From Phaeosaccion multiseriatum (lineage: Eukaryota > Protista > Ochrophyta, other classes): DNA of 64,000 bases. Position 1 is the first letter of the stretch. Each line of letters begins with the position of its first letter. Shown piece after piece: positions 1-64,000 of this stretch. Below the pieces are notes generated by a model. The model was given only the letters and a program-made list of their open reading frames with translations. It was not told where the DNA came from and ran no database searches. A program made the translations under genes and the position numbers. Location: NCBI GenBank assembly GCA_965112735.1, contig OZ218964.1, positions 248,001-312,000 of the forward strand, in the 5' to 3' direction.

Positions 1-1069
1 CAGCCAAATGCTTCGCAGTCGCCAGCCCAAGCGCCCCCAGCCCACCGCTGATAACGTAAGTCCCGTCTCGCACGACGGGAATGCCACACTCAGGGCTACT
101 GAGCACAACCTTCCCAATGTGCTTCGCAGTTCTGAGGAAGTTCATTGTCTCCGCAAGCTCATCCCTTAAGTCGAATGTCTTCACTGGTAGCGCCTCGGCC
201 CTGCCCGCCTCACTGTCCGCTGTCAGCTGCTCCAGCCCAGCGAACGCCCAGCCCTGCTTCTTGGCCTTGAAGTCGTCTGCTATCATGGAGTCCAGCGCAA
301 TCCGGTCGTACAGCACGTCGGGCCTGGCAGCCTTCATCGCCTCCCTGGTCCACACGCCTCGCTTGCCGATCTCCATGAAGCGCCCATTCTTCGTCAGCAG
401 CTCCAGAGAGTAAGGGATGAAGTTGTCCGACAGGCAGTTCAGCACCACATCCACCTTCGCAGCTCCCATGGAAGCCTTGAAGGCCTCCGCATCTCGCGAC
501 GACGCAATGTGCTTCACGCCCAGACCTCGCAAGTAGGCGTGCTTCTCCTCGGATCCAGCAGTGGCGTAGATCTCCGCTCCGATGCGCTGAGCAATCTGCA
601 CAGCCACCAGACCCACTCCACCTGACGCGGCATGGATGAGCACCTTCTCACCACGCTTCAAGCCAGCGAGTTGCTCAAAGGCGTGCACCACTGTGAGCCA
701 CGCGATAGGCAGCGCTGCCATGTCATCGAAGGTCCTGTTCGAAGGCATGTTGGCCAGGCACACGTCACTTGTCGTTACGTGGGAGCGGAAGCAGCCCTTG
801 TCCGGAAACCCGTAGACCTTGTCTCCCACTTGAAAGCGCGACTTTCGCGATGCTCGAGTGACCACTCCCGATAGCTCGATGCCAGGCAGTCCAGGGTCGC
901 CAGGGTACAGGTCGAGCACATTCAGCACGTCTCTGAAGTTGAGCCCCACCGCCTTGACACAAATTTCAATCTCCCTGTCCTGCAAGGCAGTGTCTCTCTC
1001 GGAAGGGAGTACGTCCCTGCGCTTCAAGCCTCCCTCGATGCTTCCCCTCGCTATGAGATCGAAGGAGAA
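1..1069. repeat. Direct repeat copy 1 (ER domain + KR N-terminus of module 3), apparently identical to 5154-6222
   Basis: Same sequence at offset 5153. ORF-track translations 81..413/5234..5566, 632..874/5785..6027 and 765..962/5918..6115 are identical. Confidence 0.95.
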
Positions 1070-4000
1070 GGGAAGGCGGACTACCGAGGAGCGAGTCAGC
1101 TGAGGCGTCTCGCACTCTCCTCCTTGCACACGCACGTCCTGATTCTGGAGGGGAAGACACAGCACCAAGCTCATGTCCTCCACATCCGCTTCCACGACCA
1201 TGATCTGCATCTGTGGCCGCTCGATACGAACGGAGCGAATTATGCCAAAGACCAGCATGTGTGCCCACCCCTCGCCCCCCCCGCTCAGCGTGTCGTGTAG
1301 TAGCACCATCAAGGGGACTGGTCTCTTGGCCAGCTGCTGCGTTACCGTCAGCAGCTTCTGTGCTTCCTGCTGAGCGGCGCTGGCTGATGACCTTGCCGTC
1401 TGTCCCTCCTCTCTTTCACCGCCGAGCACGTATAGCACTCGCGACCACTCGCCCCTCTCCAATGCCCTCACCACATCCTGGTCATAGACAGACTCCTGCA
1501 CACGCAGCGTCACGTGCTCGGGCATGGACTGCTCAATCCGCTTCACCAACGCTGCAGCTGCACTTACTCTATCTACCAAAGCCAGCCACGTCTCCTTCTC
1601 CACACCATTCTTCCCCGTGGTGGTTGCCAGAGCCAGCGCCTCGTCTGGCTGCCACTCCAGATAGTATAAGGCTCGACGAAGAGGGTTCAGGTGCGTGAAG
1701 CCCTTGGCCCTCTGCAGCTTGACGCCCTTCATGGTCACGAGCACGTACTGGCTGTCAAAGTCGGCAATGACAATGTCAAAGTTGACGCTGTCGCGCTTGT
1801 CGCTGATCTCGGTGAGCACGGTATGCACCCACACCTTGTTCCCTCTGATGGCGCCCTTCGCAACCACGTCATTGCATCCAGCTGGCAAGAATGTACCACC
1901 CTTGGTCAGCTCAGAAGGCAGAAGCGCAAGCATGGTGTGTGCGGCACTGTCCAGCACGGCGGGGTGGAGGTAGAATCCACGCACCTCCCACTCAGAGCAC
2001 AGGTTGGGGTCCTGCGCTGTCGCCACGGACAGAGCCTGTCCCTCGGCAGTGTACAAGCGCTCTGTCCGCCTGAAGCGGGGGCCGTAGTTGAAGCCGGCCT
2101 TGGCGAACGTGGCGTACAGCTCACCCGAAATGTCGCGCTGCCCCACTGCCTCCTGGATGCTCCTCACGTCCATCATTGCAGTATCCTCTCTTGCCTCCAG
2201 CACCACTGACGCCGCCCTGGCCACAGCCTCACCTGCCTTGCCGCGGGGGCCGCCCGTGATCCGCGTCTTGCCGTGGGCAGAGAGGAACACGTTCACCTCC
2301 GAGCATGCCACCGTCGTGGACCCATCCACCATCCGCTCCACCCCAGGCACACGGGCACCTGCCACCTCCAGCGGGGCCGTGAAGACGAGGCCCTTCATGC
2401 GCGCCTGGCCGTCGGCGGGGAAGGCCTCGCCCCTCAGCAGCGTGGCCAGGGCCAGCTCAATGTAGCCCATGCCCGGCATGAGCACCACCCCCCCCACTGC
2501 GTGCTCCTGCAGCAGGCCCTTGAGCCTTGGAGAGAATGGGCAGGACAGCAGCACCCCGCCCTTCTCATCTCGCACCCCTCCACTCGGACAAAAAGCGTGA
2601 TTATCGCTCTTGTACCACGGGAAGGCCACACGATTTGGGAAGAGCGCCTCCTCCTTGACGAAGGGGCCCCCATCGCGATTCATGCCAGCCGTCAGTACGG
2701 AGTCAGGCTTGTTCCCGTAGCTCCTCAGCAGCACGTGTGCGTTCGTTCCTCCCGCCCCGAACGAGCTCACCCCCACCAACATATCTCCCTCGTCCTCCAG
2801 CTCCACCATCGCCGACGGGAGCTGCACGGGGAAGCCGTCCATGTCCAGCTCCGGGTTGATACTCTCGAGGTGGAGGTTGGCCGGCACAGCGCGGTGCTGC
2901 AGCATCAAGACGGCCTTGATGACCCCGGCAATTCCCGCCGCACCCTCCAGATGGCCAATGTTGGTCTTGACCGCACCCAACACCAGCGGGAAAGAGTCGT
3001 CACGGTTCTTCCCGTACGTGGCCCTGAGAGCACTCATCTCGATGTGGTCACCGAGGGAGGTTCCCGTGCCGTGCGCCTCCACGATGCGTACCTCGGAGCC
3101 CTCTCGACCGGCCTCACGCAGCGTCGCCTCGATGAGTCTCTGCTGAGCGGCGGGGCTCGGGGCTGTGAGGCGGGCACTGGTTCCGTTGTGGTTCACGGCA
3201 CAGCCCTCAATCACAGCGAGGATCGTGTCTCCGGCAGCGAGGGCGTCATCTAGACGTTTCAGCACAACGGCACCGCACCCTTCACCCCGCACGTATCCGT
3301 TTGCCGACGCGTCGAACGTCTTGCAGCGCCTGAGAAGGGCATGGGTAGCGTGAGGGGAGTTGTAGTCGGCGGCGCAAGTAGGACGAGACGGAGGAGCAGA
3401 ACCATAAGTGCGGAGGAACGAAAAGGAAGAACTTACCAGTCCGGCGACAGGAAGCCGCTGCCCTGAATGTCCTCAAAGGCCACTGGCCCGAGCAAGCAAT
3501 TGACGCCCCCGACGACAGCGGAATCGCACTTGCCCATGCGTAAGCTGCTGCAGGCGTTGTCCAAGGCCACCAGCGATGACGAGCACGCCGTGTCAGTGGT
3601 CATGGACGGCCCCTGCAGCCCCAGCACGTACGAGAGCCGATTGGCAACGCCACATTGGACGCGACCCATAGTGCGGTATACTCCAGCCCCTACATGCTTG
3701 CCCTGGTAGCCCCAGTCGCCGAGGCTCATCATGCCGATGAAGACGCCTGCCCGACTGCCCGCCAAGCTTGCTTTGTCGCACCCCGCGTTGACCAATGCCT
3801 CGTATCCAACCTCCAGCATCACTCGCTGGTGCGGATCCATCGCAGCCGCTTCGGCAAACGAGATGCCGAATACGGCGGGGTCAAACATTTCCACCTCAGC
3901 AATGAAGCTGCCTTGCCAATCCTCGCTCCCCTCTTTTCCCGCCCACCGGTTCAGAGGGGCAGTCTGAATGCAGTCAGTACCTGCTCGCAGCATTGACCAG

Positions 4001-7000
4001 AAGGCCTCTGGACTGTTCGAGCCCCCCGGAAAGCGGCACGCCATGCCCACAACAGCCAGGGGGGCAGTCATGCTACCTCCAGCCGGTTCAGCATTCCTGT
4101 CCTCATCTTCACCCTCCTCAGCCCCCAAGACCAAGCCCTCGAGCCACTCTGTCAGCGCTGCCACTGAGGGGTAACTGAAGAGCACGTCGTTGGGGACCGG
4201 CACGCCGAAACGAGCTTGAAGTCGACTCCGAAGCTCCACCGTAGACATGGAGTCCAGCCCAGCCTCCATCAAAGGCCTCAAAGCGTCGAGCTCGATGCCT
4301 GCTTCCCCAATGCATGCTTTTGCCATCTCCATGATTAAAGCCTGCAGCATGGGCTTTCGCTCACCCTCCGACAGCTCCAGTAGGTCGCGCTTAACCTCGG
4401 TAGTCACACTGTTGCTAGCCTTGTTCTGCGGTCCCACCATCGAAGCCTCTCTAACGAGAGCATCGAGCATCCCCGGGTTGCTAGCCGTCTCAGAGAAGGC
4501 GGGCCAGTCCATGCCAGGCAGAACCAAGAGCTCGCGTGATGCCGCAGATGGGGCTGACACGCCGGCATCAAGCGCCGCCATACCCAATGCCTTACTGATG
4601 AGCCCAACGCCGGCCATCTCCAGACTGGCCATGGCAGCTTCGGACCGAGCGGCCATGCCAGCTTCGGCCCACGGCCCCCACTGGAGGGCCACAGAGCTGG
4701 AGTAACCGAGGCGTCGACGATGCTGCATCAACCCGTCCACAGCAGCGTTGGCTGCAGCATAGTTGGCCTGGCCTGCATTGCCTAACACACCTGCCATGGA
4801 TGTGTAGGACACAAAGAAGTCCAAGGGCCAGGCCAGCTGCAGCGACAGCTCGTGCAGATTCCAAGCGCCCTCCACCTTCGGCTTGAAGACCTCTTCGATA
4901 CTCTCGGGCGTCTGGTCCACCAGCAAGCGATCGTCGAGCACGCCGGCAGCATGGATGACACCTCGCACGGGCGGCATGCTGCTGAGCGCCGTGCCTAGGG
5001 CCTTCCCAAGCGACTGTGCGCTAGACACGTCGCACGATACAGCCCTGGTGCTCACCCCGCCGGGCACGTTGAGAAGCTCCTCCCACAGCGCCTGGGAGTC
5101 CGCCTTGACCTTTCCCCCTCGCGAGAGCAGTACAAGATGACGAGCTCCTTTATCAGCCAAATGCTTCGCAGTCGCCAGCCCAAGCGCCCCCAGCCCACCG
5201 CTGATAACGTAAGTCCCGTCTCGCACGACGGGAATGCCACACTCAGGGCTACTGAGCACAACCTTCCCAATGTGCTTCGCAGTTCTGAGGAAGTTCATTG
5301 TCTCCGCAAGCTCATCCCTTAAGTCGAATGTCTTCACTGGTAGCGCCTCGGCCCTGCCCGCCTCACTGTCCGCTGTCAGCTGCTCCAGCCCAGCGAACGC
5401 CCAGCCCTGCTTCTTGGCCTTGAAGTCGTCTGCTATCATGGAGTCCAGCGCAATCCGGTCGTACAGCACGTCGGGCCTGGCAGCCTTCATCGCCTCCCTG
5501 GTCCACACGCCTCGCTTGCCGATCTCCATGAAGCGCCCATTCTTCGTCAGCAGCTCCAGAGAGTAAGGGATGAAGTTGTCCGACAGGCAGTTCAGCACCA
5601 CATCCACCTTCGCAGCTCCCATGGAAGCCTTGAAGGCCTCCGCATCTCGCGACGACGCAATGTGCTTCACGCCCAGACCTCGCAAGTAGGCGTGCTTCTC
5701 CTCGGATCCAGCAGTGGCGTAGATCTCCGCTCCGATGCGCTGAGCAATCTGCACAGCCACCAGACCCACTCCACCTGACGCGGCATGGATGAGCACCTTC
5801 TCACCACGCTTCAAGCCAGCGAGTTGCTCAAAGGCGTGCACCACTGTGAGCCACGCGATAGGCAGCGCTGCCATGTCATCGAAGGTCCTGTTCGAAGGCA
5901 TGTTGGCCAGGCACACGTCACTTGTCGTTACGTGGGAGCGGAAGCAGCCCTTGTCCGGAAACCCGTAGACCTTGTCTCCCACTTGAAAGCGCGACTTTCG
6001 CGATGCTCGAGTGACCACTCCCGATAGCTCGATGCCAGGCAGTCCAGGGTCGCCAGGGTACAGGTCGAGCACATTCAGCACGTCTCTGAAGTTGAGCCCC
6101 ACCGCCTTGACACAAATTTCAATCTCCCTGTCCTGCAAGGCAGTGTCTCTCTCGGAAGGGAGTACGTCCCTGCGCTTCAAGCCTCCCTCGATGCTTCCCC
6201 TCGCTATGAGATCGAAGGAGAATGGGAGGTGCGCGTCTGCTGAGGGCGCCAGGTGAGGCGTGAGGTATCGTCCGTCTCGCACCCACACGTCCTGCCCCAG
6301 TGACGCAATGGTCCAGCACTTGGGCAGGCACTCGCTGCCCACGTCCACCACCGTGATGGCTAGTGAAGGGTGCTCGATACGAGCGGTTCGAATCATGCCG
6401 TACACCCAGTGATGCCTCCACCCCTCGCCGCCGCTTAGTGTGTCCTGCACCAGCACCATCAAGGGAGCTGGCCTTCGTAAAAGCTGCTGTAGCAACAGGA
6501 GGAGTGTCTGTGCCTCTTGGCTGGGGCTCTGCTGCTTGCCGCCGAACAAGGTGCACACCACACGGCCCCATCCTGCTGGCGCTTCTGAAGCGAGGGTGGA
6601 GTCGTCGATGCTCCTGACCTCCCTCTCCGTCAGTGTCACAGAGATGGGCAAGCTCTCTTTCGCTGCCTTGTCCAAGCTGCCACGAGCGCCGCTGGTGAGG
6701 AGCAGCCAAGCTTCCTCTCGCTCTTCCACGTCACCTCTGCTGCGGGAGATGGAATCGTTGGGCAGCCACTGTAGAGAATACAGCGCTCGGGTGACGGGGT
6801 TGGTGCGGGAGAAGCCTCGGGCCAGCTGCATCCGGAAGTGGTTGAGCTGCACGAGCACTTGCTTCGTCTCGAAGTGTGCTATCACGACGTTGCACTCGAT
6901 CGCAAGAGCTTGAGAGTCCACCTTCTTCACCACCGCATGCACCCACACCTTCTCGCTCGTGATGGCCCCTCGCACAAGCACCTCTTCGCAGCCGGTGGGC

Positions 7001-10000
7001 AAGAAGACGGCGGCAAAGGCCTTGCTCGTCAGCTCCTCAGGCAAGAGCGCCAGCATGGTGTGCGCGGCATTATCCAGCACTGCAGGGTGGAGGTAGAAGC
7101 CGCTGATCTCCCACTCCGCCGATAAGGCTGCCATCCATTGCCGCCGCAACCGACAAGGCCTGTCCACTGGCGGCGAACAGATGCTGCGTTCGGACAAAGC
7201 TGGCACCGTAGTCATACCCAGCACTGGCAAGCTTGAGGTACAGCCCCTCGGCGATGTCTTCGTCCCCCACCGCGGCTCTCACCCGCGCCACGTCCAATGT
7301 CTCTGCCTCCGTCCTTGTGCGCAATTGAAGGGAAGTCGCCTTCGCCACCGTCTCTCCAGCCTTGCCGTGGGGACCTCCGTTAAACTGCACGCTGCCGCGG
7401 GCAGTGATGAAGGCACTGACTTCAGAAGCGACCACAGTAGTGGAGCCCTCCACCGTACGGTCCACACAGGGGGCACGAGCGCCTGCAATTTCCAGTGGAG
7501 CCATGAAGACCAGGCCCTTCAGGACCACTTGCCTCTCACCAGGGAAAGGCTTGCCCTTCAGCAAGGCGGCAAGGCCAATCTCGATGTACCCCATGCCCGG
7601 CATGAGCACCACTCCTCCCACCGCGTGATCTTGCAGCAAGCCCTTGAGCTGAGGGGTGAAGCGGCATGAGAGGAGTGTTCCTCCCTTCTTCTCGACGACG
7701 CCGCCGCTTGGAACCATCGCATGCGCCTGCTGCTCGAACCAAGGGAGCGCACGACGGGTGGGGAACAGAGGTGTGGGCTTGCCCAGCACTGCCGCCACTG
7801 CTCTGTCGAACGAGGCGGTGTCGCTCCCCTCCCGCCGCATGGACGGCTGCCACATCACGTCCGACCTCTCTCCCTCGCATTGCCGTGCCATGTTGATCAG
7901 CACAGAGCTGGGCCCAATCTCTACCACTCGTACACCTTCAGGCCTCTCCCGGAGAAGCGTGGTGATACTCTCCGCGAACAGCACCGGCGATAGCATGTGT
8001 TGCACCCAATAAGTCACCTGCGTCACCTCCTCCCCTCTCACCACCTCACCCGTCACGTTGGACACCAGGGGAATGCGTGGGGTGCTGAATGACACCTGCC
8101 TCAGAACCTCCTCCAGCGCATGTACAGCGGGCTCCATCAGAGGAGAGTGGAAGGCGTGCGACACCTCCAGGGCCTTGCAGCCCACCCCATCCGCCGTGAG
8201 CATCTCTACCACCTTGCCCACAGAGGTGCGCGCTCCAGAGATTACGCTCGCCCTCGGCCCATTCGACGACGCCAGCACCACTTCGCCTGCCACCCCCACA
8301 GCGGCGATGCTCGCCAAGGTTGTCCACCTGCTCGCCCTCACTGCGAACATCACTCCATCCCCCTCGGGGCAGGCCTGCATGGCGGCTCCTCTCTTGGCGG
8401 ACAGCATCAGCCCGTCCTCCAGCGACATGACGCCGGCCACGCACGCCGCCACTACCTCGCCCAGACTGTGGCCCATCACCATGGACGGCTCCACGCCCTC
8501 CGACTTCCACAGCTCACACAGGGCGTACTCCAGCACAAACAGACACGGCTGGCAGTAGCGTGTCTCCTTCAGCAGCGCTTGTGCACTCTCCTCTTCCTCG
8601 GCAGCAGGATATAGGAGCTCCACCACAGACTTGTCCAGCCAGGCCTGGTCCTGCAAGAGGCCATCACACCGCCGAACAGCTTCACGAAAGACCTCGCGCT
8701 GTTGAGGCAGCGAACGAGAGACACGCAAAGAGAGAAGAAGAGAGAAAAGCAGATGAGAAAGACGGCAGGAGGCCGAGGGGATGCGAAGCGACGGAGAAGA
8801 CAAGAGCAGCGCTGACAGATACATAGAAACAAACGAGCAAGCGAACTCACCGTATCGTAGAGCTCCTTGCCCATACCGGGGTACTGGGAGCCTTGGCCCG
8901 TAAAGAGAAAGACGGGCGGGGATGAGATTACTTCCGTACTCCTCCCCTTCGGTGCCTTCGAGCCCTCCTCCACTCTCGGTGCATCGCTGCTCAGCACCAC
9001 ATGAGCATTGGTGCCTCCTGCTCCGAATGAGCTTACTCCTGCGTACAAACGCTCGTTGCGGCCATTGGGGTGTCCCTCGCCACCCAGCGGGGTTAGTCTA
9101 GATGATGCAAAGGCCACCGCAAATCCATCAACATCCAGCTGAGGATTAAGCGTTGCGAGGTGCAGATTGCCTGGAGCAGCTCCGTGCTGAAGTGTGAGGA
9201 TGGCCTTGATGAGCCCCGCGATGCCTGCGGCGCCCTCCAAGTGACCAATGTTGGACTTCAACGCTCCGACAACGAGCGGGAAAGAGCTCTCCCGCCCTTC
9301 TCCATACACGGCTTTGAGGGCGCTCATCTCGATGGGGTCGCCAAGCGCCGTACCAGTGCCGTGAGCCTCCACGAAGTGAACCTCGCTGCCATCTACAGCC
9401 GCCTCCTCCAAGGCTGCCTGCATCAGCGCCTGCTGCGCGTCTGGACTGGGTGCTGTGAGCCGCATAGAGCGCCCATTGTGGTTCACGGAGCTTCCCCGCA
9501 CGACGGCCAGGATGTTGTCTCCGCTGCGCTCCGCATCGTCAAGCCGCTTCAGCACCAAGGCACCGCAGCCCTCTCCTCGGACGTAGCCGCTGGCCGATGC
9601 GTCGAACGTCTTGCAACGCCTGAGACAGGCATAGGAATGGCGGGGTTGGAAGCGGGGGAGAAGGATTGAGCTTCATGGTCTGCCCAACAACACATTACAA
9701 CTCAACTACTTCTGCGCGAACTCGATGCTTCCCAAGGCAAGCTCCCCCATTCGGCCGTACGTACCAGTCCTTGGACAAGAAACCTCCCTTGTCGAGCTGT
9801 TCGAAGGAACGGGAGCTGAGCAGCAGATTAACTCCTCCCACAACCGCAGCGTCGCACGTGCCGAAGCGAAGATAGCGACAAGCCGTGTCCAGCGCAACGA
9901 GCGAAGAAGAGCAAAGCGTATCAACCGATATGCTTGGGCCTCGCAAGCCCAGTACGTAGGACAGGCGATTTGCAGGGCAGCCCGCTGACTCACCCATCAC

Positions 10001-13000
10001 GGAGTAAGCTTTAACGGCCCCGTCTTTGTTCAGCGCGGCCCAGTCGCCGTGCTGCATGGAGCCCACGAACACTCCAGTGTTGCTGTTGCGCAGCGTGTCC
10101 ATAGAGAAGCCTGCCTCGTGCAGCGCCTCGTAGCCGACCTCGAGCATGATGCGCTGAGCGGGGTCCATGGCCTCGGCCTCGACCACGGAGATGCCAAACG
10201 TGGCGTTGTCGAACATCTCCACGCCGTCGATGAAACCTCCGTGCCACTCCTTCGCCGCACCAGCGAGTCTTCCCGGAGGCATGGCGGTGATACAGTCCCT
10301 CCCCTCCAGCAGCATGGACCAGAAAGCGTCGGGACTGTCTGCGCCTCCAGGGAAGCGGCACGCCATGCTCACTACTGCCAGCGGGGCAGAAGCGTCAGCC
10401 CCCTCTTGAGACGATGGCATCCTCCTGGGCAGGCTGCTCGCGCTTCCCTCCATGAGCGCAGTGCCCAACCACTCCGCCAAGGCCGCCACGGTGGGGTGGG
10501 CGAAGAGGGCGGCACTGCTCACGGGAATGTCTGTGAGCAGGTGCAGACGCTGCCGCAGTTCCATGAGCGCCAACGAGTCCATGCCAGCCTCCATGAGAGG
10601 CCTGTTCATGTCGATACCGACAGCGCCTGAAGTGCTGGAGAGGACGATGTCGGAGATGACGGATTGGAGCCTCTCTTGACGCTCAGATGGACTGACACCG
10701 CGGAGCTCTATTGCCAAGGAGCTTCCGGCCGATTTCGTTGGGGCGGGCAGTAGCTTGAAGGCCTTCCTATTTCTGAACGGGGACGCTGCCACGTCTTTCT
10801 CTTCCTCCGTGTGTGAGGTGGGCATCCCCTCCAGGATGACGTGGGCATTGACACCGCCAAGTCCAAAGGAATTGACAGCTGCAAAGGGGACAAGGACAAG
10901 CAGCGAGAGCGGAGGAACATAATGGTAAGAAAGAGCAGGGCAAGCTACCAAGCATGTAGCCCCCAAGCCCACTTTTGCCAATATCTAGAAAAGGTGGGTG
11001 AGAAAGGGACTAGGAGAATACGTGACTGAGTGGATGGGTGAGTGAGTGAGTGAGTGAGTGAGTAAGTGAGTGAGTGAGTGAGTGAGTGAGTGACTGAGTG
11101 ACTGAGTGAGTGAGTGAGTGAATGCGTGAGGGTGCGTAAGTGAGTGAGTGCGTACGTGACTGAGTGCGTGAGTGAGTGAGTGAGTTAGTGAGTGAGTGAG
11201 TGAGTGAGTTAGCGAGTGAGTGAGTGAGTGAGAGAGTGAGTGAGTGAGTGAGTGAGTGAGTGAGTGACGGAGTGAGTTAGTGAGTGCGTGAGTTTGTGCG
11301 TGGGTGAGTGAGTGAGTTGCTGAATGAGTGCGTGAGTGAGTGAGTGAGTGAGGGAGTGAGTGAGGTAGTGAATGCGTGAGTGAGTGCGTGAGTGAGTGGG
11401 TGAGTGAGTAAGTGAGTGAGTAAGTGAGTGAGTGAGTAAGTGAGTGAGTGAGTTGGTGAGAGAGCGAGTGGGTGAGTGAGTGAGGGAATATGTGGGTGAG
11501 TGAGTGGATGAGTAAGTGAGTGGGCGAGCGAGGGGGCAGTTAGACTTGAGGACCTTTGTGAGAATCGCTGGCAGTAATATGAGACCGTCACGCACCTCCG
11601 ATTCGGCTAGCGATTGGGGTCATGCCTCCGAGGGGAGGTAGCAGAGCGGTATTGCCCTCCGTCTTCAGCGCGGGGTTCAGCGTGGACAGGTTGAGGTTGG
11701 GGGGCGCTTGGCCGTGCCTGAGCACCAGCACAGTCTTGATGAGCCCCGATATGCCTGCCGCAGCCTCCGCGTGCCCGAGGTTGGTCTTGCCGGCTCCGAT
11801 GACGAGAGTGCGGGGGCTCGCCATGTTGGGGTTTCCGTACGTGCCAGCGATAGAGGCCCACTCTGTGCAGTCCCCGAGAGGGGTCCCTGTCCCGTGCGCC
11901 TCGATGAAGCTCACGTCGGACAGTGCAATGCCCGCCTCCGCCACGGCGTGGAAGACAGCGGCCTTCTGTGCCGCTTCGCTGGGCGCGGTTAGGGTTGTGC
12001 CGAGGCCCGTATGATTGACGCAGGAACCTCGAATCACCGCCAAGATGTTGTCCTTCGCCTCAATGGCGTCCTCATGGCGCTTGAGCACGATGCTGCCACA
12101 GCCCTCTGCGTTGGCAGCCGGGGGGGACGAACAACAAGCGGAGGTGACTGAGAAGTGAGTGAGTGAACTGGAGCGAGTGGCAGCCGACTGCCCCGCAAAA
12201 AGGGTTTTCTTACTCTCTTTCTCTCCCTACTCCTCTCTCCCTCTCCCTCTCAACCTCCCCCTCCTCCCCCTCTCCTCTCTCCTTCTCGCCCTCTCGTTCT
12301 CCCCCCTCCCCCTCTCAATATCTCTCTTCCCCTCCTCCTCCGCCTCTCCCTCGCCCTCTTATTCTCCCCTCTCCTTCTCTCCATCCCTGCCGTATCGCCG
12401 GTGCCGCTCGTGCTCACCTGCCCGCACATAGCCGTCGGCAGCGACGTCGAAGACCATGCTCTTCTCCTTAGACTAAAGCACGCGCAGGAAGGACATGGTA
12501 GCGAAGGGCTCAGGACTTGTCATGATAGACACTCCTCCGGCAAGGGCCATGTCGCAGTCGCGGCTTTGGAGGCTTCGGCAGGCCTGGTGCACGGCCACGA
12601 GAGAGGAGGATGAGGCCGTGTTGATGGTCTGCGAAGGTCCAGTCAAACCGAGGGCGAAGGAGACCCGATTCGCCACGAGAGCCTCCGAAGCGCCCGTCGC
12701 AACGTACGGTCCAGGAGCGTGGGACTGCACTTTGGAGGTCCAGTCTCCATTGCCGCATCCGATGAATACTCCTGTACAAAGTGGAGGAACGTGTGTGAAG
12801 GTCAGCAGCAACAACCACGCACAGCAGACACAGGCGGGCACCGAACGTGAAGTCTTTCGTCCCGCTTTTCTCTGTGGCACCACTCGATTTAACGAAAAGG
12901 AAAAGACGAAAGTAACGCAGGCATGGAGCACACCACACGACTTGGCTGCTAGACGGACCAGCCCAGCCATCCACACTACTAGAAGAAGGAAGAAAGATTG

Positions 13001-14037
13001 ACTCGCCTGTGTTGCTCTCAAGAAGGGCATCCTTGTAGAGTCCTGCGTCGCGAAAGGCCTCGTACGCCACCTCCAGCATGACTGTGTGCATATGCAGAAC
13101 AGAGAAACAGGAGGTGCAAGCCACATTCTGTGAAGAACAGCAAACAATAATGGAGAAGGGGGCGCCCGGGGGCCATCTCCCGCGCCCTGAAGTGAAGGAC
13201 TGGCAGGAAGGGAGGGAGGGGGACAGTTTAGCGTTGACGCTACCTTTTGCTTACCTCGCTGCTGAGGGTCCATTGCTGATGCCTCTGGATCAGAGATATT
13301 GAAGAATGCATTGTCGAAAAGTTCTACGTCGGAGAGGAAGCCTCCACGCGTTGGGTGCCCAGCTCCGCTGTGCTTGAGCTTGTCCAAGGCCCCAGGCTCC
13401 CATCTGAGGGAGGCGGGAGGGAGGAGGTTTTGCGGGGCGGGGGTGTAGAGTGAGGGGGAGAAAGACAACAGGCTCTACTAGATGTGGCTGTAGTAGTAGT
13501 CCAGCGACCACTTCACCCCTCTCAGCCACCCCCCGCTCAGCCAGCCATCATCATCCCACTTGTCTACCGTCCCAACCGTTTCTGCCGCTCGAAGGCCAGC
13601 TACGAAGCGAAAGATGCTGCTGAGTGGTAGGGCAACTGTGGCCAAGTTATTGCTTGTTACCAGCCAGCCAAGCGCCGTCTGGCTCACTCGCTCCTGCCTG
13701 CCTGGACGGGCTGCTGCCTGCCCATTTCCAAGAAGAAGGTCCAGGCAGCTCAGTTCCCACTCCCTCACCTGTTGATGGGGATGTCTGTGATGCCGCTGCC
13801 CTCTCTGCAGAGCAGCTCCCACAGCTCAGGGGCGGAGTTCACATCCCCAGGAAGGCGGCAGGCCATTCCCACAATGGCAATGTCGCCACCATGACGCCCC
13901 CCCCCCTTTTCGCTGGGGAAGGAGACAGGCACTCTCTCCTCTTTGTTGCCTGCTGCACCCAAACCAGTCGCGGTGCTGCCATATCTAGTTTCCCGCTTGT
14001 TTCTCTGTTGTTGCGAAGAAGGAATCAGGCGCTCCAT
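1..14037 (-). CDS. Multimodular type I polyketide synthase (5' part; continues beyond position 1): KS(S)-ACP-KS-AT-DH-ER-KR-ACP-KS-DH-ER-KR...
   Basis: KS motifs IAIVGMACRLPG, DTLCSSSL, DTACSSSL, EAHGTGT, KxNxGH, SFGxGGxNAH. AT motifs GQGSQ, GHSLGE, HAFHS. DH motifs HAVGGVVLMP and HPAVLD. ER motif LIHAASGGVG. KR motifs GGLGALG, HAAGVLDD, YAAAN. ACP motifs GMDSL and GLDSM. Introns read by eye: 13768-13404, ~13254-13082, 13006-12772 (GC-AG), 12417-12106, ~11595-10879, 9764-9620, 8850-8699, 3436-3330. The 3329-1 exon appears open to the window edge, which explains its absence from the ORF track. In-frame TAG at 12473-12475 and a +1 frameshift at ~7125. Confidence 0.95.
5154..6222. repeat. Direct repeat copy 2 (ER + KR N-terminus of module 2)
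   Basis: Matches 1-1069. Identity stops abruptly after GAAGGAGAA at 1069/6222. Confidence 0.95.
11025..11522. repeat. Degenerate (TGAG)n tetranucleotide array inside a PKS intron
   Basis: About 500 bp of TGAG units seen directly. Confidence 0.95.
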
Positions 14038-14819
14038 CTCCCTCGTCTTGTTGCTTGGCTCCCCTACTCACAACCTGACCAAGAGACAGTAAGGCACACA
14101 GTCGGGCAGGCGTCGAAACAGCCCCAGCCGAAGCGCACGAAGCAAGGGGGGGACAAATTCCTCCCCTCTATTTCTTCCTGAATGATTTCCTCCCCTTTTC
14201 CCCAGCCAGGAAGCTCTCAGTCTGGAAGGCAGCACGTCGGTGGTGGAGCAGAAGCTCAGTCGTCTGCCCTCTGATATCCCCTCTTAAACTTGCAACATCT
14301 CGCTCTCGATCTAATAACTCCACTCTCTTCCGGAATCGTCTGCGAAATCCGGCCCGAAATCCTCCGCCAAGAAAGCCAAAAGGGTACTTGAAAGTAAAAA
14401 AAACCCGCCGGAGAGGCTCCGCCGAAGAGGCTTTTCACGAATAATTATATTATTATGGGGAGAGATGAAGAGCGACGCAACGCAGTTAGGGGGAAATAGG
14501 ACAGGTAGGCAAGCTGTGATGCGGTAGTAGTTCTTGTGGAGCGTATGTGTTAAGACAGCCACTGCAGGGCCAATAACGCGGCCTATATACACAGCCCGAA
14601 GCAGACGATAGGTACATATTTACGTAAGTTTAAATAAGGCTAACCAATGATCTGTAGCCGCTTGCTGCTGCTCGACCTGGAGAGGCATCATCCCGACGGT
14701 GCCGGCAATGCGTGCGGGCACTGGCACACCGCGCTCCTCCTCCGAAAGAACGACGTCGTTGGCGCCGCCCAGCCAGCCACACCATCGAGCCAGGCTCGCA
14801 GCTACTACCCTTTGCTCTG

Positions 14820-15090
14820 CTGCGCCACAGCACGTCTCGTCCTCCGTGCTCGAGCAGTACCAGGTGGGACTCAGGCAGGTTGCTCACTCGTGATGTCTGC
14901 CCTGCACCACGTGCCGTCCTCCGTGCTCGAGCTGTCGTGGTGGGACTGGGGCTGTTGGAGACTCGTGACCTCTGCCTGCGGCCGCTACAGCACGTTTCGT
15001 CCTCCGTAATACAGCTGTACCGGGACTGAGCCTGCTGACCCTTGCTCTCTCCACTGCAGCATGTGCGGCCCTCCGTTCTAGAATGCTGCC
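14820..15090. repeat. Four diverged copies of a ~40-bp motif (CAGCACGT..CGTCCTCCGTGCTCGAGCTGT) at 70-80 bp spacing
   Basis: Copies near 14822, 14901, 14981 and 15051. Minus strand reads LLEHGGRDVL / QLEHGGRHVV / LYYGGRNVL in different frames. Confidence 0.6.
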
Positions 15091-15462
15091 TCTGCCTCCT
15101 CTGCCGTGCCTCGCCCTCTGCTGGTGCATATCCCTCCTCCGGCGTCTACTGCCTCCGCCCCTCCCCCTCCGTCTTCCCTGGTTGCCACCCGCGTCTGCCG
15201 TCGTGGTGGAGGCAACGTAGTATTCCTGAGAAACCAGCTCGTGGTTGGATGGGCAACACTACCCACTATTCTTAGTGTTGCGCAATTCTGTTGCCCATCT
15301 ATACTCTGTGGCATCACCCCTCTCTCACCTCCTCGGGCTCTGGGCTCCATGGTGGTGGGGATTTTCTTTCCAGGCTGAGATAAGCTGGTTCTGGTCCCCA
15401 TTCTCGAACACAAGAGTCCCGCAGACCACTTGGGGTGAGGAGAGTCACCCATCACTCGCGGT

Positions 15463-16065
15463 TCATGCTGGCAGCTGGGGGGGTGCCACTCCCTCATCTC
15501 GCAGGAACTGCTCGAATCGCTGCGTGATTGAAGCTACCTGCACACCGTCCAAGCTTGGCTTTAGAAATATGTCCCCCGCTCTGAGTTTCTTCGTTTCCGT
15601 GTGGCGCCAGAAGCAGCTTTGGTGGAGCGTGCAAAGGTTCCGATAGCCCTTGTGGCACTCGAGGAGCAGCCCTAATCGGACTTGACCCTTGGGAATGGCC
15701 CTCCCGCAGAGCTTGCACTTTGATCTGCCAGAGGGGTCCACCTCTGCGCAAGCGACATACGGCCGCGCCGCGCGGTCTCGCTTTGCTCCTGGAGTGAGAG
15801 TGGGGTCATCGTCCTGGAAGCGCTTCACGGCCAAATGCGCCATGTCGTTGAAGGCTTTCTTGCCTTTGCCTGCTTTCGCAACGGTCATAGCGGCTTTCAG
15901 TGCCTTGTCCTGCCTCTTCCGTGCTTTTGTAGGCAACGGTGGAAGCGCCTTTCGATGTCTATTTTGCCCTTTCGTGCTCCTCCTTCGGTTTCCGTTGGCG
16001 CGGCACTGGGTCACAGATGGACATACAGTACGCGTTGTGGTGCTCCGGAGATTTCCCTTGGCCAC
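15463..16065 (-). CDS. Small stand-alone PARP-type zinc-finger protein (first in-frame ATG at 15888)
   Basis: AEVDPSGRSKCKLCGRAIPKGQVRLG...LHQSCF matches the zf-PARP CxxC...HxxC pattern. Confidence 0.7.
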   Translation of the reverse strand: MAKGNLRSTTTRTVCPSVTQCRANGNRRRSTKGQNRHRKALPPLPTKARKRQDKALKAAMTVAKAGKGKKAFNDMAHLAVKRFQDDDPTLTPGAKRDRAARPYVACAEVDPSGRSKCKLCGRAIPKGQVRLGLLLECHKGYRNLCTLHQSCFWRHTETKKLRAGDIFLKPSLDGVQVASITQRFEQFLRDEGVAPPQLPA

Positions 16066-16117
16066 AAAGATATTTCCATATTTCTTTTAGCCCCGAGGTG
16101 AAGTCAGTCTGCACCCG

Positions 16118-19100
16118 ATGGAGTCTTCAAAGGTGAGACAGGGAAGATACTTACGAAGGAACTCCCCCCTCTGCTGCTGTGGCTAGGCTAGAGGAAGAGC
16201 AACAACTTTACTCGCCTCCCTCCCTTCCCTTGCTCTCCTCATGTCATGTTTGCACACACCAGCCGCAGCGGGCCTTCGCGCTCGCAGCTCTTCTCAGCAT
16301 CACTGCAAATGTGTGCACTGTCGAGGCTTTCATAAATGCCTTCCTCAGCAAGCCTGCAGCTTTGTCCGCCTCTTCACTTCAAACAAATTCGCGGTCGTCT
16401 CGGCGGATGGTGAGCTCGGGGGGAGAAGGACGCGACAGCTTGGTGTTGATTGAGGGGGCGGGAGAAACAAGAAAGGAGATACAGCGTCTGCAACTGACGT
16501 CAGTCTCTTCCGTCAGTCAGTCAGTCAAATCTCTGCTGACCACACACAGTGGAACGTCGCGGTGGGGGGCTGCCTGTCACTTCAAACGCATCGAGACTGT
16601 CTCTCACTGGTTGCTGCGCTGCCCCCGCCCCCCCTTCCTCTCCTCAGATGAGCATGTCTGATATCGCTTCCCCCTCAGCAGAGGCAGGCAAGCTCAACAA
16701 ATACTCCAGCAAGCTCACGCAGAACAAGAGCCAGGGTGCCAGCCAGGCCATGCTCTACGCCACTGGCCTCAGTAAGGCCGACATGGACAAGCCGCAGGTG
16801 GGTGCGTGCGTGCGGGAAGAGTGGAGCACGCGGCAAGGTTTTGCGGTGGGGCAGACCACAGAGAGGGAGGGAGAGAGAAGAGAGGACTGTGCAGCTTCAT
16901 TCCTCCGCCGTAAGCTAAGACGGCAGCAGCAGACAGAGGGAAGTACCTCTCACTCAGCTCGGCCTCAGCCTAAGGTCCTCCCCCCATCGCCCCTCCCCTT
17001 CACCGCATGCATCACGCACACACACACGCATCACCATCACCATGATGTGTCGCGTGCCGCCTAGGTGGGCATCAGCAGCGTGTGGTTCGAGGGCAACCCC
17101 TGCAATATGCACCTCATGGACCTCGGGCTCGAGGTCAAGAAGGGCGTACAGGACGCGGAGATGGTGGGCTTCAGGTTCAACACCATCGGAGTCAGCGACG
17201 GAATTAGGTGTGTGTGTGTGAGAGAGAGAGAGAGCGTGTGTGCGTGTGTGCGTGCGGGTGGCGGGCCTTCGCATGCTTTCGACTCACTACCTGCCTTGTT
17301 TTGCTGATCTTGGGTGCCCCGTGGTGGATGGCACCCTACGCTAGAGGGCCGTCCCCCTGGAGGCCTGCTGCGTCCTTCCGATGGCCTCCACATGGCTGTG
17401 GCAGGTTCTGAAGGTCCACCATACATGCCGTAACTCACCGCCGTGTCCCTTCCTCCCCTCGTCCGTCCGCCCCTGCACTACACTATGCTCTCCTTCCCAC
17501 TCCTTCGCCTTTGTCGGTCTGGCTGTGTCTGTTCGTCTATCTGTCTATCTGTCTGTCTATCTGTCTTTTTGTCTTTCTATCTGTCTGTCTGTCTATCTGT
17601 CTGGCACATTCGCACTATCAAGTATGGGCACAAGCGGTATGGGCTTCTCGCTGCAGTCCCGCGACCTCATCGCAGACTCCATCGAGACTGTCATGGGAGG
17701 GCAATGGTACGACGCCAATGTCTCCATTCCGGGGTGCGACAAGGTGCGAGAGAGAGGATCGAACGAGGCTTATCGTCTGTCGCCTTGTATGAACAAGTAG
17801 ATGGAACACATGTAGTCGAGGTCTGGATCTCTTGCTCCCCCTCACTCACACCCTCCCTCCCTGCCTGTCTTGTCGAGCCGCATGCGTAGTTCGCAAGGGC
17901 AGGAAGGAGTAGAGAAGTACCCACCGTCCGATCGATCCGCCTCTCTCAAGCTGACATGGCCTGCCTCTCGCCCCTCGCCTCTCCTTAGAACATGCCCGGC
18001 ACCGTGATTGCCATGGGCCGACTCAACCGCCCCTCCATCATGGTGTACGGAGGCACCATCCGAGCGGGGAGCGACAAGGCCAACGAGCAGCTCGACATCG
18101 TCAGCGCGTTCCAGAGGTGCGGCAGTCATTCACGGGGTCACATTGGGTCCCACCCCTTGGACCAATGATTGAGCTCATTCGTTCTCTTGAAGGGCGAAGA
18201 GGGCATGTACACGCAAACGTACATTCAATTTGTAGAGCTGGGGGGGGGGGGACAGAGATAAGAGACGAAGGCAGAGCTAAGCCAACAGCACCGCACACCT
18301 CACGCACGCGCGACTTCGATTCACCCTTTGACAAATGGCCTCCTCACGTACATTCATTTGCGTTCTGTATCACCGACGGCTGTTGTTCTTGTTGTTGATG
18401 CTGCTGCTGTCCCTCTCTTGCGCTCCCCAGCTACGGCGAGTACACGTACGACCGCATCACGGAGGAGGAAAGGCAGAGCGTCGTTGAGAACTCGTGCCCA
18501 GGCCCGGGGGCGTGCGGTGGAATGTACACGGTGAGAGGGGGAGACGGGGAGAGGCGGACGGGTCGACGGCGTGCAGAGCCTTTGCCTACCAGAGACGCAG
18601 AGAGAGATGGAGAGAGATGGAGGGGTAGTGGTGGACCGAATGATATAATTGTGCTGTGGTGATTGATATGACGGTGTGTGGTGCTGGAGGCTGATCAAGA
18701 GGAGGAGGAGCGGTGAGGAAGAGGAGCGGTGTTCATTCACGCCCGCCACGGGAGAGGGGCTCTGTCTCTCTACAGGGTGGGGAAAGAATTGTGTGGTGTG
18801 TTGAAAGGGAAGCAAGTGCACGGGACTTGTGCTGGGCGTGCTTGACGCGGTTGAAACGGCTTTGGGGTTGTACATGACATTCACGGAGACGGCGATACCG
18901 AGCAACGCCCCACCAAGGCGACGACTGAGCGTGTGTCTGTCACATATATACATTCATCCGTTCGTTGTTGTATCGCTACCGCGTCTCCTCCTGTGTCTCC
19001 TTCTGTGCCTGCACAGGCTAACACTATGGCGACCGCCATCGAGGCCCTTGGGCTCTCTCTGCCCTACTCGTCCTCCACGCCCGCAGACGACCCCATGAAG

Positions 19101-19907
19101 AAGGAGGTAAGGAAGGGGGGGTTTAGACGAGGGGGGAGAGGGGCGATGGGTTAGGGGTGGATAGGCGAGGAGGAAGAGGGGTGGGGGGTGGAGAGAAGAG
19201 GGGGGAGAGGAAGGAGTAGATAATTGTCGCACAGGCAGGCCAAATTGGCCGGCTTTGCCGGCGTGGCCCCTCCCTTGGCAGTGGGGATACGACAGACTCG
19301 CTCACGGGGACAGCAACCCAAACACCCTAGTTTTGAAGGCTGCTGCTTTGTTGTAACTGTGTTGGTGCGTATCTTGTGTCGCTCTTGCAGGAGTGTATTA
19401 AGGCCGGGGCTGCCATCAGGAACTTGCTTGAGCTCGACCTCAAGCCCAGGGACATTGTCACTCGGGCGAGGTGAGTGAGGAAGGAGGAGGGCAGAGTGCG
19501 CCAAATATGACGGCAACGTGGCCGACTGACTGACCACATGGCATGGTTTTCTGTATTGTTTGAAGGTTGTGGTTAGGTGGCGGGGAGGGGGCAAGTCTTC
19601 CCTCTCACGTCGCCCCACTCACTACCACCGGACTCCTGACCACCGCTGCTGTGCGATTCCACTCCACACACACTAACTGTTGCTGTGCATGCCATACTCC
19701 AACTGCTGATGTATCACCAACTGCCCAGCTTCGAGAACGCCATGGTGACGCTGATGGTGCTCGGAGGGAGCACCAACGCCGTTCTGCACCTCATCGCCAT
19801 GGCCAAGGCCTTCGACATTGACCTCAACATCGACGACTTCCAGACCACCTCCAGCAAGACGCCTTTCCTTGCTGACCTCAAGCCCTCTGGAAAGGTGCGC
19901 GCGCGCG

Positions 19908-19949
<42 letters not shown>

Positions 19950-22110
19950 TGTTATGGGGGAGGAGGCAGCCGGGTGGGCGAGAGCGAGACAGAGAGTTCC
20001 AACTCATACATTAGACCTTCTGTACTGGGCTGTCTGCTTGCGCCGTCCTCGGAACGTTCACCATCGGCAAGGCGGCAACGGAGTTGACCTTCTACTTCTT
20101 CTTATTGGTTATGGCCCTTCGTACGCTCCCCCCCACTCTCCTCGGTGCCTCCTCATGCTCTTCTCTCCTCTCTTTTCTCTTCTTTCTTCTCTCTCTCTCA
20201 TGTGCACACATCTTGGTTTGGCTTCTTCCCCTGGCTGCTCCTCCTCCTCCGCTGGTACACATCCAATGCTTCCAGTACGTCATGGAAGACGTGCAGAAGA
20301 TCGGGGGGACCCCCGCTGTCATGAAGTTCCTCATGGATAACGGCATGATTGACGGCAGGTGTGTGTGTGTGTTGGTACTCCACTTTGAGGGGATCACAGA
20401 TCCGTTGCTGCCTTATTGTCTGGGCTCGCCTCTCTCTCGCGCGTGTTGTCCAATCGCTCATGCGCCGGAGAGGGAGGGACTTCTGACCTTGACACCTTCG
20501 CTCACTCCCTCCCTCCCTCCCTCGCGCTTTTCATCTCCTGATTGATTGATTGATTGATTGGCGGTTTCCCTCTCTCCTCAGCTGCATGACGGTTACAGGA
20601 AAGACCATTGCCGAGAACCTCAAGGACTTACCCGGCCTCACAGAGGGACAGGAAATCATCAAGCCTCTCGACGACCCCATTAAGGAGACCGGACACATTC
20701 AGGTGAGCTTGAGAGGTGGATGCATGCGGGGGGGTACACGCGGAAACAAATGCCCATTCATTCGTCGGGGCTGTTGGGTGTATGCTTTGCCATTTGGGTG
20801 TAGGCTTTTCCTCTTTCTTTTTTCGTGCCCTGCGAAGCAGCAAGCACCCACCGACCCACGAACGTTTTGTGCTGTCGCTGTGCCTGCCTGTGTTGCCCTC
20901 CCTCCGCGCAGATTATGTACGGCAACATCGCCCCGGAAGGCTCTGTGGCGAAGATCACGGGCAAGGAGGGTCTGACCTTCAGCGGAGTGGCCAAGTGCTA
21001 CGACTCGGAGGAGGAGATGCTCGCCTCGCTCGACAGGAAGGAGATCAAGCCGGGGACGGTCGTGGTCATTCGGTATGAAGGGCCCAAGGTGAGTTAGTGA
21101 GAGAGCGAAAGAGGCACCCTCCCTACCTGCCCACCGCCACACGCTCAATCGCACGCGCCCCCACTCCCCCTTCCTTCCTTTCCGTCTTTCCCGGACATAG
21201 GGCGGCCCCGGTATGCCTGAAATGCTCACACCTACCTCGGCCATCATGGGTGCGGGTCTTGGAGACACCGTGGCCCTCATTACGGACGGGAGGTTCTCAG
21301 GAGGCTCGCACGGCTTCATTCTTGGGCACGTAACGCCAGAGGCGCAGGTGAGTGAGGGAGGGAGAGAATGAGTGAGGGAGGGACGGAGGGCGTGAGTAAG
21401 GTCAAGGCCGTAGTAGTAGCAGTAGTAGCAAGCAAGCAGCGCCAGCTGGTGATGCAGAAGCAGCGAATCCTCCTCCTAAGACTCAACGCTCTTGTGTGTC
21501 TGTCTCCCCCCCTCGTTCTATCGGTGTCTCTACCCACGGAAGGCGGGAGGGCCCATTGCGCTACTGAAGGACGGAGACGGCATCGTCATCGACGCAGACA
21601 AGAGGCAGATCAACGCCCTCATCAAGCAGGACGAGTTCGCGCGCCGCAAGGCAAACTGGCAAGCGCCCCCTCTCAAGGTCCGTTCCTCCGTCTGTCTTTC
21701 CTCCCTTCCGTCCCATCCAGTCCAGTCGAGGAGGTGCCCTCTGTCCTCTGATGCCGCACTCGGTGTCCAGATGCCCCCCGGGACATGCCCCCTTGGGATG
21801 CCTCATTTGGTGTCGATTCGATGGGCCAGAGATGCAGAAGATGGCAGCAGATGGCAGCACTTTCAACGATAGAGTTGGCGATGGCTGTCTTTATGAGTCC
21901 TTTCGCTGTCCTCAGTCCCTCTGTTTGCCGCTGCTGCCACTGCTGCCCTCCTGTCCCTTCGTCCCTATCCCTCTCTCTGTCTCTGTGTCTGCCTTTGTCT
22001 CCTCTTGTCCCCCACACCTCATCGCCTTCTCTCAGGCCACGCGAGGCACTCTGTATAAGTACATCAAGAATGTAGGGTCTGCCTCAGAGGGCTGCGTCAC
22101 GGACGAATGA
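16118..22110 (+). CDS. ilvD: Dihydroxy-acid dehydratase, plastid-targeted, multi-exon
   Basis: [87 protein letters not shown]-terminal [10 protein letters not shown]. Leader MESSK|[22 protein letters not shown]^F is a signal peptide plus Phe-initial transit peptide. Confidence 0.97.
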
Positions 22111-23018
22111 GGGGAGCTGCACACGCGCGCACACACGCACACACACACCCCCGAAACTGCTTAGATGGCCGTCCGCCCGCTCCGCGCCTTTTGAGGGGTG
22201 TAGAGACAAAAATAGACGAAAGTAACAGGAGAGAGAAAAGACTGAAACTGCATTTGCTTGCTTTGAGAAGTGCTGGCCGGGCGTGTGTATGTATGTCCAT
22301 AAGCAAGGTGTAAGCAAACCCTCGCACTGGGGTCGGTCCTCTCGGGTAGTGTTTCAGGCTGCTTCCCTCCCCTTCCCTCAATTCACAGAGGCCGAACGTA
22401 GACACAGCTTGCCTACATCGTGGAAGAGAGTGAGAACAACAAAGAGGGAGAGAGACAGAGAGAGAGCGAAGATATCTTCCCTCCCCAAGCCCCTTGTTTC
22501 TCCACACTTCGACCTCTCTCGCCCCGTCCTGCATTCAGACTTGTGATTGCCACAACAGGGACGGATGTATGTCCCCTCCTAATGCACGAGATTGGCGGCG
22601 GCGCAACCCCCCATCCCCCACCAAATCTCCCCAATCGTTGCCCATCTCCTCTGACCATCTACTGCGCGCTCGCCGCTGCCTGTCTCGCCTTGTCGGGTCT
22701 CCTGTTCTGTCCATCTCCGGGCAGAGAGCCGGCCATCCCTTCCGCCGCCCCTTCCCCCACTCTTGAGAATGGACGATCGACTGAACGAGCAGCGAGCGAG
22801 CGAACAACACGCTCGCTTCCTTCCCCCCCCCCCCCCCTTGTACCACACAAAACGACGAGGCACCCCACATACATCCCATCCCAGACAAGACAAGACAAGA
22901 CAAGACAAGCCGTTCAGTGAGCCATAGTCATCCTGGACTCGCGTGGGGTGCAGGTGTATACCAAACAAACACACAAACAAGGAGGCCCAGCGTCGTGCCA
23001 CCAAGACTCAAACTCAAA

Positions 23019-23726
23019 CTAAGTGCGTGGCGGGTTCTTCTTGGCTTCCAGCTTGACCCTCCTCGCGTACTCAGGCTTGTCTTGCACGAACAGCTCGTAC
23101 GCAAGGCTCTGGGCCGGGGAGTCCGGGTTGGGGTTGTCCAGCAGGTCTTGGAAGCCGATGAGCATCTGCTTGATGGTGATGGCCGGCCGCCAGCCCTGGT
23201 CCTCGTTGATGATGGACAGGCAGATGGTACCGGACGGGTACACATTGGGATGGAAGAGGGGCGGCACGAACTTGCACTTGGGAGGCTTGGAAGGGTACTC
23301 CTCGGAGAACTCGAGCGTGACGATGTACACGCCTCCCTCCCAGTTGGTGTCCTTGGAGCCGGGGATTCCTGCCTCCCACTTCATGAGGTTGGTGCTCTTG
23401 TCTGGGTTTTGCGAGGGGCGGGCGTAGAAGCCCTGCGACATGACGCACCATAGGCATGGTTCGAGAGGATGCGGGTTAAGTGGAGAAGGAAGCCACCACG
23501 TTAGATGGGGTGGGCGCGCAAAGGCGATGAGTGTCCAGTACAGCGACACTACAAAACCAGCTCGTGCATCTGGATCAATTTGGGGGTCAGATTCACAGCC
23601 CTCCTCGACGGGAGCCGGGCGCGAAATCGAGGGTCACGTAAGGTTTCGACCACTTACAATAGGGTGGTCTTTCCTCCACGCTCTTCGCTCCTCCGCCAGC
23701 CTCGCTCGTGCGATGCCCCCGCTCAT
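23019..23726 (-). CDS. UBC9: SUMO-conjugating enzyme E2
   Basis: Exon 1 (23726-23658) [23 protein letters not shown]. Exon 2 (23432-23019) GFYARP...[15 protein letters not shown]...WRPAITIKQ. Confidence 0.96.
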
Positions 23727-23737
23727 CCTAACACCCC

Positions 23738-23769
<32 letters not shown>

Positions 23770-24524
23770 ACTGCTGCCGCTGGACGGAGCACCAAACTGC
23801 AAGGTAGGTCTTCTCCCCCTTTCCTCTCTCCCCCCTGTCTCCCTCCTCTTTCCCTCTCTCTCCCCTGTCTCCCTCCTCTTCAATATGGAAGGTTCGTTGC
23901 AGTCTTTTTTTTTAGCAAGGAGGTGCCTGTAAACACGGAAGGAAGGAGAGACGGAGAGGGGAGCAGCTTTAGACACACGAAGGGAGGGGGGGGAGGAGAA
24001 GAGGAGAAGTGCCTACGCACTCCCCTCCGTCCCATGTTTCTTTTGAACGCTGTGGAAGCCTCGTGTAGCGGGCTTTGCATCAACTTCTCGGCCTCCTGAC
24101 GCCTCCCGCCGCACCGCCCTCTTCATTCCCGTGGCATGTTCGTACCTTCAAGGTGATCTCTTGTTCACTTTCAACGCAGAGGAGGGGCGGGAGGTGTAAT
24201 CGAAAGGAAGGGATCGCGACAGGCTCTCGTGTCCCGCTATTGCATGTGCTTGGGCCGATGGCAGCAGATGCACTTGCCGAGGAGGAGATCGATCTTTTCC
24301 CCCCCACTCCTTGTGCAAGGTCTCTTACGAGAAGTGCTGGACGATTAAGAGAAGAAGTATGCAAGAATGGAAGATAAGAAGGAAAAGAAAATGATGAGAG
24401 CGGGGGAGACTTGATACAACAACGGAGTCACAAAGAAAAGGGAGGAGGAAAATGGAGAGATACCTAGGCGGGAATACAAGCCTTTGAAGGACATGGGGGA
24501 GAAGTTGCTCCTTTCAATCGAACG

Positions 24525-25541
24525 ATGTCGTCTGACCTCTCTCACCGGAGGTACATCCGCCTGTTTAACGATCAAGTGGTCTTCAGCGCTGCTTCCGTAG
24601 ATTCAGATGGAGGCCGTGATGATGATATCCGAAGTCTCGTCATCAACCGAGATCACGTCGACGGGAGCTGCGAGATGCAGTTGCTGGAGCGCGGAGAGGA
24701 GGTGAACATCGGAGGAGGGGGCGCGGGAGACATCGACAAGGGCCAGGTCCTTTTAATCGACGGTATCTACGGGATGTACGAGCTGTTGAGCGGACCCTAC
24801 ATCGCCGTGATTCTTGAGTCAAAGAGCGTTTTCCGAGACGAGTAAGTCGAGCTTGCAGGCTGGCGCAAGAGTGCTTCTCTTCGTTGCGCCGTATCTGTGT
24901 TGCCTTGTGGGATTCCAATCACGAATCACCTCTCCCAAGAATGCCAAGCTGCCTCCCCCCTCCTCCCCCCCCGTGGTGCTTGCTCATCACCCGAACGCCT
25001 CGTCCGTGCCTTGTCCTTCCGCAAACAACAAACAAACAAAGCTCCAAGCGGCTAGAGTTTCGCCAGGTGTCCCGCATCGCCATTATCCCTCTCTTCTCGG
25101 AGGGTAAACCCCTCTCGGAGGAGCGTCGCCGGGATGAAGACCGCTACCTAGAGCTGCTCAACGCCGCCCTCTCCAGTCACACCTTCTACTTCAGCCACCG
25201 CAGCGACGTTACGCACACCCTGCAGAGGGGAGCCACTCTCTCCTCTGACGCCAAGGTAACACCTCTCAGCGTAACTCTGCGCGCTCACTTTGTGAATAAT
25301 TCTTTCCTTTTTTTTGGCGAGTCTAATAGGCGTTTCATTGTTTGCGCTCTTCCGCTGTCTCTTTTTCCCTCTCTATCTTCCACGGTTTCTGTCTCTCTCA
25401 AAAGAGATTACCGCTGCACGCCAGGGCAGATGACCGGTACGTGCGTGCTTGCACTCTCTCTCTCTCTCTCTCTCCTCTTGGTTGGGTTAACCCGGCGGAA
25501 GCGGGTCGAGCATGTCTGACCCAGGTTGGGTGCCATCCCCG

Positions 25542-25594
<53 letters not shown>

Positions 25595-28244
25595 TGTCCT
25601 CTCTCTCTCCTCTCTGCCGGCTCATAATCAACTACCGGGAGCAGCTTCTTCTGGAATCGCCAGCTAGTGGGCGGCTTGCTCGACTGTGGCGCGGACGAGT
25701 GGATCACCCCCGTCATGTCGGCCTTCGTGGCTGTCCGGCCCGGATGCGAGGTGTCAGGTCGCTTCTTCACATACATGTTGGTCAGTCGGAGGAGCTGCTT
25801 CCGCCAGGGATGCCGCTTCTTGAAGAGGGGCATCGACGAGAAAGGGAACGTCGCCAACTTTGTGGAGACCGAACAGGTGAGGATAAGGGTGAGGGTCAGG
25901 GTGAGGGTCAGGGTGAGGGGCTCCGTGTGCTATCCCTTGCAGCCTTGTCTGCTCTCCTTAACGGCTCCGTTCGGAAGCCTCTGATGTATACCTCCTCCCT
26001 TCCGTCCACTGTCATCCCCATGGCCTCTGACCCTGCGTAGGTGCTTCTCTTCGCGGAAGGACACGTGACTGCCCATGTCCAGGTTCGAGCGAGATAGGGA
26101 GGGGGGTTGAGAGTAAGGGGAAGAGGGGGGGGAGAGAGCAAGAGAGAAAGAGAGAAGCGGCCGCGGAAATTAGAGAGACAGAGAGAGAGCAGAGGGGTGA
26201 GAGAGACGCAGAAAGAGGCAGTGAGAGAAGGGGGGCGGGGATACATCCAATGGTTTGATCGATGTACGGTTCGGCGTGGAGGGTGCTCATGCGATAATGG
26301 TGCTGCTGCAGCATGTCACATCTGTGGAAGTGTCCCACCGCTCCTCTCTCCCTCTCTCTCAGCATGTTTGGATGGGTATGTGTATGGCACCCTCTCCCTC
26401 CTCGCTGCCTGCGTGACTCGTTGCTCCCCCTCTATCGCTCCAGGTGCGCGGCTCCATCCCTGTGTTCTGGAGCTCTCCGGCGACAATGAAGTACGCACCC
26501 GCCGTTGTGCTTGACACTCACGCGGGGAAGGTGAGCAGAGGCGATCGATACTCACTCGTGGCCTGTTCATATCTCTCACGTGTCGTCCTGTCCCACTCGC
26601 TCGCTGCCTTCCCCGCCCCGCCAGAGCTCGACGGCCTTTCAGAGGCACTGTCGGCAGCTCCTGTCCATCTACGGCCGACGGGGCGTGGTGTGCATCAATC
26701 TCATAGACCGCAAGAAGGATCAGCGAAGGCTGGGGGAGGCGTACGAGCAGGTGGTGGAGCAAATGCGGTGAGTGTGTGGAGGGAGGGAGGGAGGGAGGGA
26801 GGGAGGGAGGGAGGGGAGGGGAGCGAGGGAAGGAGGGGGTGAATGAGTGAGTGCTGCTCTAGACTCGTTGAGCGAGGAGGCAGGGGGGCAGGCAGATGGG
26901 CAAGAGGCAAGCAGGCATATGGGCAGGGGGGGGGGGGACGGAGGGCGTGATGCGAAAGGAGGGGCGACTACAGCTGAGAAAATGAGAAATCGGGCGGTTT
27001 CAGAGGGAAGAGAGGTGTAAATGCTTATTTGTACGTCGTGCTCCACAAGAGTATCGACCGACCTTTGTTTTGTTTGCGACCCGCACAGCGACCCGCACAT
27101 TGTCTTGTTTCTCAATGCAATGTACTACGGTATCTCTACGACACATTGCATACGGCAAATACCAACAACCCCAGGCGCCATAAGTCCAGCACTTGGGGTG
27201 GATATTCGCCCCCAGGAGCAGGAGCAGGAGGTGGAGGAGCAGGAGGAGGGGAGGGGCGCTCGGGCTCGGCTGCGGACCACCAACCCGTGAAGCTAGTGTG
27301 GTTCGACTTCCACCACGAGTGTCGCAAGATGCGCTGGCACAACCTCAGTAAGCTAGTGAGGCTTGTGGACGAAGACTTTGTCCGCCATGGACACTTCGAA
27401 ATGGATAGGGACGGCAAGGTCATTCGTACGCAGACGGGGGTGCTCCGGACCAACTGTATGGACAACTTGGATCGAACCAATGTGGTGCAGAGCCTCTTCG
27501 CACGGCGGGCCCTTCTCATGCAGCTCGAGCAGGTGGGTGGGGAGGGGAGGGCGTGGGGAAGTCTGGCACGTAGGCACACGGCCCGCGCCTTCGCCTTCGC
27601 CCAGCGCTTCATGAAGTTGTCATTTGTGATTGATTGGAGTCTTGGTTCCGTTGTGTGTGTCCTGCTGCTCTGATCAGACGGAGGCGCTTGAGCTGAACGT
27701 GCTCGAGGCACCCTTCCCGGTATTGGAGAGAGCCTTCAGGGACATTTGGGCGGACCATGCAGATGCGATGAGTCACCTGTACGCGGGCACAGGGGCACTC
27801 AAGACGGTGAGTACGGCAGCAGCATGGCAGAGCACAGAGGACGAGACGACTCTTTCGAAGTATGGAACCTTCCATAGGAGTGGCTGGAACCTTTAAGAGT
27901 GATTGGAAGCGTCGTAAAGAGTGACAGGAACCTGGCTGAAGGGTGATTCGAAGCGTCGTAAAGAGTGACTTGAATCATCTCATCTCTCTCTCTCCATCCA
28001 TGCTTCGACAGGACTTTACACGCACGGGACAGCGCACGCAGCAGGGCATGTTGCAGGACCTCTTGAACTCGTGCAAGCGCTTCTGGATCAACAACTTCCT
28101 CGACGGGCCCCGCCAGGACGGGCTGGACCTGCTCTTGGGCAGGTACACGCCCGACGGGGGACAACACGCAGCCTCACCCTTTACACAGCTCAAGGCCGGC
28201 CAGGTAGGGGGAGGGAGGGGGAGATATGGCCAGTATGGTGTGCA

Positions 28245-28284
<40 letters not shown>

Positions 28285-29236
28285 TGTGTCTGTGTCTGCA
28301 GGCGCGGTGTACAGAGCTAGCTCCTCGCTCACCCTCACGCTCAGCCCCGATACTGAGCCTGAGCCTGGCCTGTTGATGGCCCTTGGCCGGAAGGACTTTT
28401 CTTCCAAACGTGTACGATGTCTTACTGTATCAGCGCACATACGATGGCGCCGAAGTCAATCAAAAGTTTGGACACCCTCCCTCCAGGGGAGCACCCAAGC
28501 GCTGCTGTTCGCTGACTTGCTGCTGCTGCTGCTGCTGCTGCTGTTCCCCACTCACCCCTTTCACTACCTCTGCCTTCACCGTCGTCCCCCTTGCGCCTTC
28601 GCGTCCTCCTTCCGCGCCTCCCGTCCTGCCTGAATGATTGTACCCAATGAATGTACCTACCTGTGTTGGCAGGAGCCTCTTCGATCGCTTGTGGCGATGT
28701 CGTACGCCCTGCTCATGCTTCTCTTCGCCCTTCTGAGCTTCCTGAAACCGAGTGGGACGGGCGGCAACTCTGTGACCTCCAACCTCGGCCTTGCCCTCAC
28801 CACCACCGCCGCCCTCCTCGTGGTACGTACTAGCTGGATGATGCCACACACGCACCCACACCCACACCCCCCAGCGGCAGTCCCTACTCCCTGAGTAGTT
28901 GCTGAGCTTTGAGTCCCTCTGGTCACGGCTGTGGTTGTGTGTTGGCCTCACTACAGTTCACTACAGTTCACTACAGTAACATGCACTGCCATCCTATTGT
29001 GTTCCACTTGGAAGTGTTGGCGACTCCATTCCAATATCCTCAACCTGTACCTCCCCCTCTACTCGTTTGCTGACTTACTGGCTTGCTTGCTTGTGTGCTT
29101 CTTTTTGTCTTATTCCGGCTCATACCCCCCCCCCCCCTAGGCCATCCTGTGGCAGATGCTCACCAAGGGAAAACTCGGGAGGCACCTCGTTGTGCGGCCC
29201 TGTCTCTGTAAGGACGACTCAGTCACGCCTTTGTAA
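24525..29236 (+). CDS. SAC1: SAC1-family phosphoinositide phosphatase with C-terminal transmembrane segments, multi-exon
   Basis: ADDxFFWN, SRRSCFRQGCRFLKRGIDEKGNVANFVETEQ, RGSIPVFWS, WFDFHHECRKMRW, RTNCMDNLDRTNVVQS, YAGTGALK, DFTRTGQRT, hydrophobic C-terminus. Confidence 0.95.
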
Positions 29237-29765
29237 GGACGACCGCTGAGGCCTCCTGCCTCTTGTCTGCAGTACGGACGGCTGATACTGACACAGCGAC
29301 TGACAGGGTGACTGATGCTGACAGGAAGGTGACTGATTTGCCTCCCTGCCTCTGAAGGAATGATTCGCGACTGAAGCGATGGGGGCTCTACACAACCCCT
29401 CGCTTAACGAAAGCAGATATGGAGCTCTACTCCACTCGTATGGCGCTACGCTCTTGTGTCCGTCTTTCCTTTCATTAGTCCCTTACTGCCTGTGTCTGCC
29501 ACAAGAGGAAGCCCCCCTTGTTTGCGTGGGATGCTCATACGCCACCCTTGGCTGGCCACAGCCATCGATGGGCCGCCCGTGTCGCTTTCTGGGCGGGGGC
29601 GAAAAGAAAACAAGTCACTCTGGTGAAGGACTAAGTGTGTGTATGGCGTGTGTGGTGTGCTCCCTTTCTTGTGCGAGGCTCGCGACTCATGCACATCGCT
29701 CACTCAAGCTCTGCGTTTTGCTCCATCACCGCGACGGTACTACCTCCCCTCCTGCCACCACGCCC

Positions 29766-30816
29766 TCAGTACGGCCTACCCCCCCCCCCGCCGCGCCTCT
29801 CGTAAGCCCCCCTGCCGCGACCTCTGTAGGGCTCCCAGCCGCCACGCCCCCAGTAAGGCCACCCACGCCCGCTGTAGGGACCCCTGCGGCCGCGCCCTCT
29901 GTAAGGCCACCCGCGCCCCCTGTAGTACGGCCTTCCCCTTCCGCGCCCTCTGTAGTACGGCCTTCCCCTTCCGCGCCCTCTGTAGTACGGCCTTCCCCTT
30001 CCGCGCCCTCTGTAGTACGGCCTTCCCCTTCCGCGCCCTCCGTAATAAGGCCTTGCCCTCTCGCGCCCTCCGTAGGGCCTCCCGCGGCCTCCGCCGCGCC
30101 CTTGGTAAGGCCTCCCACCGCCGCGGCCTAGAGAGGCAAACAAGTGAATGGGTCGGGTGGGGAGCGAGCAGCGTCAGGGTCGTAATCCGCGGGCCAAACA
30201 AAGGCGCCAGAGGCATGCCGATCGACTCACTAATCTCCGCATCGTTGTTGACGCGACGCCCTCCTTCACCCCTGCTGCTGGGATTGCGGTCTCCACCGCG
30301 GTTTCCTCCACCTGCCGTTGGGACACGCGACTGTCCACCCCTGCTGGGACCGTCGGGGCCTAAGGGGTCCACAAAAAGTCAAATCAGCCGACGAGTAGAG
30401 CAAGCGATGAGGTCGGGTGGGGAAGGAGCAGCATGAGATGTAGCCGCGGGGAAGGCCAATGTCCGACAGGCTTACCTTCGTTGCGGAAGTTGAAGTCTCC
30501 TTCTCCTTCACCGAACGTGGAGGGGCGACGGCCACGGCCTAAGAGTGTCACAGGGCGATCACATCACGAGCGACGACGACAGCAGCAAGCGAAGGCGTCG
30601 ACGGGCAAGGAGCAGACGTACGTCAGATGTGGACATCCATCCATCCGCACGAGCAAATGCTCCATCGATCGCTAGCTCCTCACCATCCTGAAGTTTCCGG
30701 CGGCTTATCACGGCGTGAGGAGAATCTTCGCCCAGGCTGTGGTCTTCCAAAGCGTTGGCCGAGTATATCACGGCCCCCACGAGAATGGATGCGAACAAGA
30801 CCCTCAGTTTCGCCAT
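29766..30816 (-). CDS. Secreted low-complexity protein, most likely with Gly/Arg/Tyr (GRGRPYY) repeats; an alternative frame gives a Thr/Glu/Gly/Ala tail ending at 29726
   Basis: Signal peptide MAKLRVLFASILVGAVIYSANA and an RRKLQ motif. GT-AG exons approx. 30816-30684, 30538-30476, 30359-30230, 30127-29766. Confidence 0.65.
29920..30040. repeat. 30-bp coding tandem repeat, 4 copies with degenerate flanking units
   Basis: CTGTAGTACGGCCTTCCCCTTCCGCGCCCT repeated. Confidence 0.95.
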
Positions 30817-31007
30817 GGTACAAGGCAAGTGTTGTCCTCCCCCCGCATTGGTTGAGAGAGCCCTTTTCGCCACTGTCGTAGTCTGGCAGGGAACGTTCTT
30901 CCTCGGGAGCCTTTTTCAGTCGGGTCCGTCCTGACACTCATACCAATTCCTTCATCTCTCTCTCCCACACAACAGTGCCACTACTGTTAATTAAAAGAAA
31001 TGGAGGG

Positions 31008-32054
31008 TGTTGCACTCCCCTCACCCACCCCTACTTGGGACGCGTAACCAAAACTGCTCAACTCGGCGATAGAGGCACTTTAGGGGGGGGGGGGAGGGCC
31101 CTCTGAGCTGCAAGACACCCTTATGTAAGACCCACATGGCCCTTACGTAAGGAACAGGAGTTTCAGTTTGTTAAGTCGCCACATACTGCACGGCCATAGA
31201 ACTGCAGGAGGCAACGATGCCGGCATTCGACCTTTCTCGACGAGGGCAACACGATGCGCATGTTCGAACTCGCTAAAACAGTAGTTTTGGGTGGATGGGG
31301 GGGACAGAGGGGGGGAGGGTCGCTTGGGTGTCTCTAAAACTGAGGTGTCTCGGAGGTGAGTGACCTCTCTTCGGGGGCACATGCGATTGTCAGCGGGTGC
31401 GAAAGCACGGTGGCGCAGATGCGTCTGACCCGCCGCCCTTACTCTCAAGCATACCCCCTATATTCCGATATTAATCTGTATTCCCACTAGTCCCCCCCGG
31501 GCAGGGCGGGTGGGGAAATAAACTGTCGCTCCTGCTCCTTTGGCTCTGACTGCAGAGCTCTGACCTTGCTGTCCTCTTCGTCGCGACGAGCTCTTCTCCC
31601 CTTGCGACTACTCTGACTGGCACCGCTGCTCTCGCGACGCCTCGTCTTTATCCAACAACAATGACCACACCTATCTGAGTCCTCTTGCCCCCGGTGGTAC
31701 ACCTGTCCTCATACCTCAACCCTTTGTATATGACCTCTCAACTTCTGTCCTTCGGCGCACTTTCCCTATCCCGGGGTATCTTGTCTCCCCCTGCCCGAAA
31801 ACATGTTTATCGAGACTATCGACTCGCAAACTCGCTCTGCTCTATAACGACATTTGTGCTACCTTTAACAACCTATTATCACAACCTTGCGCCCTCCGTG
31901 ATGGTGACATGGGGCGCTCTCGACTCCAAAAAAACGGTTCCATGAAATGGTAATACGCTGTTGAGTGTCTATCGAGTCCTCATCACTGCGTCCCTCGCCG
32001 CCTATGAAACTAAATAAAGACAAGCTGTCTATGCGCAAGCTCTAATGCACAACA
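31008..32054 (+). mobile_element. Possible solo/3' LTR of an LTR retrotransposon
   Basis: Starts TGTTG right after a purine-rich tract (AAAAGAAATGGAGGG), ends CAACA, has AATAAA at 32013-32018 and no credible ORF. No target-site duplication seen. Confidence 0.4.
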
Positions 32055-32064
32055 ACAAGAATGA

Positions 32065-32223
32065 TCAGATCTCGTCTGTCCTGAGGAACAGGGCCAACCC
32101 CCCCCCCGCCCCCCGCGCGATGACGTAGTCCGACGTCACGTCCATGAATGTGAAGCCTGGTTGGACCTGGGGGGTGCAACAGCAGGAGTGGAGGGTTACT
32201 ACTTGGGTGAGGGCGTTCAGAGA

Positions 32224-32269
<46 letters not shown>

Positions 32270-33731
32270 AGGAAGAACACAAGGGCAACACGCACCTTGG
32301 TTTCGCCCTGATTGTAGGGCAAGTTGATGCCGAGAACAGAGACCTGTCCGGGCGATGGACACATGACGCGGACAGGCAGGATGATGTGAGGTGTGGAGGC
32401 TGCGGGTGTATGTCATGCATCTTTCCAGAGGGCTACCCCCCTGCCTGCCTTCCTTCCTTCCTTCCTTCCTTCCTTCAACTCTCCCTCTCCCTCGCCGCGC
32501 GAAGCACTGACCTGATCAAAGGTAAAGTCCAGCCTGCTCTTGGGGTCGTCCCTGCCAAGTGTGTGTGTGCGCGCGCGTGTGTGTGGGGGGGGGGGGGTAG
32601 TGTGCCTTCTGACACTCCATGTACGCTAAGCTGGAGTATGCACAGGTTGAGTTGCAACTCGGCCAGCAGCTTCGTCCCCCCTCTTCGAGCCCCCCCCCCC
32701 CCTCCCGCCTGTCACGAGTTTGCTGAGGCTCCCTTTTCTTACATACTTACTCACTCTCTTACTCTCTTGACCCCCCTCCATCCCCTAAACGCGCGAATGA
32801 AATAAGCACGGCATTGGCTCGAGAATTTGCCGACAAAGGGGCACACGTATGGCATCTCGCCAACGTTCAGCTTACCACGTAAATGAGCCTGCAAACTTGA
32901 TCAGGGGAAAGGACGAGATATACACCCCATTGGTGATCGTGTAGTCCGGCTTGAACACCTGTCGCAGGACACCGCAGACACAAGACAGAGGGGAACAGTG
33001 ATGGGGGGCGACACACACACATGCAAGGACCACACCGCCCCGCTCTTAATTCACTTCCTTTCGCTCCCTCCCTTCCCTTCCTCAGCATGCCCCATACCTA
33101 CCTGGACAGTCTTGATGGGGACGTAGTTGATGCTGCCCCCCACTTTCTTCTGTGTTTTCTTGTCGCCCGTCGTGAACACAAGCCGCCAGTTCCCATTCGT
33201 GGTGAGATCTTTGAATTTGTCTGCTCAACGAGGAGGACAGAGAGACAGGAGGCAGGGCATGAGAAAGAGATGTTAATTGTTTAGCTTTCACTGCTTCCAA
33301 TACCGTGCCGTCTCTTTCTCTCTCATCAGCGCTGTCAGGCTCCTCTCTTTCTCCTTCTCTCTCTCGTCCCCCCCCCCCCCCTCTCTCTCTCTCTCACCTC
33401 CTCCAACCTTCCCCTTCTTGTTCGCCCTCTCCAAGAACCGCATCGCCGACATCACAGCATCGGGTTCTTGATTTCGCTCTCGCGCCGCTCCAACGAGTAC
33501 CGCTCTAGCTTCTTCCTGTGAATTGACCTTCTCTTTTTCGTCTACCTGAGTCGCCGCCAGCGCTACTCCCCGCCTTCTACTACTATTGCTTATGCTGTTA
33601 CTGCGGCTCGTGCTCGGCATACTGCTTGTCCTTCTCAAGCTACTTGGCGGGGAGACCACGAAGGCACAGCAAAGACTGAGGGAGCAGGCAATGCAGGCAA
33701 AAGCCAAAATCCATCCCCCACTTCTCCCCAT
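32065..33731 (-). CDS. Plastid-targeted fibrillin/PAP-like protein, multi-exon
   Basis: Signal peptide ending CCA^F plus a Ser/Arg-rich transit peptide. GNWRLVFTTG, ITNGVYL and C-terminal DYVIARGAGGGLALF resemble fibrillin-fold plastid proteins. Confidence 0.65.
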
Positions 33732-33860
33732 CTTACACGCGACAGAGCTTAGGGCACGCTGCTGTGATCTTCGAGGATTCGCGTGAGGTTGTAATATATA
33801 TTACACCCTTAAGTGCCATCTATGGTTGTCTAAAAGTAATGTCTCACCGCCCCGGGGAAC

Positions 33861-36718
33861 TTAGCCCTCGAGGTCGTGTCCCTCTGACTCATCAGTTCTC
33901 CCCATTGGAACAAAGTTGATACCAGCCAGGATCCTGTGTCGAACCGATCGTTCGTGTCGGGCCCTCTGGAGCGCTACGGCTAATCGTCGCCGAATAACGC
34001 AAACAGCTCTCGCGTAAGCCCTCGTGTCAAGATGTTCGTGCCCCCCAGCCATGTGGGTGGCGAGTGTTTTGATAAACATCTGTGCTGACGGGCCAAATGC
34101 ACCTTGCTGATCCATCCCAAAAGGGACGAGATGATACCTCGTGGGGTCATAGTGGATATCTCCACCCTGGCCCTCCATGCCTCCATGTGGCACACCATAC
34201 CTGGTGCGCTTGGTGGCTTCAGCCTTCTTGGCTGCAGCGAGTGCCTCCTTCGATGCCTTGGCCCGATTGGTAATGTTGGTGGCATCCGTGAGCGTGACGT
34301 CGATCATGAGGGACTTGTGGCCGTCCCCATATTCATGATCGGATGGAAGCTCAAACATCCTGGGGGGAGTCACGATGTCCATCTCCATCTGCTTGGCCAC
34401 GTGGGCGTCACCTCTCACGGCGTTGCTCCCCCCTCTCCCTCGTCGCGGGGTGACCGTTCTTGCCCTCATGAAGAAGGGGAAGCTGGTGTTCTGGACGATC
34501 CCTCTGCCCAGGCCCTCGCTCTTCAGCAGGGCGACAAGTGCCTTCTGCACAGCGTCGTGTTGGGGTGTGCTGAGCCCCGTCTTCGTGCAGGTGATGATGT
34601 GCCCCTCCGTCAGCGCCTTGCTAGGGCACTTATGACAGTCCTTGCTGTAGGTGGGGTCAAAGCCAAGTCTTCGCCGAATGGCACTCTTGTGCTCGGCGTC
34701 GGTGAGGTGGAGTGGTGCTCCCCCTGCCGTCCTGGTCGGCTGAAGGTGGAGCCACGCACCAGCACCTTTCACGCTGTGGCTGAGGGCTCTGGCCAGGTAC
34801 TTCTCCCGTTGAACCTGCTGTGGGATGGCTTTTAGTCGTTCCAAGAAATCCGCCCTCGCCTTCGACGTGAGGAGCTTGGTATAACGCTTCTGGGCGCCTC
34901 GCCGCTCTCCGTGTCGGCTGTGTGGAATGGAGGGTCCTCCCTCGTCCAACATCTTGGTCTCCTCTGACCGCCAGCGTGGCCGGCCGTCCTCATCATCGTC
35001 ATCATCACCGCCTGGTTCCACGTCATGCTCATCCTCAGGGGCTGCGTCACTGCCACCATCTGGGTCTTCGTCACTTTCACCCTGTGGGTCTTCATCACTC
35101 CCCCCCCCTGGGTCTGCCGCGCTATCAGAGGTTGGTCCATCTGCGGTCCCCTGCTGCCCTGCAGCCGCGTCGCACCCTTCCGCACCCACCCCAGGGTGTA
35201 TCCCTGCGGCCCCAACATTATCACCGTCGTCGAAGTCTGCTCCTTCACCCCCAGAGTGTATCACATCCCCCCCGGGGGCATCACTCGCAGCCGGCTGGTC
35301 CCCTCTGCCTCCGACAGGTGTGTGCCCTTCATGCTCTGGGGTGTCGTCTCTCTCCGGGAAGAGCGTGGTGATCAGCCATGGTTCTCTCCATCTGTTGTCA
35401 CTGAGGTGGGAGATGATTGGCGCCGCGCTGTACAGGGATGCTGTGATTGCCCATGGGGGGAGGTCACAGTATGTGGGCCCGAGCGCCCCTGGCAGCAAGC
35501 CTCCCCCCTTGGGGAGGAGAAGGGCCTCCGGTCTGCTGATGTGGCCGTGGGCGAGCAACACAGCCCATCCTCGCGGAAGGGACTTGAGGAAGCGCTCCTG
35601 TTGACTGAGAGCACCTTGGGCTGCGTCTGCCTTGGGCGCGCTGGGGAGTTGGTCAAAGACACGTGCTGCTGTGTGGATGACCCGGATATGGTATCCGTTG
35701 GGTCCCTGCCCACACTGGGACAGGGCCTGTCTGCTCCGCGGTCCCACCTCCCTGAGGGCGAAGGGGAGGGCTTGCATCGCCCCTGCCAGGAAGGCTGCGT
35801 CACAGAGCTCAGCTTGGGGGACGAGTCCCAAGCCCCCATCGCCCACCTTCAGTCTCGCCTGTCTCGCTCGCAGCTCATCACCCATGAGAGGGAGCATCCG
35901 GAAGGTGTCACTGCTCCTCTGAAGTGCCCTCTCCTCTTGCGCTGCCTTGTGCGCCTTGAGGATCGCCGTAACCGAGGTGCGCCCTGGATCCAGGGAATTG
36001 GTTGCTGTGTAGCCCACAAGAGTATCGAAGAGGGTAAGGGTGGGTCGGATGAAGTCCGGCGGGGTTACCCTCATGAGGAAGTTGGCCTTGGGGGTCAGCG
36101 ACCTCACTGCCAGGTACATCGAGCTGGAGGAGTCGTCCATGTGCCCAGCGAGCTCGCAGAGCTGGGGCATCACGCTGGTCATGCCTAGCTGCTCCTCTAT
36201 GTAGCGTTCCACAAAGGCACGCGTGCCAACTGGCGCTCCCACCACTACAGACCCTTCAGTGGCTAGTCGGGTGATGTACCTGGTGCCCCCCTGCGCCCCC
36301 TCCGTCTTCTCAAGCCATGCCCTCTCCTGTGGTGACAGCACCCGCCCCTTCCCCAGTAGCACGACGCACTTGGTGAGATTGAGGGAGAGGCTGACCTCCG
36401 CAAGCCTACGGGCCATGAACTCCTGGCTCTCCAGGTTCGCGCGGTGATAGAGCGGCTCACCGCATGCGCCACTCACTCGCATATCATCCAGGTAGGCGGT
36501 GGCTCGCACTCCAGTGCCCTGCATGAGCCTATTGTGGTCACGCAGGATGGGTAGGAGGAGGACGGCGTACATGAGAGCGCCAATGGGGCAGCCCTGCAGC
36601 GAGCCTTGGGTGGAGCGGAAGCTGGCCACCATGTTGGCCCCCTGTGAGGTTGTCGCTGACTCCTCACAGATCCGGAGCACCAACACACGCACCTTGATGC
36701 CAGAATTCGACCTCGACC
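33861..36718 (-). mobile_element. 5'-truncated non-LTR retrotransposon with RT and restriction-like endonuclease (CRE-like)
   Basis: Uninterrupted, intronless 943-aa frame with QGCPIG and AYLDD RT motifs, GGLGL, CxxC-H-C knuckle (CHKC..HIITC), then MDIV..LMIDVT..AEATKRTRY..LVPFGM..GAFG endonuclease motifs. N-terminal RT motifs are missing. Confidence 0.88.
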
Positions 36719-36726
36719 TTTTTTTT
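36658..36726. repeat. 68-bp direct repeat (61 bp + T run), copy 1; copy 2 at 38836-38903
   Basis: GACTCCTCACAGATCC...GAATTCGACCTCGACCTTTTTTT occurs at both positions (offset 2178). Confidence 0.95.
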
Positions 36727-37499
36727 CACGGCCTTCTCGGTCGGGTACCTCCCCACATTCACAAATGCCCACACAATAGTATTACAATTAGGTAAAAGGG
36801 GGTACTTGCCAGTCGGAAGTTAGAGAGGAGGACGAGTCTTTGCGCACCCGGCACCGCCCCTCTGACGGTGCCGCGCACACTCCAACCCACCCGATTCTCT
36901 ATCTCCCCGCGGTAGATACCAATGGGTACCCCTCGAATATCTCCCCACTGAGTCCACCAGTCCCCCGGGGCGGGTGGGTGGGAGAAGATTCACCGCGTTA
37001 GCTGCTTTCAGGGCAGCGACTCCTATCCTCACTTCCACTCCACCGCACCACACCACGGACCTCTTATGCCACACCCTCAAGTTTCTAAACCTCCCCCTCC
37101 CTTGCCAGTCCGTGAAAAGTCGTTTTCCCACCGGGGTACGAAAACTCCCCTTTCACGGCCTTCTCGGTCGGGTACCTCCCCACATTCACAAATGCCCACA
37201 CAATAGTATTACAATTAGGTAAAAGGGGGTACTTGCCAGTCGGAAGTTAGAGAGGAGGACGAGTCTTTGCGCACCCGGCACCGCCCCTCTGACGGTGCCG
37301 CGCACACTCCAACTCAACTGGAATTCCAGTCCCTCAACTCGTCCCTCCGGCTCGCCTCTCCCCCCCCTCACCTTCCCCTCCCCCCCACTATCCCATTGTA
37401 CTCCGCATCCCCAGTCTTTGTCTGCCCCCGCCTCCTTCACCCCCAAACTCTGGTCCCACGTCCTCGCCCCCCCTACTGTAACAATATCCCCCCTTCGTG

Positions 37500-38491
37500 C
37501 TAGTATCTCCGACACCCTATCCGACTCCTGCACGTTCGGCCGGATGTACCGCATGAACGCCTTGCTCTTCCACCTCCCTTCCACTTGAATCGTCGAATCT
37601 GACGCCCCCCTTGCTGCTAGTGTCGTTGCACCCCCAACACGAAAGGAATGCAGCGCATATCCTAAGGGATCAAGTCCCAAGGCCGACACTACCCTCCTCA
37701 TCTCCTTCGAGACCTCCGTCCGTTTGAAGCACGTCCAGCCGCCCTTACCCCACCACGCTGACAGTGGCAGCGTGCCCGTGACCTGACCCCTCCCTTCACC
37801 TTCGTCCTGTAAGTCCAAGACGCGTCCAATGCCCCTTTTCCCTTGTCCACTCGCCTCCTACACAGCACCGCTCCCACCCTCATCTGATCGCCCTTTGACC
37901 CTTTGAATCGTATCTCCACCCTGTCCGCCATGTGCCGGTACTTCAGCGTGACTCTGCAGCTCCCCTTGAAGAAGTGGAGATCCTCTCGCGTCAGACCAAA
38001 GGTTGGATGGACCTTCCCCGTTTCATCGTAACCCCACAGTTCACTTGCACGTAGCAGCAAGAAGTAGGATAGACCCATACCACACCACATTGCCTCCCCT
38101 CTCACCCCCACACCCACATTCCCCTCCACTGATTGGAGCATGTCCCACGTGAACGGCTGTCGCGCAGTGTTCATCCCCTTGCTCCCCATCCCCTGCTGCC
38201 TCTTCATTCCCTTCTTCGTCGCAGCCACCAGATAATGTGAGGTCGGCAGCTCCACACCCCTCATCATCCGGTGGTAGTACGCCACTCCCCGAGATTTTTG
38301 ATGCCACCGTGTCGACAGCATCTCCCATCTCCGCGAATCGGTATGCAGCGAACGCCGAGACAATCTCAGCTGCACGACCTTCGTCCTCATTCTTCTCAAT
38401 CCACACCCCCATCCCCACCGCTTCACAGTACTTCACCCACGCCCTCCAATGTGACGTATATGCTCCTTGAGACCCTGGCGCAATTGCTGCT
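37500..38491 (-). pseudogene. Tyrosine recombinase of the DIRS-order element, frameshifted twice (~38288 and ~37820) and 5'-truncated
   Basis: YFLLLRASEL (R), FKGSKGDQ (K), HSFRVGGAT (HxxR), GRWKSKAFMRYIR (W,Y), spread over three frames. Confidence 0.9.
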
Positions 38492-38703
38492 CGTGCATTA
38501 GCAGCAATTGCGCCAGGGTCTCAAGGAGCATATACGTCACATTGGAGGGCGTGGGTGAAGTACTGTGAAGCGGTGGGGATGGGGGTGTGGATTGAGAAGA
38601 ATGAGGACGAAGGTCGTGCAGCTGAGATTGTCTCGGCGTTCGCTGCATACCGATTCGCGGAGATGGGAGATGCTGTCGACACGGTGGCATCAAAAATCTC
38701 GGG
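38288..38703. repeat. 204-bp inverted repeat with 8-nt spacer
   Basis: 38288-38491 is the reverse complement of 38500-38703, loop CGTGCATT. Mirror-image ORFs appear in the ORF track. Confidence 0.95.
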
Positions 38704-38835
38704 AGAAGCATATATTGACTTAAGAGGAATCACCTGAGAAACTGAAACTGAAAGTGTGTGTGTGGGTGTGTGTGTGAGACGAGAGTGTCAAGGTGGGGAG
38801 GAGGGGGGACGCGTGCACGGGAGTGGCGTACTACC

Positions 38836-38903
38836 GACTCCTCACAGATCCGGAGCACCAACACACGCACCTTGATGCCAGAATTCGACCTCGACCTTTT
38901 TTT
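38836..38903. repeat. 68-bp direct repeat, copy 2
   Basis: Matches 36658-36725. Confidence 0.95.
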
Positions 38904-38918
38904 CTTTTTATTTTTTTA

Positions 38919-38983
38919 CATCCATCCATCCATCCATCCATCCATCCATCCATCCATCATCATCCATCCATCCATCCATCCAT

Positions 38984-39019
<36 letters not shown>

Positions 39020-39070
39020 CCATCCATCCATCCATAGCCATTCATCCGTCCCATCCATCCATCCATCCAT

Positions 39071-39106
<36 letters not shown>

Positions 39107-39128
39107 CCATCCCTCCATCCATATCCAT
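38919..39128. repeat. (CATC)n microsatellite
   Basis: Seen directly. It begins right after the stop codon of the neighbouring minus-strand gene. Confidence 0.95.
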
Positions 39129-40085
39129 CTATCTCTTGACGCGTTTGGCAGCCATCTCAGCCTTCCGCTTGGCCAGCGCCTCCGCCGCCTGCTGCTCCCC
39201 CACACTCTTGTCGGGCTTGGTGCTCATCATCTCTCCCGTGTCCTTGTGCTGCCAGTACACCACGCCCGTCAGTCCATCCTTCTTCTCCTCCCAGCCCTTG
39301 GGCAGGTCGGATATACCCAAGTAGTCGTTCTCCGCTGCCTTCGCCTGTGCCTCGGCCATATCCACCGCCATACCGTCCGCCCCAGACATGAGGTCTTGCG
39401 ACGACTTCCGCTGCTTGACGCCGTCGATACCACTTTGCATGGAGTTGATAAGCATGCTGAGCCGCTCCGCCTTTTGCTGGTGCCTCTTCATGCCCCTCCG
39501 GGCCGCCTTGAATCCCTTGGCGAAGTGGAGTTTGCGCGCCACACTCGCCATACGTCCGTACACGCTCTCTGCCACCAGGCGTTGCTCCACGAGTACCGCT
39601 GTGCCGATGACCGCCTGGGAGATCTATGAGCCGAGCATGAGGAGGAGAGTCAGTCATACACATGGCGTGTCATACGTATGCCCGGCCATTATGTGTGAGG
39701 ACCACGCACAAGCAGGGAGGAGGAATGAGGGGGGAGGAGGGAGGGGCAGGGAGTGAAAAGAAGAAAAGGTAAGAATAAAAAAAGCAGCTGCTGACGTTGA
39801 CTTGATCCCAGGGGGGGGGCGCTGAAGCAGAAACCTGCTCCTGTTGCCGTGGCTCCCACCACCAGGGGCTACTGCCAGTCGTGCCACTGAGTTGGGATGC
39901 CTGTACGCCTCCATCACGAGCACCATCCTCTCACCTGGTTGACCAGCAGCCAGCGCTCCAGCCTCCACCGCAGGCGCTCTCTGGGACTGTACACCATGCG
40001 GTACAGCACGAGACAGCCTATCTGGGGGCCGAAGCGCCACACACGGTCAAGGCGAATCTTGTCCGGCTCGACACGGTCCACCTGG

Positions 40086-40124
<39 letters not shown>

Positions 40125-43100
40125 GGGGGGAGAGGGAGGGAGAGAGGGGGGGAGAGGGAGGGATAGAGTGTGTTATAGGGAGAGAGAGAGAGGGAGAGGT
40201 GCAAAGAGAGAGGTGCCGAGTTCAAATCGGGGATGGTCTAACATACACCGTATCAAGAGCAGCCTGCGAGCGAAGCCTGCGCGAGCCTCTCCTCAACTCC
40301 CAAATACTAGGTAAGTAACGTACCACGTATACGACCCCGTGCCTGCCGGCCCTTAGGAAGTGTCCCGGAGCCACTATCTTTGACATGTCGCGGTCGGTGC
40401 GGATGTGGCGGTGGCGGGTCTTGACCGAGTGGTAGCCCGGCAGTCGAACGCCACCGTGCATTGCCTGGTCCTGCAGCTCCGGCAGGGTGCCCATGCGCAG
40501 CCCTGTGGGCAGATTGCCTTTCTTGATGAGCCCCTGCGCCTTCTTCCTCGCCAGGAAGCGGTCCTCCTTGCGCTGCTTGCGCTTGACCCAAAAGTGCCGC
40601 AGCTCCTCCTCGTTCAGGCCCTCCTCGGCCTTGTCCTCCTCCTCCTCTGCCTCCCTCTCCGCCTTCTCCACCTCCTCGCCCTCGTCTTCCCACTGCCACG
40701 CCGAATCTGGCTTGTTAAAGGCAATGTAACGCATCGCCTTGGCCCTTCGCCAGTGCGCCACACGCTTTAGCACCACCTCCTCCCTCTCATCGCTTCGAAG
40801 CACCGGCGCGCGACCGAAGAAGTCCAGCAGTTGGTAGTACTTTCGATGCCGATACTTCTTATCCTCCCTCTTACGTATCCTCCACTTGATGCGCAGCTTC
40901 CTCCTCTGCGCCTTGAGGTACTTGCGCCCCTTGACCCTCCCTTGCCTTGCCCGAAAGCCCCTCTGCATGACTAGGGCCGCGTGGTCCCGCTTCTGCCGGA
41001 AGGCGAGTGCGCGCAGGCGGGCCGCTTCGGCGATGGCCTTGGCGTGGGTGCGCTTGCTGCAAGCGAGGCTGTACTCCATGTGCCTGCGTATGTGAGTGGG
41101 TGCGTGCGTGCGTGCGTGGGTCGGTGGGTGCGTGCGTGCTTGCTTGCGTGAGTATGTGTGCGGATGGGCGCATGTGGGTGCGTACGCGTGCGTATGAATG
41201 TGTAGAGGTGCGCGGGCCCGAGGGATGAGGAGGCATATGGCATATGGAAGCGTACGGGCAAGATGGGGGAGTCCTGGACGGCGGACGGTAGAGCGAAGGG
41301 AGGCACGGAAAGAAAGCGGTCCACAGAGACTCCCACCACACTCCAGAGCTTCGCCTTGGGCGACAGCAAATGAAAAGCACTCCTGTCTTTCCTCCCCCTC
41401 TCCCCCTCTCCCTTCCCCTGCCCTACCCTGCCCTCTCCTCCCGGCCCGCTCCCCTCCCGCTCCCTTCCCCTCTTCTCTCCTCTCCTCCCCTCCCCTCCCC
41501 TCAACACACTCACATGGAGGGTACGTAGTATGGGAGCTTTTCAACGGGATGCCCGGCCTTGTTTCCCCTCTCGTGCACTCGCATGTAGCACCCCGAGCAA
41601 TACACGTCTTCGCACTCGTCGCACAGCCAACGCGCAGCATACTTCTTGCACTCCACACATGACACGACGAGCGGCCGGAAGGAATGATTCCGGCGGCGGC
41701 GCCGTTGACTGCCATACCCCAGAGCCAGGGCGTCGGCACTAGAGGCCGCGAGTTGGCTCGCCACATCGTCCTTGACGGCCGGGTCGAGCTCCGGGTGTTC
41801 GTTAAAGAAGCACACGTCGCAGTAGGGTATGCCGCTGCTCTTGCCCCCCCGGGCGGTGACGCACGTCTCACAGAGCCTTGTGGCCTGCTGGTACTTACAG
41901 ATGGAGCACATGGGGATGAGGTGCATCACGTGGTCGCTCTGTCTCCGCCCCTTGTTGTGCAGCGATTTGAAACAGTCAATGCAGAAGGAGTCCATACACT
42001 GCTCGCACGCCACTTCACAGGGCCTTTCTTCACACGTAGTACACTTGACAATGAACTGAGTGAGCCTGTCCGGCAGATGCATCACATCCGGCACGTCCCC
42101 CCTGCCGAGGAGAGCGGGCTTTTCCCACGAAACCGTATCGGTGCGTGGGTTGCTCCAGTACACGCGATTGGACTCCTTGTCCACAAACTTTTGCAGAATG
42201 TTCCGGGCCAGGGCTTGCACCCGGTGACGGTCGCGATGTCCCCTAAACATCCTCTGCATCGCTGCAGCGCCTCGGTTCTCCACCCGCATGCGCAAAGCTC
42301 TGGTGCAAGTCACGCGCGCCCTCGCGGCTCGCTGCCGTCCCGCGACGCCCCTGGCCAAGGCCTGCACCCTTGTCACAAGCAAGCCCGCATGGCGCAGGAG
42401 GGACTCCTTCTGGTACGCGAGGCTATCACTCGCCGAGTTCGATCGCAAGAACCTGTTCTCCACGAGGGTGAGCAGGCGCGAGTCCTTGGCGCGAAAGTCC
42501 GCAGATCCCTTCCAGCGCTTGACCTCAGGGAAGAGGTTGGCGGCAATGAGGTCAAGTGCCGTTACGAACTCCTCGAAGGTGAGCGTCTTCTCCCCGTGGC
42601 TCTTGCACTTGGCGAAGATCAGATCGGCCTCTGTGCGCGAGAAGCGTACACCCAACACGCCCGGCGAGTCCTGCAAGAGGCGTACGAACTCCGTCCCCCC
42701 GAGACGGTACCACCCCTGCGCGCTGGGGCTCCCCCCCGACGCCTTGCGGAAGATATGTCCAACCACCCCTCCGCTCTTGCCCTTGGGGTTGGACCCTATG
42801 CCAGCCTTGCGGCAGCCGTCCACCAACAACCGATAGCGAAGGCGGGCCATGAGTACACCGAACATGCACCTGGCTGCGACGAGCTGCTCTTCGTCTCTCT
42901 GCTGCTGCGCCACAGCGGCACGGAAGCGTTTGCGACAGAGCCGCCCCCGCCACCGACGCTGGACCCGGATGGCTGGCTTTCGGAACTCTCTCATGTCTCG
43001 CTTGATGGCCGCAAAGTTCCTCCTTGCGCAGTGCCCACGGAACCTTTTCTGAATCACCGTGGCGGCGTAGGCTCTCTGGCGCATGCCGCTGTACTTGAGC

Positions 43101-43972
43101 CGCGCCGCCCTGCCCCTCCACACTGTTTGGAGCTTCGTCGCCCGGAGGTCGTGCCGCCTCGCCTTGCTGATGGTCCGGGCGAGGCTACATTTCCAGGCCA
43201 GCTGAATGGTTTGTGCCGCATTTTCGCGGCGTGCGTTTCCACTCCTTTTGCGCTCCTTGATGATGTCTTTGCGGCGCCGGGTCATCTTGCGCCTGGCTCG
43301 GTACCCGCGGTAGTGCCTCTGAATCACCACCGCCTTGAGGCCGCACTTCTTCTCGTAACGCCACGTCAGCGCCTTCCTCAGGGCGTGCTTTTTGATGGCC
43401 AACACGCGCAGGTCGATCGCAATGGGCACACGTGGCCCCTTTTTGTTCTTGTTCAAGTGCTCGTTTCCGGCGTCCATGTCCCCCGCCAGCCGAGCCCTCG
43501 CTGCCTCAATGGACGACATTGCCTTCTTCTTCTCCTTCACCTCAAGGCGGACGAACATGGGCCTTTCGCCGAAGAACTCCTGCCTGGTCCGGATGAAAGG
43601 GATGGTGAGGAGCCGGGGGAGGGTCGCTTGTTGCGCCTCGATTGAGGCCACCAGGACTCTCTGCAGAGGGAGGAGGAGAGGGAGAGAGAGAGAGAGTGAG
43701 AGAGGTGTTGTTGGGCATTCATTCGGAGAGGTTTCAAATGGCGGCGTGGGATGCGGCGAGGAGTGGGACGTCACAGGAGCTCGGGGAGGGTATAAGTATA
43801 AGTCAAGGCTCTGCTCGCCATGTCAGAGGAGTCGCACTCTCTGCCTCGAGGAGCTCTCCTCCTGTGAGAGGAGCTCGACTCTTTGGCCCTCCGTGGTAAG
43901 GCAAGAAGGAAGAAGATAAGGACGCAGCAGGGTCCTCTTCTGCTTCCCCCTTGTCTCTCTTCTGCCACCCGA

Positions 43973-44007
<35 letters not shown>

Positions 44008-47000
44008 GGGCAGGAGCTAAGCATAGCATTACTGACCTTCTCATTCTGAAAGCGTTTCTCCGTAGCAATGCAGTAGGCCCTGTGCATTCTCCAAAAGGTT
44101 TGTATCTTGAGTGCCGCCCTCTCCTCACAGCCCTGCCCAGCGATGACGTGTGCTCGCATCTGCCCCAGCGTGTGGCGCTGCCCTACCATACGGGCAAAGG
44201 CCTGAAGGCGGATGGCCGCGCGACGCTTCGTCATGATGACCATGGCTCGAAGAAGCTTCATCATTCGTCTAGTGCGCCATATCTGGGGGGCAGAAGGGCA
44301 CACAAGAAGGGAGGGAGGGAGGGAGGGAGGGGGGGCGAGGGAGGGAGGCGGGCGAGTGAGGAGGAGGGCGAGAGAGGGGGGAAGGACAGTGACCGCAGCC
44401 GTAGCTAAGGGCTGAGAAGGAGAAGATTAGGGCAATGGGAAAGCTTGAGAAGCCTTCTCCGGCCTCGTCAGTTTGCGACTTTCTCCTCTCTCTCTCTCTC
44501 CCCCCCCCCCCCCCCCTCTCTCTCTCTCTATACCTCTCACGCTCTCTCGTCCCCCATTCCCAGTAAGCACAACCCTTTGATCGATCTCGTCATCGCCTCC
44601 CACCCACCTGCTGTATGCGTACGGCTGCACCCTCTCTGTAAAAGCGTTGGTGTGTGGCTTGCACATGCGCCTCGAACTCCGCGTACTTGTGGAAAACAGC
44701 GCCAATCTTCCTCATCAGCACCACCCGCCCTCGCGCCTGGTGGCCCCGCACCACCTTCTGGATGCAAGTCGCGGCCCGTGCCTGTCGTCGCCTCTCCTCC
44801 TTCACCCCCTGAAGCCACTTGCGCGCGAAGCACACCCTCCACCCCGACTGAATCACCAGTGCCGCACAACGACTCTCTTGCAGCTGCCCCACGGCCTTGC
44901 GCGCTTGCCTTCCGCGAGCCATTCGGGCGATGCAAGTGGCCGCAGCGACTCTCGGCGGCAGGCGGAGGGCAAGGCGAGCGGCCTCTTGCTCCTTTTGGGA
45001 GACGCGCAGCTTCTTACGGTGTTGCATCTCTTTGCGACAGAGATGGTTGCGAATGGAGCGCTTGAGCACATCGCTGCTCTCTGCCAGGCGCTCTAGTGCC
45101 ATGTCGTCCACACACTCGCGCCACCTCTCCACCCCGAGCCTAAGCTTGTGCAGCACGACCTTGTCGTAGATAGAGGCGATTGCAGCCCGGCGAAGGGTAT
45201 CTCGAAGATTGTGGTGTGCTCTGGTCGTCGTCCCTGCCGTTCCATCACCTCCACCACCTCCACTTGCGCTCTCAGCCCGAGCTTGAGCTGCAGCTGCCGC
45301 TATCCTCGCGACTTGTCTGGTGTCCTCCGCGCTTAGGTTGAAGGCTTTCCTTCGCGTCTCCTCTTCCGCGGCCGCCAGAAGCCGCTGCGTGTAAGACACT
45401 TGCGCGGAGTGCGTGTGGCGATGCTCCCCCTCAGACACTCCGCTGACCTTGATCTTGCTCATGTTACCCTCTTCCTCCCCTCCCCCCTCCCGCGGCTCTC
45501 TGTCGACCTGCCTGCCTCCTCCACCTCTTCGTCCTCCCTCTCCTGCCTCTGCATCACCATATACTGCTACATCACCCAATGCTGCTGCAGCGGCTGGTGA
45601 TGTCGATCCATCTCGTGCCTTCATCGTGCCCCCCCCCCGCCCCGCCCCTCTGCCCACTGACGAAGAGGTCTTGGGCCTCTCTGACGACACGTCTCTTGTA
45701 CGAAGTCGGGACTGTACTCTCGCTCCCCGCTCATGCTCTCCCATCCTTGCCCCTATCCTCGGCTGATGAGGCGTAGAGGTGCCCACCAACGTCAGCCCCA
45801 TGGCCTTGACGAGCTCGATGGGCGGTCTGCTCGTGCTCAGCTGCTGCTGCCCACCCGCCCTCGCCAGTCTCGCCATGGCCCCTCCCTTCTCCAAAAGCTC
45901 TCTTCGCATAGCTGCTTGGGCTGCCTCCTCCCTTCGCTTCTGGTCAGGCCTGGGGATGCTCACTAACCTATCCACGTCCGCCTCCTCTAACCCCGTCTCC
46001 TCGCCTCGAAGCGCGCTGTACAGCCCACCCCTCTGCCCCACCTGGAAGGTCGTAGATGGCACGGCGTCAAGCTGGGCTTCGATCCCTTGGAGACGGCCAA
46101 GATCGTACTCCGAAGGCGGCGGGAGGCGAGAGACGTGCTTGGCCGTGCGAGGAGAGAGGAGACGGAAGCTCGGGTTGGGCCTCGTGGACTGCGTTGCTGC
46201 TACTGCTGCTACTACTGTTGCTGGGGATGATGATGATGACAATGTATCACCAACTGCGACTGGTGCTACTGCTTCTGGAGCTTCTGCTCTTCCTGTTGCT
46301 GGTGGTGCATCGGTGGCACCCGTTATGCTCTCCATGCCGGTCACACTGCCCCACGTTTCTGCTGAGTCCGATCCAAAGTCAGAGAACCACTGAGTAGCGG
46401 AGCCGTTGACGTCATACTCGTGCGACTCGGGTGAATTGAGCTTGCTGCCTTCTCCTGCTACTTCCCTCCGTGATCTTGCATACTGTCGGTGCACCGCTGG
46501 CACCTCGGCTCCTACCTGTAACGCCATCTCTTGATTCGTGCCGGATGGTGAGGTTTGCATGGGCTGTGCACGCATAGCGTACCCTGAAGTGGTGCCAGGC
46601 CTTGGTCTGACAGAGGCTTTGGCGCTAACCCCCCCCCCCTCCCTGCTCTTAGCTCTACGAGTGGAGATTTCTCTCGTGTTCGGCCTCTTTCTCCTTCTCT
46701 TCCCTGTGCCCCTCTGCCCCTGCTGCCCACCCACACGTGCATGACCTGCTCGTGGCTGGGGTTCATTGGCTTCCCGTCGATGACCATCGGCTCCCTGTGC
46801 CCCAGACGGAGACGGCAGCGTGGTCTTGGTCGGTGATGTGAAGCCTGATCTATATCCGGCCACAGCCACATCTCCGCTTCCCGCCGGCAACCCCTTTCCC
46901 CACCTGGTGGGAGAGCTGCGACCTTTGATGCTGCTTCCTACGCTGCTGAGCGGTGAGCCTCCTCCTCCTCCTCCTCCTCCTCCACCTCCTCCTGTTCTCC

Positions 47001-47382
47001 CTGTGCGTGCGAGATCGTGCTGAATCGCATCCCCCTTCAGGTGCAGTGGGTCCGCATCAACCGCAATGTCATGGGGCGAGCCCAACCCTGGCTTGGCTCC
47101 GTCTCTGAGTGAAGCTGGTCTCTTCCAATCTAGCAGAAGATCAGAGTACGAGGTATGATGATTCTCTATCTGGCCAAGACTCCCGACTATGGAAGGCAGT
47201 GACGCCAGGGGCAGGTTCTGCTGCTGGCGCTGCTCTTGCTGGTATTTGCAGAGCCGTTGTTGCCGGTGCTCCACCTCTTCCAGGCTGTAGGGGTCCTCCT
47301 GAGGCAGCTGCAGCAGCAAACTCTCCCGCATGGCTTGCGTAACGTCAAGACCTGTGCGGAAAGACGGCAAGGAGGACACCAC
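39129..47382 (-). CDS. Large multi-exon protein with many IQ motifs, a short p25alpha/TPPP domain, two WW domains and B-box zinc fingers (start uncertain)
   Basis: [33 protein letters not shown] (IQ). [34 protein letters not shown] (p25alpha). [15 protein letters not shown] and [15 protein letters not shown] (WW). Repeated CxxC..CxxC..CxxC..H (B-box). Confidence 0.8.
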
Positions 47383-47924
47383 TCTTCCTTTCCTCGCTCT
47401 TTATGCTATACGCATTGTTCTCATACCCACGCTTTTTGTGTCACATGGCGTGCTGCTTTCGCCCCTGCACATAGACGCAACACGCCCCAGCTACGCAAAA
47501 ACATGAACCCTACAGTTACACTCCGCCGTCGGACAGTCTGAAACGGAAAGGGTGAGTGCGTGAAGTTGTGTAAGGTATGGGACGAAGGCGACAACCGAAG
47601 AGAAATGCTTGTCTCTCGTCTGCTGGGTGGCGGCATCCCGGCACGTTCCCCGCCATTCTCCGTGCCTCTGCGTATCAATCTCTGTAAGGTTTGGTTCATT
47701 ATTATTACACTCATGGCCTGCTCAGGCCACGAGTAAGAGACTAAAAAAAGACTCTGACTCGTCGAGGGAAACCTAGAGACTCACGTCACTCACTCTCACT
47801 CGGAGGGACGGACAGACGTGAGTCACTGTGTATGGATAAAATATATGCTACATCGCACGGGGCGCACGCACGCATGCTGCACCAAAAACAAAAGAATGGA
47901 GAGAACCCACAGCACAGCAGCTCG

Positions 47925-47949
47925 TCATTGAAGGGCGTCCAGTGCCCCG

Positions 47950-48002
<53 letters not shown>

Positions 48003-51000
48003 GGTTGCTGGTGGAGTTGCTGATGCTGGAGTAGCGACTCCTGTACGAGCAGCGCCCCCCTTCTTCGCGCGGGCGAACCAGGACTTCCTTCGCTGCTGTA
48101 TCACCAACTGCTCCGGCTTTGGCTCCTCCGGCTGCTGCGTGGTAGGTCCTTGTCCGGCGGCGGTACCAAGCCGAGTCGGAAGCGACGCCCTCTTCCTGAC
48201 GTTCCCTCTCGCCGCTGGTGCTGCTGTATCACCAACTGCTGCTGCTGCTGCTGCTGTTGATGGGGGGGCACCAGTACTGAAGCGCCGCATTATGTGGGTA
48301 ATCGTCGATCGTCGCCGACTGGGCCTAGTGAGGGTTCTACGAAAGGGATTGCTGTAGGCGTCCACGCCCAGGGACGAGCGGAGCCAGTTCAGGAATGTGA
48401 AGCGCCGTCGCGAGACCTTCACCACCGTAAACAGGCCATCGTCTGGGTATTGGGAAGGGCGTTGACAAAGGCGTTAGTGGAGAGAGCAACAGAGGGGAGG
48501 AGGGGGGAGGTCAGACTTAGGAGCAAGAGAAGGAAAATGGGCTCGAGCTTCATGGAGCCAGTGCGATGCCAATCACTCCCTGCTCCTCCCGTGTCGTCCG
48601 AATACCCAAGTGATGAGCTCCATTGCTTCGCCCCCCCATCCTCCCATCTTGCTAGTCCGGCTGCTACTACTCATTACTCACCGTATCCGGGGCCATCTTC
48701 TTGGCGAGATCCCTCCGTCGCTTCGTCCCACGCCGAGAGCGCACTCGGCGCCGTGGAGATGGTGTTGAAGGTGAACAGGGGAAAAGTCTTCGATGGGGCT
48801 CCCATGCCACCGATTCGAGACCCACTGGGACTAGAGGCACCCTTCCTGGCCTCACCCAACCCCCCTAAGGTAACAGGAGAAGCCCCTCCGGAGATCTCTT
48901 TGAGCCACTCTTGCTGCTCAGGTGGCATCTCGCCCCACTCTGCCACCTGGAAGGGCTGCTCCGCGCCGTAGTCATCCTCCTCCTCCTCCTCCTCCTCCTC
49001 TTCCTCTTCTTCCTCCTCTTCTTCTTTTTCATCTCCGCCTTCCCCGGCATCGTCTGCTCCTTTTTGCTCGTCTCTCCCAGCCCCACCTCCTGTTGAGGAG
49101 ACGCCCCCCATGCCTCCTCCACTGTCGTTGCTGGAGCTCCGTGCCCGTATAAAGATCATACTACCGCTACCACCACGATTAGCTGCCATCCCACCCGAGC
49201 CACCAGCAGCAGCAGTACCAGTCGTACCAGCAGCACTGGCAGCACTAGCAGCTACAGCTGCAGCGGTGTCTATGGGCGACGAGGATGAAGGCCTCTCCCT
49301 CTGCGTCTCCTCCACCGCCCGGGACACCGGAAAGCGCTTCTCCAAGTATGAACGGTAGTACTTGGACTGGACAAACTTGGGCATGATGAACTGCTGAATA
49401 GTGGGGATGGCGTTTTGCCGGAGCGTGTCGTCAAACAAACATGTGGGGTCGTTGTGGTCGGACTCGCAGAGGGCCTGCCGCTTGTCGGTAGTCTTCCCTC
49501 GCGACCTGACGGCTCCCATCGACAAGTCTTTGAGCAAGCCCCAGAGCTCGTTGGAGTCCTTTGTGACGCCAGTTGTTGCCCTCCTCCCTCGCTCCCGGTA
49601 ATCTGCTCCTGCCTCCTCCTCCCCCTCTTCCCCATCCCCCCTCTTAGTCCGCGGAGCGCCCCCACGATCTGCAACTGATTCCCCGCTCGTCTCCCGTCGT
49701 TTCTTGTAGCTCTGGCGACCTAAGATCCTTCCAGACGGCCTCCGCTCGTTCCGGTCTTGATGAATGTCCTGATACGAAGTCAGTCGACGCTTAGGCGAAG
49801 TGTTCTCACCCCCTCCCCGCTTCCCCAGAAACCTCCAAGACCCTTGCCGGTCGTCTTCTCCTCTCGGGGGCGAAGTCGGAGTGGCGGGGGCAGGTCCTCT
49901 TCGCAGCGCCTCTTCAATGGCCTCTGCCATTCCTCCGTGTCCACTCGCCCTCCTATACCCTCCCCCCGTCCCTGCGGTCGATGCCCGCTCCACCACCTCC
50001 ACCTGAGCATCTCCCCCCGCCGAGGTCAGCCCCCTTAAGGACAACGACATCCCCCCTGTTGCGGCCCCTGCCGAGGCCCGACGACCAAGGAGACTCAACA
50101 GGTGTGTGCCAGTGCCAGCTCCCCCGCCCGCCGCCGACGCTCTAATTGACGTCTCTGCTGCCCCGGCTTGGGCTCCGATCGAACGCCTCACAGTGCTTGT
50201 TCCGGAGCCCCGTCGGTTCTGCCAAAATCGGGCAGAAGCACCCACGGCGCCTCCTCCTCCTCCTCCTCCTCCTCCTCCTCCTCCTCCTCCTCCTCCTCCT
50301 CCTCCTCCTCCTCCTCCTCCCGCTCCACTCCTCTCTCCATTCCCCTCTGTCTCCCCATGAACACCTCCTCCGCGGCCCGTGGCTGCCCTGGCCTTTGCCG
50401 GAGAATAAATGGCCTTCTTGATATCCCTTAGCTGTGCCCCATCTGCATACAGGCGGGGCTTCTTGCCGCGGTCAGGATTGAGGTATCTATCGAAGATGTA
50501 CTTCGCGTGCTTCATTTGACAGGCGTGAGACGTTGTCCTGTCCATCTTCTTCAACGCTGGGGTGGGGTGGGGTGGGTAGGGTGCAGGTGGGTGGAAGGAT
50601 CGATGACGAGAGAGACGGGAGAACGAGACATCGAGGGCGGTAGTGAAGGGGCATCAGAGCAGCGGCCACGTGCCCCATTGCGTGTCGACCGTTCGGCCCC
50701 CTCCCATACTTCATTCAAGTGTACCCACGCACACACACGCACGCACACACACACACACACGCCGCACACACAGGCAAGCACGCACGCATGCACACACGCA
50801 CGCGTACGTACCCATGACGTCATTGTAGAAGCCCAACTCGTCATTGAGCATTTGCTCCTTGGCGAACTTGCTGAGGAACAGCATGCCCCCCACGTCGTCC
50901 GTGAGGCAGTGGAACAGGTTTCCGTTTCCGATATGTTCCTTCTGGAAGTGTTGGATGTGCCCCTCCCGGATGAGCAGGCTCTTGGCGGCGGGGGAGAGGA

Positions 51001-52320
51001 GGTGCGCGTGACGGCTCTTCATGTGATACACTTTGAGATCGGCCTGTGTGAGTGAGTATGTTGGCGGTAGCAGCACGACGCGCACGCACACACACGCGGT
51101 CAGGGGTCGAGAGAGGATGGGGGGTTGAGCCTGCCTGTACAAAGCACTCCAACTCTATTCCATTGGGCCTCGTGTGGCATAGCCCATATTGGGGGTGGGA
51201 CAGGAGAGGAGAGTGGCCCGAATGCTTAGGTGTTACCTCTACAACGCGGCCCACACACCCAGCCACACGTTGACTCACCTGTGCCCGCACATTGGCCCAT
51301 GCGGGACCCTGCACCTCTCCCCCGCCCAAGGGAAAGGGGATCCTCCCGAAGAAGTCGGGATGCTTGAGGTCTTTGATGTCCACCTCCTCACCCGCCCGGT
51401 TCACAGATAGCGTAGCCTTGCCGAGTGCGATGAAGAAGGTACCGTGGGTTGTAGGCCTGTCTCCCTGGCGAACCAGGTAACCGTCGTCCTAAGAGGGGGG
51501 GAGGGAGGGAGGACGAGAGTGACTCGCAACGTTCCAAATGCTGCGCTTTGAGAAGCTTCCTACCCCCCCCGCGCCGTCCTTGAAAGTCACTCGTAAACGC
51601 ACCACAAACTCTTCCTTCACTACCCAATCAAATCCAATAAATGTACACCGAGTACCCAATCCAATCCAGCCCAATTCAACCCACCTCTACTTCCACGCAT
51701 TGCAGTCGAGCTGCCAAAGCCCTGCGCTCCGCGATGCCCAAGTCAAGGAAGATAACCGACTCCGCGAGCTCCTTCAGCACCACCTCGGTCTGCGCCTCCC
51801 CCGACCCCACCACCGGCACTTTGCGGACGCTGACTCGCGTCTCTGTCGAGCCTGTCCTTCGCTGTCCCCGGTCTCTCGCGTCGCTCTCGTAATCGAGGAG
51901 ACTCAAGCGTGATGCGCGGGGTGGACCCATGCCCTTTGCGAGACTGAATGGTGACGGAGGTGCTTCCCCTACCCCTCCTCCAGCCCCTCCTTCCTCCTCT
52001 CCGTGCTGTGCCTCTAGGTGCTCCTCTGCTTCCCCTTCTCCTCCTACTCCTCCTCCTCCCTCGCTTCCTCCTCTTCCTCCTCTATTTCTAGTTCCCACTG
52101 TACATGTCTCTCCTCCGATCTGCTGTCGCTCCAATGATCTCCGACTCGTTTCGGTTTCGCGTAGAGTATGCTGTCCTGTGGCTCGCCGATCCGCAAGCTC
52201 GAGTCCACCACAGAGGCTTGATGCGCCCTCTCCTCCTCCTACCCCTACCCCTGCTCCTCGTTGTCCATCCCCCTCTTTTGCTTGTTCTTGTTCTTGTTCT
52301 TGTTCTTGTTCTATTTCTTC

Positions 52321-52352
<32 letters not shown>

Positions 52353-52833
52353 CTTCTTCTTCTTCTTCTTCTTGTCCCTCTCCTTTCACCTCTCCGACAG
52401 AGAACAAGTGTGGCTCTCTTGATGGTTCCTTGTGTTGTCGAAGTCCAGCCTCGACCACGCCCGAAGACAAAAAGGCCCCCATGGAGCTTGGAGAAGTTGC
52501 AATGGATGACACCGGAGACGCCCGCCCGGACTGCTGGACGGACCGCACGGACCGGGGCGAGTTGGAGCAAGAGTGTTCGCAAGACGCGCCATGCTCCTTG
52601 TCTCGATTGCGCATCGAGTACTTGTGCCGAGTGCTCTCGCGCGGCGCCCTCTTCCTCCTCCTCGACAGGGGAGATGGACTCAGTGCCGTCACACTCACAG
52701 GAGAGCCTGAGCCCACAGGCTGTAGAATCTGTCGTGAGCGCTTCCCCGTGGTGCTGTCAGTGTGCAGTAGAGGAGGGAGGTTGAGCGATCGGCGCGCTCC
52801 TCGACTCACATCGCCCGGTGGCGAGGAAGGCAT
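47925..52833 (-). CDS. Multi-exon protein with a cyclic-nucleotide-binding-like domain followed by an RGS domain split by a long low-complexity insert (5' end uncertain)
   Basis: IFLDL..ALAARLQ..YLVRQGD..FFIALGKATLS..DFFG..ANVRA (CNB). FLSKFAKEQMLNDELGFYNDV, AKYIFDRYL, LFDD..QFIMPKFVQSKYY (RGS). Confidence 0.7.
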
Positions 52834-53021
52834 CGGTGGGCCTTTTCGGCTGCTGAGTGCGCTGCAACAAGCTTGCGATCACATCTTCACTGCTGCGAGT
52901 GTTGACCCTGCCACCACAGTTTCTGATTCGTGATCATAGCTTCATTTTCCTTCTCTTCAGGGCATGCTCGAATTATCTCATGCCCTGGCTGTTCCCCCCA
53001 TGGGTTCGGTGAGGGTGTGAT

Positions 53022-53620
53022 GAGGAGGAGGAGGAGGAGGAGGAGGAGGAGGAGGAGGAGGAGGAGGAGGAGGAGGAGGAGGAGGAGGAGGAGGAGGAGG
53101 AGGAGGAGGAGGAGGAGGAGGAGGAGGAGGAGGAGGAGGAGGAGGAGGAGGAGGAGGAGGAGGAGGAGGAGGAGGAGGAGGAGGAGGAGGAGGAGGAGGA
53201 GGAGGAGGAGGAGGAGGAGGAGGAGGAGGAGGAGGAGGAGGAGGAGGAGGAGGAGGAGGAGGAGGAGGAGGAGGAGGAGGAGGAGGAGGAGGAGGAGGAG
53301 GAGGAGGAGGAGGAGGAGGAGGAGGAGGAGGAGGAGGAGGAGGAGGAGGAGGAGGAGGAGGAGGAGGAGGAGGAGGAGGAGGAGGAGGAGGAGGAGGAGG
53401 AGGAGGAGGAGGAGGAGGAGGAGGAGGAGGAGGAGGAGGAGGAGGAGGAGGAGGAGGAGGAGGAGGAGGAGGAGGAGGAGGAGGAGGAGGAGGAGGAGGA
53501 GGAGGAGGAGGAGGAGGAGGAGGAGGAGGAGGAGGAGGAGGAGGAGGAGGAGGAGGAGGAGGAGGAGGAGGAGGAGGAGGAGGAGGAGGAGGAGGAGGAG
53601 AAGGAGGAGGAGGAGGAGGA
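53022..53620. repeat. About 200-unit (GAG)n/(CCT)n trinucleotide tract
   Basis: Pure repeat with a single AAG interruption near 53601. Confidence 0.98.
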
Positions 53621-54326
53621 GGGGAGTCACGGGGGTTTAGAAGGCGGGGGCAGGGGGGTGGCGGGGGGATACCGTCCACCAGACCCACTTGACCAAGCGC
53701 TTTGGTGCCTTACTCCTCCCAACCCCACCCTTCGTTAGAGTCTATCCATCAAACGCACCTGTGGAGACGCTCCTCTGTCCTCACCCGCAGAGCTGCTATA
53801 GCCTGGGGGCTGGCACCAGCAGACTTGGACAGGTTAACCAGATGAATGCGCCAAGAGGAAGGGGGAGGAGGAGCAGCAGCAGCGGCAGCAGCAGTAGCAG
53901 CCGCAGCACTGGAGGCAACAGCAGCCAAGTCAGCACTACGGGCAGCAGTAGAGGGCTTCCCCCTGCTGGTTCTCCGGCCCTCCTGCTGCGGGGCGCCGAC
54001 GAAAGCCGCGTCAGGCAGAGGTGATGCGCAAGTGCGTTCCACACGGGAATTCCTGTCCGCTCTTTCAAGCTCCTTCCTCCCTCAACCTCTTCCTTATTGG
54101 CTACTGCACAGTTTCAATAACCGCTGCCGTCTCCTGATCCTCAGGTTCCTGCGCTACGGTTATTTGTCCCTTCTTTTCTGACCATTTTTTCATCTAACTT
54201 CAGGCTTCGTGCCCTGGAGCTCTTATAATCTGTCCGCCAAAAGTAATTTCTGAAATTTTGTAACCGCCTTTTATCCCTATTCCTGCAGGTGCAGGACTGA
54301 CTGAATTTCCCCCCCCCCCTTGGTGC

Positions 54327-57300
54327 ATGGCTGGTACCTCCCCTCTCGAGAGTTTGCCTTCTCTTGACGCTCATGCGACAGGAGGCAGTGATGAGGCCTC
54401 GCAGGCCTCGTACCCTAGCTTTAGCTCAGACGAGGGCGGGAGAGAAGCCGAGGCCGAGGCGACGGAGACGCCCAAGGGTGTAGCGGGCTCCCATAGCCAC
54501 GGGAGCAACTCGCCCAACACCAGGGAAACACTCAGTAACCAGCAGGAGGATGGGGAGGGGAGTAAGACGGAGATCGAGCGTGCCGAGGCGTCAACCCCTC
54601 CGACAAAAGGAGGCAGAGACCTGATCGAAGGAGGGCAAGGCGTAGAGACGGCGATGGAGGTACAAGAGAAGGTGGAAGAGGGGCCGGTCCAGGAGACGGA
54701 AAAGGGGGAGGAGACCAATGGGGAGGATGCAGGAGGAGAAGGGTGGCAGGACGGAACGGCAAGTGGAGAAGACAACGAGGAGGAGGAGGGTTATGAAGAG
54801 GACGACGAGTTCCGGGGTGCGAATCTCGAGGATCTTTGCTTTCCTTCGGCAAGGGACCCTTCGCCTGCTCCCAGCCAAGAGGAGAATGGAGACGTCAGAG
54901 CACTCCCCTATTCTCCCCCCCAATCCGCCCGCGGCCGGCGACGGGACGGCAAGGCTCCTGAGAGTCGGCCTGAGCACGAGCCCTGGGACATCCAGGTCGG
55001 ACAAGGGCTGGGATGCCATTCGTCCTTTGGTCCTCCTCCTTCTTCCAGAGCCACCACCGCGCCTGGTCCTGCTGCGCATCGGAAGGGAAGGCTACTAAAG
55101 AGAAGTCGCCCTGGGTATGACTCGCCGGGGGACAACACTCCTCACCCGTCTACCGCCACTGGAACAACAAGTCGACGACTGCGCAAGCCGGCGAGAGCCC
55201 CGAGCCCACTCTACCCGACAACGGAATGTGCTCACGGTATTGTAAGTAAGGGACCAAGGCCTCGCCTTGCCCTCTCCCATCGCCCGTCTGGGCTTTCTGC
55301 TCACATCCGCCCTTGTGCTTCTCCTCTTCGCTTTGCTGACTCACCGCGTCCGCAATCTAATCCGAACCGCAGCCCACTCGGTTGCTCAAGCGCTACGGAG
55401 GCCCAGGTGGTGGTGGCAGTGCCCGTCCTTCCCTTGGTACCACCACCCCACGTGCTCCCAAGAGTGCCATGGCCCTTCCCGCTGGAGAGCACCGCCCTAA
55501 ACCTCTGCCCCACTGCCCCAAGACCAGTGTAGGTCATTCGATTCGTTCTCCCCCTTCCCGCTGCTCTGTCTATTGGGATGGCCGAGGTAGTCCCAGGAAG
55601 GCCGCGACGGCAGGGGGGGGGAGACAAAGACAAGGGCTGGCGACGGAGGTGGAGGTGGAACGGATGGAGGAGGTGGAGGTCCTGAGGGCTGAGCTGTGGG
55701 AGACGCGCAGGAAACTGATGGGGATGGAGGCGAGGGCGGCAGGGAAGGCCACGGAGGCGGAGACGCTGTCCGCACTGTCCCGTCGCAAGATAAGGAGGCT
55801 GGAGGGAGATTTGTACGACGCCAGGCTGCAGTTGGCCGGGCATATGGCGACGGAGGAGCGGCGAGAGCGCGAGAGGTCCGTTGTGTGTGTGTGGTGTAGG
55901 GGGTAGGGGACGGAGGACGGGAGAACGGGGGCGCATGGTGGCTGGCCTGGTGACAACGGACCTTTCTCCGACCTTTCTCTCAAGACGTGCCCGGCCTGGG
56001 CATACGTCTACAAATCCCCCTCAGTTGTCTATCATGTCCTCTTCTCGGCGACCATGCCATGCCTCTCCTTGTCTCCTCGTCTGCCTCCCTGTCAATCTCT
56101 CTTTCTATCGCTGGTGGCATCCGTTACCCCTCACGACCACCGGCGCCCGCCTCCGCTGTGGATACCTTGTCAGAACTGCCCAGCTTGACGACTTGAGGAG
56201 CAAGCTCGGCAGGGTGTTGGATAGAACAAGTGGGGCACGCGAGAAGGCCAGCAGGCTGCAGAGAGACACCGAAGAGAGAGCCCAAGCGGCGCAGGAGAGG
56301 GAGCGAAAGGCCGAGAGGCGCGCGGCTCTGCTGGAGAGAGAGCTTGCCATACGCTGCGCTCAAGCAAGGAGAGAGAAGCTGGTGACTTGGACGGCCACAG
56401 CCAGGGACAAGGAGAGGGCTTGCAACAGGGTCAGGAAGGAGATGCTGGCCCAGCTGAGGCGGTATGTGGTGGAGAACGAATGGCTTCGGAGGGCAGTGCA
56501 GGGTCGATCCAAGCTTCGGCAGCTTCAGCAGCAGCAGCAGCAGGAGGAGGACGAGGAGGAGGAGGGGGGGGAGGAGCAGCAGCAGCAGCAGCAGGGTGCA
56601 AAGGAGGAGCAAGGGGGGCAGGGAGAGGGAGAGGCGGGTCGTGTCACAGCGCCTAGGATAGTGCCATCAAAAGCAGAGAGCAGCATTCCCAGAGCAGGAG
56701 CGAGTGTCACGCTTACCTCCTCCAAGAGACGCAAGTCCGATTCCTCTCCCCGAGAGGCTGCAAGAAGCAGTGACGTAGTCAAGAGAGGGCCGCGTCGAGA
56801 CCTGCTAGAGGAGCCAGAGCCGTTGGTGATGCATAAGGAGGAGAAGCGGGACTCGAATAGAAAGAAGCGCAAGAGGGCAAGAACCCAAGGGGCACTGCAA
56901 TCGTCCTGGCTGACGATCGCGCCGCTGCCGCTCACACAGCTCTGTGCAATGAGAGCGCGTATGGAGGAGCTTGTGGGCCGTGTGCAGGTGAGACAATCGC
57001 TCCCAGCGGGGGCGACGGAGGGAGGGAGGGAGGGAGGGAGCAGTTTCGCTCCAGAGGATTCGCTCCAGACAATTCCGGGGTGTGTCTCGCTTCTGTGGTG
57101 TTTGACTTGCCTTGCTTGCCCCTCTCACCGGACTCCTCAGGCCGCTGAGAAGGAGCGCGACTCTCTGGGCTGCCTCCTCGTGAGCGCCGAGAGGAGCATG
57201 GAGGCCATCGTTCGAAGGCAGGAGGACTTCAATCAGAGAGCGGCCGCCAGCAGCACCAACACCAGCTCCAGCCGAAGGACTGCCCCCCCCACGAGCTTGC

Positions 57301-57701
57301 TCAGGACGGGAGTACGCGGCAGCATCAGCGAGATGGGCAGCGTCGGAAGCATGACTGCGATGGAGTGTGTGTCTCCCTCATCAGCGACGATGGGTCGAGA
57401 TGGAGGTCCGTGGGCTCTCCCGCAGCAACAGCAACAGCAGTACCACCACCAACAGCAGCAACAACAGATTTCGGATCTCACGGCGCTGTTGGAGGCCGTC
57501 GAGAAGGAGAAGCGGGCGCTCCTTGCTGTGACTCCGCGAGAGAGAAGGACGGTGCTGACGACGGGCAGGCTGCTGCAAGTACGCAAAGTTAGCAAAGGAG
57601 GAGCGGTTTCGGAATCTGTACTCGGTCCAGGCGGGGCTGTGCGAGGCACCGCTATAAAGGACTCGGTTGATGTAGCGGCTCCTCCGACTGCTGGTTATCA
57701 T

Positions 57702-57733
<32 letters not shown>

Positions 57734-60700
57734 GCAAGAGGAGGGGGAGGAGGAGGAAGAGGGGCGGGAGGGGGAGGAGAAGGAAGCGGATGAGAAGGAG
57801 GAGGAGGAAGAGGGAGGGGAGGAGGAAGGGGAGGAGGACGAGGAGAAGGAGGAGGACGAGGAGGAGGACGAGGAGGAGGAGGAGGAGGAGAAGGAGGAGG
57901 AGGAGGAGGAGGAGAAGGAGAAGGAGAAGGAGGGGGAGGAGGAGGAGGAGGAAGAAGAAGAAGAAGAAGAAGAGGAGGATGATGACTACTCTATAGTGCA
58001 GCTTCTGCAGCACATCTTGGGCCTTCCATCATGTGCCCCCACGCATGATGTTCTCAGCGAGGTCATGCACTTAGCCGTCAGGGCAGGGCGGGGAGGAGAA
58101 GCAGGGGGGGAGGAGGGAGGGGGAGGGGGCGGAGGGGAAGGAGGGCAAGGAGGGGGAGGGGGAGGGGGCGGAGGAGGGAGAGGAGGAAGAGGGGGAAGAG
58201 GAAGAAGAGGACGAAGAGGACAGAGGAGAGCAGGAGACGGGAGAGGAGGAGAGATGAGAGGAGGAGACGGAAGGGGAGGGGGGGGGTTCAGGGGTCGGGA
58301 TGGTGAGAAAAGCGATGGTAGGCTCTTGGAAAGTCTACCGGATGAGCAAAGCTGCCTGGACTTGTTAGAGGGGTCGTCGATGGGCAACAGCAAAAGGACG
58401 GGGGGGGAGGAGGGCGGCCGGAAGCCAGGAGGGAGAGGCGGAGGAGGTGGTGGTGGTGGTGGTGGTGGTGGTGGTGGAGGAGCAGGAGGAGCAGAAGGAG
58501 GAGGAGGAGGAGGAGGAGGAGGAGGAGGAGGAGGAGGAGGAGGAGGAGGAGGAGGAGGAGGAGGAGGAGAAGGAGGAGGAGGAGGAGGAGGAGGAGGAGG
58601 AGGAGGAGAAGGAGAAGGAGAAGGAGCAGAAGGAGTACACGCCGATGCTGCGGCAGGGAAAGAGGCTGTGAAGGAGACCGTCTCCGCGCTGTCTTCGCAG
58701 CATGAGCTGCAGTCGCCAGTTGATGGAGCATTGCCCCCCCCAGAGACGCAGGAGGAGGCGGCCCACCCTGACGGTGGGACGAGCGGCGTGGGGTCGAACG
58801 CCATCGCCAGCACAGGTGCGGATGTTGAACATGTGCAGGTCCCACAGAGGCGGCGAAGTAGGGCGGGGTCCAAAAGCAACGGCAGAGGCAGGCCGCGGAG
58901 TGGTGATTCCAGCAGTAACCTGAGCAGCAACGGGAGCCAGAAGAGCAAGAGCAGCAAACCGAGAGGAAGCATGGGAGGCGTCAAGACTAGCACATCGGCT
59001 GGAGACGTCGCAGAGGCTGCCCTTGAAGAGTGGGCGGGCGGTGAGCGGCGCCCAAAGGGGCCAAACCTCGAAGGACTCCGCCAGACCATGTTCGTGCGTC
59101 GACCCATGAACGGAGTGCATGTGAGCTTGTCAGTGATGCTGCCAATCGGAGGGAAAGACGGACAAGAACAGAACAAGCAAGACCGAAAAGGCGGAGGAGG
59201 AGGAGGAGCAGCAGGGAGGGGAGAGAGGCCCTTGGTTGCGGAGCGGCAGGGAGAACCATCCCCTGACTTTGTGACCATCCTCGCCTACGACCCGCTGCTC
59301 GTAGGGCATATGCGGCTGGACATCAAGCTCAAGCAGGCCTTCCTGGCCTTCCCCTCTCAGCCCGATCTATACACAGGGGGCATTGAGTCTGTTCAGCTGC
59401 ACCAGGCCCTCCTGCAGCGGGTAGAGATAATGCCCACTAGTGTGGTCCGTGCCTTGCTCGATGATGCTCAGTATCGGCGGAACAGGGACAGCAGGGACAA
59501 GGTCAACAGGCAGAAGCAGCAGCAGCAGCAGCAGCAGCAGCGGGGGGCGGCGCAAGGCGATGTGGGGGAGGGGGGGGGGGCTGACGTCCCGCTCATCAAA
59601 CAGGCGAGTGAGTGAGTGAGTGAGTGAGTGAGTGAGTGAGTGAGTGAGTGGGTGAGTGAGTGGGTGAGTGAGTGAGTGAGTGAGTGAGTGAGTGAGTGAG
59701 TGGGTGAGTGAGTGAGTGAGTGGGTGAGTGAGTGAGTGAGTGAGTGAGTGAGTGAGGGAGGGACAGAGAGGGAGAGAGTGACGCAAGAACTCGAGAAAAA
59801 GTTTCCGTTTCAGAGAGATGACCAATATCGAGAACCGATACCCGATACCAACGCCTTGAGCCGTCCATCCAGTGCCATCCACTCACGCCTCCTGCCGCTC
59901 ACCCCTGCTTCTCTCTGCTTCGTTCTGCCTCTCCTCCTGCTCGTTCTTTGACTGACAACAACGAAAAACAGATTCGCGGATCCTTCGTCGGTCGCGGCAT
60001 GGAGGCGATGGACAAGGCGGGGATTGCCCTGCTGAGTCGCCACAGCCGCAACAGCAGACGCGATAAATCGGGCTTGAGAGAGAAGCCCGAGGAGGATGAG
60101 TCGCTGCTGGTGCTGCTGGGGGAAGATGGGGATGTAGTACATACTTCAAACCCGACAATGGGGGACGGGGGGGACTTGGCAGCTGCTGCTGTATCGCCAA
60201 CTGGTGATGGTGGTGGTGGTGGGAACTTCGCAGCGCAATCCGCAGCGGTACAGGCCCTGAGTTTGGCTACAAATGGCAACGCCTTTCAGATGGACGAGAT
60301 AGAGATTCTTGCCACTCGAGGGGCCAACTATTTCTACGAACCCCCGCCCCCTGATCTTGGCTCGGCAGGGGGAGGGGGAGGAGGGGGAGGGGGAGGGCGA
60401 GGGCCTCCGGCACCAAACATCATGGTCGACGATGTTCTCACGCTGCCCGTGGGGGTCACCGACGAGGACGAGAGCGAGAATGAGTACGAGTATGCATGTG
60501 AGGATGATGATTCTGACTATGATGATGACGAGGATGACAGCGACGAAGAGGAGGAGGGGGAGGAGGGGGAGGAAGAGGAAGAGGACGAAGAGGAGGATGA
60601 TGAGGAGGGGGAGGAGGAGGAGGGGAAGCAGGGGGAGGAAGAGGAAGAGGAAGAGGAAGAGGACGAAGAGGAGGATGATGAGGAGGGGGAGGAGGAGGAG

Positions 60701-60946
60701 GAGGAGAGGCGGGGGGGGGGTGGAGGGAGCAAGGGGGGGGAGCAGGCGCAGGAGGAGGAGGAGAAGGAGGAGGGGAAGGAACAGAAGGAGCAGGAGGAGC
60801 AGGAGGAGGAGGACGAAGAGGAGGAGGAGGAGTACGAGGACGATTACGAAGAGGAGGAGGAGGAGGAGAGGGGGGAGGGGCGAGGGGTTGACACCGGAGA
60901 CGTCAAAAAGAGTGTTCAAGTCTTGTCCCAAAAAGAAGGGAATTAA
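54327..60946 (+). CDS. Large low-complexity/coiled-coil protein of unknown function, multi-exon
   Basis: Long co-oriented ORFs (54327, ~55600, 56175-59603, ~59972-60946) with heptad-like segments (LRAELWETRRKL, RAALLERELAIR), poly-E/Q/G tracts and plausible splice sites. No family recognised. Confidence 0.55.
59604..59756. repeat. (GAGT)n array at the 5' end of a putative intron
   Basis: Seen directly. Follows CAG|GCGAGT. Confidence 0.9.
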
Positions 60947-61244
60947 GAGTTGAGGACTTCAGTGCGCGATGCCTCGATGAAGAGCAAAGTACTGCATGTG
61001 TGTCATGAAGAGCAAAGTGCTGCTTGTGTGTCTGGCCATACTCGCGGCCCACAGATGGTCCAGGCTCTTGTATAACTCGTTCCTTTCGATATATCAATAT
61101 CAATGCTCCGACAGAGAGACAGACAGACCGCGGGACACACAGGCAGGGAGCAGACAAGGCAGACAGGGAGACAGGCAGTCAGGCAGACTGACAGGCACGT
61201 AGGAACGCAGGAAGGAGGGCAGGCAGGCAGGCAGCACGCCTCGC

Positions 61245-63071
61245 TCAGTCACTGTCGCTGCTATCATCGCTACTGTCAGAGTCGTACGTTGCTACTGCTG
61301 CTGCTGCTGGTGCTGTGGCCTGGGCCTTTGCCTTAGCCTTAGGCTTGGCCTTCGTTTTGCCCTTTCCCTTGGACGAGCCCCCTCCCCCCTCCTCGCCATC
61401 ACTGTCGTCACTGTCGTCGTCGCTGCTGGGGTCGGCAGGAGGAGGTACATAGGTTTCCATCTCCTCCTTATATCTGATCTTGTCCTTGGCAACCATCTCG
61501 TCGTAGATGGCCCTCTTCTCTGGGGTGATTTCTCGCCATGCCACACCGAGGGCCTGAGGGGAGGGCAAGGTGGGGTAAGCAAGACGCAAACAAGACAGGG
61601 GCAGGCAGCAATTGGTGATACAGCAGCAACATGAAACGGCCAGCAACATGACCACGAACAATCTGTCTTTGTCTCTGTCTCTGTCTTATCTCCCTCTCTC
61701 TCTTTCTCTCCTTCCTCCCTTCTCCCTTCTCCCTCCCGCACTCCCACCCTCCTCCAACAACATCTCAGTTGAAAGACCTCTTTCCCCCTCCCAACACTCA
61801 CACATCTTTAAAACGAAACACCCTCTCTTGCCCTCTGCCCTCCTCATCCACCGCCCACGCACCTTGCCAACCTCCCCGAACTTGAGATCAGGTTGTTCCT
61901 TGACGATGTTGGGCCTCTGTTCCTTACTGAAGAACATGAAGGCTGACGAGGGGTTCTTCGGCGCGTTAGGATCCTTCTTCTTCTTCTTCTTCTTGCCCTT
62001 GCCCTTCTTGGCAGCCGGTGCCGCCTTCTTTTTGGCCTTTACTTTCCCCTCCGTATCTTTGTCCTTGCTGCTGTCGCCGCTGCTGCTACTCGCCTTCTTG
62101 GGCGAAGACTGTGAGGCACTGGCCTTTGCCTTCTTTGGTGAGGGCGGGGAATCGTCTCCTCCTCCTCCTCCTCCTCCTCCTCCTCCTCCTTCCTCGTCGC
62201 TGCTCTCGTCGCTGCCACTGTCTGCGTCCTCCCGCTTACGCTTCTCAGGCTTGGCCTTGGACTTGCTCTGGAGAGGGAGAGAGAGAGAAGCAGCAACAAA
62301 CACGAGCACTTGGAGGGTGAACACATGACGCCACTTTGTAGCTCTAAATAGAGGGATGCCGCGGGTGAAGAGTGGATGGACGCAAGGGCAGCGAACATCC
62401 TGGCAGCTTTCCATCTCAAGCAAAGTGAAACTCCACCTTCCTTCCTTCCTTCCTTCCTTCCTTCCTTCCTTCTTCCCTTCCTCTCTCCCTCCCTCATTCT
62501 CCCCCGCACCTTCTCGGCCTTCTTCTGCTTGGCCTTGGCCTTCGCCTTGCCTCCATCGCTATCACTACTCCCTCCGCCTGAGCCGTCCGAGTCCGACCCC
62601 GACCCCCCCCCGTCGTCATCATCCCCGTCGCTGGGCGGTGCGTAATCGTCGTCCTCCTCGCTCTCGTCGTCTTCTCCGTCGCTGCCCCCCCCCATCTGCA
62701 TGTAGGAGTCATTCTGACCATTCATTTCGCCAATGGCTTGTGCAAGAGCACTGCACTCGGATAAACATGCAAAAGAGACGAGAGAGGGGGGAGGGTGCGT
62801 CGGGCAAGGCCGGAACAGAGAGTGTCAGCAAGTGTCAGCAAGTGTCAGCAAGTGTCAGCAAGTGTCAGGTGTCAGGATCAACATCATGAGGCACAGCAGC
62901 TCTCTCCAGATCACGCGCTTAACGAAGTCAAGTATGCGTGTCACGTTTGTACTGAGTGATATGATATGGCCACGGATGTGAAACACGCCAAGCAGAGGAG
63001 GACCTCATGATGATGGATAGAGAACAGAACAGACCAGCATGAAGCAGACGGACACAGAGACACACATATAC

Positions 63072-63156
<85 letters not shown>

Positions 63157-64000
63157 TGAAACAAGCCTCCGCCCCCCAGCACGAGCACTCACCCCTTGGG
63201 GGCGTTGGAGTCGTCCTTGATGTTGCGGATGCGCAGCTGCTTTCCGTTGAGGAAGCTGTAGAGGCTGCCGTACTCCGTCTTGTTGATGCCCGAGAACACG
63301 AAGCTCTTTCCGTCGCCCCCCCCGTGGCTTTTGAGGTCGACTTTGAGATCGAAGCCGCGTGTGTTGCCGGTGCCTTGCGCGCCACCGTAGCGCTGTGAGG
63401 GGGTGCGAGGGAGGGGAGGGAGGCTTTAAGACATACGGCTCCCTTCGTGTTGTCCTTGCCTTTCCCCATGCTCTTGCCCTTGCCCCCCCCCCTCCTCATC
63501 CCTCACCCCTCACTCCGTACCTGGAACTCGATGCTCTCAACATCGGCGAACTTGATGACCTGTGTGGGCTTGTGGATGAAGATGAAGCTGCGCCTCAACG
63601 GGTAGAGGAAGCCCTCGTTGGCACTGAGGCTGCAGGTCACACACTTGCTACCTGGTGTCAGCGTAGCGAGGAAGGCAGCACTGAGTGAGAGAGAGTACAA
63701 GAGAGTAGAGAGAACTGAACACAGCCGTCAGCGAGAGGGGGTGGGGTGTGGGGATGGGAGGCGGATAACTGAGGCTCCGTCCACTACGAGCCCACCACGC
63801 TTACATACCGTCGACATTCTTGAAGCCCTCCGCCTTGGGCTCATAGACGGGCTTATTGCTCATCTCCTTGAAGATCTTGGCGATGATGTTGCACAGAGGA
63901 CCCTCCATCTCGGGGTTCAGACCGGCATACTAATCGAGGACAGCGGAGCGGGCCGAGAGAACAACAATAGACAATGTAAGACTAAGACCAAGAATGAACA
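61245..64000 (-). CDS. SSRP1: FACT complex subunit SSRP1/POB3, 3' part
   Basis: CSLSANEGFLYPLRRSFIFIHKP..IKFADVESIEF, RGFDL, FSGINKTEYGSLYSFL, acidic region, HMG box KKDPNAPKNPSSAFMFFS..EVGK|ALGVAW..DKIRYKEEM. Confidence 0.95.

Follow-up and report, generated by a model that had tools for sequence, protein, structure and literature searches.

The 64 kb window (the whole stretch of DNA that was analysed) carries at positions 1 to 14037, on the minus strand, the 5' part of a PKS gene, which was delineated from Pfam matches, open reading frame pieces, spliced contigs, and a reading of the splice sites. The first ATG lies at 14037-14035, nine exons are visible, and the gene continues past position 1. 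Four GT..AG introns are removed in contigs from run X5, an independent sample, as is characteristic of the spliceosomal introns of a nuclear eukaryotic gene, and the locus is a real, transcribed, intron-split PKS gene of a stramenopile alga. Intron 4 (12106..12417, 312 nt) and intron 5 (10879..11595, 717 nt), both GT..AG, were placed from spliced contigs and splice sites; a microsatellite whose translation is a series of THSL repeats fills intron 5.

Domain prediction, which had been proposed in an earlier note made from the sequence, was performed with Pfam on stop-free pieces and gave the order KS1-ACP1-KS2-AT-DH-ER-KR-ACP2-KS3-DH-ER-KR, the last KR being cut after its start. This agrees with the layout described in that note, in which module 1 is KS-ACP, module 3 is KS-DH-ER-KR, and neither has an AT. 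Pfam and the motifs GHSLGE and HAFHS likewise place an AT in module 2 only, a count that applies to the three modules in the window, which are the first three of the gene.

In module 1, KS1 (10832..13884, exons E1-E6, minus strand like all features described here) was identified by Pfam and motifs. Its active-site cysteine is replaced by serine (TASSSS, 12602-12619), while both histidine motifs are kept (HGTGT, 11882-11896; NLGH, 11771-11782). ACP1 (10454..10687, Pfam; GMDSL, 10571-10585) follows KS1 in the same exon with no AT between them. With an N-terminal position, serine for cysteine, and both histidines kept, module 1 resembles KS-S loading modules, as judged from its motifs. KS-S loading domains are documented in polyene PKSs, where those of RimA and NysA share these three features and are thought to prime via decarboxylation (PMC4540446). 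The polyene loaders, however, have their own AT, whereas KS1 runs straight into the ACP, and unlike theirs the KS1 frame is interrupted by a stop codon, an in-frame TAG at 12473..12475 in exon E4 (12771-12418). DNA-like contigs of runs X1-X3 cover this TAG with 0 differences, and the spliced X5 contig that spans it shows a single difference, the position of which is not listed.

Pfam shows module 2 to be complete (KS-AT-DH-ER-KR-ACP). KS2 (8992..10384, Pfam and spliced contigs) is condensation-competent by its Cys-His-His motifs (TLCSSS, 9902-9919; HGTGT, 9349-9363; NIGH, 9241-9252) and contains an intron at about 9620-9764. It ends in GTNAHVVL (8992-9015), and after a linker of 26 residues (8914..8991) the AT starts with VFLFTGQG (8890-8913), all in a single open frame. 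Since a spliced X5 contig spans 8851-9244 with zero differences, this short KS2-AT junction is present in the mRNA. The AT domain (7835..8913), recognized by Pfam, motifs, and structure-match scores, is of the malonyl type (GQGSQ, 8884-8898; GHSLGE, 8456-8473; HAFHS, 8144-8158) and is interrupted by an intron at 8699-8850. The post-AT region (7739..7834) consists of 22 residues and then LFPTRRALPW (7739-7768), so that both the start of the AT about 25 residues past the KS end and the LFP.R.A.PW-type linker after it are as the earlier note had read them. The rest of the module comprises DH2 (6775..7684; HAVGGVVLMP, 7598-7627), ER2 (5320..6225; HAASGGVG, 5764-5787), KR2 (4651..5217; GGLGALG, 5179-5199; YAAAN, 4747-4761), and ACP2 (4129..4362; GLDSM, 4246-4260), each found by Pfam and motif. 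A one-base shift of the reading frame occurs in DH2 near 7124, where all contigs of four runs, which are 2-4% diverged, omit one base; this copy may be broken there, or the assembly may be wrong.

In module 3, KS3 (2726..4062, Pfam) is also condensation-competent by its Cys-His-His motifs (TACSSS, 3574-3591; HGTGT, 3059-3073; NIGH, 2951-2962), and its inferred intron at 3330-3436 matches the KS2 intron in position and phase. The junction to the DH (2615..2725) has neither an AT nor a linker domain, as read from the motifs in a frame that is open for 1157 residues: GTNAHVLL (2726-2749) closes KS3 and is followed by 27 residues, LFPNRVAFPW (2615-2644), and then DH3 (1661..2560, Pfam; HAVGGVVLMP, 2474-2503). 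ER3 and the start of KR3 (1..1108, Pfam) are 98.9% identical in DNA to ER2-KR2 (5154-6261). The DH, ER, and KR motifs are undamaged in modules 2 and 3, and the complete reducing sets ascribed to both modules are therefore present.

In cis-AT PKSs, a linker domain of about 100 residues lies between KS and AT. The 26-residue junction found here compares with about 116 residues in CurL (4mz0) and with 90-140 across about 430 other junctions, and the transcript contig bears out the absence of the linker domain; when aligned, the interval from KS end to AT start is 116 residues in CurL and 20 in this gene. Measured from motif to motif, the KS-AT distance is 37 in the window, against 108-142 in 48 AT homologues and nearly always 90-140 in the junctions of the 150 best representatives. 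Modules 1 and 3, with 18-27 residues from the KS end to an FPW-type motif, have no AT in continuous open frames, a second departure from canonical cis-AT architecture. The AT itself is nevertheless akin to cis-acting malonyl-ATs. Its best solved match is the malonyl-specific AT of CurL, which scores 256 bits; the trans-ATs DisD and PksD, as well as FabD, score about 87-113. Together with GHSLGE and HAFHS, the CurL match supports the malonyl specificity that the earlier note had proposed from HAFH. CurL is also the best single-stretch match to the C-terminal half of KS2 (211 bits), but its linker domain is complete and its post-AT linker is longer than that of the window AT.

The KS and AT phylogenies that the earlier note had called for were inferred from few taxa (27 and 33 rows, with half of each KS used). 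In the KS tree, the window KSs fall within a eukaryotic clade (99/99), separate from the bacterial trans-AT KS clade (100/99). In the AT tree, the window AT clusters with linker-less protist ATs from Chrysoparadoxa, Vitrella, and the apicomplexan-like PKS P0124 (97/94), a clade that adjoins cyanobacterial-type cis-ATs and not the free-standing trans-ATs. Motif-to-motif distances are equally short in these relatives (29 in Chrysoparadoxa, 38 in Vitrella, 41 in P0124), and the short junction and the two clades together assign the gene to a linker-less protist lineage. The note's mixture of AT-less and AT-bearing modules stands, but its interpretation as a trans-AT-type assembly line with an inserted AT is not supported. 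The AT-less KSs also lack the flanking subdomain of about 100 residues that bacterial trans-AT KSs carry: none was found after the window KSs, where a match to PF16197 was partial and below threshold. A simpler reading is that the gene comes from a PKS branch of stramenopiles and alveolates that has lost the KS-AT linker domain, and in which modules, once duplicated, may lose or regain the AT and often go without it. KS2 and KS3 pair in the KS tree as sister paralogues (98/96) with 70% identity; as one precedes an AT and the other does not, the loss or gain of that AT is recent.

Gene models from another ochrophyte, Chrysoparadoxa australica, stand closest among the eukaryotes in both trees; they are 39-60% identical and fragmentary, with contigs that end within genes. 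Two of them (P0091 and P0293) have a KS, 22 residues, and an AT, like the window KS2-AT, and two others (P0287 and P0295) have a KS, about 24 residues, L[FY]S.RQ.FPW, and then DH-ER-KR-ACP, like window KS3. In the AT of P0293, glycine replaces the active-site serine. The apicomplexan TgPKS2 is a further protist modular PKS whose KS-AT linkers were described in 2022 as "short compared to bacterial" ones (PMC9301873). TgPKS2 and P0124 differ from the window gene in their reducing set and in having an AT in every module (four KSs and four ATs in P0124). The combination of sparse ATs and missing linker domains is typical of a little-studied branch of protist PKSs and is not unique to this locus.

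Since KS2 and KS3 are condensation-competent, ACP1 and ACP3 need malonyl units from outside their own modules. On balance, we lean towards the reading that the locus holds the beginning of an expressed modular type I PKS gene of an ochrophyte, a member of the linker-less protist lineage, in which embedded ATs would load the AT-less ACPs. The likeliest source of malonyl for ACP1 and ACP3 would be the few ATs embedded in the same synthase, AT2 included. In place of a rigid linker domain, AT2 has a short tether on either side, of 26 and 22 residues. Delivery could be direct or by hand-over from ACP to ACP, as proposed for LasC/LasD. KS1 would generate an acetyl starter by decarboxylation of malonyl-ACP1, and modules 2 and 3 would each add one malonyl unit and reduce it fully. 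The saturated or long-alkyl product and the cytosolic location that the earlier note proposed are putative.

The closest functional precedent for this layout is the fungal strasseriolide synthase LasC/LasD, described in 2026, in which only modules 2, 4, and 7 have embedded ATs and the loading module is AT-less; it works in Aspergillus oryzae without a trans-AT, and its loading ACP receives malonyl from the ACPs of module 2 (PMC13749307). Within the window, the three modules show the same sparse embedding of ATs and begin with an AT-less putative loading module. The comparison is one of layout; LasC/LasD is fungal, contains methyltransferases, an ACP quartet, and a TE end, and has a loading module that retains the carboxyl group. 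Among algae, multimodular PKSs mostly lack integrated ATs, and in 2015 heterokonts were known chiefly for iterative cis-AT enzymes (Shelest 2015, PMC4661987). The algal and haptophyte PKSs, including the PKZILLAs, are giant, intron-bearing, and module-duplicated, with most modules AT-less, as is seen here (PMC4661987; 10.1101/2024.01.29.577497). These "trans-AT" enzymes were described as fully AT-less with ATs assumed in trans, whereas the window gene keeps an AT in line.

That assumption bears directly on the main alternative, in which a free-standing AT encoded elsewhere loads the AT-less modules and the embedded AT serves module 2 only. Shelest et al. assumed trans-ATs for algal multimodular PKSs (PMC4661987), the PKZILLA authors name acyltransferases among the extra enzymes needed (10.1101/2024.01.29.577497), and free-standing AT-only proteins of 300-450 residues occur among the AT homologues. 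No AT gene, however, lies in the remaining 50 kb of the window, and a scan of all 64 kb found no second AT, KS, or ACP outside the PKS gene. Together with the position of the window KSs outside the trans-AT clade, their want of the flanking subdomain, and the functioning of the similarly AT-sparse LasC/LasD without a trans-AT, this makes loading in trans somewhat unlikely.

Within the preferred reading of loading by embedded ATs, a more specific and rather speculative proposal, to which we give little credence, is that each embedded AT has been freed by the loss of the linker domain and serves both its own ACP and the upstream one, giving one AT per two modules. The AT would move on a pair of tethers 20-26 residues long, and the upstream ACP would visit the same KS in any case to hand on its chain. 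The alternation in the window, with an AT in module 2 and none in modules 1 and 3, would fit this proposal, which may hold across the linker-less protist PKS lineage, and near-identity of the AT DNA across the genome's many PKS modules would be maintained by gene conversion.

It is improbable that the locus, or at least module 1, is a copy that broke recently, that is, a transcribed pseudogene in a large PKS family with fast turnover, which would make the AT pattern little informative. The TAG, on which the X1-X3 contigs agree, the frame shift near 7124, the missing cysteine of KS1, and the many near-identical paralogous stretches implied by read depth all point in that direction. Against this, the frames are otherwise open for 1281 and 1157 codons, modules 2 and 3 keep every catalytic motif, the transcript is correctly spliced at four or more introns in an independent sample, and AT-less junctions of the same kind occur in intact Chrysoparadoxa models; moreover, the extra base at 7124 is missing from every read contig and may be an assembly error. 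Reported rates of ACP self-acylation are generally low, and we consider it highly improbable that ACP1 and ACP3 self-malonylate from malonyl-CoA with no AT involved. Self-acylation has been reported for TgPKS2, which falls in the same broad protist group (Keeler et al. 2023, as far as it is related in PMC13749307), but its modules have ATs, so that self-acylation there is no substitute for a missing one.

Eukaryotic modular PKSs have barely been characterized, and the supply of extender units to AT-less modules is an open question whose first functional case was reported in fungi in 2026. The earlier note was right that such hybrids are poorly characterised in ochrophytes, but the general pattern is not new (PMC4661987, PMC9301873, PMC13749307), algal PKSs poor in ATs having been published in 2015 and short KS-AT linkers of apicomplexans in 2022; for this reason, the value of the locus is that of a good model system and not of a new principle. 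It offers a compact natural test case, with an AT-less loading ACP, one short-tethered AT, and an AT-less sister module. PKS engineers consider the KS-AT linker domain important for AT activity, and this lineage has dispensed with it. The sister domains KS2 and KS3 form a recent natural pair, with and without an AT, for a comparison of the kind made in PKS engineering.

In window 1-14100, long open stretches occur only on the minus strand. The first ATG past the upstream stop places the start of the polyketide synthase (PKS) at position 14037, and its coding sequence leaves the window at position 1. Pfam searches with eight stop-free pieces gave the domain order KS1, ACP1, KS2, AT, DH, ER, KR, ACP2, KS3, DH, ER, and the start of a KR, and this order and the motifs bear out the modules described in the earlier note: a KS-ACP module, a second module containing the AT, and a KS-DH-ER-KR module. 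In KS1, a serine replaces the active-site cysteine (TASSSS) and both histidine motifs are retained. The Cys-His-His set is complete in KS2 and KS3, which rules out KS3 as the non-elongating KS0 of a bimodule. The AT carries GQGSQ, GHSLGE, and HAFHS; both DHs carry HxxxGxxxxP, both ERs the nucleotide motif HAASGGVG, KR2 the motifs GGLGALG and YAAAN, and both ACPs the serine site G-x-DS-[LM] (GMDSL and GLDSM). Module 2 is complete and fully reducing. The N-terminus of the PKS has no hydrophobic leader, which would fit a non-plastid location.

Contigs from four public sequencing runs were placed on window positions 7000-12999, three of them (X1-X3) from one sample and the fourth (X5) from a different sample and study. 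The X1-X3 contigs join intron sequence to exon sequence and thus behave as genomic DNA. Run X5 has nearly zero depth within introns, and its contigs are joined at four places bounded by plus-strand CT..AC, equivalent to GT..AG on the coding strand, removing minus-strand introns at 8699-8850, about 9620-9764, 10879-11595 (intron 5), and 12106-12417 (intron 4). An apparent fifth intron, of the GC-AG type, in KS1 (13006-12772, minus strand, donor GCGAGT) is supported by an X5 loose end at 12775 that carries on into upstream-exon sequence. Three others on the minus strand, at 13768-13404, 13254-13082, and 3436-3330, are predicted from splice signals and from the homology of the three KSs to one another; translation across candidate splice junctions served for a phase check only. 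Based on this intron and contig evidence, the PKS gene is eukaryotic and nuclear, and an independent sample shows its transcription and splicing; bacterial contamination is ruled out by the four GT..AG introns that are absent from the spliced contigs. The KS2 and KS3 introns occupy the same codon and phase, indicating that the module duplication is later than the origin of that intron. Intron 5 is filled by a microsatellite that reads as THSL repeats, and a similar repeat (85-90% identical) is located at 59606-59781. Intron 4 is purine-rich and resembles (~75%) a long tandem array at ~53000-53630 that has a 9-base register.

Two features interrupt the reading frame. The first is a TAG codon, in frame and midway through KS1 (exon E4, 12473-12475, minus strand). 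The DNA-like contigs of X1-X3 show 0 differences from the window at this point; the spliced X5 contig that spans it (12418-12572, 155 bases) has one difference somewhere within the piece. A change of reading frame on the minus strand marks a one-base shift in DH2 near 7124, where one base is missing in every contig of all four runs. These contigs are probably paralogues, since they diverge by 2-4% from the window and have 5-15 times the single-copy depth, and the extra base in the window may be genuine or may reflect an assembly error. Outside the TAG and the DH2 shift, the frames are open over 1281 and 1157 codons. A hidden AT exon or a misassembly behind the AT-less modules was rejected because the KS1-ACP1 and KS3-DH3 frames are open throughout, the AT-less junctions are in unique sequence that lies outside the 98.9% ER-KR repeat, and DNA-like contigs show 0 differences.

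The KS-AT junction of module 2 is short. Between the end of KS2 (GTNAHVVL) and the start of the AT (VFLFTGQG) lie 26 residues in a single open frame, a length that excludes a linker domain, and an X5 contig over 8851-9244 with zero differences places this junction in the mRNA. When aligned with the bacterial cis-AT PKS CurL (4mz0), the KS part reaches residue 466 of the chain and the AT part begins at 582, two points that are 20 residues apart in the query. The motif-to-motif distance is 37 in the window versus 108-142 in the AT homologues having both motifs (n=48), with two exceptions, proteins from Chrysoparadoxa australica (29) and Vitrella brassicaformis (38). The 150 top-scoring representatives drawn from 1.8 billion proteins have KS-AT junctions that nearly always measure 90-140, and only protein P0124 is short, with 41 at all four of its junctions; this search returned mostly bacterial giants with many ATs and added a single further linker-less relative, P0124. 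Downstream of the AT, 22 residues precede LFPTRRALPW, and the equivalent stretch in CurL-type enzymes, as read from their sequences, is about 45-50 residues. Given the lengths of these two segments, module 2 lacks both halves of the linker domain, in agreement with the earlier claim that the KS-AT linker domain is missing (26 residues vs 90-140 elsewhere). Module 3 has 27 residues between its KS end and LFPNRVAFPW; in module 1, the KS end leads through 18 residues and a weaker version of the motif to ACP1.

Homology searches were run exon by exon, and the exon pieces for the KS and AT trees were translated separately. No close homologue from the P. multiseriatum genome was present in the protein collections searched. 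The top solved relative of the AT is the cis-AT of CurL (256 bits), compared with 87-113 bits for free-standing trans-ATs (DisD, PksD) and FabD enzymes; for the C-terminal half of KS2, the best single stretch is likewise CurL (211 bits). In a maximum-likelihood tree of KS C-halves (27 rows), the eukaryotic sequences from the window, Chrysoparadoxa, Toxoplasma, Cystoisospora, and P0124 formed one clade (99/99), and the bacterial trans-AT-type KSs formed a separate one (100/99). In the AT tree (33 rows), the linker-less ATs of the window, Chrysoparadoxa, Vitrella, and P0124 formed one clade (97/94) that adjoins cyanobacterial-type malonyl cis-ATs. The scores against solved structures and the AT tree rule out an inserted trans-AT. 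The proposal in the earlier note of an AT inserted into a trans-AT-type scaffold was thus not upheld, with the KSs outside the trans-AT clade and the AT beside cis-ATs. P0124 (XP_023973534.1), filed under Physeter catodon, has 3920 residues and four KS-AT modules with short junctions; in the KS tree it joined coccidian PKS/FAS KSs with weak support (84/49), in the AT tree it grouped with a Vitrella AT, and it is most likely a protist contamination of the sperm-whale assembly.

Gene models of Chrysoparadoxa resemble the window in that their AT-less junctions consist of the KS end, about 24 residues, a motif (LFSSRQRFPW or LYSTRQSFPW), and the DH; one AT-less model extends on through ER-KR-ACP. 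Taken together, the solved-structure scores, both trees, and these junctions show that the compact AT was inherited within a lineage of protist PKSs. The two Chrysoparadoxa loci, L001 and L002, are on contigs that stop within or beside the PKS gene. In L001, the gene for P0293 opens with an ACP, and separate AMP-binding and FMO-like genes lie ahead of it. P0293 contains a compact embedded AT (residues ~530-830) that is probably inactive, as glycine takes the place of the catalytic serine (GHGLGE) and GVGCQ that of GQGSQ. Apparently bacterial PKS fragments from a Legionellales MAG (P0279) and a JGI metagenome (P0271) have an F.R..YW motif about 20 residues past their KSs and lack both an AT and a linker domain, so AT-less, linker-less junctions are not exclusive to eukaryotes.

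KS2, from the AT-bearing module, and KS3, from the AT-less one, are sisters (98/96, 70% identity), and AT-bearing and AT-less KSs of Chrysoparadoxa also group together. AT presence varies among recent paralogues, and modules 2 and 3 differ by either loss or gain of an AT. The ER-KR DNA of module 2 (5154-6261) and module 3 (1-1108) is 98.9% identical over 1.1 kb, a stretch that reaches the window edge, whereas the KS and DH parts are only 72-77% identical, a pattern indicative of gene conversion or of a partial duplication in the very recent past. The X1 single-copy contigs have a depth of 65-82. Across the AT core (8000-8600), summed contig depth is about 50-290 times single-copy, a sum that does not equal copy number, with 12,000-16,000 in bins 8000-8199 and 8400-8599 and about 23,000 at position 8465. 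The adjoining KS-AT linker bin (8800-8999) is single-copy, and the KS and DH bins are at 5-18 times single-copy. The AT-core depth indicates that stretches with 95% or higher identity to the window AT are very numerous in the genome, which is consistent with a large PKS family whose AT DNA evolves in concert.

KS2 and KS3 are equipped for condensation, so ACP2 and ACP3 must carry malonyl. Priming by decarboxylation has been proposed for polyene loaders with a serine in place of the KS cysteine (PMC4540446), and if KS1 acts in this way, malonyl is needed on ACP1 too. The AT-less modules would most likely receive malonyl from the embedded ATs of the synthase itself, considering that ACP1 is tethered directly upstream of KS2-AT2, that the AT is held by short tethers and not by a rigid linker domain, and that a precedent exists. 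The fungal modular PKS LasC/LasD has ATs in modules 2, 4, and 7 only and an AT-less loader, no trans-AT was needed for it to make its product in Aspergillus oryzae, and malonyl was seen moving from the module-2 ACPs to the loading ACP (PMC13749307). The window PKS likewise has an AT in only one of its first three modules and none in module 1, and we infer a similar loading route. A free-standing AT encoded elsewhere in the genome may instead load the AT-less modules, but none was found in the remaining 50 kb of the window, which contain no further AT, KS, ACP, or KR. Self-malonylation of the ACPs, reportedly observed for TgPKS2 (as cited in PMC13749307), is a weaker alternative. Read colinearly, the three modules would yield a saturated C6 acyl chain, with the final product set by later modules.

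AT-poor multimodular PKSs of algae (PMC4661987), an apicomplexan PKS with short KS-AT linkers (PMC9301873), and a functional eukaryotic PKS with sparse embedded ATs (PMC13749307) have already been published. This locus adds an ochrophyte example backed by transcripts, a pair of recent paralogues of which one has an AT and the other lacks it, and tree evidence for a single origin of the linker-less ATs of stramenopiles and alveolates. Two other parts of the window are unrelated to the PKS: a long ORF on the minus strand that weakly matches reverse transcriptase (33861-36692), a retroelement remnant, and part of a gene encoding IQ, p25-alpha, and B-box domains (41510-43774).
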